From Mytilus californianus (taxonomy: Eukaryota): a stretch of 64,000 bases of DNA. Shown here piece after piece: positions 1 through 64,000 of this stretch. Location of the stretch: NCBI RefSeq assembly GCF_021869535.1, contig NW_026262723.1:92318001-92382000 (forward strand). Reading direction: 5' to 3'. The translations under genes and the position numbers were made by a program. Numbering within the stretch: position 1 is the stretch's first letter; each line of letters opens with the position of its first letter. A model generated the notes under the pieces. The model had not been told where the DNA came from, ran no database searches, and was given only the letters and a program-made list of their open reading frames with translations.

Positions 1-195
1 AACTCTTTTAAAAATAATTGATCGGCACTGATTTTCGAACTCATTCAAGACATTGCTTATTTAAATCTATGATATAAGTTTCATAAAGATCTTGCATGAA
101 TTGTACATGAGAGCACTAACAAAACCGGATGGATGGACAGACGGACGCCCCGTATTTCTATGTCCCCTGCAACGCATTGCTCAGGGGACAAAAAT
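1..195. mobile_element. End of a non-autonomous Helentron-like (HINE/pearl-type) element, truncated by the window edge
   Basis: GGAT/GACG-type microsatellite at ~126-146 followed by a terminal hairpin (TGTCCCCTG 161-169 / CAGGGGACA 182-190) and an A-run; same architecture as other elements in the window. Confidence 0.6.
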
Positions 196-1200
196 TGACT
201 CTGGAAAATTATTTCTCATTTGAAGGATAGCTACTCATTTGGGGAACTCTTCCCCATTTGGCACGTCTTCCTTAACCTGATAGACAACTGGTATCCTAAA
301 TACCTGAAAGCTCCTGAAAAAAAAAAACTTGATAGGACCTTGATATTTCCAGAATTTGAGGGTATCAAATATGGTTTAATACAGGTAATATTGATAATAT
401 AGACTATGATTTTGAGATATGATTTAGTTTCAGGATTACAATTTTATGTGTCTAGTATGCAAATTCTTTTTATACAGGTTGATCATTGTTGACATAATTT
501 TGGTTATCTACAACTAAACAAGTCGGTAAAGAGCACTACAGAGCTCATATTTACTAAGTCAATTTGTACATGATCATGTCCGGCTCTAAATAAAGTTTTA
601 CTTACTTACCATCTGTAAAGCAAGAAACTGAACAGAAACGAAATATGAATCATGAGAAACATAACACAACAAAACAAAAATATGTATTTTAGGTAAAGAG
701 GCATACAAAATTACCTTTAAGTTTCTGAATCACCCCATAATCTGTTTAGATGTCAAAAATGTTAAATATCAAGGTGCTTTCGGGTTTTTAACAAGTTTTT
801 GGAAAAGTTTTATTAGGTATTCAGAAAAGTTGCTAACCAAAAGATGTAATCATATGTACTTTGTAATATTTTCCCTTAAATCTAAATTTAAAAAAATTTG
901 CACAGCCACAGTAAATTTATATCACCCATTCCCCCTTTTCTTTCCTTTTCAACTTGAGCATTTCTATGTAAAGGATTTTATATGAAGATTTTGGCTCGTA
1001 AAAAAATTGTTAATATTTATTAAATGCTCATCATTAACATTCAAAAGAATCTTCACACTTATATTGCTCGATAAACTAACTTTGGTTGTCATTCGTCATT
1101 CTGCAGTTTGTTATTTCTTCGGTGTCACAAAAACGCATTGTAAAGATAACCCACTTTCCGTTGTCCAGATCACGAAAACGTTTTACGAAGTGGGAGGAGG

Positions 1201-4200
1201 ATGGAAATAAAACTTGATGGAAAGAAAGCTTTAGTGACAGGAGCCGGGAAAGGTTTTAATATACGTTTCGCATAATTCTGAACAATAGCTTTTCGATATC
1301 TTTTTTCATAGTTTGTTGTCGAATATGCTTAAGGGATTTTATAAATCAGTTGATGATATATCTAAATACCCAAAAGACCTGACAAATAATGACTATGTGT
1401 ATCCCTAATTTAATCTTATGACAATGTGTGGCAGATGCTTCCTGATGAGTTCTAGAAGGAGGGTCGTAATGGGGTACATTCATGACGAATAACGGTAAAA
1501 AATCTTGCCAAATGACGTTAATAGTAATTTTTGGTGCATGACTATAAAATGTTCATTTTCTTTATGATGATAAAATAATTGACTGATTTGATGAATGACG
1601 TTAAATTCTTTCCAAAAATAACAGGAAACGGATAATTATTTGAGACCTCTGACGAATCATAATATGGATATTTTGTCGAATCACGATAACATTTTAACCA
1701 ATTTGATTAATGTGAGCCGAAAAATGATCGTTTGATGCCTGACAGTAAAGGGCATTCCTACCCTCCAGAAGGTTATTGTTTTTGTCGAGCCTTCGACTTT
1801 TGTCGAAAAAGCGAGACATAGCAATCCTACATTCCGTCGTCGTTGTCGTCATCAGTGGCATCCACAAATATTCACTCTGTGGTTCAAGTTTTTGAAATTT
1901 TAATAACTTTCTTAAACTATCCTGGATTTCTACCAAACTTGGACAGAAGCTTGTTTATGATCATAAGATGATATCCAAAAGTAAATTTTGTAAAAAAAAA
2001 AAATTCCATTTTTTCCATATTTTACTTATAAATGGTCTTAGTTTTTCTGCCAGGAAACATTACATTCACTCTGTGGTTAAAGTTTTTGAAATTTTAATAA
2101 CTTTCTTAAACTATCCGGGATTTCTTCCAAACTTGGAAAGAAGCTTGTTTATGATCATAAGATAGTATCCAGAAGTAAATTTTGTAAAAAAAAAATTATT
2201 TTTTTCAGTATTTTACTTATAAATGGACTTAGTTTTTCTGCCAGTTAACATTACATTCACTCTGTGGTTAAAGTTTTTAAAATTTTAACAACTTTCCTAA
2301 ACTATCTTGGATTTGTACCAAACTTGGACAGAAGCTTGTTTATGATTAAAAGCTAGTATCTAGAAGGAAATTTTGTTAAAATTTTGTTCCATTTTTTCCT
2401 TATTTTACTTATAAATGGACTTAGTTTTTCTTCCAGTTAACATTACATACAGTCTGCAGTTTAAGTTTTTAAAACATTTATTAGATTCATAAACTATCCT
2501 GGATTTTTACCAAACTTGGACAGAAGCTACTTACAATCAAAAGATAGTATAGAGAGGAATATTTTTATTAATTTTTTTCCTCATTTTTGTTGAGCCTGCG
2601 ATTAACAGCAAAAGTAGGCAAGACACTGGGTTCCGTGGAACCCTTACGAATTTTTTTAACAAGAGGATTTGCGAATTCTTGTTTTACTTGTTAGCTGCAA
2701 TGTCACATGACTTGTCTTCTTAAGTACAGTGGACTGATTTACAGTAGTCTACTCGCTAGTCCATCAAACAGACTCAAGATTTTCAATTGTTGCAAACATG
2801 GCCTATATACATGAATTAACTCATCCCTGTGTGTGTCTACATAATTAATTTGCTTGCTGACTTATCTTGGAGACACTGAATTAAGATGAAGGTCAATTAA
2901 ATGGCCTAATTTTCACACAAAGTATGTCACTCAGACTTCATTTTACACTTCATTGACTTACTTTTTAGTATAGTTTAATGTTGGAGTTAAGATCTCAGAA
3001 AATTTTTTGGAATCAGTAAAAGTAATTAAGCCATCAGTTTACATATGAATTGACTTTTTAAAACGGAAACTAGCTGATTATCTCCCTTATTTCATAGAAT
3101 CAGTTTAAGCTGGGACTATGTTAGTATAATAGTCCCTGGTTTAAGATACAGCTATCTCTTGATACCTGTGAAATGACTCTTTAAATAGGAAGTTACTATT
3201 TTTTACTTCCTGTGATAAAAATTTTTCTGCATATCTGTATTAAAGTTCATTTTCAATATCTATTTATTTTTTGGACAATTTCAATCAGAAAATATGGTTC
3301 AGAACAAATTATAAAATAAAGGAAATCTCAACATTGGAAAAAAATAAAGTCCAACTGCTGCTTAAAGCTATACACTAATTTCAAGTTGTTTTTTGATGAA
3401 TGAGTTACACCCGTTGACCCAAGGTCAATTGGCGTAAACGACGTCATCAAACAATCGGTTCTTACTGTGAAGTAATAACATAAGCATTGTGACGTAGGAA
3501 TTTTACAGAATACTGCACGAATTCAAAAGTCGTCTATAGGAGTATATGGATGCATAAAGGGAAATAATTTATTGATCACTAACTGATATCATTGTACATG
3601 TATTTTCAGGGATTGGTCGTGCCATAGCTAAGAAATTGGTTGAATGTGGTGCTGAGACTTATGCTCTTAGCCGAACACAGGCAGATCTTGACACTTTAAA
3701 AAAAGAGGTAATTTTATACAATAATTAAACTCCATTTGGTGAACCATTTTGAGTATTACTTTTATACAATAATGTATTCCCTTTTCAAGAGAAGATTGTA
3801 TTGTTTTAGTCTGTCTGTCTATTACTGGTTATCTTTAGTTGAAATTTTGTTTCACTTTTAAACAAGGAATTATATGAATCTGGAATAATTTTGAATTCTG
3901 GAATGTATGATGAAAACTAACTCAATTAAAGAGGGTTAGCCATGCAGGGTGTTTGTTAATTCATACTGAAATATCAGTGAAAGGAACTTCAACCTTAGCC
4001 ATGCATGCATAGGAAAAATAGACTTTGTCTCTTCTTTTTATCAGAAAGTTTGTCAATGAAAAATCTCCTTCAGTCCCATATGCTGTGTCCTTGCTGGACT
4101 TAAAAGGATGAAATAGAAATAGTTCATAAATTAAATTTTCACTGCTCTTATTATATGTTTGTGTGTCTATCTTGTTAAATGTTACTATTTACAAACATCA

Positions 4201-7200
4201 ATCCAGAGCACCCTGATTCTTACAACCATATAAGAATCAAGTATATAACACATTCAATGCAAAATCTCCTGCAATCAATGCAAAATCAACCCTTTACATT
4301 GGAATAAATGAGACTCAATACACTCACTTCATGTCTGGTAGTTGTACATTACTTAATTTTGTGTTGATTAAGATAAGAAGAAACAAGGAATCATATTAAA
4401 TTTTGTTAAACAAATTCTAGATTAAATATGCAATTGAAATGTTACCAGAAAAGATACACATTTAAGCTAAATCTGTACATTTGCTGATAATTCACATACA
4501 TATAGTAAAACTGCAGCAATAAATGGATTGTCACCCTGATTTAGCTTTTTAATGTACATTATTCTAAATATTTTTTTCTAATATTCAAGATAAAAATGAA
4601 AAAATCATCACCTTTGAGCATTGCCAAATTTGAAAAAAAAGAATATATAAAGCTTTAGAGGGTTTTGAGCTCATTTACTTACCCATCCCCCATTAGATAT
4701 CTTGATTGCTGAGAATACCAATATTTATGTTATGTATAAAAAAAAATGTTACAGGTACTATCAATCCACTTCATACAAGTTGTACAAATATATGATATAA
4801 CGAGGAAAGTTTCATGACCTTTATAGGGAAAATGATTTAAAAAGTGATTAATAGTTCATATTCTACATTTTATTCATGTTCTGGGTTTTTTGTCTCCCCT
4901 TGACAGAGTAAAAATGCGAGACATAGGTATGCTGTTTCCGGCGTCGTCGTCGTCAACAATGTATTAGTTTGTGATTAGGTCTAGTTTATGGTGAACCACT
5001 AGCGGTAGGTCAATGATATTTGGTATGCAGTTGAATTAGCATTGGCACATCTCATTACCATGGAGATTATTTGGCCCCGCCCCTCAGTCATGGTTTATTG
5101 ACTTTGAAAATTTTGTTTAGTTTTCATGTATTAGTTTGTGATTAGATCAGTTTATGGGGAACCACTAGTGGTAGGTCAATGATATTTGGTATGCAGTTGT
5201 ATAAACATATGCATATCTCATTTCCATGGAGATCTTTTGGCCCCGACCCTTCAGTCATGGTCTATTGACTTTGAAACTTTTGCTTAGTTTACAAGTTAAT
5301 GTTTGTGTTTAGGTTTCTTTAAAGGGAACGACTTATGAAAAGTCAATGGTATTTGGTATGCAGTTGTATTAGCACATCTCATTTCCATGGAGATTGTTTA
5401 GCCCTGTACCTTTAGTCAGGGTTCATTGACTTTGTATATTTGCATAACTTACATGTTAAAGTATTGTTATTTTAATTTCAACATTTGCATTATCAAAATA
5501 ACAAATAGGCGAGACATATCTCTGTGTTAACAATTTATTTTTCTTTTTGTCTCTCAAAATTTTATCGATTACCATAAGGTAAAAATAAATTATTTAAATG
5601 CCCTTTTATAAGCACAAGCCCTCATGTGTAGTCAAGGTCGTTAAAAAAAAACCTCGTCGTAAATATCATATACATTAAAAAAGTGTCTTTGTTTGAAGAA
5701 TTTTAAATGAAAGTAAAAGCAATTTTAGAAGACCTTATATTTCTGAGTGGATCAGGGTAAATGATTACGTATACCATTGTACTGCACTAGAGATTTACAC
5801 TGATAAAATATATTTCCTTTTGCTATATCATATATGATCATTTATATTGAAATTATATGTGGTGATGTCTATACAAATTATCTCCCCTTTCATTACCAGC
5901 AGTAGCATGGGTTACAAATGCATATTGTCAATAAAATCTTAGTGAATGCAATTTTTGGTTAATTTTGATGATGTGTTAAAGCATTGACAGAAGCACATTT
6001 TGTTCTGGCTTCATTTAAAACCATGTGCACAGTATATGCTTTCACACTCCAATAAAACTGCAAAAGTGTGCATTCAGTGCTTATAATTACACATTTCAAA
6101 ATATGTGGAAGAAATGCTGTATTCTCATCATATGGGTATTTGCATATTCATTACATAAGTATTGATTGAAAGTTGTTCAGATAAATGTGAGCCTGTCCAA
6201 AAGTTATGAATTTTATTGGGTAATAAAACTTCAAACAATAAAACAATTGACCAATCAGAATGTCAGAATTGTAAGAAGTTTACAAGTAATGTTATTATAT
6301 GAATATAGATTCTACTATATCAATCTCAAAAAATCTTGGTCTTCATCAGCAGGTACTTGCATCTTTTACAGGTACCCTCAATGCATGTGATCCAAATTGA
6401 CTTACAAGAATGGGATAAATCAAGGGAGACAATTGCTAAGATAGGACCAGTTGATTTATTAGTCAATAATGCTGGTGTATCTAAATTGGCTAAGTTTACA
6501 GAAATGAAAAAAGAAGATTTGAATTAGTAAGCATTTTAAATTATTTGGACTATAAAATCTGTTTTGCAACTATGAAAAAAAACAGATGTAAAAAATAAGG
6601 AAATATGATATCAGAGGGGCAATCAAAACCATTAGTTGAAGAAAGAAAGACAGACAGACAACACTATGGCTTATAGAAAAAAACATGAAAACAGAGAACA
6701 AAAGTCCACAAAACACTACACAAAAATATAAAGATTAAATAACACATACCCCATAAAAAGCAGGGGTGAACTCATGTGCTCTAGTGGAAGCTCTGTTGTC
6801 GCTTTGTAAAAAAGTTGCATATCGTGATGTAAAAATCCAGAAAAAAAATTGTTTGCTACAAGTGGAAAATATCAAAGAATGATCAATGAATAAACATCAG
6901 TTCATCAGAGTGAGCCATACTAGATCTGCATTAGACTAAAATTAGGAAGAGATAGCCACAATCAATGGAGAAATTCTTGACATGGAAAATTTAAGGCACA
7001 TATGCAGGGTTAATTTAGTTTTGTAAATATTCAGCCCTTTGTCATTTATCTCGATCAGTGAAAAGACAAAAGATATATGCATACAAATGTTTATTACAAA
7101 TCAAAAGTAAAAAGTAAATAATCAAATAAATTAGTTGAACAGAATATTAAAATAGTACATACATATACATTTTGTGTAATATCCCATGAAAGAATGCACA

Positions 7201-10200
7201 CAATCTCTTATACTGTGGATTCATTATTATACCAATTTTAATGGATTTCATGGGTATTGGTAAACCACAAATTTAAATGTACAATGAAATATAAACTTTC
7301 TATAGGCTTGTATGCAGACATGGACAAGACGATAAAATCAAATACGAAAATTGGAACATGTATCCACAAAAATAAATGAATCCACTGTTGCAATTTTAAA
7401 GTATTACATGTAAGTCTGTTGATTATGAAATCATGCATTCATAAACTCTGTTATTAGTCCCCTACCGACGAAGTCGAAGGGGACTTTAGGTTTGCACTCT
7501 GTCTGTCTGTCTGTCTGTCCATCCATCCGTCAGTCCGGCAAATCAGTTTTCCAGACTTTTCATGCTTGAAGATATTGATTTGATATTTAGTGTATTGTTT
7601 TATCATCACAAGTTACAGGTCAAGTAAGATTTTCACGATTTTAGCTTTTCTTCTTGTTCAGTTAAAGCCCTTTCCCTAGAATTAAATTTTTGATGAAATA
7701 CTTATTAATTACTAGATTTCTGTTCAAAGGGAAATAACTCATTTTGTAACTTTCCCTAGAATTAAAATTTTTGATGAAATACTTATTAGATTTCTGTTCA
7801 AAGGGAAATAACTTATTTTTTTTAAAGATTTTTAAAAGACATTGTATTAAGATAAATGACATTTTGGATTTTTTTCCTTTTCTTTAGTAGATTGTTTGAA
7901 GAATTTAGTGGTAGGTTTGTTTGTTATTTTATGTAGTTTACACCATGACAAGTTATAGATCAAGGTAGAATTTCATTCCATTACAATGTATTTTTAACCG
8001 GTAGGGGACTATGTATTGCCATGCAATACTCACAAAATGCTTGTTCTAAATAGCTTTTGATATATCAGCATCAGCAATTTGATAAAATTTTCAAATGTTA
8101 ATTAGGGATTTTTTAATACAGATTTAATGTATAGTATTACATAATGTACAAAAAACAATGAAAAAAACTGCAATATTTAATTATTCAATCATATTTTACA
8201 GTGTGATGGATGTCAATTTCAATGCTGTTTTCAATGTATCACAGGTCAGTGTTTCAAAGACTCTTTAGATATTAAACTGCTGCTTAAGTGATGGATTTTT
8301 AATTGGTTATTACCAGAATTAGAAATAAGAAGATGTGTTATGAGTGCCAATGAGACAACTCTTCATCCAAGTCACAATGTATAAAAAGTTGATAATTATA
8401 GGTCAAAGTTCAACCTTCAACACGGAGCCTTGGCTCTAGTACACTTAAAAACACAATTAACCTTGATTCTGACTGGTAAATGAATTTAATTTCAAGTAAA
8501 TTTTCTTATGTAAACAGTCTGCTACTAAATTTGATCTTTTGAACAGTTTCGACAGACACATTATATAAAAGAAAATAGTGAGCTGGTTTGTAAAAAATAT
8601 TTATGGTAAACTTCCAGGAAAGACTCTTGTAAACTATATGTGCCCAATGGATACTATCATTATGTTGATCTTATGTGAATATAACATTTACAAGGAGACC
8701 ACAGCAACAAGAACATTTCGTCATGATATATTGTAATATAAAAAAAAAAAACATCAATTTATATCATTCATCCTAATCCTTGCATCCATATTAACGGGAA
8801 GATAAATATAATTCAGTGCATTGGAGATTTAGTTACTCACATCAATATATGAATCAGTTAATTTTGCTCAGTGTTGCTAAGAATTATTTCTTAAACAACA
8901 AGTTGAACTGTGAGTTATTGCTCTTTAAGGATACCCCCACTATGAGTATTCTGTAAACAGGAAGTTGATAAGCGATGGATGTGAAAACTCATCGCAGGGA
9001 AAAGCATGCTCACATGAAGCTGATACAAAATTTCAGGAAGCTCTTATTTATATATCCTGAGAAAAATGTGACAAAAATTTCAAACATGGCTATTATATGT
9101 AAAAATATACAAGTATTCTGTAAACAGAAAGTTGACGAGCGATAAATGTGGAAAGGTTTCACACAGAAAAGCATGATCACAAGAAACTTGCTACTATTGT
9201 TTAGGCAGCTCTGATTTGTAGTTCCTTAGAAAAATGAGACAGACAGACAGGGATAAACCAGTATAACCTATATACTATAATCCCCTGCCTCAAGCCAGGG
9301 TATAATGGATATGAAAACCATTTTACAATTTAAGCAACAAGTCTTTCCGAAAAAAAAAATACAGTAGAGGAAGTGGTCATGAAACAATTGCAGATTGTTA
9401 TCCCTTAATTTACTTAAGGCTATTTTCGATTTGGATTTTGAAAAGTTTCCTATGTTCTCAGAAAATGTCTGTCCTTATGTCTAAGGCACCATTTTATTCT
9501 ATAGGTAGTAGCCAAAGCAATGGTGGAGAGAGGAGAAGGAGGAAGCATAATTAACATATCAAGTGCTGCCTCACAAGATGCTTTGATGGATCATGCAGCA
9601 TACTGTCCAAGTAAAGCTGCTGTTGATATGCTAACAAAATGCATGGCCCTGGAGCTAGGGCCTCATAAAGTAATCTTTGTTATATGTTGATAAATTTTGG
9701 TTATAAAGTAGCAGTTTTATACTGAATAAGAGTTTTGATTGTACCTATTACCGGTACTTCATGTAGTCTAGACCCTGTGCAGTTATTGATTGTTTAGTTC
9801 CTTATCATGTTTAGCTATGATCTTACCTGTATCTAATCATACAATTTGTTGTATTTGTTGTATTAAAAAATAATTGCCGTAATACTTGTCAAAGAGTTTG
9901 AATGATCAGTTGTGTCATGTGATTCAGTAAAGTTTTATTTGTTAGTAAATTATTTCAACAAAATTAGAGATAATGGTAAACTATTGCATTCTTAACAAGT
10001 ATACATCAATCTGTTTAAATTTGAAGATAAAGCATTTTATTAATGGTTTTCCTCATCTGAGAAGTTAAGGCTCAATCATATATATGTCATTATGGGTAGA
10101 CACTGCCTTTGTCATGCCCATCTTACTGTCAGTCACAAAAGTTTTGAATGTCCAAATATCTTTCTAAGAAGTTAAGGCTCAATCATATACATGTCATTAT

Positions 10201-12076
10201 GGGTAGACACTGCTTTTGTCATGCCCATCTTGCTGTCTGTCACAAAAGTTTTTGAATGTCCAATATATCCTTAAATATCTTTAAAATATTAATTGATTTT
10301 ATAAAATTACTAAATGGTATGATATGAACAAAACAGTGACAGTAAATGACTAATTCTTTAATACTTTCTTTTCAGATCCGAGTCAATAGTATTAACCCAA
10401 CAGTAACATGGACAGATATGGCAAAAATGCACTGGAGTGACCCTGCAAAAAGTGAACCAATGCTGGCTAAGATACCTTTAGGCAAATTCATAGGTAAAAA
10501 TTAGATATTTATGCCCCCGCTGCGGGCAACAGGGGCATTAAGTGTTACTATTGGTTGTCCGTCTTTCCTTTCGTCCCATTTTGGTTTCCGTACTCTAACT
10601 TTTGGACAGTGAGTCACTTACTATTCTAGAGTTATGTCCCTTTATAACTTTAAAAATGTTTCTGCACTCTAACTTAAGTTTGCCTCATGCAAATTTTATG
10701 AAACTCCTACACAATGCTAAGAATCAAAACTCACAGACAGAGTTTGAATTTGGACAGTGAGTCAATTACCGTTCTAGACTTATGCCCCTTTTTAACGTTG
10801 AAAATTGCAAAGCTTGAGCGGGGGGCATTCATGTCCTCACACATTCTTCTTTTTATTTTAGATGCTGAGTTTAATTTATAGAATTTTTTAATAATTTTGT
10901 TGGAAATTCAATACGCTTGATTCATATCATCTGCATTACCAGAAAAACTCTTGTACTTTAAGCTGATTTTTATTGTCATTTACATGTTATATGGGCAAAC
11001 TGGATCCCAGCATTTTTAAACTGACAAAGTCATTGTGGCAGCTTGAAATTGTACAGGCAGTTTTGTATTCTTATTTACATTACTTAACCCTACCTACGAA
11101 AAAGTGTTAATTTGATCATTCCTGTAAAACGTAATAGAAAGAAAGATAACAATAAGAATCAAGCAAATTGCTATTTTATATCATTACTTTTAGAATTAGT
11201 TTTTATATTATAAGTTAATCAGAAGTGAAAACTTCAATGAAACTGTGATTTTGCCCAAAGAAAAAACCTGTGCAAAAAAAAAAATCAAATTCAGGGGAGA
11301 TAATTAACCTTGGTACAATATGAAAATAAGGAGATGTGGTTTGATTGCCAATGAGACAACTATCCACCTGTTACCATTTGTGAAATATTAGAAAAAAGTA
11401 CAAAAATCTCCAAAATAAAAATTTATTTTTTGTGCATTGAAATTTCGAAATTTAATCGAATAACTTTTGCTTTATTCCAATTGATGTTTTTGGTCTATAT
11501 AATCTCTAAAGTCTATGCAAAAATAAGAAAAAAATATGTTTGGTAAAATTGCAAAGGTAAGTACAGCGATTGTTATTATTTAAGTCAAATTTTTTGATAT
11601 TTTTATGTACATTTATTTTTTCTTTCAGGAAAATTGATGACAAAATGTGTCTTATATCAATTTACATTAATTTTTATGGTAGGGTTCAGTTTATATATCT
11701 GTATACAAATTTATATTTGTATCTCTGATATGTACACATGACAAAAGTAAAAAAAAACATATCCTCACAACAATCATAAGTGTGAAGAACATATACATAC
11801 CTAGGATCATAGAAATTGCTTTAAATGTCTGATAAATGAGAATGTAACAATGTTGGTGCGTAAAAAAACTTGTTAATTATTTTTCAGCGTTTGATATTAT
11901 GACAGCAACTCAAATCATCTAATTTGTAAGAACTATGTTGTAAAATTTGAAAAATTAACATTTTTTTTTCAGGGGTTGAAGATGTAGTAAACAGTGTAAT
12001 TTTCCTTCTAAGTGATAAGAGTGCTATGACGACTGGGGAGTGTGTCAGAATAGATGGAGGCTTGGGCGTACACTGA
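1201..12076 (+). CDS. DCXR: L-xylulose reductase / dicarbonyl reductase (SDR family), 7 coding exons, 244 aa
   Basis: Exons 1201-1252, 3610-3707, 6372-6526, 8202-8244, 9505-9669, 10376-10493, 11973-12076; all GT-AG, phases consistent, 735 nt total. Protein [27 protein letters not shown]...VDLLVNNAG...SIINISS...YCPSK...[10 protein letters not shown]...DGGLGVH*. Has TGxxxGIG, NNAG, and N107/S136/Y149/K153 at the same numbering as human DCXR. The 52-nt first exon matches the human c.52+1 junction. Confidence 0.95.
1780..2655. mobile_element. HINE-like non-autonomous element with ~4 x 190-bp internal tandem units
   Basis: Starts with TCGACTTTTGTCGAAAAAG hairpin and a GTC microsatellite; units recur at ~1871, 2065, 2256, 2447; ends with palindrome GGGTTCCGTGGAACCC. 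Lies in DCXR intron 1. Confidence 0.7.
4885..5535. mobile_element. HINE-like element with ~167-bp internal tandem units
   Basis: GCGAGACAT motif near both ends, GTC microsatellite, GTATTAGTTTGTGATTAG recurring at ~4961 and ~5128, third degenerate unit at ~5295. Confidence 0.65.
7450..8045. mobile_element. HINE-like element remnant containing a ~78-bp internal duplication
   Basis: Hairpin GTCCCCTACCGACGAAGTCGAAGGGGAC, (CTGT)n microsatellite, far-end motif GTAGGGGACTATGTATTGCCATGCAATAC; TTTCCCTAGAATTAAA...GGGAAATAAC duplicated at ~7672-7812. Confidence 0.6.
8895..9310. mobile_element. Interspersed repeat, HINE-like
   Basis: Two degenerate ~150-bp units, (GACA)n microsatellite, terminal hairpin CCCCTG...CAGGGG. 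Confidence 0.5.
10060..10270. repeat. 107-bp direct tandem duplication in DCXR intron 5
   Basis: GAAGTTAAGGCTCAATCATA...GAATGTCCAA at 10061 and again at 10168 with few substitutions. Confidence 0.85.
10510..10850. mobile_element. HINE-like element; related copies in the opposite orientation at ~31240-31510 and ~36893-37330
   Basis: Terminal hairpin ATGCCCC...GGGGCAT, CCGT/CTGT microsatellite, core TTTCCGTACTCTAACTTT, far end GGGGCATTC...ACACATTCT. Confidence 0.6.
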
Positions 12077-12491
12077 AATTAGGACTTGCATAAATGCTAA
12101 CATTATTAAAGATCATTATATTCCAGATAAAAATAGTAATTAAGACAATGATTCCGTGGTGAAGGAATGTAGTAATTATGACAATGATTCAGTGGTGAAG
12201 GAGTATCAGTTACCATTATAAATGATTAAGAAGGATTAGTCCATCAACAAGGACAAATATGGACTGTAAAATGCTTTTCAGATTGTGATTTTGTATATAA
12301 GTTTAATTCTCTTTGATTTTATAGTTATCTGTAATTTACATGAAAACTTCTCTTCATTCTTACCAGTAGTTATTGGGGAGAAAGTTGATATAGTAATCAG
12401 GTCTCATCAAGTAAATATTTTGAAATAATTTGATCATGTATTTGACAAAAGGGAATTAACATTGTTGTGCAGGATCATGACCAGAAAAAAT

Positions 12492-12497
12492 AATAAA
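12492..12497 (+). promoter_or_regulatory. Candidate polyadenylation signal for DCXR
   Basis: First AATAAA I noticed downstream of the stop codon (~415 nt); position only, no transcript evidence. Confidence 0.3.
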
Positions 12498-13693
12498 GTA
12501 TGACATAACCTTGATCTTCCACTTTCTTTTATACTCTTTAGAAAACTTAACATCAACAGAGCTATCCTATTGACTTTTGGGTTGAAGTTAGTTTTTCCCT
12601 AATAGATATGTAAGTAAAACTTGGGAAAGTTGTCAATGAAGGTTATTCCAAAAACACATGTTATCATCAACACAGTAATTGTTTTTGGAAAATGTTTACT
12701 GAAGAGCCTTAATATAGAAACCCTTTTGGGACCCTTTGAAACAAATTTGAGCATGGGTTCCCCCCCTCCTCAGTCCCTGATCCTGACTAACCTGCCAGGT
12801 ATGTGAGGCAAATGACCAATATATAGATATATTCCTGAAAAATGGAAAGCAAATGATTTAGAGATTGTATCCAGAAACCAAGATTTACTTTTTGTAACAG
12901 TGATGTTAACCTTTGACATCTTGACCTCAATATTTACAGGCTTTGTCCCTTTCCTATTATCTACCATTTGTGAAAGTATTATTAAAATCCAACAAATGCT
13001 TTTCAAGTAATCACTAACAAATGACAACTTTTACCTATATTTCTAAGTTTTAGAAAGAAAAAAAATTAATACCAGCAACCTTGAACTTTGACTATTGACT
13101 GCTAATGCAGTAGTCTTCATCCATTTGTCTATATCTTCTAGTGATGTAAGTTTCATTTTAATTACTAGTAATTTACAAGCAAGTGGTTGAAAGACAGGGT
13201 GATGACTATATTTTTCATAATTTTTTTTCTGGGTGCATAATAATGTGAACATATAAAAAGAGATCAAGACAGTCATTAGTATCACAGAGTACCTTGGATG
13301 GGTTTCATTTGCTGTTACCACTACTCCGTTTTGTCCTAGATCATATAGATGAATAGATATATGACTACATCACAGATAATGACATGTCATCAGGTTTTTA
13401 CTTAATTTGAGCAACATGATGGAGTCACTGTTGGTGCCCTGAGATCACCTCCTGCTTTCTGTTGGAATGTTTCTTAGTTTTTAGTTTCTTTTGTTCTGTT
13501 AGTAGACTTTATTTGACCATGTTTTAGTCTTTTTTCAAATTATGATTGCCTTCTAAAGATCTCTAATTTTCTTGATAAGGTCAGTATTGATTATTTCACT
13601 TCAATAGTTATGTAGTTTAGATTATTGGGTTTTCTACACAAATAGCAAGCCACAATGTGAACCTTGTGAGCGCAGCATGCTATTACTGATTTC

Positions 13694-13694
<1 letters not shown>

Positions 13695-13724
<30 letters not shown>
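13695..13724. repeat. Poly(C) tract, 30 nt
   Basis: Direct count. Confidence 0.95.
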
Positions 13725-13725
<1 letters not shown>

Positions 13726-14493
13726 TTCTCTCTCTTAGACATTTTTTAGAATGATAAAATCGCCTCAGACATTGTGATGTCACTGATAACTTCTCCTCAC
13801 ACATTCTGACCTTGCTGATTAGTTTTGCTCAGATCTCAAAGCCATGATATGAGAATTATGGAGAACCAAGTAGGGTGATATGGGTGAAGGGAAGGACCAT
13901 AAAGGCTAATTATAAGACCATACCATTTCAAGTTTTGAAATGTTGTCAAATATACTCGTGTAGATAGTTTTCTCATTGAATCATAACACATTTCCTTTTT
14001 TTTATTTTGTAAAACATAAACCGGTAGAATATAAAGATCCATTTTTTTTTAATAATCACTAATCATAAAAGTACGAACACTGTTCTCAAGTTGATTCTCT
14101 GCAAATTTGATGTTGAAATCCATACCATATTTTTCTCATCCTATATAGTTGCAAGCGATATTAATTTTTATTGGACATTTTACGGTATAGTTTGATTTCC
14201 ATAAAACAATGTATTGCTCAGGTTTTTTGGAAATCATGGGGATGACCTAAGTTTACAGTACTGCACTTTTATTTTCATGTTTATGGTGTAAGTATTTGAG
14301 TGTTTTCTTGGTTTGTTTTTAAAAAGATGTTCATAACAAGGTAATATACTAACAATTGTCACTTCATGGACAGAAACATCACTTTTGCTTGAGGATAAAT
14401 GAATATTTAGGTTTATGTTTATGATTAAGATGCCTACCATTTCATATTTTGGGAGTGGCCTTGAAAACTGCTATAAATAAAGAAAATCTGACT

Positions 14494-14517
14494 GGGGGGG
14501 GGGGGGGGGGGGGGGGG
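14494..14517. repeat. Poly(G) tract, 24 nt
   Basis: Direct count. Confidence 0.95.
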
Positions 14518-14559
14518 AGTGGAGGCAGAAATGTTCAGAATGACGAGATCTACCTATTG

Positions 14560-15075
14560 TCTATTTAAATCAAAGCTGTCTGATGACTTCTTATAGGAGT
14601 TATTGGTGTTAGAAGAGAGACCAAAGATACCAAAAGGACATTCAAACTCATAAGTCGAAAATAAACTGACAACACCTCAGCAAAAAAAGAAAAAGACCAA
14701 GACTGAGCAACATGAACCCCACCAAAAACATGGGATTGTTCCAGAAGGGTAGGCAGATCCTGATCCGCATCTGGCACTTGTCGTGTTGCTCATGTAAGTA
14801 CAAACCCAGTGACAAGTCTAACTCTGTAGGTCACATTCAGCGAAATTCGGACATGATTGTGGTTTCATATTTGTCGTCATCTATGATATTCCACAAGGGT
14901 CAACCAACTCATTATGAAGGGATGATTTCAACTTCACCACTTCAAACTCTTGGTTTAATACTTTCCTTGTAAGCAGCAACTCTCCATCAAGGAAATCATG
15001 ATAGGAAATGCAAGCCCTGGAATATCGTATCAACTGGGAGATATATACTAGGCACTGCTGGAATGTTGCTACCAT
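14560..15075 (-). mobile_element. Penelope-like (Naiad-type) retroelement 3' remnant, decayed RT C-terminus plus 3' repeat
   Basis: Minus-strand peptide VYISQLIRYSRACISYHDFLDGELLLTRKVLNQEFEVVKLKSSL matches the YISQLIRY...LLTRKLLNQGF segment I recall from these RTs. Clade assignment is from memory. Confidence 0.65.
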
Positions 15076-15266
15076 TGGTCAAATTTTACCAATTTTTCTT
15101 TTTCGATTTTGCCTATTAACTTGAAAATTATAATTGATAGAGAGAAACTTTAAATTGCAAAAATGATCAGTAAGACAAGATGTGAAAATAAGTAAACATA
15201 TAGGAAATTGTCAGACAACTTTATCTCTTATGTTAAGTGTATCATGTATCTTGCTTCAAATCTTTT

Positions 15267-16240
15267 AATACAGTTCTGTATTTTGGTAAAACATCTGATG
15301 ACAGACTTAAGACACCAAGAATATAAAAACAGTTCTGTATTTTGGTAAAACATCTGATGAAAGACTATGAATACAGTTCTGTAGCTTGGTCAAACATCTG
15401 ATGAAGGACTATGAATACAGTTCTGTATTTTGGTCAAACATCTGATGAAGGACTACGAATACAGTTCTGTATTTTGGTCAAACATCTGATGAAGGACTAT
15501 GAATACAGTTCTGTATTTTGGTCAAACATCTGACGAAGGACTATGAATACAGTTCTGTATTTTGGTCAAACATCTGACGAAGGACTATGAATACAGTTCT
15601 GTATTTTGGTCAAACATCTGACGAAGGACTATGAATACAGTTCTGTATTTTGGTCAAACATCTGATGAAGGACTATGAATACAGTTCTGTATTTTGGTCC
15701 AATATCTGACGAAGGACTATGAAAACAGTTCTGTATTTTGGTCAAACATCTGACGAAGGACTATGAATACAGTTCTGTATTTTGGTCAAACATCTGACGA
15801 AGGACTATGAATACAGTTCTGTATTTTGGTCAAACATCTGATGAAGGACTATGAATACAGTTCTGTATTTTGGTCAAACATCTGATGAAGGACTATGAAT
15901 ACAGTTCTGTATTTTGGTCCAATATCTGACGAAGGACTATGAATACAGTTCTGTATTTTGGTCAAACATCTGACGAAGGACTATGAATACAGTTCTGTAT
16001 TTTGGTCAAACATCTGACGAAGGACTATGAATACAGTTCTGTATTTTGGTCAAACATCTGATGAAGGACTATGAATACAGTTCTGTATTTTGGTCAAACA
16101 TCTGATGAAGGACTATGAATACAGTTCTGTATTTTGGTCAAACATCTGATAAAGGACTATGAATACAGTTCTGTATTTTGATAAATATCTGATGAAGGAC
16201 TATGAATACAATTTCGGTAATTTGGTAAAACATCTGATGA
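15267..16240. repeat. 44-bp minisatellite, ~22 copies
   Basis: Unit AATACAGTTCTGTATTTTGGTCAAACATCTGA(T/C)GAAGGACTATG, head-to-tail and highly homogeneous in the centre; a further degenerate copy follows at ~16398-16450. Confidence 0.95.
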
Positions 16241-16242
16241 TT

Positions 16243-16385
16243 GCATAGGCGGATCCAGGGGGGGGGGGGGGGGGGGGGGGGGGCCCTTTTATGGGAAAAA
16301 TTTGGTTGATAATATAGGGAATCACTGAAGCATGACTGTAGCGGGCCCCCTCTTATGGTAGTCGGTGGGCCCCCCTTATAAATAT
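16243..16385. mobile_element. Short GGCGGATCCAG/poly(G) MITE-like insertion interrupting the end of the 44-bp array
   Basis: GC-rich block with a 26-nt G run (16258-16283); array-like sequence resumes on its far side. Confidence 0.45.
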
Positions 16386-16869
16386 GAACTGAAATGACTA
16401 TGAATACAGTTGGATATTAAGGTAAAATACCTAATGATGGACTAAAGACACAAAGTTCATAACAAGTTTGATCTGAAATACAAAACCAAAGAGCACTTAA
16501 AATTTTGCTGAGTTAACCTTAATTGGGACAAACCATTTAAAGAAGGGATATTAGTTTCTGACTCCAGTGGACATACTCTGGAACCAAACATTTTTTAAAT
16601 GCAAACGAAATGAATCCTGAAACCATACTATTTGCACATCAAAATGTGAACTGCGTCTACTTTAAAAAAATTGTGATAAGCTGAAAATTTTGATACTTCG
16701 GATACCTTTGGACAATCAAAAGGAGAGCTGCACACCTAACGAAGCTAGCTGTTGCAATCAATTGGGTTGGTCATTGTAAACTTTTTTTAAGAATCTGCTC
16801 CTCTGAAACTACTGGGCCAAATAATACCAAACATTTTAAGATCTTTAAATGTTTTCTGTTTTGTAACAA

Positions 16870-17245
16870 TCTGATGATTTTAGCCCTTTTCAACTGATTT
16901 TTATAGTTTGTTCTTACGTTGTACTGTTACACCACTATTCCAGGTTAGGGGGAGGGTTTGGCGCCAGCAAACTAGTTGAACCCCGCCACATTCTATATGT
17001 TCCTGTCCCAAGTAAGGAGCCTGTAGTTCAGTGGTTGTCGTTAGTTCATGTTTGTCATATTTGTTTTGTAAATTTTTTGTTATAAATTAGGCCGTTAGTT
17101 TTCTCAATTGAATTGTTTCATATTTTTCCTGTCGGAGCCTTTTATAGCCAACTATACGGTATGGTTGTTTTCTCATTGGTGAAGGCCGTACGGTTGCCTA
17201 TAATTGCTTTTATTCACTTCATTTGAACTTTGGTGGTGTGTTGTC
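16870..17245 (+). mobile_element. Abundant bivalve SINE-like interspersed repeat (possibly Nin-domain type)
   Basis: AACCCCGCCACATTC...CCTGTCCCAAGT.AGGAGCCTGTA.TTCAGTGGTTGTCG...GAAGGCCGTACGGT; reverse-complement copies or fragments at ~8325-8440, 11320-11350, 18795-18920, 46360-46530, 48215-48560, 52850-53130, 56085-56340. Family name is from memory. Confidence 0.6.
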
Positions 17246-17284
17246 TCAATGCTTAGATTAAGTAAATCAAAGAACCCCAATACT

Positions 17285-17750
17285 TCAAGATTATTTAAAC
17301 CTCATTGAAATTGGTCAGAAATAAGCAATTCAAACAAAGTTTCAGAATTTTTGACCTTTTGGACCTTAATGTGGACCAATTTGAAAACTGGGTCCAAAAT
17401 CAAATTTCAAAATACACTGTTAGATTTGGCAGATCAAGGAATCCCAAGAATTCAATTTTTGTTGAAATCAAACAAAGTTTAATTTGGACCCTTTGGACCT
17501 TATTGTGGACCAATTTGAAAACAGTGACCAAAATTAAAAATCTAAATACACAGTTAGATTCGGCATATCAAAGAACCCAAATAATTCAATTTCTGATGAA
17601 ATCAAACAAAGTTTAATTTGGGACTCTTTGGACCTCAATGTGGACCAATTTAAATCCGGGGCTCAAAATCAAATTTCAAATACACAAATAGATTCAGCAT
17701 AAAAAAGAACCCCAAGAATTCAAGACTTTATTAATCACCATTGAAATTGG
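17285..17750 (+). repeat. Fragment of the 126-136-bp satellite core shared with the large Helentron-like copies A/B/C
   Basis: Three to four units of TTGGACC...AAATACA..GTTAGATTC.GCATATCAAAGAACCC.AAGAATTCAATT, the same unit seen at 26230-26780 and 61060-62940. Confidence 0.8.
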
Positions 17751-17764
17751 TCAAGAAATAACCA

Positions 17765-18340
17765 ATTTTTGTCTCGCCTGCGACGTATGCGAGACATAGG
17801 TATTACTATCCGGCAGCTGAGTACTCAGATACTACAGGTACTATAGGTACTCTCAGATACTACAAGCTGCAGGTCAACTATATGTGGTGTATGGAATGAT
17901 TGTAAGGGGTACATGTCAGACTGGCATTTTCATGGTTCATTGGTTAACGTTAAGTTTTTGTGTTTTGGTCTGTTTTTCAAGTACTATAAGTAATAGGTCA
18001 ACTATATTTGGTTTATGGAATGATTGAAAGGTGTACATATCTGTCTAGTCTGTGTCATCTGACCTTGACCTCATTTTCATGGTTCATTGGTTAATGTTAA
18101 GTTTTTGTGTTTTGGTCTGTTTTTCAATTACCATAAGCAATGGGTCAGCTATATTTGGTGTATGGAATAATTGTAAGGTGTACATGTCTGTGTGACAGTT
18201 TTTATCTGACCTTGACCTCATTGTCATGCATCTTTAAAAATGTTAAGTTTATGTGATACTTGTAGCAAAACCTATATCTTTAAGACTTTCAACATCAAAT
18301 CAATGGTCAGTTAAATAGGCAAGACATTTCAGAGTGTGCA
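17765..18340. mobile_element. HINE-like element with ~130-150-bp TGACCTTGACC-type units
   Basis: GTCTCGCC...GCGAGAC hairpin at the start, three GGTCAACTATATTTGG...TGACCTTGACCTCATTTTCATGG units, AGGCAAGACATTTCAG end; related core in reverse at ~20200-21000. Confidence 0.65.
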
Positions 18341-18344
18341 CTCT

Positions 18345-18700
18345 TGTAACAAATTATTAGAAAAGTATTGCTTTGGCCCCTTTTCCCCCCAAAATCAATC
18401 CCAACCTTCCTTTTGATGTATAGAACCTAGTTGTACAATTTCATAGAGATCCATACACTGTTACACAAGTTATTGTCCTGAAACAAGAAAAATGCTTGTT
18501 TTTGGCCCCTTATTCCTATACAGTTAGGACAACAACCCCCAAAATCAATTCCCATCTTCCTTTTTTGGTATGGAACCTTGTGGAACAATTTCATAGAGAT
18601 CCATACACTTATACTCATGTCATTGTCTGGAAACCAAATGTCTTCAGACGACAACCACAATGTCATACAATTACACGGTCATATGAAAATTATTTCAACA
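18345..18700. mobile_element. Truncated fragment of the GAGATCCATACAC module found in copies A/B/C
   Basis: CCCCCAAAATCAATCCCAACCTTCCTTTTG...GAGATCCATACAC units similar to 29920-30500. Confidence 0.6.
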
Positions 18701-19324
18701 CCTCTTCTTTTACAAGGCAATATTTCTACCGTTGTCTTTCGTGCAGATTTATTTCTACTTTATTGTAATTGCTGAAAACTCTTTTGCACCAATTTGCACC
18801 ATGATATGAAAATAGGAAGATGTATTTTGATAGCCAAGAAGAGCCACAATGATGTAGATGTTAGCAAGTATTGTTCACTTTATATGACCTAAAACAATGA
18901 GCAAAACCCATATGGTATATACAGTATCACAATTCACACTCCTAATCTTAAAACCATCGCTAGGCTTTCAAGGCAAAATCAAGCCTTAAATTGTTACCGT
19001 AATTGCCTCACTAGAAATATGGTTCAAGCTACACCACTGGCTGTCAGTGTAAAAGTATGTTGATTGCCAAAAACATTTATCAGGAAAATACAGAATTTTT
19101 TATTTTTTTTGAAGAAAACTGTTAAGCAATGGGTAAATAAATAAGGGATTTCTATCATTTGATTTATAAAATCTGTGCTTTAAATCAGTTAAAAACTATA
19201 ACAAAGTCATTGTCTGTATTCATGCCACAGGTCTAGCTCTTAAAAAATATAATATAACATAAGTTTAATAATTTATAATACAGATAGAATGAACAAGTGA
19301 TCTGATCAATATAATTATGACATG

Positions 19325-22300
19325 CTAGTCTTCCATTAACATTAGCTGTGTATCATCTTTGGGAAGTAACCTTATATTCAACAGCTTTTCAAAACACAAT
19401 AAAATCTGAAAGACAGAGAAAACAAGTTAAGATATACTTCAGGCTAAGAGAAATCATACATCTTGTTCAGTATTTTGTTTTCTGAAGAAAGAACATAAAT
19501 ACTGATAACTGTTAAACACAAATAACAAATTTAAAGAACAAACTTTACCAACTTTATCCTGTCTCAGTTCCAAAGAACAGCAATTTTCAAAAATATTCTT
19601 TTACCAGCACAAAACTTTCATACCAATTTCATAGGAATATGTAGAAGTTGTAAAGTCTAAGTTGTGCTATTGCTTACCAGGTAAATCTAAAGAGTTATCT
19701 GATAATAATATGGAGAGGCACAACAATATATGGTGTGATGTAAGTATTTCTGTCAAGCTGCCTCTCATTTCTATGTAAATTGTAGACAGCTTCACATGTC
19801 ATAGAGTATCAACCTTAATTTTTTGTCTGTCATTATAACTGTAGGTTGACCTTTAATTTTTTCTTGAGTTGCTGTCTTATTGATGTATACCCCACTTAAA
19901 AATGACCTTGTTAGACAATCTGTAATATCAATTATGTAATTGTATATATATATATATATGTGTACAGATGTATCCACACTCAGATATAAATGTATGTCAT
20001 ATGTTGCTATTTACAAGCTTTTATATATTTAAATATTTTCAAATAAAAAGGTACAAACTGCTACATTATTTACTGACTCTATTACTAATGGTTCTAGGAT
20101 AGAAAATTTGTTAGATTGTAGATTGGAAATTTTCTGTTTCTAGGACAGAAAAGTTTTCTGTTTTAGGATAGGAAATTTGTCTGATTCTAGGATAGGAAGT
20201 TCATTCCTTACACCAAATATAGTTGACCTATTGCTTATAGTATCAAATAGACCAAAACACAAAAACTTGACATTGAACAATCAACCATGAAAAAATAGGT
20301 CAAGGTCAGATTAACGCTGATAGTCTGACATGTACATCTTACAATCATTCCATATACCAAATATAAGTGACCTATTGCTAATAGTATCTGAGAAAAGGAT
20401 CAAACAATGGAAACTAAAAATTTACCAACAAACCATGAAAATAAGGTCAAGATCAGCAGATATAAGGCCAGACAGACATGTAAAACTTACAATTATTCCA
20501 TATGCCGAATAAAGTTGACCTATTACTTAAATTTGAGAAACAGGCCAACGAATCATGTAAATGAGGTCAAGGTCAGATGAAACTGCCAGCTGGACATGTA
20601 CACCTTGCAATCATTCCATACACCAAATATAGTTGACCTATTGCTTATAGTATTGTTGAAACCAACCTAATCATTGAACTTAAACTTTGATTACTGACCC
20701 ATGAAATAAGGCCTAGGGCATGTGACCTTCTTTAATGGACATGTAGACCTTGCAAGGATCTAATATACCAAATATAATAATCTTTTTACTCATAATACAT
20801 AAAAAAGTCACATGACAAAAAAACTTGAAAGTTATTTTGAGTAGTCACAGAACCATGAAATCGGGTCAAGGACAAGGACATGTCAGAAGGAAACTTTGTA
20901 CTCAAGGCAACTATATAAAAGGTATGAAGCATCCAGGTCTTATACTTCCTGAAATATAAAGCTTTACACAACCTTCACTGCGGACAATTAGATCTATAAT
21001 CAGTATCCCTCCCTTTTGTTTACTATATATCTATGATCATACCTTGTTAGCTTTGGTAGAGGATAGTGACGATTCTTCTGTAGAAAGCTGTAATAATTGA
21101 TTCTGACAGGTTTTACAAATGAAATCACAATTAACTAAACCAGTATTGACTAGATATTCTATCAATAAAAGTGATTTCTGAAAAACAAATAACAATTTTG
21201 AGAAAGACGGACATGTTTTTGTTATTCATACAATAATGTTGATTTTGGTCTATGAAATAAACAACTGATTCATGTGACCATTTCCAGTGTTTTCAAGAAC
21301 TAAAGCAGGTTAAAGTCCCATAATTCTATAATTCTAGAACAACAAATTCAAAATCTTCAAAATAGAAAAGGTAGTTACTACTTTGAGAAAAGAAAAGCTA
21401 TAAAAACTTACTTTCGGTAGTCAACAAATTGCACGATATTTGTCTACACCACTAAAGATTTAAAAAGAAAATATGCTAAAAACTTTATGATAAAATTATT
21501 AAGTTTCATTAATAGAGATATTGTCACATATCATCAACAGCAAAAAAAAAATACAATGGAATTTTGCTCCTTATAAACAGTATCATACAGTCTCACAAGT
21601 GATAGTTTACAAAATCATGTGCAAATGTGTCAACTAATCAGGGTAAATGAATCCTTACAAAATTAGTCATTGTTGTCTAGTGTAAATCTGTTGAGTTTTT
21701 GAAACATTTTATTAAGTTTCATTTTTAGATATGATTTGTTTCTAAGTGATCACCATTTAAATCATCAAGTAATGTATAGAAGTATTTAATTTATTTTTTT
21801 AGATGAGACAAAATAATAAATCTATTAAACTGTTATACACAAAATATACATAACAGTTATAATAGTTTGTTCAACAATATGTCAAAAAGTAGTGAACTAG
21901 ACCATGCAAAACCCATCATCTCTCCTAGAATACTTGGTCAATGAAAGTAACTTATCTTTGTTATTTTTCTTACCATAACAACACACTGAGTAGAATATTT
22001 TCTCATTTTGCAACAGATAGGAAAAGAATCCTGGTGTTGTCGTTTTACATATCACAACAACACACTAAGTTGAGGATGATCTACTCCTTTTATTGCCCAT
22101 GGATAACCCATGAATAAAAGATTGGTAAGGGGACTTTCTTATTTTACTTACCAGAACAACACACTGAGTAGTAGATTTGAGTTGTGTATTTAACAATTCT
22201 ATAACTTTTTCACAGTTAAGGTTCTGACAAGATGATATAAAGTTTCTAATTTCTCCTACTGTCAGTAATGTATCATCACTACTAGCTAATGTTTGTTCTA

Positions 22301-25300
22301 CTAAGTTTTCTTCTTCACACCAACTGTCTGCATGATCAGTTCTGTAATAAAATAGAAGTGACAGTAAAAGAACATTGTAAAGTGAAAATGCATTACAAAA
22401 CAGCTTTACTTTAAAGAGGTTTATTTTCACATTTCTTGGACCCAAGATATTTTCAAGGTTATATTTTTGTGTTTCCTATTCTTCTTAATTTCAATTTTCT
22501 CTAAAGATAAAATATACCAGTCTTGAGACATGATATTTTTGCAATTTTATCTTCATTGCAAAATTAACAAACCCCACAAGAAATTTCTGAATTTTCAGTA
22601 TGCAACAGTTAATTTTAATTGATGGTTTTTTACCTAAAAAAAATTCTTGTTGTTACCTAAAATCAGTGTAAGAACGAAGATGTTAGTGATAAATAAAATG
22701 GCTGTTGTCCATACAAAACTTTAAATTTTGAAACAAACTTTTCTGTGCAGTGATAAATATTCTCTTAGTAAAAAAGATAATTCAAGAACCTTTGTGAGCA
22801 TGCTCACACACCCAACGCACCCATATTGTCACAGGGGAAACAAAATCTCACCAAAATCCTTAGTTCAAAGACTCATAACTCCTTCAAAAGTCAACTGATA
22901 AATATTTCTTGTGGATATACACATCTTCATATTATGTCCTTATTACCTACAAAGTTTCATAAAATTGTGTTGTATGGTTTTAGAGGAGTTGTGATGACAA
23001 ACTTGCAGTAGTATATTTAGGCCAAAATTCTAATTTCAAAAGGGCATTACTCCTAGACAAAATTGAATCATAATTTCTCATTTTCCTGTCGATATGCACA
23101 TCTACATACTATCAGTATGTCCTCAATTTGTACAAAGTTTCATGAAGTATTTTTGTTTGGTTTCAGAGGAGTTGCGATGACAAAAAAAGGACTGACGAAC
23201 TGACGAACAGACTGTTAGACAGATGGACAGAGGGACCAAAAACATTACACCCTACAGTATAAAAGTTCCGTAGGGTAAAGTATGCATGCTATGTAGTTTA
23301 TTGTAGCTAATCAGCACTACATAACTTACGAAGATCTTAAAATACAACAAAATATATATCATTTATGCCAAGTTTGGTTAAAATTGTAAGGATACCCATC
23401 AAAAACTGTATCACCATCTTGACTAGAAACAGTGGTTGTCTGATTACCAGTTTCTTCATCCTCTTCATCCCAGCCACCACCGACCTTTCCTTGGATATGC
23501 TGAATTGGTTTGACTAAATTTTATGATAAGTCATCATTAATTAACAAAAAATGCTGACAGTTTTCTTCAAAGTGGTGGAATTGTGTGGATTAATTTTGAT
23601 TTCATGAATGCTTATTACTGAGAAAACTTACTGTTTTAGTACTTATAATTTAAAAGTATTTCTTACTAGCAAAACAACAACTAATAAAATCCCTAAAAAA
23701 ATCAAGAAATCTTGTTAGCACCAGCAAACTCTTTTTCAACACATTTAAAATTTCTTCAAGTAGGACATCACAGGTTTTTGCGATGTAATATCATTAACAT
23801 TTTACCATACATTTCAGAGAGTTTAATTTAGTGAGAGAAAAAAAACAAATCAGGACATATTTATGATCGGCAAATGTACATCTTCCATATAAGTGGCCAT
23901 TTTCTAAAAAAATCAATAAATTTCAGTTTATAAATCTAGTGTGTTTCATTGTAAATATTCCTTAAATTCTACTTTTTAAATCAAGTGTGTTTCAATGCAA
24001 ATTTTTCACTGTTAAAAAAGTCTAAATAAAATCAATTTGATGCCTATATAATGTATCTCACATCATCAAACAAGCAGACAAACCATAAAATTAGAATTTC
24101 ATTATTTACTTACAGTTGTACAGACATGTTATGAAACAATAAGCAGTGAAAGCTTGGAATTTCACCACAGATCATCCTAAGAGCTAGGAAGAAGACAATC
24201 TGACTTGAGATTACGGACCTTTATGGCCTTTGTCTTCTATCCTTAAAATGGTACATACACCTTAGCATTATAGTAAGCTTCTGAGGTTTGTAATATTACA
24301 AAGACATTTGTTAGTAGATCAAATGACCTTGATTCTCACCTTCATGACCTTTGATTTCTTTCTCTTCTTGCTGTGGTGCTGACATTTCATCATATACCAC
24401 AGGAAGTGGTGGTGGTTTGTAATCACCATATGACTCAATAGAAGACAAAATAGCTGCTTGTTGCTCTTTGGTTCTGTCTTGAAATCCACTGGCAAATTTA
24501 CTTAATTTGTCCATAAAACTACCTGCAGGTATCATTGTAACTATGTATATTAAGTGTAAATGAGAAGTCTTCCTTCAAGTTTAGGATGGTGAACAGGTAG
24601 GTTACAACTTTTGAGTAGAATTCTTTTGTTGGCGGAGGGTCTTTGAATGCAATATTTTCTAAGCCAAGTCATTGACATATTTATAATAGTTTATTCAATT
24701 TTGAAATTGTTTGAACTGCTGCACTATTCAAATATAAGTGCCTTCAAATTACTTCAGGATTCAGCTTAAACATTGATTAATTTTTAAAATAGGTTGATAT
24801 ACCCCATCATTATTGTACAAAAAAATGTACCTTAAATTTATCTCAATTCATATTTTTTTTTCTTTTTTTAAAGATACAATCAAATAATTTTTTTTACACA
24901 TAGGATACTAACTTTTTGTCTTGGTTGGGGAGTTTCCAAATCCTTGCATGCTTCCTTTAGGACTTACATTAGCATTGCCCAGACCTGAAAATTTTTGTCA
25001 CAGCATATTAGTAAATACACATACATCATGACAAAAAACTGCAAAATTTTGTTAAAACTACCAATTCGGTGGCAGCAACCCAACAATGGGTTGTCCGATT
25101 CGTCTGAAAATTTCAGAGCTGATAGATCTTGACCAATTGAACAATTTTACCCCACGTCAGATGTTCTATGTTCTATTTTTAGCCATGGCCGCCATGTTTG
25201 TCGATGGATCAAAACTTCGGATAAAATTTATAAACTAGATACCCTAAGGAACATTTAGTTAAAGTTTGAAGGTATTTGGCCCAGTAGTTTCAGAGGAGAA

Positions 25301-28300
25301 GATTTTTGAAATAGTTTACGAGGACAGATGACAACGACAGACAACAGACAACGACGGACGCCAAGTGATGGCATAAGCTCACATACGAAGGGCCCCGGTG
25401 AGCTAACAAAATATGGCCCAGCCTGTTATAAAAGTTTTGAAGTTTGACTGTAAAGTAATGCAAATATTAAATCCAATTTTCTATGAGTAAAGGAGTAAAA
25501 CCAGTAACACTAATAAACGGCCCTGTAAAGGTGCATTATTAAAACTTTAATTGTTCGAGTAAATTTACCTTGTATGTATTGCTAAATGTATAATTTTTTG
25601 AAAGTATAATAAGAAAAAATGTATATCTTCCTCATATATTATAAATATATTAGCCTAAAATATGTATAGATTTCATTTTTAATAGTCCATTTTTCTAGAA
25701 ATTCATCATAATTTCATAATTTCATATGTGGCGCCACTCCTCGTACATTGAAATTTTGGTTGAAAAGTAAAGAATATGGTATATTTAAAATATTACAGCA
25801 AGAATATTTGTGGGCGAGGGTTGGCGCCACTGTTAATTTTTCAGAAAACTGACATAAATTTCACCAAATTATGCCAAAAACTAGACATTCACAAATTCTC
25901 CTACATTTATAATGTCAGAAATACATCACTAATGACATAATTGGTCAAACATCTTTGTTTACCAAAACAATTGGACATTTTTACATACTTTGTTTTCGCA
26001 TAATTTTCACAACTTCATCGCATTTAAAAATAAAATGCTCCGCAAGGCGCAGCTTGATACGACCGCAGAGGTCGAACCCTGAACAGTTGGGGCAAGTATG
26101 GACACAACATTCAAGCTTGATACAGCTCTGAATTTGGATTGTGATTAAATATTTGACACAGCATAGGTTTCTGACACAGAATGAATGTGGTCTAAGAACT
26201 TAAAAATTTTAAATTGGACATTCACCTATTATGGTCCAATATCCAAAATCTAAATACATGGTTAGATTCAGCATATCAAAGAACCCCAAGAATTCAATTT
26301 TTGATGAAATCAAACAAAGTTTAATTTTGGACCCTTTTGACCTCAATGTGAACAAAGTTGATAACGGGGCCCAAAAATCAAAAATCTAAATACATGGTTA
26401 GATTCAGCATATCAAAGAACCCCATATATTCAATTTTTGTTGAAATCAAACAAATTTTTTTTTTGGACCCCGATTTGGACCAACTTGAAAACTGGGCCCA
26501 TAATCAAAAATCTAAATACATGTTTACATTCAGCATATCAAAGAACCCTAAGAATTCAATTTTTGTTAAAATCAAACTAAGTTTAATTTTGGACCCTTTG
26601 GACCTTAATGTAGACCAATTTGAAAACGGAACCAAAAATTAAGAATCTAAATACACGGTTAGATTCAGCATATCAAAGAACCCCAATAATTCAATTTTTG
26701 ATGAAATCAAACAAAGTTTAATTTTGGACCCTTTGGACCTCAATGTGGACCAAATTAAAAACGGGGCCAAAAAACCCCATTGAAATTGGTCAAGAAATAA
26801 GCAATTTATACGAAGTATCTTTTTTTGCACAATACTGTGCAATTGAATATTTCTTGCTATTGCGCAATACTGTACAATTGACAATTTCTTGCTATTGCGC
26901 AATATTGTGCTATTGGATTTTCTTACTATTGCGCAATACTGTGCAATTGAAGATTTCTTGCTATTGCGCAATACTGTGCAATTGAAGATTTCTTGCTATT
27001 GTGCAATACTGTGCAGTTGAAAATTTCTTGCTATTGCACAATACTTATTATATAATAATTTACACATCCTGTTTGGTGTGTATCTCCTACCATATCATTA
27101 TTATTTGCTTTTAAATATAAATCAGAAATAACCAACTTAAAATGGAAAATTTTAAAAGAAAAAAAAAAAAAAAAAAAGAAAAACTAGAGGCTCTCAAGAG
27201 CCTGTGTCGCTCACCTGATTCTACTTTGGTTTTGGAAATCATGTAAAAATAGATTAAAATCATAACAGATACCCTAATAATGAGTGAGGCCAAATTTGGT
27301 TCAATATTGGTCCTGTAATTTAATAAAAAAATCCTGGTGGCCATCTTGAACAGTAAATCGGCAACAAAGTAGCAACACTTAATCAGCACCTCATAAGAAA
27401 CATTTATGCCATGTTTTGGTTTCATTCCATTCAGTGCACCTCTAGAAGAAGCATTTGTACGTATTTCCCATAGGGTCTTATGTTTAAGGAAGTCCCCCCA
27501 TTGGCGGCCATCATGGATGAAGGATCAGCTTCAAAGTAACAAAACTTAGTCAGCACCTCATAAGGAACATTCATGCCATGTTTGGTTTCAATCCATTCAG
27601 TATGTGGTTCTCTAAAAGAAGACATTTGTATGTATTGTCCATAGGGTCCTTTGTTAAACATTGTCCCCATCTGGCGGCCATCTTAGATTATGGATCGGCT
27701 TCATAGTAACAACACTTGGTCAGCACCTCATAAGGAACATTCATGCCATGTTTGGTTTCATTCCATTCAGTGGTTCTCTAAAAGAAGACATTTGTATGTA
27801 TTTCTCATAGGGTCCTATGTTACACTAAGTCCCCCGCTGGCTGCCATCTTGGACGATGGATCAGCTTCAAAGTAACAACACTTGGTCAGCACCTCATAAG
27901 GAACATTCTTGCCATGTTTGGTTTCATTCCATTCAGTGGTTCTCTAAAAGAAGACGTTTGTATGTATTTCCCATAGGGTCCCATGTTAAACTAAGTCCCC
28001 TGTTGGCGGCCATCTTGGATTATGGATCAGCTTCAATGTAACAACACTCGGTCAGCACCTCATAAGGAACATTCATGCCATGTTTGGTTTCATTCCATTC
28101 AGTGGTTCTCTAAAAGAAGACATTTGTATGTATTTCTCATAGGGTCCCATGTTAAACTAAGTCCCCTGCAGGCGGCCATCTTGGATTATGGATCGGCTTC
28201 AAAGTAACAACACTCGGTCAGCACCTCATAAGACACATTCATGCCATGTTTGGTTTCATTCCATTCAGTGGTTCTCTAAAAGAAGACATTTGTATGTATT

Positions 28301-31300
28301 TCCCATAGGGTCCAATGTTAAACTAAGTCCCCTGCTGGCGGCCATCTTGGATTATGGATCAGCTTCATAGTGACAACACTTGGTCAGCACCTCATAAGAA
28401 ACATTCATGCCATGTTTGGTTTCATTCCATGCAGTGGTTCTCTAAAAGAAGACATTTGTATGTATTTCCCATAGGTCCCATGTTAAACTAAGTCCCCCGC
28501 TGGCGGCCATCTTGGATTATGGATCAGCTTCAAAGTAACAACACTCGGTCAGCACCTCATAAGGAACATTCATGCCATGTTTGGTTTCATTCCATTCAGT
28601 GGTTCTCTAAAAGAAGACATTTGTATGTATTTCCCATAGGGTCCAATGTTAAACTAAGTCCCCCGCTGGCAGCCATCTTGGATTATGGATCGGCTTCAAA
28701 GTAACAACACTCGGTCAGCACCTCATAAGAAACATTCATGTCATGTTTGGTTTCATTCCATTCAGTGGTTCTCTAAAAGAAGACATTTGTATGTATTTCC
28801 CATAGGGTCAAATGTTAAACTAAGTCCCCTGCTGGTGGCCATCTTGGATTATGGATCAGCTTCATAGTAACAACACTTGGTCAGCACCTCATAAGGAACA
28901 TTCATGCCATGTTTGGTTTCATTCCATTCAGTGGTTCTCTAAAAGAAGACATTTGTATGTATTTCCCATAGGGTCGTATGTTAAACTAAGTCCCCCGCTG
29001 GCGGCCATCTTGGATTATGGATCGGCTTCAAAGTAACAACACTCGGTCAGCACCTCATAAGAAACATTCATGCCATGTTTGGTTTCATTCCATTCAGTGG
29101 TTCTCTAAAAGAAGACATTTGTATGTATTTCCCATAGGGTCCAATGTTAAACTAAGTCCCCTGCTGGTGGCCATCTTGGATTATGGATCAGCTTCATAGT
29201 AACAACACTTGGTCAGCACCTCATAAGGAACATTCATGCCATGTTTGGTTTCATTCCATTCAGTGGTTCTCTAAAAGAAGACATTTGTATGTATTTCCCA
29301 TAGGGTCCCATGTTAAACTAAGTCCCCCGCTGGCGGCCATCTTGGATTATGGATCAGCTTCAAAGTAACAACACTCGGTCAGCACCTCATAAGGAACATT
29401 CATGCCATGTTTGGTTTCATTCCATTCAGTGGTTCTCTAAAAGAAGACATTTGTATGTATTTCCCATAGGGTCCTATGTTAAACTAAGTCTTCCGCTGGC
29501 GGCCATCTTGGATTATGGATCGGCTTCAAAGTAACAACACTCGGTCAGCACCTCATAAGAAACATTCATGCCATGTTTGGTTTCATTCTATTCAGTGGTT
29601 CTCTAAAAGAAGACATTTGTATGTATTTCCCATAGGGTCCTATGTTAAACTAAGTCCCCCGCTGGCGGCCATCTTGGATGATGGATCCGCTACAAAGTAA
29701 CAACACTTGGTCAGCACCTCATAAGGAACATTCATGCCATGTTTGGTTTCATTCCATTCAGTGGTTCTCTAGAAGAAGTTCAAAATGTAAAAAGTTTACG
29801 CCGACGACGGACGACGCCGGACGACGGACGACAAGTGATGAGAAAAGCTCACTTGGCCCTTCGGGCCAGGTGAGCTAAAAAGGAAAAAAATAAAATCCCC
29901 CTCCCCAAATTTTTTGGACCCCCTTATGATTCATCACCCCCAAACTCAATCCCAGCCTTCCCTTTGTGGTATGGTACCTTGCAGTACAATTTCAGAGAGA
30001 TCCATACGCTTAAACACAAGTTATTGTCTGGAAACTAGAAAAATGTGTTTTTTGGCCCCTTTTTGGCCCCAAATTCCTAAACTTTTAGGGCAATTACCCC
30101 CAAACTCAAACCCAGCTTTCCCTTTGTGATATGGAACCTTGTAGTACAATTCCAGAAAGATCCATACACTTACACACAACTTATTGTCATGAAACTAGAA
30201 AAATGCTTGTTTTTTGCCCCTTTTTTGGCCCCTAATTCCTAATATTTTGAGGCAATTACCCCCAAAATCAATCCCAGCATTCCTTTTGTGATATGGAACC
30301 TTGTGGTACAATGTCAGAGAGATCCATACACTAACACACAAGTTATGTCTGGAAGTTACAAAAATGCTTATTTTTGGCCCCTTTTTGGCCCCTAATTCCT
30401 TAACTGTTGGTACCAAAACCCCCAAAATCAATCCCAACCTTCCTTTTGTGGTATTGAACCTTATGGTAAAATCTCATAGAGATCCATTCACTTAAACTAA
30501 AGTTAGAGTGCGAAAACCAATGTGTCTTCGGACGACACCAGACGACGACGACGACAACAACGACGACGACGACGCCAACGTCATACCAATATACGACCGC
30601 AAAAATTTTTGCGGTCGTATAAAAATCAGTTTTTTAGGGCCAAAACTATGAGTTAGTGAACCAACTCCTTTCACAATTGCAATACCAGGAATATCACCCT
30701 TTGATTACTGTAGAGTGTGTTTTTTAATCAGAATAATGAATCTATTTTAACAATTTTAAAACATGAATGAAGTAATTATGGTTGTGTTTATTTGTAACAA
30801 ATAATCTTTCAGAAACCTTTGTCTACCTGTAGTGATGATGATGAAATTTAAGGTATTATCAATTTGATGTAAGGTCAAATGTTCTTCATGAGAGTTAAAA
30901 GAACACTTTATAAATCTCATGTTCTGAAGCACTTTTCTGGATTCACCTTCACAAGGAATGATAAAACTTCAAAATTTGTAAGTCATAGATGTACTATAAT
31001 CTCCAAGCCAGTCCAAGGGGCACCTGCACATAAAGTTATATGTCACTCTTTGAGAACTGGCTGTGGATATTTTTATTCAGATGTTGGGTTGCTATCTCAT
31101 TCATGTATAACCTACATCTTTTTTATCCATATGGACACTCAGCATATCCAATTAGTCTCTTTTGGGGATAAATTAGTCACATTTAACTTTATTTAGAAGT
31201 AAAATTAGTATTACATTTTTTAAAACAACAAATTTTAATAATTGGAGAATGTGTCCATGGGGCACAGATGATGCCCCCACTTGCATATAACGTTATGAAG

Positions 31301-34300
31301 GGGCATAAACCAAGAGGTTAAAGTGACGCCACCCAAATTCAAACTTGATCTGTGTTATGTGGTAATAATCATTGTGTATAAGTGTCATAACATTTGGTTG
31401 AGGCAAACTAAAGTTAGAGAAAGGAAACCAATTTTGGGACAATCATATGGACGTACAGAGGGACAAGGTTACACTTAATGCCCCTTCTGATGCGGCGGGG
31501 CATATAAATATGAAATATTGAAAGAACATTTTTCAGTATAAATGAGCTTGTATTTCTTTCGGTTTGTACACTGAAAATATAAAGACCTAAATAGAGAGAA
31601 TTATTATAATAAGTTTAAATTTGATACCTGTGATTCTAGACTTGTCTTGTTCTGACCATTCTTGTTGCTTTCTTGGGCTCTGTTTTACTTCTGTGTCAAA
31701 TAGCAACTGTGATAACTCCTAAAGATAGAAAGCATGTCTGAAGTGATCAAGCTTTTGGCAGTTGTCTATAAAATTTATTAAAACATTATGATGTACAAAT
31801 CTACTGCTATGCATTCAATAATTATGTTTGTAAGTTTTTCTTCATTTTCATGAGAGCAAGTTCAGTGGGCACATGCCCTAAAGATCTTTCTGTATTTCTG
31901 TTAATTGTAACAAAAGTTATTGAAATCTTTAATTCCATCTGAATTTCTTGCAAACACTATATTAACTTAACAAAATTTGCCCCCAATGCATATTATGATG
32001 TTGAAATATTAACTTTATGAATACTCATTTTTTTATAATTTCTTCGGGGTGAACATATTATAAACCAAAATCTTCAATAGAATCTCTTCTGTGTTCAACA
32101 TCCCTTGACAAACCCTTTTAGGTGAAAATATTTCGTTGCCCATTTCAGTCATTAAGCTTTTATTGTTTATTGTTATTTAAGGTTTTTTGTTTTTACCTTT
32201 TAAATTTGCTAGTTGCACTTTTTCTCATTTTTAGAAAATTTAATTCCTATAACAATTCCTAGTATGAACATTAATTTGGATGTAACTTACAGATAAAATT
32301 ACATGCTTAGTCGATCTAAAAGTTGTTACAGTCAGAAACAATATTTGGGACATATTACATTTCTGTGCCAATTATCCAACCAATGTTATACTTCCTTCTG
32401 GAGAGGTATCTATTTGATACATGTTACAGTACCTGATCTATCTGTCTAACACATGTTACAGTACAAGTGCTATCTGTCTAACACATGTTACAGTACCTGA
32501 GCTATCTGTAACACATGTTACAGTATCTGTGCTATCTGTCTAACACATGTTACAGTACCTGAGCTATCTGTCTAACACATGTTACAGTACCTGAGCTATC
32601 CGTCTAACACATGTTACAATACCTGAGCTATCTGTCTAACACATGTTATAGTACCTGTTCTATCTGTCTAACACATGTTACAGTACCTGAGCTATCTGTC
32701 TAACACATGTTACAATACCTGAGCTATCTGTCTAACACATGTTACAATACCTGAGCTATCTGTCTAACACATGTTATAGTACCTGAGCTATCTGTCTAAC
32801 ACATGTTACAGTACCTGTGCTATCTGTCTAACACATGTTACAGTACCTGTGCTATCTGTCTAATACATGTTACAGTACCTGTGCTATCTGTCTAACACAT
32901 GTTACAGTACCGGTGCTATATGTCTAACACATGTTGCAGTACCTGTACTATCTGTCTAACACATGTTACAAAACCTGTGCTACACGTCTTATCCATGTTA
33001 CAGTACCTGTGCTAACCTGTCTAACACATGTTACAAAACCTGTGCTATCTGTCTAATACATGGTACAGCATATGTCCTATATCTCTGATACATGTTACAG
33101 TACCTGTGCTATCTGTCTAACACATGTTACAGTACCTGTGCTATCTGTCTAACACATGTTACAGTACCTGTGCTATATGTCTAACACATGTTACACTACC
33201 TTTGCTATCTATCTAACACATGTTACAAAACCTGTGCTACATGTCTTATACATGTTATAGTACCTGTGCTATCTGTATACATGTTACAGTACCCGTGTTA
33301 TCTGTCTAACACATGTTACAGTACCTTTACTATCTATCTAACACATGTTACAGTACCTGTACTATCTATCTAACACATGTTGCAGTACCTGTGCTATCTG
33401 TCTAACACATGTCACAAAACCTTGCTACATGTCTGATACATGTTACTGTACCTGTGCTATCTGTCTAACACATGTTACAGTACCTGTGCTATCTGTCTAA
33501 CAGCTTTATTTGGTACATTGCCATGCAGTGGATCTTCTGGACCACTATATTCTGAAAATTCAAAATCATACAAGTCTTGATAGCATCTGTGCTATCTGTG
33601 GTTATTCTTAATAAACCAATGGTATGTAATCAAGTATGACTGCCAATATAATAGCAGGGTTTTCCATTCATTTTGGCCTAACAAGAACAATAATAATAAT
33701 TGTTGCGCGCAAAATAATTCAATAAGTAAAATATGCACCCATATTTTTTTTGCTGATAACGATTGAACGGTCAATTTGGCCGGCGGCCGGTTCTTAGGGT
33801 AAACACTGATAGTGTAAAACAACATAATTGCTATTATCAGGTTGAGTATTTCGGGCTTATTTAAAGTAATTACAAGCATTATTTGGTACATTAATGATTA
33901 TCATTCTTTATTTGTACTTGTGTTGTTGTTTTTTGGTTATCTATTATACTGATATTATAGAGGTAAGTTATTTTTCTGTATTGATGTTTATAATAAATTC
34001 TTGTTTTTACTCTTCTTCAGATGACAGCTGGACAAACAGTCACTATGATACATAGGGCATCTACATCCCTAAATCTTTAAAATCTCAATATAATCTTTTT
34101 TTTTACTTACTTGTAGCTTCTCTGATGCCATGAGAAGTCTTCATCAACCCAAGTCTGAATTCTGCTGGTCCATTCTCTACTATGTACTTTAGCAATTTCA
34201 GCACCTAAACATAAATAAACTATGTATCAAAGGATGTAGCCTCTAAAATGAAGTATATATTAACCAAAAATATATTTTATGTACATGATACATTATTATA

Positions 34301-36665
34301 TGGTTATTAACAATAAAATATAAATGGATAAGAGTAAATTTTTGTTATACTGCAAATTGCAGAACTAATATCGAAATTTTTATTAATGTGAAAATACGAA
34401 TGAGTGAGTATCACAATAGTAAGAACTCACAATCTGATACATATATCTATATGCTGCTTTACCTGAAATCGCAATAATTAATCTCATATTTTTTTCCATT
34501 CTTCAAAAATACCACAACAAATGCACTCAATAATTTCTGAAAATAAAGCATTAATTTAACATAGACTAAGACGAAAGGTTCTAAATTTTATTTTATATTG
34601 TATTGAATACTAGATTACTTCCCTTGATCTTACCTTAAATTTAACATGACAAGATTGTTTGTTAAGTCTGTCTACAAGAAACTCTAAAGTGCTCTCTCGG
34701 TAACCATCAGACTCAAATGTAATCTCTGTTTGTGATGTTAAAGAAAACAATGATAACAATGCTTGCAAAATTGATACATAAACTCATAATGACATACAGG
34801 AACAGTTACTTTTGTTTTTGCATTATTAGAAAAAAAATATTGGAATATTTTCTGTTATGATATGTCATGTATTATATGTAAACAGATGAAAGTAGTTCCC
34901 TTAATTGGAAAAATATGCCTGCCTTTGTTGATGCTGCTACTGTTAATACCTGAGGTTGCCATCGTCCCAACAACCAATGCTTTGTTACTGTTGTTATTAA
35001 TATGGTATATTTCAATTCTTTTTTTGTTGTTTATAAAATACTTAATTGCACTTAAAATAAGGTTGAAGGTTGCAGTTACAAAATGGTCATAGATGAATTT
35101 GGCTGCTCTGTGTTAATAAGTCCTTTTTAGGATGTGTAACTTGTAGCAAATATTTTGTAATTTGACCTCCAAAACTTTGACTTTACCTGATGAAGATTAT
35201 TCCATAAACATATACGTTATTATCTAAATATTGAGTAATTTAACATTAAAACCAAAATGTGTTTAATTCATAAATAAATAAATATAATATCTGCATTCAA
35301 TTACTTTTTCTTTACCTTAAAATGTCATAATTTTTTATAACAATATGTAGGATACTGTTGACTTCCTGATATAGATAACCTTGTATAGGGTTTGCATCAT
35401 CTGAGGTAGCTTTCATCAATATACTTATCTGAAAACAGTACTCAATTATTAAGTGTGGATATAAAGCATTTTATAAGGAAATGCTTATTACATAGTATAT
35501 GATTGATTGATTGATAAAATAAAGTTGAAGTTGAAGTTAGTACTTAACCATAAAAACCTATCCTATGACATACTTATTCATCAGGTTCCTTGAATCAGTC
35601 CTTGACATAAGGGCTTATCTCATCAACTTCATAAAATAAAATTTAAATGGTAAACAAAAAAGTACATGACATTCTAAGGCATAAATTGGCTAAAAAAGAT
35701 GCCAGATATAATTATCACATCTTTTTAAACTTTAACTTTTAAGTCATCCCCAAGGGTGACTGGGGAATAGAAATATGGTCACTCTTGGTCTTCTTCCCAT
35801 GGGCAGTAAATAGAAAGCAAGTTCTTTTAAAAATAGGTGTCATTTCAATAAAAAACATGCAAATTATCTTCATTTCTCCAAAATTTGTCTTAAAAATTCA
35901 TATGATGTTGCCAGATATCCATTTAAATGATGTAAAATAATCATAGAGAAATTAACATACTTTTGCTGATTCTGGAATTTATCTTACAAAAATGGAATTT
36001 TGTTTAAGTTTATTTTAAAAACACTTTTCACCATCTTTGGTTCATTTATATACAAATGTAAAGCTCTTTAAAGAATTCTATTCCATGATTTTTCAACTAT
36101 GTTCATGTTAAATCAAGCAGTGTTGCATGCAATTTTTTACCTGACAATTTGTGATATCAGCCATGTAGTGTTCACTGTGCTAATATTTTTTGACAAAGGT
36201 TTTGTTCTGTATTATCACATGATTATTACTTCTCAGAATAAAAAAAGGCAGATGTTTAAATTTATTTGTACAATAATGCCATTTTAATGTATTTTAAACT
36301 GTCACTTAATAGGTGGATAGGTTATTGACATAAACGATTTAAACACAAATAACAATGATTAAAATAAATAAAGGAACTAGATTTAATTCTGCAAATTGTA
36401 GACATTTGAAAAAAAAGTTTTAATTTTCAGACAACTTTGTCCCTATTCAAGGGGGGACGTGTGTACAGTGACTCATCAATTTCCTAGACCTACTCGACTA
36501 CTCCTATGTGCCAAAAATTACCTTCTCCTTCATAAGTCATACACAGATACGCCTGTGTCAAATACTTAGAAATGTACATGTATATCAATATATTTTACCT
36601 ATTTAACTAAATTAGTCTAAAATTAATAAAACAGGTACCTTATTAACAAATGAAACTTTGTCCAT
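19325..36665 (-). CDS. TEPSIN: AP-4 complex accessory subunit tepsin (ENTH + VHS/ENTH-like domains), 12 coding exons, 407 aa
   Basis: Coding exons (minus strand): 36665-36639, 35428-35356, 34725-34634, 34204-34111, 33551-33484, 31718-31628, 24984-24913, 24522-24340, 23513-23396, 22341-22152, 21177-21043, 19405-19325; all GT-AG, phases consistent, 1224 nt. MDKVSFVNKISILMKATSDDANPIQGYLYQEVNKITFESDGYRESTLEFLVDRL...KFKVLKLLKYIVENG...YSGPEDPLHGNVPNKAVRQIAQELSQLLFD matches the tepsin ENTH domain; also GSMQGFGN, GGGWDE and the second domain EEENLVEQ...LNCEKVIELLN...KSLLLIEYL...KANKILLCFEK. The terminal exon is the least certain. Confidence 0.92.
20200..21000. mobile_element. Degenerate TGACCTTGA-type tandem-core element, reverse orientation relative to 17765-18340
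   Basis: Repeated CACCAAATATAGTTGACCTATTGCTTATAG...ATGAAAAT.AGGTCAAGGTCAGA units. Confidence 0.55.
22775..23260. mobile_element. HINE-like element remnant
   Basis: GTGAGCATGCTCAC palindrome at the start, two GGTTT.AGAGGAGTTG.GATGACAAA units, GACG/GACA microsatellite near the end. Confidence 0.55.
25030..25410. mobile_element. End of a GCTCAC...GTGAGCT-terminated HINE-like element
   Basis: GGCCGCCATGTT...TTGGCCCAGTAGTTTCAGAGGAGAAG...(GAC)n...GCCAAGTGATG...AGCTCAC...GGTGAGCTAA, the same end type as 29880 and 41845. Confidence 0.6.
26029..30625 (+). mobile_element. Large non-autonomous Helentron-like element, copy A (tepsin intron 6), carrying a nested insertion
   Basis: Subterminal inverted repeat ATACGACCGCA (26057-26067) vs TGCGGTCGTAT (30610-30620); perfect 30-bp palindrome 30591-30620; (GAC)n microsatellite; internal 126-136-bp and ~34-bp TATTGCGCAATA repeats; near-identical to the reverse complement of 53176-56062. 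Strand is a label relative to copies B and C. Confidence 0.85.
27183..29880. mobile_element. Nested HINE-like element with ~15 x 166-bp tandem array
   Basis: GCTCACCTG near the start and CAGGTGAGC near the end are inverted repeats; terminal hairpin GGCCCTTCGGGCC; 166-bp period shown by repeated pseudo-ORFs at 27690, 27856, 28022, 28188 ... 29515; inserted in an A-run that is uninterrupted in copy B. Confidence 0.9.
31240..31510. mobile_element. HINE-like element, same family as 10510-10850
   Basis: GAATGTGTCCATGG..CACAGATGATGCCCCC...ACTTAATGCCCC...GGGGCAT. Confidence 0.65.
32417..33502. repeat. 32-bp minisatellite, ~34 copies, containing the 3' end and splice donor of tepsin exon 5
   Basis: Plus-strand unit GTACCTGTGCTATCTGTCTAACACATGTTACA; on the gene strand GTTAGACAGATAGCACAG|GTACTGTAACATGT. 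The uppermost copy (33484-33502) is coding sequence. Confidence 0.95.
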
Positions 36666-36892
36666 AATATTGGCACAGCTGTCACATTATAGAACTGAAG
36701 TGATGTGGAATATTTCATTTCTTCTCCATTTCCAAACAACATAAAGATCTGAAATAAGGTTTAATGAAATTATCTTTATAAATATTCCTGTCCCTATCAT
36801 TTGTGTTTCAAAAGAATATCATGTCAGCACTAAAATATATTTTGAACCCTTCAAATTTTTTTTTTCTATTTACAAAATTAAAATGATAATAA

Positions 36893-37330
36893 ATGGGGAA
36901 TGTGTCCATGGGACACAAATGATGCCTCCGCTTGCATATCATATAAAGTTATAAAGGGAGATAACTGAAGAACGGTAAAAGTGACGATACCCAAATTTGT
37001 ACTTGATCTGAGTTTTGTGGTAATAAGTATTGTGTATAAGTTTCATAACATTTGGTTGAGGCAAACTTAAATTAGAGGACGGAATAAAAAAATTCAGCAA
37101 TTTTTCCATTTGTAAAGGGCATAACTCTAGAACAGTAAAAGTGACACCACCAAAATTCAAACTTGATCTGTGTTTTGTGGTAATAAGCATTGTGTATAAG
37201 TTTCATAACATTTGGTTGAGGCAAACTAAAGTTAGAGAACGGAAACAAATTTTGGGACATACATATGTACGTACAGACGGACAAGGGTAAAACTTAATGC
37301 CCCCTCCGCTACGGCGGTGGTATAAAAACA
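36893..37330. mobile_element. HINE-like element with two ~150-bp units, same family as 31240-31510
   Basis: GAATGTGTCCATGGGACACA start, duplicated AAACTTGATCTG.GTTTTGTGGTAATAAG...GAGGCAAAC unit, GACG microsatellite, terminal hairpin CCCTCCGCTACGGCGGTGG. Confidence 0.7.
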
Positions 37331-37402
37331 GGTTTATTCATAAACATAATAGGAGAGTTCCGGGATAGTTGTTGCTTCAATGTGGATATTGAAAAAGTCG
37401 TA

Positions 37403-37411
37403 TCACGTGAC
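37403..37411. promoter_or_regulatory. E-box TCACGTGAC (CLEAR-like), candidate only
   Basis: ATCACGTGAC is a 9/10 match to GTCACGTGAC, ~0.7 kb upstream of the first tepsin coding exon; transcription start unknown. Confidence 0.2.
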
Positions 37412-37479
37412 ATTTTTCTATGCACATGCCTAGTTATTTTTACCAGGCGCGGATCCAGAGCTTAAAGCGGGGTGGTTTT

Positions 37480-37745
37480 TTGAGAAGCGTTTTTGAACAT
37501 TATAGAGGTTGCGGCAAGTCATGCCAGTAGCGAACAAAATGCAAAATTTGCAGTAAATCCCGTCCTGTGAAGTTGGATAGACAATCCATGGGAAATAGTG
37601 CAGCCACGCATATTTGAAACATCTTTTTAGCCCGTACATTTCTCGTTTTGGAAAAGGAAAAGAACTAGGTGGGTTTCAGTTTTCATTTAGGATGCTAAAG
37701 ATTTGAGCACTAGATACAGATGTGGAAATAGAGTTTGCAATATGC
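37480..37745 (-). pseudogene. hAT-type transposase N-terminal TTF zinc-finger remnant
   Basis: QIFSILNEN*NPPSSFPFPKREMYGLKRCFKYAWLHYFPWIVYPTSQDGIYCKFCILFA resembles the RxF...W...W..Y....D..xCxxC TTF-type zinc finger of ZMYM1/THAP12-like hAT transposases; in-frame TGA, no downstream transposase. Confidence 0.7.
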
Positions 37746-38729
37746 TTAGATTCAGCAGGTATCTGAATTTACCGATTAATTATAGAATTTGTTTTAATTG
37801 TAACAATAATACAATTGAAGATGATGAGAAACGTGTAATTTTTATGTGAAGTTGTAATTTTATGTAAATGTGTTGTAAGACTGAGGTGAGTATTAAATAA
37901 AATATTAAAATATAGGGATAGCAGTCTTGGATTGTCTTAATTAAATCCTTTGATTCTCTAATTATCCCCCCCCCCCCCCCCCCCCAGGCCATGTAATTAT
38001 GACATGTGAATATTTAACGGAGTATAGCGACATTGTGTCACCCTATTAATTAAGTGCTCACTAGATATTTAATTTATTATAGTAAAGATAACATTAAAAT
38101 AAGGAAATGATTTATAATACAAAAATTATTTTAAGATTTTCAAGCGCTAGTGTTTACTCAGGTGTATTAAGCAAATGTAATGATTTAAATAGATTTCCAC
38201 TTGAAATGTCGACCACACCGTAAGGTGACATCGCCAACATGTTGAGGTTTTCAAGCAGACGCTGTTGTATTGATCCAACACTGCATAAATTCATGATGCT
38301 ATCAGGTGACTTTTGTGTGTAAAAATAAAATTGGACACAGTAAAACAGACTTTCTTGGAACTGAAGTATATGTACTTTCATGTAATAAACTTTAATTTTC
38401 CAGGAAGAAAGAATTTTTAACTGTGCCCTTATACCTTGGGTTTTAACAAATATTTCAGTATTTATACCATGTATCTGATTACACCAAGTGTTTTTTATGG
38501 ATTACCAAAAAGGACCATTTAATCTCCTTCAAATTTGTATATAATCTGACCATAGGGATTGACAAAGGATTCTGAAGGCGGCCAAATCAGAATATATTTC
38601 AAGACACAAAATTATATGCATTATTATATGGCTAGTGGAGCAGGATCCGCTTAGCCATCCGGAGCACCTGAGATCACACCACATTTTGGTGGGACATGTG
38701 TAGCAACAGTCTTTGCCTGTGCAATTTTG

Positions 38730-38817
38730 TCACAGTCGCTTGTTTCTGTCAATGGGGGGTTTACTGTCCACAGGTGTGGATAGTAAACCCCCCGTTGACA
38801 TAAATAAGTGCCTGTGA
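38730..38817. repeat. Isolated long inverted repeat (~34-bp core arms, 2-nt loop)
   Basis: 38739-38772 pairs with 38775-38808 with 4 mismatches; TCACAG/CTGTGA extends the stem. Confidence 0.85.
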
Positions 38818-40182
38818 ATTTTGTTAATGTTTTATGATTTTGACTTGTTAACTTTATATTCGTAATCGGACGATCATATTAATAGAAGTAAAACAATAAT
38901 TAAAGATTTGGTTTTAAGGTAAGAATACAGACCTTGAATGTCAAATAAAATTTTATCAATATTTTAAACGGTAACAGAGGACCAGGACCAAAACTAAAAG
39001 TACACTATAACTTTTCCTTTTTGGTAATTGGTCATACTAAATCTTTATCATACAACCGCTTATCTAAAAGGTTTGTCCGAATACCATAACAAATTTATAA
39101 GAATCCAAAGCACTACTATTATCATAATTCGGGTTCGATTTATCAGTGGATTTGGTTTTACTTTTAATCTAAAAAGTTTTTCAATCAGATAGAATGGCTA
39201 AAACATTAGAGGCTCTAGACAAGTTAGTTCTTAACCAATCATTGCATCGAATGTTACGATAATTCACATCTCTCGACAGTGTAAACGAAATGCGAGGCTT
39301 GGCGAGAGTTTCGATGTCGAGAGTAGAGGAACATCGTATTGTACGAGATTTGGTGGTGAAATCTGGTTTTTTTTAATGATCTACAAAAGGCGTGTTCTTT
39401 CTATTTGGTCATCGGACATGCTCAACTTTTTCAAGACGTCATAATAGCAAATTCCGAATAGAACCACCAAATTTGACTTCATTATTAAATTTTGACCAAT
39501 GAAGAACTCTGAAAAATTAAACGAAGCACACATTGATTACACAAAAAAATCAACCAGTCAAGGAAAGTATACATCAGCAAAGAATCAGAAAATATCTTTA
39601 TACACTTACGTCAGAGGTCAGTTTCTTGTATTTGAATTTTACTTACTTTTAATTGAAATTAGATTTTTTTTTACTATTCTCGAATTCATTGCTTTAAGAA
39701 ATATGGTAGGCTTCAATCATATTACATAACATTTTCAATGAGTGTGATTCAATAAAATCAAGTTTTCGGACTTCTCTATGAATGTACACATATAATTCCA
39801 CTTTTTGTCACCATTGACTATTACCTTAGATTGATAATAGAAGGATAATAAAATGAATTTTCCTAAAATATGATAAATAAACAGAGGTTTTGACTTCCTC
39901 ACCTAATCTACAGTGCTGTCGGCTAAGGTGATGCATCTGAAACTTTACGCAATTGTGTGTGATAATATAACCAATAGACTCCAAATGTTTAAAGGGTCCG
40001 ATGTGGATTAGAATGTTGTCATTTTTAATAGTATGTTTCATAAAAAAAAAATACCGAATTCAAAAAAGTGTACTGAAAGTAGACCCACTCTCCTTTTTGT
40101 GTGCAAAGTAACAGAATATGCAGGAAAACGCATAAATATTCCTAGTAGGATCAATCATGAAATATCATTTAATACCATATAC

Positions 40183-42180
40183 AAACTAGAGGCTCCAAGG
40201 AGCCTGAATAGCTCACCTGTCAATTTTGCATAAAAGTGATACAAGGCTGATTATGCAATGCGAATTTTTCAAATAGCTTCAATAAAAACGCAAAAAAGTG
40301 TTAAATCATCCTCCAAGGTCAATAACTCCTATAAGTAGTAGACTGACAATTTTAGGTATGTTGACTGATTTGTAGTTCGTGTCCACCTGAAAATTTTAGC
40401 TTATTACAGTTTCTCTCCATCTCCTATAAAAAAAAAGATATAGAGCTGTGCTAAGATTTCCACCAGAGTTCCAATGACGTGGATATAGTTTATGCAAAAA
40501 AAAAAAAACACAAAATGGTAACACATCATCATTCAAGGGCAATAACTCCTATAAGGAGTCAACTTACAATTTCGGACATGTTGACTATATAGTAGAACTT
40601 GTCCTGCTGGTCAGTTTTGCAGTTTTTTTCAACCTACTTCAATTTCTGCTAAAACACAAAAATGAGCAAAAATCTTCTTTCAAGGGCAATAATTCCTACA
40701 AGGAGTCAACTGACGATTTCGGCCATGCTAATCTATTTGTAGATTATGTCCTACTGATTATTTTTGGTATTGCGATTTCCCTTTATCTGTTATAGTTTTA
40801 AAGATAAAAGCCAAACTAGAGGCTCTAAAGAGCCTGTGTCGCTCACTTTCGTCTATATGCATATTCAACAAAGGACACTCTCCAACATTGTAGACGAGAA
40901 TAGAATTCATGACAAAAATCTCTGTTTTGTTGATCTTGCATTGCTGATCATTTAGTCTGTTTAGTTTCTCTCTATCTTCTTTGGTTTTTGCTCAAAACAA
41001 AAAAGAGGGTAAAAAATCTATAAAATTTGACTTGTTAGTAGATCTTGTCTTGCTGATCATTGTTGTTTAATTAAGTTTCTATCTACCTATTATAATTTTT
41101 ATCATATAAGACAAAACGAAAAAAAAAATGGTAAACATCGTCATTAAAGGGCAATAACTCCAATAAGGAGTTGTCGGATGATTTCCACCATTTGTCTTAA
41201 TTGTAGATCTTGTCTTGCTGATCATTTTTGCTTATTTAAGTTTCTATCTATCGATTACAATTTTTAAGATATAAGGCAAAATCGCAAAAATTGGTTAAGA
41301 TCGTCATCAAAGGGCTATAACTCTAATAAGAAGTCGACTGACGATTTCAACCATTAAACTTATTTGTAGAACTTGTCTTGCTGATCATTTTTGCAATTTA
41401 AAGTTTCTCTCTATCTATTGTAGTTTTCAAGATAGTAGGCAAAAATGAAAAAAATGGTAAAATTTGTCATTTAAGGGCAATAACTCCTATAAGAAGTCGT
41501 CTGACAGTTTTGACGTATGTGAACAATTGGTAGAGCTCAACATTGTGAACATTTCTGCCCTGTCAGATTTTCTCTATTTATAACGGTTTTCAAAATAAAA
41601 GACAAAACTTGCATTTTACCCCTATTTTTAGCCATGTCGGCCACCTTGGTTGGCAGGCGGGGTCATCAGACACATTTTTTAAACTAGATACCCCAATGAT
41701 GATTGTGGCCAAGTTTGGTTAAATTTGGCCCAGTAGTTTCAGAGAAGATTTTTGTAAAAGTTAACAGACGACGACGGACGACGACGACGGACGCCAAGTG
41801 ATGACAAAAACTCACTTGGCCCTATGGGCCAGGTGAGCTAAAAAAGGTGAAAATAGTCATTAAAGGGCAATAATTCATAATCAAATGTCGTCTGACAGTT
41901 TGGTCCGTATGAATGTTAGGCAGATTTTGACATTCTGAGCATTTCTGTCCTGTCAAATTTTCTAAAGCTATAACGGTTTACAAGATAATAGACAATACTT
42001 GAATTTTATCCTTTCTCCTTTTTTAGCCTTGGCAGGTTAACCCGGGTCATCGGACACATTTTTTAAACGAAATACCATAAGGATGATTGTGGCCAAGTTT
42101 GCGGGTTCCATCTGGTTCAGTAGCTTAGAGAAGAAGGTTTTTGTAAACGGACGAATGACGACGACACAAAAGACTCCAAA
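40183..42180. mobile_element. Cluster of nested or fragmented ACTAGAGGCTC...GTGAGCTAAAA HINE-like elements with ~160-bp AAGGGCAATAACTC units
   Basis: Start motifs AAACTAGAGGCTC at ~40183 and ~40812, end motif CTCACTTGGCCCTATGGGCCAGGTGAGCTAAAA at ~41810-41845; same termini as 27183-29880 but a different core unit. Confidence 0.65.
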
Positions 42181-42219
42181 TAAACCGAAAAAAAGTTAAC
42201 AAAAGAAGCAATCACGCAT

Positions 42220-42400
42220 AAACACAAATACAAACACAATCAAAATCCAGCATTCATGCACCGACCAATAAAAAAAGTCATTTTTAATCAGAACTGCTGT
42301 CGACTGGAACATACTTGAAGACAGAATAATGACAGTAAAGTCAACCGAAGGCTTTAAAGCGGCACTATATAGCTGTAACCGGGACTAATTGTGCTACGTC
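42220..42400 (+). mobile_element. CR1/L2-like LINE 3' end remnant
   Basis: RTAVDWNILEDRIMTVKSTEGFKAAL resembles the FFPRT..DWNxL.......FK..L C-terminus of CR1-group ORF2. Confidence 0.5.
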
Positions 42401-45010
42401 CCCGTTGTAATAAAGCCATGGGGGTTCTACAACATACCCATACAGATAAAGATACATGCAGATATGCACACGTAAAGCACTCACGTCTTGGATTTATAGA
42501 AGTTTACAATGAACTTGTGGTCAAATCAATTTGGAATTTAGTACATTTTCATTATGAAAAAAAAAAAAAAAAGCATTTATCAAATAAGAGTTGTGATCCA
42601 GATTTTACTGCTTACTGAATATGGAAATGTAATAGTACGAGCGGAGCATGGTAAAGTAAGTCTAAGAAACCAGTTAAATAAATTGCAACTTAAAAAAATC
42701 CTTTTTAGGCTTTGTATGTGCATTTCATACATGTATGTCTTTATTTCATTATTCTCATCCATCCCTAGAAGTATAAATTCTACATAAACATTTTCCCGTA
42801 TTCACATGTACTTTATCAATTTCAATGTGCATACAAAATTCCTTTATAATCCGAAATACCACACGATTACGTATACATGTATTTCACCTTAGCACATGTA
42901 TCGTAGGACAAGCCAGAAAACTGTCCCTCCTCTCCTAAAACACAAGTTCAATAATATAGAAATAATAAGATGCGACAAGCAGTAGAGCAAACAGTTATCG
43001 TGTCAAAGATGTTATTGAAAAAAATGTATGACAAAAATATAAAAGTATAAACAACTCATGACTGGAGGGAAATGAAGAAACGTTTACCGGACAATCACAT
43101 GATGAATTAATTCAACTACTGATAAAAGATGTTTACGCACTTGATATTCAATGTTATAGCTCCAGGCCCGTGTCTTATACAAAATAATAAAATATTTCAT
43201 TCTGATGTCAAGTCATATAAAGTGTAAAGACCCTTCGCTTCGATCATTAAAATAAATGTGTCATCAAAAAAGTTTAAGCCATGATTGTTCTAATTAAAAC
43301 ATATAGCCCATATAGGATTAAATCAAATAACTAATGGCAATTAATATGTATCTGACAAACTAATAAGAAATGCTCTAAATGGTACATATTGATTAAAATT
43401 TACTGTTAATGATTTATAATATTTTTTTATTGTTATAGCTCGACACCCTGTGATAAATACAGGATGAGAAAAACATCAAACAAGACCAATGCCGTGTCTC
43501 GGCTTGCGTTGTATCGTGCTGTTTGGAAGAACATATAACAGTGCTATAAAGATTGTATAAAAATTTAATAATAAGTTAAAGTTGCAACCAATCAAAATTC
43601 ACTTTCAGAAGTTTGCTCCTTTCCCACATGTGTTCAATCTGTGTGCAAAGTTTGAATAATGTTGAAGGCAATAAATTTGAAATATAGTTGGAAAAACTTG
43701 GTACCCCTATAATACTCAATGACAAAAATGATTAAGTTCTACACAACGGAAAACTCAAAATAATAATTCAATGCTGTCCAAGATTTTAGCATAGATGGGT
43801 ATTACATCTATGGTTTGAGCTAGGCGCACATTCTCAACCTATTTGCTATTACTGAGCAAAGTTTAAATAATGTCAACGGAAAGGTGTTAGAGCTACGTAA
43901 TTATGACAGAAACTAGCCTACCGTGGATCATGTGTGTTTCCTACAGACGGACGGAATAGAGTGGTAACTATACATGCTGTCACCTCTGGTAAACAGTAAT
44001 TAAACCCCTTCAGTGTGATCTGCAAATTCTGTCATGATAAAAGGCGACAAACTTGGACTGCCACTATAGAAAACTGAAGGAGACAAAAAATATTACCTGG
44101 CAAAAGAGTAATTGTAATGGTTCTTTTACACACAAAAAGGCGACTCTCCAAATACGAGGCATAGGATTTTACGTCCCAAAGTTGCGTAAATACTAGTTAA
44201 CAACATGCACAACAATTAAAACGGATACCCCCTACTGCCTGATGGGAGAAGTACAGAATACATTATTTCTATACCCAGTCAATTTTGATCAAGTTTGCCT
44301 ATAATTAGTTATGCAATGATTGCTCTTAATAAGGTAGTCATTCAAGTATGACATTGGATTCTAAGTCGTTCCTGTCCAGAAAATTTTCTAAAGATGCACA
44401 TTGGGTCCAATTTGACATTGCTGTAAATTGTTTTCTGCTTAATATATAGAAAGTAGCAGTAGCTATATCTTCATTCGCCGAGATGTGAGGACAACGTAAT
44501 TTTCAATTCCTCCTGTTCAATCTACTATCTCTATTTCATTATAGTCGACTGATATATGATTAATAAATCTCATAAATAGGTGTAAACATACAGATATTTC
44601 AATTTCTAGGTCAATTTGTAATAGCCTGTCCAATCTATAATATGATTACTGCAAAATGACCTGTCTACGCTTATTAACCTAGAAAGGACTATGAGAATAT
44701 TATGTTATTTTGTCGTGTAATGATCGTTAATGCTCTTTAATCACAGCAGTAGCTGGTTATAATCACCTCGAGGTTTCTATAATTTTACGGTACATGGTCA
44801 AGATATAACAATTTAAATGAAAAAATAATTAAATACACATTTCATACATACTTAATGCTTGTAATACTACCTACATTTCACTTCTTAGGTCAGATGACCA
44901 AGTTTACCCCTACGTACAACATTATTTTATATTAACTTAGGTCTGTCCTTCTTTTCTGTCTGTGAAGTATTTTGTAACATTTTGTGGAACTTTTTTGGAA
45001 TATACTAAAC

Positions 45011-46045
45011 ATGGGTTCTAATTATAATCTAACTCTACAGTGGAATCAAGATTATTACGACAAACTTCTTCCGAGTGTTTTTCTTCAAGGTGTTATCTTC
45101 CTATTTGGATTTATTGGAAACATAATTGTTCTTATGGTATATTTCTTTCGAATGAAAGCAAATCGAGACGACCGCTATTTCATTCCGATCTTGGCAGTTT
45201 TTGACCTAGTAGCTGGTACAGTGGCATCTGTGTTTTACGTATTGGAATCAATATATTTTGTAGATTTTCCATCAACAGGACTCTGTAAAGGTCTTCTTTT
45301 TGCAATGACAAGCACTTCCAGTTTGTCGGCATTGCTTCTTATAGCCATTGCCGTCCAAAGATATCTGAAAATATGCAAGCCACTAGCAGACCAAATGGAC
45401 GAAGCAAAACGAAAAATATGTCTTGCTGCTATAGTTATATTTTCTATTGTTAATTCGTGTCCTGTTTTACTCTTTTCTGGAAACAAATATATCGAAGGAG
45501 AATTCAACGGCTTGAACGTAACCGGATGGACGTGTTTTACTGGCTCTGGGAAATACCCAAACTATGAAGCAATTTATTATTACATTATATTCTTTTTAAT
45601 GGTAGCAAACATACTCACTATTGCATTTCTCTATATCCCTATTGGACTTCAGCTATATCGACATATAAAACTTAAGGATTTACGACGGCCAAGCATGGAC
45701 ATCGCTTCTACACAATTTGAATCTATATCGGAAAACAAACCAAGCGATGGAAGCACAGGTGAAATTACTCGCAAGAAATCTATGCACGCAAGCAAAATCA
45801 ATTTTAACAGCATGTTTTTGACCATTATTATACTCTATCTCGTTTCTTACACACCAACTTGTGTTTTTCTGATCATAAGTAAATTAAACCATGAACTTTG
45901 GTACAATATTTCTACAACAGAGATGATAATCTACTTTATTTTACAAAGATTCTATGTGATCAATCACGTGGTTAATCCGTTGATATACGGTTATTATGAC
46001 TTGAAATTTCGCAAAGATTTAGTCAGTCTTTTTCGTTGCTCATGA
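45011..46045 (+). CDS. Intronless class A (rhodopsin-like) orphan GPCR, CCK/orexin-receptor-like group, 344 aa
   Basis: Uninterrupted ORF from ATG 45011 (the track start at 44984 is a GTG); seven hydrophobic segments; GN (TM1), LAVFD (TM2), Cys at the top of TM3 and in ECL2 (WTCF), AVQRYLKICKP in place of DRY, SYTP (TM6), NHVVNPLIY (TM7), helix 8 DLKFRK, N-glycosylation sequon NLT. Confidence 0.93.
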   Translation: MGSNYNLTLQWNQDYYDKLLPSVFLQGVIFLFGFIGNIIVLMVYFFRMKANRDDRYFIPILAVFDLVAGTVASVFYVLESIYFVDFPSTGLCKGLLFAMTSTSSLSALLLIAIAVQRYLKICKPLADQMDEAKRKICLAAIVIFSIVNSCPVLLFSGNKYIEGEFNGLNVTGWTCFTGSGKYPNYEAIYYYIIFFLMVANILTIAFLYIPIGLQLYRHIKLKDLRRPSMDIASTQFESISENKPSDGSTGEITRKKSMHASKINFNSMFLTIIILYLVSYTPTCVFLIISKLNHELWYNISTTEMIIYFILQRFYVINHVVNPLIYGYYDLKFRKDLVSLFRCS

Positions 46046-47179
46046 TTCTTTGTTTATAAAGTGTTTTTGTACTTTTTTGTATATTTGTGTATACCATTGA
46101 AAACATTATAACAGTATAGTCTGTAACGAGAAATTATTCATTCGGTCAATGTTTAACAGTAAATTAACGATGAAAATATAAAAAGTTTCACTACTTACTA
46201 ATCTTCCAGTAAAGAAGCAATGAATGGAATATAGAGAGCAAATTTAATTAGATCAAATGGGACTATACATTTTCTTAAAAAATGCTTTCCAATTTAAAGA
46301 AAACAAATATAACAGTGTAAAAGGAGAAATTATCGACAATTTAAAAATAGAATAAGGAGATGTGGTATGATCGCCAATGAGACAACTATCCACCAGATGA
46401 CGTAGATGTTAGAAACTATAGTTCAACATACAGCCTTCAACAATGAGCAAAACCCATACCGCATAGCAAGCTATAAAAGGGTCTCGACACTATAAAATGT
46501 AAAACAATTCACACCAGAAAGCCAACGAAAAAGACTGTTTTACCAGAGACATATATAGTATTAAATATTATTCTTTATTTAAGAATGAAACACAAAAAGC
46601 AGATTATTAGGTCCATTAATAGATAACATATATTTATAGTGATAAGATTGTGGAGGGGGGTTAATTTATAAACGAAAAACTGAGTCTCACTGGTTATAAG
46701 GGTACGAAATAAACAAGCTTTAAGTTAAAGTGTATTACATGATTTTCCCGATCTATTTCTGTGCAATTACTATAGAAGTAAATACAAGATTAAACCAGAC
46801 CAAAGTATACGATTACTAGTATTTTCATTGCATGAGATATCGGAGAAACTTTTCAATACAATCAAAATGTTCTCTGCATGCGGTTCATTAAAGACTGAGA
46901 CTACTATAACGCAGTGTGTTATATAGTCTCCGTTAAAAATTTAATAGTTATAGGAGGTAACAGAAATATAAGAAAGGAAAAAAATTCTAAAGCAGAACAC
47001 AGAAATAACAAAATTAAAAAAAAAAGCAGATACGGAATCACCGGGTGTTAAAAGGGGAATCAACAATCGAAACCAACCGGACAATATCAAGAGCAACAAT
47101 ACAGATTTACGGCCAAACAAGTAAAGACGAATGCTTAAAACTTTGAAATCTTAATTTGGTAGTACGAATAAGTTCCCAC

Positions 47180-47470
47180 AAAAACTTGGATTAAATTAGG
47201 TGCTTCTGAAGGATAATCGTGTTTCATGCGACCCCAGCGTCTTGCTCATAGACCAAAGCCGGTTAAAGTCTAATTCGTTAAGGATCAAATTGATAAAAGA
47301 ACTTGAAACACCCAGAGGAAAATGTATACGGTAATTTGTATTATAATCCCTGATAACGATCGACCAAGTCATGACAGTTGGCTGAAATGATGTAGCTTCT
47401 TTAAGGAAGTCAATTTAGGATCCTATATTGCATGGACACACCTACTTGAAAAAGCCAACTGCAATACTGG
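47180..47470 (-). mobile_element. Heavily decayed Penelope-like 3' remnant
   Basis: Reverse strand CATGACTTGGTCGATCGTTAT (HDLVDRY) and surrounding degenerate similarity to the element at 14560-15075. Confidence 0.4.
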
Positions 47471-48214
47471 TATACATTGCTTCTCCTGAGAGAAAATATT
47501 TAGTCTTCATTTTATGCTTTTATCACGTTTGTCTTAATCAAGTTTTGCGGTCAATCTTTTGTCTATGACAAAGTCCCATTGAGATGTGTAGATTCCTGTC
47601 ATGGATTCGTTATACTTTTCCAATTTCCTCGTTTTCTGTGCAATGGTACTACTATGCACCATTTGTATCAGCATTGCCTCGATACTTTATATAATATCAT
47701 TTTCAGTGTTGCAAGGGATTGGATCATTATACTGTGAGATTTAGCAAACTTAATATATGCAATTTAATCCTGTATTTCTTTGAATAGTTGGTGCATATTT
47801 TGTGCAATTAGTTTGGTATAAAGAGTCGTTTTGAAATTCCGAAATCTTAAAAAATGAAATTATTATTGTTTTGGGGATAACGTTGTTTATTTTGCGGTAA
47901 AGATTTATCTATACACTTTTTCTGGAGTTGCTATAACGCAATGTTATAGTAATCTTAGAGTTTTTAAAGTCTGAGAATAGATTTCAAAATGTTTGTTCTA
48001 GTAATTGATAAAGTATCCATTATGTCTAATGGTGATGGATTCAGTATTGAAAAAAAAACAGGTGATGGGGTGCATGAACGGGTTGTGACATCAACTGATC
48101 AGGTGTTATGTTCACATTCCTACAAAATACAATTTGAATATCAAAGGAGTTATCACAATTTTGTATCTATTGTAAGTATTTCAATGAACGTCACTGTTGG
48201 TGACAATTGAAAAT

Positions 48215-48560
48215 ATAGAAATAAGGAGATGTGGTATGATTGCCAATGAGACAAATAGTCATTAAATTTCAAATAAGTGCATATAAGCAATTATAGGTCA
48301 CCGTACGGCCTTCAACAATGAGAAAAACCCATACCGTATAGTCGGCTAATTTATACCAATACAATTTACGAAAAACAAATATGACGGACATGAACAAACG
48401 AGAACCTCTGAACTATAGGCTTCTGACTTGGGACAGACACATAAAAAATGTGGCGGAGTTATAACATGTTTGTTAGCGCCCCCCCCCCCCCCCCCCCCTA
48501 ACCTGGGACAGTGGTGTAACAGCACAACATAAGATCAAACTGTAAAATCAGTCGCAATTG
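48215..48560 (-). mobile_element. SINE-like repeat, near full-length copy of 16870-17245
   Basis: GGAGATGTGGTATGATTGCCAATGAGACAA...CACCGTACGGCCTTCAACAATGAG...CTGACTTGGGACAG...TGTGGCGG...poly(C) 48479-48498. Confidence 0.7.
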
Positions 48561-48839
48561 GCTTTACTCAAAAGATTGGTACGTAGCAAAATAGCAACTA
48601 ATAGAACACAAATAGACACAAAGCACAGAAATAAGAGTACTCGTACTTACTGAAAGCTAGTTCAAAGCCAATTACAACTAATAGATAAATCATGCTCTCC
48701 AAGAATAAAGTATCAATCAGTTGACATCTAACGTATTTAGTGTAAAGACGTCACAAACAATCTGAAAAACACATGGCCTAGCTTGTGTAAATCAAAACAC
48801 TAGTAAACAGTATCGACTGGTTGTAGGATCATGCGTTCT

Positions 48840-49300
48840 CATCACTGCTTATATATAGCAATATATAATATTTTGTTATGTTTTAATTTTTCAAAAACAA
48901 ATCCAATGTTACGGTACCGATAAAACAATATTTAAAGATTGTACTACTGTGTTAAATTGACAACCTTTAAGAATAAGTATACCCAAAGTATCAATGAGTT
49001 TACATGGATCGTATCTAAATTTGTGGACTCTATAAACAACATCACCGCAAAAGTTAGGATGCGATATCCAGTTTTTAATAAGAATTATACAGGTACAGCC
49101 AAGCTTCCTAACCAAATCTTTGTATTCATGAAAGAATTCGGTAAAGGTTTAAATAATTTATGGTAACGAAATCCCTGACTTAATAATTTACCATTTATAC
49201 TTAAACTGCGTTCATTGACATCTAAAACGCGACTACAGACAAGGAAATGGTGAACAAGTTGAAGATTTATTAAACGAAAACGGACTATCATCCGTTTCTA
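48840..49300 (-). mobile_element. Second Penelope-like (Naiad-type) family, frameshifted RT C-terminal remnant
   Basis: VCSRVLDVNERSLSINGKLLSQGFRYHKL, then in another frame WISHPNFCGDVVYRVHKFRYDPCKLIDTLGILILKGCQFNTVVQSLNIV. Confidence 0.6.
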
Positions 49301-50187
49301 TCACTGTTTCGGATTCCAACCTGATGTCAGCCCCAAATGCCAGTAGATAGTGCTGACAGTACTGTTAATATATAAACGTTGATTTGATGGAATTATATCG
49401 TTGTACTTACACTAAGGTTGAAATCTGAAGGCAAAATTGACCTGTGACATTTTTGGCGTTTTTGTGTTTTAATTGATATTTTTGTCAGTTTGTTTTGACA
49501 ATACTTGGCTTCCCAAGATTAAGATGTAGCATATTCATGCAATGTTCTAGATCACAGAGATAGATCTGTTCATTCTGTTTTCCTTTTGTATTATTATGCT
49601 GTTTGGTTGTTGTCTCATTCGTGTTTATCCACATTTTATTTAGTAAGAGGTGATATTCTTCTACACATACGCTATGAATATGAACACCCTTTTATTGTCG
49701 TTTGTGTTATCATAGATATAATATCCTGGCTATTATGTCTATGGTGTTATAGATATTTTAAATGGGGAAAAAAATCTGTATTATTGCAGATTATTTCTTA
49801 TATGCTACTGCTATTTTACCGACCCTCTAGCTTTCAACAGATGGGATTTAGCTACAGCCAACTGTTAAAAAAAAACCTTTATACTTTATATAGGTATTTT
49901 TCAGAGACATATATATTACACATGTCTCTGGTATTTTTTAAGAGACATGTGCCTGTGGATTTAGCTGTGCGTTGTGGTGTAGTCATTCTTCGGGTTTTAG
50001 TTATAGTAGTTCGAGAAAAAACACATTGCTAACCTTGTACTTTCGGTTTTTACTTTCACTTTAAAATTGGAGAGTTTCACAACATTTCATGCAAGGTTTT
50101 TGTCTAGAAAAATCGAACTAATGTGTTATATAAAAGAAAATTGGTTTTATTTCTTCATTATTAAGTTTGTGATTGAAACAGTTTAAA

Positions 50188-53100
50188 ATGTTGGATAAAG
50201 CAGCAGTGACCGAATACGTAAAACTGGTAAGTCATTGTTTACAACTGTCTTCTTCTTTAAGTTTCAAGCGATCCTTCAATTATTGAAGATTATTCGCCGG
50301 GCTGTCCAATAAAAGTAAAAAAAAGAAGAAAAAACACATTTAAAGCCCACTTGTTTTGTGAATTTTTGGACTTTACCCGATTTGGTATTGAATCTGATGT
50401 CAGTTCGAAAGGGTGTCAGTTGCTAGTGCTTAAGTTTAGTACTGCCAATATCTGAACCATGATATATGATCATGATGATTGAATTTTATAAGTGTTCTTC
50501 TACTAAGGTGACAACTCCTGCAGGCACAATTGCCTGTTTTGGGGTTTTGATGGTAAGCCAACTTGTTTTGTAAATTTTGGGATTATGTTAGGTTGTTTTT
50601 GATTTAACGTTACAATTTTGATAGAATTGAGCATTCATAAAAGCACACTGAACAGTTATTTACAAAAAAATTGACACTGGTGCACCGCTAAGTGTTAGTT
50701 AAAAGAGTTAGATGGGATGACTACCGAATGTCATTGTATACATGACCTTGCACCATTAGAAGATGGGGATTTTCAGAGGAATAATCTTGCAGTTGACAAA
50801 GTTTATATATATAAATGTTATGTAGGGTAATAATCTCACTTTTTTGGTGATTCAATCCAGCATTTAATATTCTATGGTAATTTTCTTTGAAGATCATTAT
50901 TTGGTTTCTGTATCCACGTGCTTGAGGCATGGACACATTTTTAAAGTTTTAAGATTTATAGGTAAAAGAAAAATTAAAGTAGAGGGTTTCCATGTCCATT
51001 TTCATAGACATTGTACATTGTAGATATTATTATTGAATTTTGCTTGATCCCTAGGTAAGGTTTCCCATTTGAGATGGGGAAAAAAACCAACCATAGACTT
51101 AAGTGGTACATTTGTAAAGATGAAGGTTTTATGCACATTTAGGATTATAGTCATCAGTTGTTCATATAACCCTGCATCTGTGTTCATCAATGCACAAAGA
51201 AACAATGTAGCATGATTAACATCGTTTAAAGTAATTCCAATAAAATCAGTGATGATAGGGACTTGAAATTCAATGTCAGGTGTGAACTTTTGCTCTGTCA
51301 TGTCTGTGTTCATGACTGTGACTTAGAGATGAAGACCAGCAACAATAGTCAGTCAGGGGTACTACTTGTACAAGTAATTTTTATTTACTTTAAGAAGTAA
51401 ATATAAATATACTTATATAAGTAAATTTGTAGGATACATTGTACTTATACAAGTGTATTTTATTTACTTGTATAGGTAAAAAAAAATTGGGCTTAGTTAT
51501 GTCCCTTAGACATTCAGATTTTTTTACTTATACAAGTAAAAAAGTCATCCTATCTTCTTTTCTTGAATTCTTTGGACTTCTTTGCTCTAATAGAATTTTT
51601 AATTGTCTGTCCTTTGCAGATGTCTTTATTAATCATTTATGTGTAATTTCATGGACAATGAAAATCTCCTTTGTCTGTTATCTTCAGAACACTGCCCATT
51701 TACAAGCCCCCAAGGGGCAATTTTTGAAGGCCTTGCGCAAATACTTAAGATCTTTGCTCAATCAGTTTCTTTGTTGAATTAATGAGAAGAAACATTGAAC
51801 TATAATCAAAAATTATGAGCTAACCTGAGAAAAATTGTTAAAGGCATGTTTTACATCTCAAAACTTGAGAATTTTTGTGGGACTGTAAAAAAAATTACTT
51901 ATACAAGTAAATTTTTGAGAAAATTAAGGGGAGATTATTCAAACATTATAATTAACTTATATAAGTATATTTTATTTACTTCTTCAAGTAAATAAAGATT
52001 ACTTGTACAAGTAGTACCCCTGACTGATAGTACTGTTCCTTGGCTTTAGATTTTGTCGAGTATGTGTAGGGATTTTATATCATGAATTACTTCTTTTCCA
52101 TTCCATTGCATGGGTTGAATAAACACCATATTCCTTCTTTTCAACAAATAAAACATTTTGACAATTTACTTACTCATTGTCCATGTTTCAGTGGCCTGAT
52201 ATTGTCAGAAGGAATATATAGGTTTTCAAAGAAATAAATACCAGATGCTTGTTTGATAAATAAATATGTAAGACTCTAAAGTGCGATGGGGACGCTAAAA
52301 CGCGATGGTCACGCTAAAGTGCGATGGTCTACGCTAAATTGCGATGGTTTGATACTCTAAAGTGCGATGGTCTGGGCTATTCAATGGAATACGCTAAAGT
52401 TTGTTGCCTCAATACGCTAAAGTGCATTTTTCCGCCAAAGTGCGTTTGATCGCAAATGTATGGACGTTAGCAACGTCACATACCGTTTGTACACACAAAA
52501 ATGGACATGCCGGAAAACGAGAATGTTTGTCTATATGAAGGGTTTTTATTAGACAAGAAAAGAAAGAAGAGAGAAACAAATGATTCCAATCCGGATTATT
52601 TTTGGACGGCACTGGAAGAGGTTAACTTTATTTGTAAAAAGAAATTTGATCAAAACCGCTGGAGTTCCAAAAAAAAATTAAAAAAATTTAGAAACTCCTT
52701 CTATGTTTGTAATCCCATGTCATGTACTTGCGTAATTCTAATTGAATTATTCTAAATAAAACATCTTTTTTTACAATATCGTTCGTCATTTCTGTTAAAG
52801 AGATGGATATTCGTTAACTAGACAGTAACCTAACGACTACAGGTGTAGTATCATAATATGATTGCCAATGAGACAACTCTCCATCCAAGACCAAATGTCA
52901 TTAATGTAAACAACTATAGGTTAACTCATGGCCTTTAACAGGAAGCATTGGCTTAAACCTCATATAATTAAAGTATTCTATAAAGATCAAATGGCCTCAA
53001 AACGACCAGTGTAAAACATTTCAAATGAGAAAAAAACTGCCTGATTTCTATACAAAACAATGAACGAAAAACAAATATGGAATAAAGCAACAAACGACTA

Positions 53101-56100
53101 CCACTGAATTACAGGTTCCTGGCATGAGACAAGTTCATAAAGTATATACTAGCTACTGCAATGTAACCATTACACTTTTTATACGACCGCAAAAATTTTG
53201 CAGTCGTATATTGGTATGACGTTGGCGTCGTCGTCGTCGTTGTCATCGTCGTCCGGCGTCGTCCTGTGTCGTCCGAAGACACATTGGTTATCGCACTCTA
53301 ACTTTAGTTTAAGTGAATGGATCTCTATGAAATTTTACCATAAGGTTCAATACCACAAAAGGAAGGTTGGGATTGATTTTGGGGGTTACGGTACCAACAG
53401 TTAAGGAATTAGGGGCCAAAAAGGGGCCAAAAATAAGCATTTTTGTAACTTCCAGACATAACTTGTGTGTTAGTGTATGGATCTCTCTGACATTGTACCA
53501 CAAGGTTCCATATCACAAATGGAATGCTGGGATTGATTTTGGGGGTAATTGCCTTAAAATTTTAGGAATTAGGGGCCAAAAAAGGGGGAAAAAACAAGCA
53601 TTTTTCTAGTTTCATGACAATAACTTGTGTGTAAGTGTTTGGATATTTCTGAAATTGTACTACAAGGTTCCATATTACAAAGGGAAAGCTGGAATTGAGT
53701 TTGGGGGTTATTGCCCGAAACGTTTAGGAATTGGGGGCAAAAAAACACATTTTTCTAGTTTCCAGACAATAACTTGTGTTCAAGTGTATGGATCTCTCTG
53801 AAATTGTACTGCAAGGTACCATACCACAAAGGGAAGGCTGGGATTGAGTTTGGGGGTGATGAATCATAAGGGGGTTCAAAAAATTTGGGGGGGGGGATTT
53901 TTTTTTTCTTTCCTTTTTTTTCTTTTTTTCCTTTTTTTTTTTTTTTAAATTTTCCATTTTAAGTTGGTTATTTCTGATTTATATTTAAAAGCAAATAATA
54001 ATGATATGGTAGGAGATACACACCAAACAGGATGTGTAAATTATTATATAATAAGTATTGTGCAATAGCAAGAAATCTTCAATTGCACAGTATTGCGCAA
54101 TAGCAAGAAATCTTTAATTGCACAGTATTGCGCAATAGCAAGAAATATCCAATAGCACAATATTGCGCAATAGCAAGAAATTGTCAATTGTGCAGTATTG
54201 CACAATAGCAAGAAATATTCAATTGCACAGTATTGTGCAAAAGAAGATACTTCGTATAAATTGCTTATTTCTTGACCAATTTCAATGGGGTTTTATTCTT
54301 GAATTCTTGTTCTTCTTTAATATGCTGAATCTAACCGTGTATTAAGTTTTTGGATTTTGGGCCCCGTTTTTAAATTGGTCCACATTGAGGTCCAAAGGGT
54401 CCAAAATTACCGGTAAACTTTGTTTGATTTCATCAAAAATTGAATTATTGGGGTTCTTTGATATGCCGAATCTAACCGTGTATTTAGATTCTTAATTTTT
54501 GGTTCCGTTTCCAATTTGGTCTACATTAAGGTCCAAAGGGTCCAAAATTAAACTTAATTTGATTTTAACAAAAATTGAATTCTTAGGGTTCTTCGATATG
54601 CTGAATCTAAACATGTATTTAGATTTTATACGCCCGTTTACGGGACGTATTATGGTATACCGTTGTCCGTCTGTCCGTCCGTCCGTCTGTCCGTCCGTCT
54701 GTCCGTCGTCAACATGTCGGACATTAACTCAAAAATGTTTTTACCAATTTGCATAAAACTTTGGTGAATTGTTTATAACTATTGACGTGAGCTCCCTTTC
54801 ATTTTTTATAAAATTTAGATTTTACGTTTCCGAGTTATGGGGTTTTATTCATTAAAAAAAAGGGGGATTTTACAGTTTTTGGACAATAAGTCAAGAATGC
54901 TTTCACCAACTTGCAAGAAATTGTGGTGAATTGTTTATATCTATTGACATGAGCTCCCTTTCGATTTTTATAAATTTAAGATTTTACGTTTCTGAGTTGC
55001 AGGGTTTTATTCATAAAAAAGGGGGGATTTTCCAGTTTTCGGACAAAAACTCAAAAATGCTTTCAGCAATTCTTATGAAACTTTGGTGAATTGTTTGTAT
55101 GTATTGATGTAAGCTCCCTTTAGAGTTTTATAAATTTTACATTTTACATTTCTGAGTTATGGGGTTTTATTCATTAAAAAAAGTGGTGATTTTCCAGTTT
55201 TCAGACAATAACTCAAAAATGCTGTCACCAATTCTCATGAAACTTTGGTGAATTGTTTATATCTATTGATGTAAGCTCCCTTTTTATTTTCATAAATTTC
55301 TATTATGACATTGAGAATTAATTGAACTTTATTTGTTTATAGTCTGACAACAGATTTACTAAGTATTGCACAACAGCCAGAAATCTTTAATTGAATATAA
55401 ATTCAATTCATATAACCTATTTCAAGTTCTTTGACTACATTTATTCAGAAACCTATAATATGTCAAATATTTAATTACAATCCAAATTCAGACCTGAATC
55501 AAGCTTGAATATTGTGTCCATTTTTGCCCCAACTGTTCAGGGTTGGACCTCTGCGGGCGTATCTAGCTGCGCTCAGCGAAGCAGTTTATTGATTATGGGC
55601 CCAGTTTTCAAGTTGGTCCAAATCAGGGTCAAAATTTAACTTTGTTTGATTTCAACAAAAATTGAATATATGGGGTTCTTTGATATGCTGAATCTAACCA
55701 TGTATTTAGATTTTTGATTTTTGGGCCCCGTTATCAACTTTGTCGACATTGAGGTCAAAAGGGTCAAAAATTAAACTTTGATTTCATCAAAAATTGAATT
55801 CTTGGGGTTCTTTGATATGCTAAATCTAACCATGTATTTAGATTTTGGATATTGGACCATAATAGGTGAATGTCCAATTTAAAATTTTTAAGTTCTTAGA
55901 CCACATTCATTCTGTGTCAGAAACCTATGCTGTGTCAAATATTTAATCACAATCCAAATTCAGAGCTGTATCAAGCTTGAATGTTGTGTCCATACTTGCC
56001 CCAACTGTTCAGGGTTCGACCTCTGCGGTCGTATCAAGCTGCGCCCTGCGGAGCATTTTATTAAATAACTATCGTCATTTAAATAAAAATAAGAGAATGT

Positions 56101-59100
56101 GGTATTGTCAATGATACAACTATCCACCCAAGACCAAATGTCGGTGATGTATGCAACTAATAAACGTACAGCCTTTAAAGTGGAGCCTTGGTCCACGCTG
56201 CATAGCAAGCTATATATGGCCACACAATAAACAATGTAAAACAATTCAAAAGAGAATGACAACAGCTTGAATTGAAAAGAAAACAATAACCGAAAAACTA
56301 CTAGGAACACAGCAACAAACGAAAACCATTGCCTGAACCCCAATCCCGTTACACCATCGAACTGTGACTTTAGCGTGTTATACCATCGCACTTTGGCGTG
56401 TTATACCATAGCACTTTAGCGTGTCATATAATCGCATTAAAAAAAATAAAGAACAATCGCACTTTAGCGTTTGACACCATCACACTTTAGCGTTTGACAC
56501 CATCACACTTTAGCGTAGACCATTGCACTTTAGCGTGACCATCACACTTTAGAGTACCATCGCACTTTAGAGTCCTACAAATATACACCATATAATGAAG
56601 ACGGCGATGTTCTTGTTAGGATTATTTAGATGCAAAATTTCTCGGAACCGACAATTGTTTTAAATAGATTCTAACGTATATATAAATATTGTTTGTAATT
56701 GTACTTATTTTGTAGGTTATAGAAGATGAAGTAGAAAGAGGAACAGATGACCAATTTTTATGTGACAGTGATTTAAACACTTTACTGGTGGATGATAAAA
56801 GCAGCTTAAAACCAAGGGAGACAATTGTTGGTTACCCTACTTACCCATTATACAGAGAAATAGGAAATATGCTTTATCAGTGGTTAGAAAACAAGTATGA
56901 ACATAATATATAATTTGTTAGTTCGTATTAATTGCTTGTGATGAAAATATTAATTCTTTTTAGAGTTTGTACAATTATATCTCTCATATCAAACAGATAA
57001 ATGATGCAATATTATCAGATTGCGTACATTGTATATAGAATTATGAAATACAAATAAAATTTCAGATAAATATTATTTTTAATATGGTACTATTAGAACT
57101 GATTGATTGATTAATGTTTGCTAACTTATGCTGCATCAGCACTAAAAGGCTATATCAGGGCGTGCTTGAGATTTATGATTGCAGTTATTGTTAATTAGAT
57201 ACAGATCTCTCAATGTTAGAAAAATTCAGACTGATACACAATTTTATATTTGCATGTACATCATTTAGCAGGTCTGAATACAATACTCAAAATCAGGTCT
57301 TGTAAAAGTCTATTCACTACTTACACAGTACTTCAAAAATGCTAAAATAGTACCAATAAAATAATTATTAATATTTATAAGGTATGAAAATAAAACATAA
57401 AGTAAAAATCAACAAAACCCCTTATAAACAACTGGATTTTTGTTGTTTTTGAAAAAAGTAAATCAACAGTCTAATATAAATACAGATCCCGTGTCCATGC
57501 TTTGTTCTATTTACTTGTCGTAAAATTAGTACGCAAACAAGTGAAATATTATTATATATGTCTGCCTTATATTTTTTTAATGTGTACATCACCACAATAA
57601 AAACCAATGATCCTGGTGAAACAACATAAATTAATAATATTAGAAATATATAATATACAATACTTATTCATCTGAATGTTATGATTACAGAGAATGTCCA
57701 GTTGTAGATCTACCTAAGTATGATTTGTTGGATGAGAAAGTGTATGTGGAATCAAGGTAAGTTTTTGCTGTATCTACATCAAAGAAAGACTTAATTGGCA
57801 TGAAGGGGGTAGGTGTGTGCCAAAATACATAAATTAAAATTGAATTTCCCCATGATTAAAAAATATGTTTTATCTTTTGAAAAAAGCAAATAATATTGTG
57901 TGCTATGAATTTAGAATTACAGTCTTCAGTCATGGAAGCATGTGAAAAAAAAAGTAGTTGATACTTTGAAAATATCCCTGTACCACCTCAATCAAATGTC
58001 AACCCACTGACCAATGTCAGCCAAGAGGATATGTTTTGTGTACCACCTGAATCAAAACAACCCACTGACCGATGTCAGCCAAAAGGATATATTTTGTGTA
58101 CCACCTGAATCAAATGTCAACCCACTGACTGATGTCAGCCAAGAGGATATGTTTTGTGTACCACCTGAATCAAATGTCAACCCACTGACCGATGTCAGCC
58201 AAAAGGATATATTTTGTGTACCACCTGAATCAAATGTCAACCCACTGACTGATGTCAGCCAAGAGGATATATTTTGTGTACCACCTGAATCAAATGTTAA
58301 CCCACTGACCAATGTCAGCCAAAAGGATATGTTTTGTGTACCACCTGAATCAAATGTCAACCCACTGACTGATTTCAGCCAAGAGGATATGTTATGCATA
58401 CCACCTGAATCCAATGTCAACCCACTGACGGATGTCAGCCAAAAGGATATATTTTGTGTACCACCTGAATCAAATGTCAATTCACTGACTGATGTCAGCC
58501 AAGAGGATATATTTTGTGTACCACCTGAATCAAATGTTAACCCACTGACCAATGTCAGCCAAAAGGATATGTTTTGTGTAACACCTGAATCAAATGTCAA
58601 CCCACTGACTAATTTCAGCCAAGAGAATATGTTATGCATACCACCTGAATCCAATGTCAACCCACTGACTGATGTCAGCTAAGAGGATATATTTTGCATT
58701 TGAAAATGATTATGTACTAACTGTTGTACATGAAATGGATAAATTTGAATATAAGAGACAGCTGTTTACAAAAAGGAAATTGAAAACACAAAAATCATCA
58801 AAAGAAAAGACAAAATATATTTAAGTTGATTACATATTACTAATTTTCTCATTAGTCCATACCAAAAACAAGATCTCCACAAATAAATGTACATTCACAG
58901 TACCTTGTATATGTATGTCATGTGCATATGAACCAGTTTTTAGTATTTTAATTTAGAGATTGATGGTTATATTGGTAGTTGAAATAAGGTTTTATAATAA
59001 GTATTTTCCAAATCTGATTATTACCAAAAGTTAATCGGATAAAAAGATTAAAACACAAATGTGTATTTTGTTTTACAGGACAGCAACATTTGCCACCATT

Positions 59101-60006
59101 ACACCATTGTTGGATGGTATGACTTCACTGTGGGATCACTGGGGTGAGGAGGAAAGGAAATACAGAATCAGATATATTTTGACAGTAAGCCTTTATAATT
59201 TAAACTTTTTAAAGAATGATAAAGCTGAGCAAAAATAAAGGTCACTAAGATTTTTTTCTATTTTTACAATTTTTTATTAACTGTGTATTGTATTAGTGTT
59301 AAATTTCAATGTAATTGTAAAATAAGGAATTGATTTGACACTATGAAGTTAGAAGAATTATCTTGGTCACACTAGTGAGGTTTCTTATCCTTTAATGAAT
59401 AATCCATAGGAAAAAGCATCCTCCCTAGCCAAATATTACAATCTGGCCCCCTCCGTTAGCAAAGATAAGGTATTTAGTATAAATAAAGTGTATTCCTTTT
59501 AAGAAGGTTTGAAAAAGACCAGAATTATTAATTTGTTTACAATCAGCAATTAAAAGGGTGGTTAGGGGTTAAAGTAAATGTTCATGCAGTTGGGTAATTT
59601 GCTAATTCTTTTTAATTCTGAGATAATTATTTTAAATGATAAATAAGAGATGCAAGTTTGAGTGTTCTATATAGAGACTGTTCTGATTATTATTCATAAA
59701 TTTATTCATGAAAACTGATAAAACAATGACTTTAGGATTTATAATATTGACTTTTTGTTTACCATGGTTTAGTACATTGTATCTGGATCAAAACTTTAGA
59801 TTCTTCGAAAGGTATTAATGATACTTGGTATTACTGTTGCCAACTGAAGAATGCTTGATGTAGATTGCTTTATTTATTATTCCCTTGAAACTTTGAAATA
59901 CTAAATGTTTTCAAAATTAATCAACTTTTACTCTACACGATAAAAACATAGTATATTTTTATACGACCGCAAAAAAATTTTGTGGTCGTATATTGGTATG
60001 ACGTTG

Positions 60007-60047
<41 letters not shown>

Positions 60048-63000
60048 CGGCGTCGTCGTCGTCCGGCGTCGTCGTCCGAATACATATTGGTTTTCGCACT
60101 CTAACTTTAGTTTAAGTGAATGGATCTTTTTGAAATTTGACCATAAGGTTAAATACCACAAAAGGAAGGTTGGGATTGATTTTGGGGGTTATGGTACCAA
60201 CAGTTAGGGAATTAGGGGCCAAAAAGGGGCCAGAAATGAGCATTTTCTAGTTTCCAGACAATAACTGTGGAACGGTGTATGGATCTCTCTGAAATTATAC
60301 TACAAGTTTCCATACCACAAAGGGATGGTTAGGATTTGCTTTGGGGGGTTATGGCTCAAACCGTTTAGGAATTAGGGGCAAAAAAGGGGGAAAAACATGG
60401 TTGTCCTGGTTAATGGACAAATACTTTAGTACAAAACATAATTTAAAGCAGTGTAAGGGAGATAAATCAAATACATCATTGAAATTATCTCCCTTACACT
60501 GCTTTTAAATTATGTATAAAGTAATGGTTAATGAACAATAAAGATAATCTAAAACAGTGTAAGGGAGGTAATCCAAATACAACGTTTTGGTTACTTCCCT
60601 GACACTGCTTTTAAATTATGTTTAAAGAAGTGCATATTTATAAAGGAAGACCAGTAAAAATATCTGCAAATGTTTTCATCTTTTTTTTTTACAAAAAAAT
60701 CCATATGAAAGATTTGACACTATATTTTTATTAATTCTATTATAAAATAGATTAAGTTAGCACTATGGTAAATTTAAATGGGTAATTATGGTTGCCAACT
60801 CCATTGGAAATTTGAATTGAGATTGTGACCATATCTTGAGGGAAAGAATTTTTTTGGGGGAAAAAGGGGGGGGGGGGGGATAAAAAGAAATTGTGGGGGG
60901 CCAATTTTTTCTCATTTCAGATTTCAGAAATTAAAAAGAATTATTCTTCAAATATTATTTTTTTTTCAAATTTCAAATATTGAAAAATTTCAAGAAGTAA
61001 TCTTTAATTGCACAGTATGGCGCATTAGATTTGTAAAATCTTTGATCACATTTATTTATTTGTTATGCCGAATCTAACAGTGTATTTAGATTTTTAATTT
61101 TGGGTCCAGTTTTCAAATTGGTCTACATTAATGTCCAAAGGGTCCAAAATTAAACTTTGTTTGATTTTAGCAAAAATTGAATATATGAGGTTCTTTGATA
61201 TGCTGAATCTAAACATGTATTTAGATTTTTGATTTTTGGCCCAGTTTTCAAGTTGGTCCAAATTGGGGTCCAAAATTAAACTTTGTTTGATTTCAACAAA
61301 AATTGAATATACGGGGTTCTTTGATATGCTGAATCTAACCATGTATTTAGATTTTTTATTTGTGGACCCCGTTATCTAATTGGTTCATATTGAGGTCAAA
61401 AGGGTCCAAAATTAAACTTTGTTTGATTTCATCTAAAATTGAATTCTTGGGGTTCTTTGATTTGCTGAATCTAAAGATGTGTTTAGATTTTTGATTATGG
61501 GCCCAGTTTTCAAGTTGGTCCAAGATAGGGTCCAGTATTTAAACTTTGTTTGATTTCAACAAAAATTGAATATATGGGGTTCTTTGATATGCTGAATCTA
61601 AACATGTATTTAGATTTTTGATTATGGGCCCAGTTTTCAAGTTGGTCCAAATTGGGGTCCAAAATTAAACTTTGTTTGATTTCAACAAAAATTGAATATA
61701 TGAGGTTCTTTGATATGCTGAATCTAACCATGTATTTAGATTTTTTATTTGTAGGCCCCGCTATCAAATTGGTTCATATTGAGGTCAAAAGGGTCCAAAA
61801 TTAAACTTTGTTTGATTTCATCGAAAATTGAATTATTGGGGTTCTTTGATATGCCAAATCTAACCGTGTTTTTAGATTTTTAATTTGGGTCCCGTTTTTT
61901 AAATTGGTCTTCATTGAGGTCCAAAGGGTCCAAAATTAAACTTAGTTTGATTTTAACAAAAATTGAATTCTTGGGGTTCTTTGATATGCTGAATCTAAAC
62001 ATGTGTTTAGATTTTTGATTATGTGCCCAGTTTTCAAGTTGGTCCAAGTTGGGGTCCAAAATTAAACTTTTTTTGATTTCAACAAAAATTGAATATATGG
62101 GGTTCTTTGATATGCTGAATCTAACCATGTATTTAGATTTTTTATTTGTGGACCCCGTTATCTAATTGGTTCATATTGAGGTCAAAAGGGTCCAAAATTA
62201 AACTTTGTTTGATTTCATCGAAAATTGAATTATTGGGGTTCTTTGATATGCCAAATCTAACCGTGTTTTTAGATTTTTAATTTGGGTCCCATTTTTTAAT
62301 TGGTCTTCATTTTGGTCCAAAGGGTCCAAAATTAAACTTAGTTTGATTTTAACAAAAATTGAATTCTTGGGGTTCTTTGATATGCTGAATCTAAACATGT
62401 GTTTAGATTTTTGATTATGGGCCCAGTTTTCAAGTTGGTCCAAGTTGGGGTCCAAAATTAAACTTTTTTTGATTTCAACAAAAATTGAATATATGGGGTT
62501 CTTTGATATGCTGAATCTAACCATGAATTTAGATTTTTTATTTGTGGGCCCCGCTATCAAATTGGTTCATATTGAGGTCAAAAGGGTCCAAAATTAAACT
62601 TTGTTTGATTTCATCAAAAATTGAATTATTGGGGTTCTTTGATATTCCAAATATAACCGTGTATTTAGATTTTTAATTTTAAGTCCCGTTTTTTAAATTG
62701 GTCTACATTAAGGTCCAAAGGGTCCAAAATTAAACTTGGTTTGATTTTAGCAAAAATTGAATTCTTGGGGTTCTTTGATATGCTGAATCTAAACATGTGT
62801 TTAGATTTTTGATTATGGGCCCAGTTTTCAAGTTTGTCCATGTTGGGGTCCAAAATTAAACTTTGTTTGATTTTAACAAAAATTGAATATATGGGGTTCT
62901 TTGATATGCTGAATCTAACCATGTATTTTGATTTTGGACATTGGACCATAATAGGTAAATTAAAAAAATTCAAGTTCTTAGACCACATTCTTTCTGTGTC

Positions 63001-63894
63001 AGAAACCTATGCTGTGTCAAATATTTAATAACAATCCAAATTCAGAGCTGTATCAAGCTTGAATGTTGTGTCCATACTTGCCCCAACTGTTCAGGGTTCG
63101 ACCTCTGCGGTCGTATCAAGCTGCGCCCCAGCGAAGCATTTTATTTTATTATGAATGTAGGTAGAATGAAGGTGAACTTTATATTAGGATACCAGTATAT
63201 ATGATAATACAGTTGTTTTAATTCTATTTTTTAATAGCTTTTAGGAAAGAGAGGAATATTAGATCTATTGGGCATTCGGAAGACTGTGGGAACAAAGGAG
63301 ATCTTGCCATGTTCCAGGAAAGTGTTGGAGGATTGTTTTGCAGCAAAACATTCGTAAGTTAAAAAAGTACTTTAAAGTACATTTTAAAAAAATTGTAAAT
63401 TTGTCAACAGTTTAGATAGATGTTATTATAAGAAAATGTGTACTTAAGTCAAACAAATGAAATGAATCTTCTTTAAAAAAAAACCTTTATATTGTTGCTA
63501 GTAAGTTCACGCTCATTTAAAGAGAGTATGGCAGTTACAATATAGCTTACCTTCTTCAAGATCCTTGAAACATTTTGATGGGATGGGGAAAAAATGGGAA
63601 AATAATTTATGCAGATATGAAAGCACTTATCTCCTGCTTTTTCTAATTTCCTTGTATAACATAACTGTGTGCATTTGCAAAGCCCTTATAGTTAAAAGTC
63701 TGAAGAAATCTAGATATAGAATATATACTTTCGTCAAAGTATTATGACATTTACATCAAGTTAATGAAAATCAACTTTCTATATTTATTTTGACAGGCCA
63801 AATTCAAGTTCCCAGCTGTCAGTTGGTGCCAGGGCATTAGCCAAGCACTCTCATAGAGATATGAGTACATCTTGGTGGGGTGTGTGTACTGGAA
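50188..63894 (+). CDS. Uncharacterised protein related to plant RNA-binding ASCH-domain proteins (N- and C-terminal regions); 3' end lies outside the window
   Basis: Exons 50188-50226, 56716-56894, 57691-57756, 59079-59184, 63238-63353, 63797-63894; GT-AG with consistent phases (0,2,2,0,2,1). MLDKAAVTEYVKLVIEDEVERG...GYPTYPLYREIGNMLYQWLENK...LLGKRGILDLLGIRKTVGTKEILPCSRKVLEDCFAAKHSPNSSSQLSVGARALAKHSHRDMSTSWWGVCTG. Family link recalled from motifs (YPLY, LLG...TxGT, GARALAKH..R...WG), not searched. Confidence 0.8.
51350..52026. mobile_element. 677-bp MITE with ~73-bp TIRs and 5-bp TSD ATAGT
   Basis: CAGTCAGGGGTACTACTTGTACAAGTAAT... at 51350 and its reverse complement ending 52026; ATAGT at 51345-51349 and 52027-52031. 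Confidence 0.9.
53176..56062 (-). mobile_element. Large Helentron-like element, copy B
   Basis: Reverse complement of copy A: hairpin ATACGACCGCAAAAATTTTGCAGTCGTAT, (GTC)n, same modules, end GCGGTCGTATCAAGCTGCGC...GAGCATTTTA. Confidence 0.85.
54624..55590. mobile_element. HINE-like element nested in copy B with ~160-bp internal units
   Basis: Hairpin ATACGCCCGTTTACGGGACGTAT, (CCGT)n, three to four units, inverted GCGGGCGTAT near the far end; splits GTATTTAGATTTTT/GATTATGGGCCC, which is contiguous in copy A. Confidence 0.8.
57979..58699. repeat. 60-bp tandem array (~12 units) in intron 3 of the ASCH-related gene
   Basis: Unit TGTACCACCTGAATCAAATGTCAACCCACTGACTGATGTCAGCCAAGAGGATATATTTTG; open on both strands (58014-58682 +, 58052-58660 -). 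Confidence 0.95.
59956..63143 (-). mobile_element. Large Helentron-like element, copy C, with an expanded internal satellite
   Basis: Same termini as copy B (ATACGACCGCAAAAAAATTTTGTGGTCGTAT ... GCGGTCGTATCAAGCTGCGC...AAGCATTTTA), long (GTC)n, a different central module and ~14 satellite monomers. Confidence 0.85.
61060..62940. repeat. 126-136-bp satellite, ~14 monomers, with ~397-bp trimeric higher-order repeat
   Basis: Spacings of the GGTCCAAAATTAAAC anchor: 126,136,126,127,136,135,126,136,134,126,136,136,126. Confidence 0.9.
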
Positions 63895-64000
63895 GTAAGT
63901 ACAAATAAGGGCAAATAAAAATTAGGCATTTCCAGATACCTATTCAAACATAATATTCATGTTTTTGGAAAGGTTACAATTGCAGTGCAGTTGGTTAATC

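Follow-up and report, generated by a model that had tools for sequence, protein, structure and literature searches.

A single-copy, spliced gene of Mytilus californianus encodes a protein with a predicted Colicin-like BECR ribonuclease domain

The window analysed here, a 64,000-nucleotide stretch of the Mytilus californianus genome, carries on its plus strand one open frame of 201 codons distributed over six GT-AG exons. Exon 1, mapped for its coding part only (50188..50226, aa 1 to 13), begins with the start codon at 50188. It is followed by exon 2 (56716..56894, aa 14 to 73), which encodes the N-terminal helical domain, and by exon 3 (57691..57756, aa 73 to 95), which was assigned from the open frame and RNA data. 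Exon 4 (59079..59184, aa 95 to 130) encodes a helical hairpin, exon 5 (63238..63353, aa 131 to 169) a conserved linker with R144, T146 and G148 and the start of a nuclease-like domain, and exon 6 (63797..63894, aa 169 to 202) the pre-alpha helix bearing K185, H186 and R189. Three more exons beyond the window (exon 7 at G000:C143:92385532-92385617, exon 8 at G000:C143:92386269-92386305 and exon 9, the gene end, at G000:C143:92393313-92393407) encode the core helix, four strands and conserved tail (aa 202 to 273). RNA data directly spanned the joint of exons 2 and 3 (56894-57691, in contigs of three of the four runs) and that of exons 5 and 6 (63353-63797, in all four), and loose ends of the RNA data supported joints 1-2, 3-4, 4-5 and 6-7. 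Joints 7-8 and 8-9 were accepted because the mussel protein matches the homologue P0001 without gaps, with 17 differences in 273 aa. The clean six-exon frame proposed by the sequence-only reading was thus real and spliced, the three motifs it quoted were all present on the plus strand where it had placed them, and the further exons it sought beyond the window closed the frame at 273 aa. The Mytilus trossulus protein is 94% identical to the mussel protein, and only 4 of the 17 differences from P0001 fall within aa 158 to 273. All seven matches in the mussel's own genome lay at this locus. The gene is therefore single copy, spliced and slowly changing.

The same reading had pointed to plant RNA-binding ASCH proteins that share the terminal blocks of the mussel protein, and had described the latter as a homologue lacking ASCH. 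The plant proteins, annotated as "RNA-binding ASCH domain protein" (Klebsormidium P0091, Riccia P0217, Mesostigma P0158), do belong to the same family, with 53% identity across 152 aa of the C-terminal part and a weak match in the N-terminal helical block; between these blocks they bear an insert of about 100 aa (PF04266) which is absent from the mussel protein and whose nearest solved structure is PH0355. The database name of the plant proteins covers this insert only and misses the nuclease-like domain. The absence of ASCH from the mussel protein was confirmed, as no match was found in the seven exons scanned (exons 2 to 7 and 9) or in P0001. In an RNA contig of run X1 (1148 nt; length and depth agreed between two separate RNA analyses), exons 3 and 5 are separated by just 105 letters, which are exon 4 itself, and the plant insertion point mapped to profile positions 119 to 124, inside exon 4. 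A hidden ASCH exon was ruled out on these three grounds. The earlier wording, which implied that the animal form had lost the domain, needs correcting: in eukaryotes and bacteria alike, members of the family are generally without ASCH, and among the named carriers ASCH occurred in streptophytes only. ASCH therefore looks like a streptophyte insertion rather than an animal loss. It may have been added there as an extra reader of RNA or of modified bases.

Residues 161 to 260 of the mussel protein matched the tRNase tip of Pseudomonas CdiA (PDB 6D7Y; profile E value of 8.9e-8), and with a profile of 86 homologues 6d7y_A was the only match below an E value of 0.27. Gasdermin-B matches (0.27 or worse) were dismissed as helix look-alikes. 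The predicted model of the mussel protein (pLDDT of 95.7) has helices at 178-187 and 203-219 and strands at 221-229, 233-240, 245-249 and 255-259, matching the Colicin-like BECR topology of a pre-alpha helix followed by alpha-beta1-beta2-beta3-beta4. It also carries the hallmark of that group, a Lys-preceded His on the pre-alpha helix (K185/H186). Foldseek returned 6D7Y with an E value of 6e-4 and a target TM of 0.85, and VIA-align superposed 92 of 92 residues (Z of 12.5, rmsd of 1.9 A), with colicin D next (Z of 6.8 and 6.2). The catalytic His3372 of this CdiA-CT aligned with mussel His186; since only the histidine of the K-H pair suits a 96-residue chain numbered 3352-3443, His3372 is taken as the partner of H186. 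The suggested homology of the C-terminal domain to BECR-type toxins was thus upheld by profile, Foldseek and VIA-align searches alike. The RALxKH-like motif that the earlier reading associated with such toxins was present in two of three CdiA-type ends, while the third has K-Y. From the modelled structure, the protein is predicted to have a two-domain fold and its C-terminal domain to be a Colicin-like BECR ribonuclease.

Non-conservation of the K-H pair had been named as grounds for abandoning the nuclease proposal, and the pair proved invariant: K185 and H186 were present in 250 of 250 aligned homologue rows. R189 was kept in 249 of 250 rows and R239 in 252 of 252, R247 was nearly invariant, and the Lys, His and Arg of K185, H186 and R189 were retained in 45/45 bacterial proteins. 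Position 181 is Arg in 235 of 251 rows and Lys in the other 16. Two features set the eukaryotic members apart, namely H227, which is Phe in all 45 bacterial proteins, and a C-terminal W-x-H, found in 225 of 258 proteins. Because the upstream His of the toxin is replaced by Arg181, and because H227 is Phe in bacteria, the pocket appears to differ from that of the toxin. Mean identity was 60% in the nuclease domain versus 26-47% in the N-terminal domain.

The N-terminal domain, folded alone from the Tegillarca homologue P0083, gave a pLDDT of 94.2. It had no Foldseek match at E values up to 0.001, and its best VIA Z was 4.2, which is not evidence of a new fold; its role is a guess. No delivery domain was matched by Pfam on P0001 to P0004 or on six bacterial stand-alone proteins; in contrast, the loci L026 and L027 matched haemagglutinin and VENN models. 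No hydrophobic leader was found (top 15-residue hydropathy of 0.87). The mussel protein thus shares with CdiA and other polymorphic toxins a CdiA-CT-homologous C-terminal domain, and has neither an N-terminal delivery region (haemagglutinin, VENN, Rhs) nor an export signal.

The family, for which Pfam has no model, spans animals, choanoflagellates, early fungi, amoebozoa, stramenopiles and green plants. The named matches are consistent with an absence from vertebrates. Of two trees, one built from 243 of 267 sequences and one from a hand-picked 56, neither of which included 6D7Y itself, the second placed the eukaryotic members in one clade. Between them and the toxins sat a stand-alone bacterial form which has the same two domains as the eukaryotic protein (hhalign, 99.9% over 193 columns) and no delivery domain, and which is new in the present analysis. 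The nearest non-eukaryotic relatives are therefore stand-alone two-domain bacterial proteins, not toxins. The idea of a domesticated toxin-like nuclease accordingly survives in part: the domain is homologous to that of the toxins, but a "domesticated toxin" origin is at most indirect. Bacterial distribution was patchy: leaving the centre genome aside, the gene occurred in 6 of 300, 0 of 400 and 0 of 50 genomes. Three full-length "bacterial" matches in metagenome-assembled genomes were excluded because their contigs were judged eukaryotic; the matches in L009 and L010 fall in exon-sized pieces, and L008 has a long CA microsatellite and eukaryote-looking neighbours. A Cronobacter plasmid match (L011) runs across a stop codon. 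No match was found in viral_contigs or phages, nor in BFVD at E values up to 0.001. NCBIfam gave no informative match, and the metagenome scan with A2 no usable pattern. In the ESM Atlas, the whole protein matched only unnamed eukaryotic clusters, and aa 158 to 262 had no match. Long fused forms numbered 3 proteins among 7993 scored candidates, with no bacterial toxin among them, which is weak evidence. Our literature search, whose range excluded two relevant works (Allen 2020 PNAS; Burroughs and Aravind 2016 NAR), found no paper describing the family. In the sections of its main text that were covered, the 2026 BECR classification names no such eukaryotic family.

Bacterial gene neighbourhoods were compared across 53 loci as raw counts without background control (residue counts cover 45 of these, the ORF of the gene having been missed in 8). 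RtcB, RlaP, Rnl2, R2K or PNKP lay within about 4 kb of the gene at 11 of the 53 loci, 7 of them from one group of 22 related loci; by sequence group the figure was 4/20, or 4/9 when groups with less than 5 kb of DNA are left out. The remaining 42 loci (16 of the 20 groups), many on short contigs, had no repair gene. DUF434-DUF5616 (COG2454), a proposed tRNA/rRNA maturation nuclease (PMC5499597), was near the gene at 22 loci in 4 groups. Two tRNA-synthetase-like genes, named by reading their translations, flank the gene in G579 and G411, where a HIT gene is also present. A barstar-like gene was directly upstream at two near-identical loci (L055/L056), and an ORF of about 106 aa lay downstream at five; no constant small partner gene of the immunity kind was found across the 53. 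The most widely shared neighbour was a short-chain dehydrogenase (16 loci, 8 groups), which a cellular cut-and-repair reading leaves unexplained.

Next, we considered what such a protein might do. We give roughly even chances to its being a conserved intracellular Colicin-like BECR RNase that cuts structured RNA, most probably tRNA, in turnover or in cut-and-repair, and not an exported toxin. A cellular housekeeping role is suggested because the gene occupies one locus, differs little from P0001 in its nuclease part, is better conserved there than in the N-terminal domain and encodes no leader. The stand-alone bacterial forms and their RNA-repair, DUF434-DUF5616 and tRNA-synthetase-like neighbours also count in favour of the cellular reading. 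The fold alone would be insufficient to fix the choice of substrate; tRNA is considered most probable because characterised Colicin-like members are described as having mostly tRNA targets in section 10 of the 2026 preprint (bioRxiv 10.64898/2026.08.28.747851). By analogy with known BECR RNase chemistry, His186 would act in acid-base catalysis, K185, R189, R239 and R247 would grip the phosphate backbone, and a metal-independent cut would leave 2',3'-cyclic phosphate and 5'-OH ends, the kind that RtcB or PNKP/Rnl2 systems could rejoin. More speculatively, the helical N-terminal domain may restrain the enzyme or pick its substrate, replacing an immunity protein, and H227 with the W-x-H tail may complete the pocket of the eukaryotic enzymes. 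The likely action on tRNA would serve either cut-and-repair or quality control.

The repair genes beside the nuclease would fit a ribotoxin-plus-repair module equally well. The N-terminal domain might hold the RNase off until infection or stress, when tRNA cleavage would stop translation and, in bacteria, ligases would allow recovery. The closest characterised homologues are translation-blocking toxins, and the repair genes, the MoxR/bpX4 genes near many bacterial copies, the patchy bacterial distribution, the adjoining barstar-like gene and the few RNA reads for the mussel gene (2 and 5 of about 10 million in one raw run) are all consistent with such a latent defence role. We nonetheless consider it unlikely, as a slowly changing single-copy gene in one eukaryotic clade is unlike an arms-race effector, no PADLOC model matched the nuclease part in six proteins, and no small partner is constant, the 106-aa ORF being missing even in close relatives. 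An enzyme that leaves intact RNA uncut and instead prepares damaged RNA for ligation or decay, by opening 2',3'-cyclic phosphates, taking them off or binding such ends, would account for the ties to several unrelated repair systems (RtcB, Rnl2, PNKP, RlaP); H227 and W-x-H, absent from the toxin, could remodel the pocket, and one RNase A/BECR-like CDI toxin is known to hydrolyse cyclic phosphate (PMC9086364). This seems distinctly improbable, given that the catalytic K-H-x-x-R helix of an endonuclease is kept unchanged and that the bacterial forms with repair neighbours have neither the tail nor H227. Reuse of the toxin fold by a non-catalytic RNA-binding adaptor, or by an enzyme that acts on something other than RNA, for instance a nucleotide metabolite, would suit the short-chain dehydrogenase, purine phosphorylase and HIT neighbours and the low overall identity to the toxin (28-30%). 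His, Lys, Arg and Glu, however, are invariant where the toxin has its own conserved residues (250 eukaryotic-type and 45 bacterial proteins), and the ASCH fusion points toward RNA; such reuse is therefore very unlikely.

Returning to the cellular RNase, a widespread eukaryotic family without a Pfam model gains a candidate catalytic residue, a predicted fold and a likely substrate class, and is linked to bacteria through a stand-alone form that has RNA-repair genes nearby. A bolder version, which we hold only tentatively, is that eukaryotes acquired a tRNA nuclease of the colicin D type from a bacterial module for RNA damage and repair before their major groups diverged. Animals and their unicellular relatives, early fungi, amoebae, stramenopiles and plants would each have retained a single copy, and the enzyme would have escaped notice because it seems to be lacking from the main animal and yeast models. 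In that case it would supply a core enzyme so far missing from eukaryotic tRNA surveillance or from stress-induced tRNA cleavage.

Among known systems, the closest is 6D7Y, the BECR tRNase CdiA-CT of Pseudomonas aeruginosa PABL017, all 92 resolved residues of which superpose on the mussel domain at 30% identity. The mussel protein keeps the catalytic His3372 of this toxin together with the Lys before it, the Arg three positions further on and the strand E-x-R and G-x-R. Unlike the CdiA system, the mussel gene has no haemagglutinin/VENN delivery region and, in the list of open reading frames, no apparent immunity gene; it has introns, a single copy and slow change, and its product adds a helical N-terminal domain of 150 aa and a conserved tail at the C terminus. 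Pfam presumably holds a model for Ntox35, a predicted BECR toxin, and its Ntox models were matched neither by the 86 family members (E values up to 5) nor by three toxin-bearing proteins. Ntox35, like 6D7Y, has K-H on its N-terminal helix, but the first His of its "H, KH" signature, as given in PMC3482391, is Arg or Lys in the mussel family. The tRNase of colicin D, representing the Colicin-like BECR group, has the same pre-alpha helix, helix and four strands with Lys-His on the pre-alpha helix, although its identity to the mussel domain is only 6-12% (Z of 6.2-6.8) and the mussel protein is no bacteriocin. Eukaryotic EndoU, RNase T2 and RNase A-like enzymes belong to different BECR groups, and none was among the structural matches listed (50 for VIA-align); they nevertheless provide a precedent for the BECR fold as a cellular enzyme, as described in PMC3482391 and the 2026 preprint. 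If the mussel protein is active on tRNA, a colicin D-type RNase would join them in eukaryotes and would be a candidate for the enzyme that generates tRNA fragments in invertebrates, protists and plants.

The motifs quoted in the sequence-only reading were found on the plus strand where it had placed them, and the six GT-AG exons in the window form one open frame, as it had claimed. Its proposal to complete the gene from adjoining DNA succeeded: three more exons and a stop codon were found, giving a protein of 273 aa. This protein differs from its Mytilus trossulus homologue (P0001, LOC134725866) at 17 of 273 positions without a gap, and P0001 served as the stand-in query in every whole-protein search and fold. 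All seven own-genome matches lay at the gene's own locus. Of four public RNA runs, three yielded contigs with the exon 2-3 joint and all four contigs with the exon 5-6 joint; loose contig ends ran on into exons 1, 4, and 7, giving RNA support for exons 1 to 7. The end of exon 7, together with its donor site, recurs as a tandem repeat in the next intron (locus L002, 4119 to 4530).

An ordinary, intronless plus-strand ORF lying some 4 kb before the gene (window positions 44978 to 46045) encodes a seven-transmembrane receptor of the rhodopsin family (PF00001, E value of 4.7e-27). In intron 3, a unit of about 60 bp is repeated in tandem about 11 times (58011 to 58700), and the array is open for more than 200 codons in either orientation. 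Introns 1 and 4, like several stretches elsewhere in the window, are filled by long repeat elements (53170 to 56060, 59940 to 63130, 27334 to 29778, 32350 to 33502, and 15267 to 16240) that contain tandem arrays with units of about 126 to 167 bp and are likely non-autonomous mobile elements.

The gene had been read as a homologue of plant ASCH proteins that itself lacks ASCH. The homology was upheld by the match of P0001 to the Klebsormidium protein P0091 (53% identity over the last 152 aa), and the lack of ASCH by an RNA contig in which the stretch separating exon 3 from exon 5 has space for exon 4 only. Where homologues carry ASCH, their N-terminal match ends at profile position 119 and restarts at 124, a gap that maps inside mussel exon 4. 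ASCH was present in 7 of 42 longer homologues, in 2 of 86 alignment members, and, at a score slightly below the cutoff, in 1 of 28 further proteins. The five named carriers among the seven (Klebsormidium, Mesostigma, Riccia, Closterium, and "Mesen1," which we take to be Mesotaenium) are all streptophytes, and the protein of the chlorophyte Edaphochlamys gave no ASCH match; on this distribution, ASCH seems to have been inserted in streptophytes. RNA binding is described for ASCH domains, some of which are predicted to be modified-base readers (PMC7641849, PMC4738411).

The suggested link of the C-terminal domain to toxin-type BECR nucleases was borne out by profile searches, Foldseek, and VIA-align, all of which gave the toxin structure 6D7Y. 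P0001 alone matched 6d7y_A with an E value of 0.0018, and family profiles did so at 8.9e-8 and 4e-8. The AlphaFold2 model (pLDDT 95.7) has a helical N-terminal domain, which gave no clear match in structural searches when folded alone, and a C-terminal domain of a pre-alpha helix, a helix, and four strands. 6d7y was the sole Foldseek match at an E value of ≤0.001 and aligned in VIA-align with Z 12.5 and an rmsd of 1.9 Å over 92 of 92 residues, followed by colicin D (Z 6.8, rmsd 2.8, 86 aligned; Z 6.2, rmsd 3.3, 82 aligned). The 6D7Y structure is that of CdiA-CT from P. aeruginosa PABL017, described as a BECR tRNase with His3372 as its key residue and a preference for tRNA-Gln and tRNA-Pro (PMC9086364); H3372A is described as a catalytic null (PMC12791740). 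As residues 3352 to 3443 are resolved in a 96-residue chain, we deduce that His3372 can only be the histidine at chain index 25, which aligns with H186 of the mussel protein.

The K-H pair was conserved as anticipated, K185 and H186 being present in 250 of 250 rows. R189 was kept in 249 of 250, E237 in 251 of 252, R239 in 252 of 252, and R247 in 249 of 251; for H227 the count was 244 of 250. An exact W-x-H C terminus (P0001 residues 263 to 273 and homologues) was found in 225 of 258 proteins; C-terminal tags may disturb this eukaryotic tail, which is absent from bacterial forms.

The searches returned 160 matches out of 691 candidates and 953 representatives at an E value of ≤0.001, of which the best 120 and the best 150, respectively, were listed. 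Among the named matches listed were molluscs, annelids, nemerteans, flatworms, echinoderms, a hemichordate, cnidarians, and sponges, together with choanoflagellates, Amoebidium, Mucoromycota, chytrid fungi, Physarum, Cavostelium, Pelomyxa, an oomycete, Mallomonas, and green algae. No vertebrate, arthropod, nematode, or dikaryan fungus was among these named matches, many rows being nameless. The family lacks a model in Pfam, NCBIfam, and PADLOC.

Prokaryotic relatives were of two kinds. Toxin ends, about 30% identical, were carried by a 2798-aa haemagglutinin-repeat protein and by plasmid VENN cassette arrays; two of three have K-H and the third K-Y. The stand-alone form (217 to 250 aa) shares the N-terminal domain and turned up in 6 of the 300 genomes sampled from one phylum (that of G001), in 5 of 9 genomes of one class (that of G579), and at 47 metagenome loci, with none in two other phylum samples (0 of 400 and 0 of 50). 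K, H, and R189 are retained in 45 of 45 of these proteins; in this form the position of H227 is occupied by Phe, and the C-terminal tail is missing. In a 56-row, 110-column tree rooted by assumption on three toxins, the 31 eukaryotic rows formed one clade (SH-aLRT 99) arising among stand-alone bacterial rows, and a 243-row tree gave a similar picture. Given the assumed root and weakly supported inner order, neither a donor nor a direction is established. Three loci from GTDB bacterial MAG records (L008, L009, and L010) have eukaryote-looking contigs with intron-split genes and microsatellites, probably contamination.

Neighbors were counted at 53 bacterial loci, which single linkage at 60% identity sorted into 20 groups. 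DUF434-DUF5616 occurred at 22 loci (4 groups), a short-chain dehydrogenase at 16 (8), TatD at 17 (1), RlaP at 6 (2), RtcB at 6 (1), Rnl2 at 2 (2), R2K ATP-grasp at 2 (2), and PNKP at 1 (1). RlaP and RtcB have been connected with repair of ribotoxin damage (bioRxiv 10.64898/2025.12.29.696909, PMC6514570). At least one repair gene was present at 11 of 53 loci and in 4 of 20 groups (4 of 9 if only groups with at least 5 kb of DNA are counted). Within the available DNA, none was near the homologue in the high-G+C groups and G-numbered prokaryotic genomes; on these raw counts, the RNA-repair link is suggestive only. DUF434-DUF5616 (COG2454, NYN-type PIN; L065, 3184 to 3990, and 21 other loci) is in most cases the immediate upstream neighbor, in the same orientation, and may form a two-nuclease module with the stand-alone homologue. 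DUF434 proteins are described as having a NYN-type PIN domain with a proposed role in tRNA or rRNA maturation, and COG2454 as mostly monocistronic in bacteria (PMC5499597). The dehydrogenase (about 457 aa, with a long N-terminal extension; L054, 4659 to 6044, and 15 other loci) directly follows the homologue in 8 of 20 groups. In G579 (L023, 1101 to 3462) and G411 (L024, 1 to 3431), the homologue overlaps a HIT gene in a same-strand run and is flanked by tyrosyl- and isoleucyl-tRNA-synthetase-like genes.

The likeliest reading, to which we give about an even chance, is that the protein works inside the cell as an RNase that depends on its His, acts on tRNA-like RNA, and serves turnover or cut-and-repair. 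A latent ribotoxin serving defense is an unlikely alternative, an RNA end-processing enzyme is slightly less likely again, and a non-catalytic or non-RNA role seems improbable. RNA phosphodiester chemistry, common to the RNase, ribotoxin, and end-processing readings, is in our judgment very probable.

Literature searches brought up no description of the family, the passages of PMC3482391 consulted contain no matching eukaryotic BECR family, and the tables of preprint 10.64898/2026.08.28.747851 could still list it as a subfamily. The family is real and, it appears, an undescribed variant of a known nuclease type. It is distinct from polymorphic toxins and probably from Ntox35, and the ASCH-less mussel protein is set apart from ASCH proteins. 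Characterized Colicin-like members are described as mostly cleaving tRNA (bioRxiv 10.64898/2026.08.28.747851). The predicted fold and conserved Lys-His pair of the family are those that structurally define the Colicin-like BECR group, and on this modeled structure its mode of action would be that of a Colicin-like BECR RNase.
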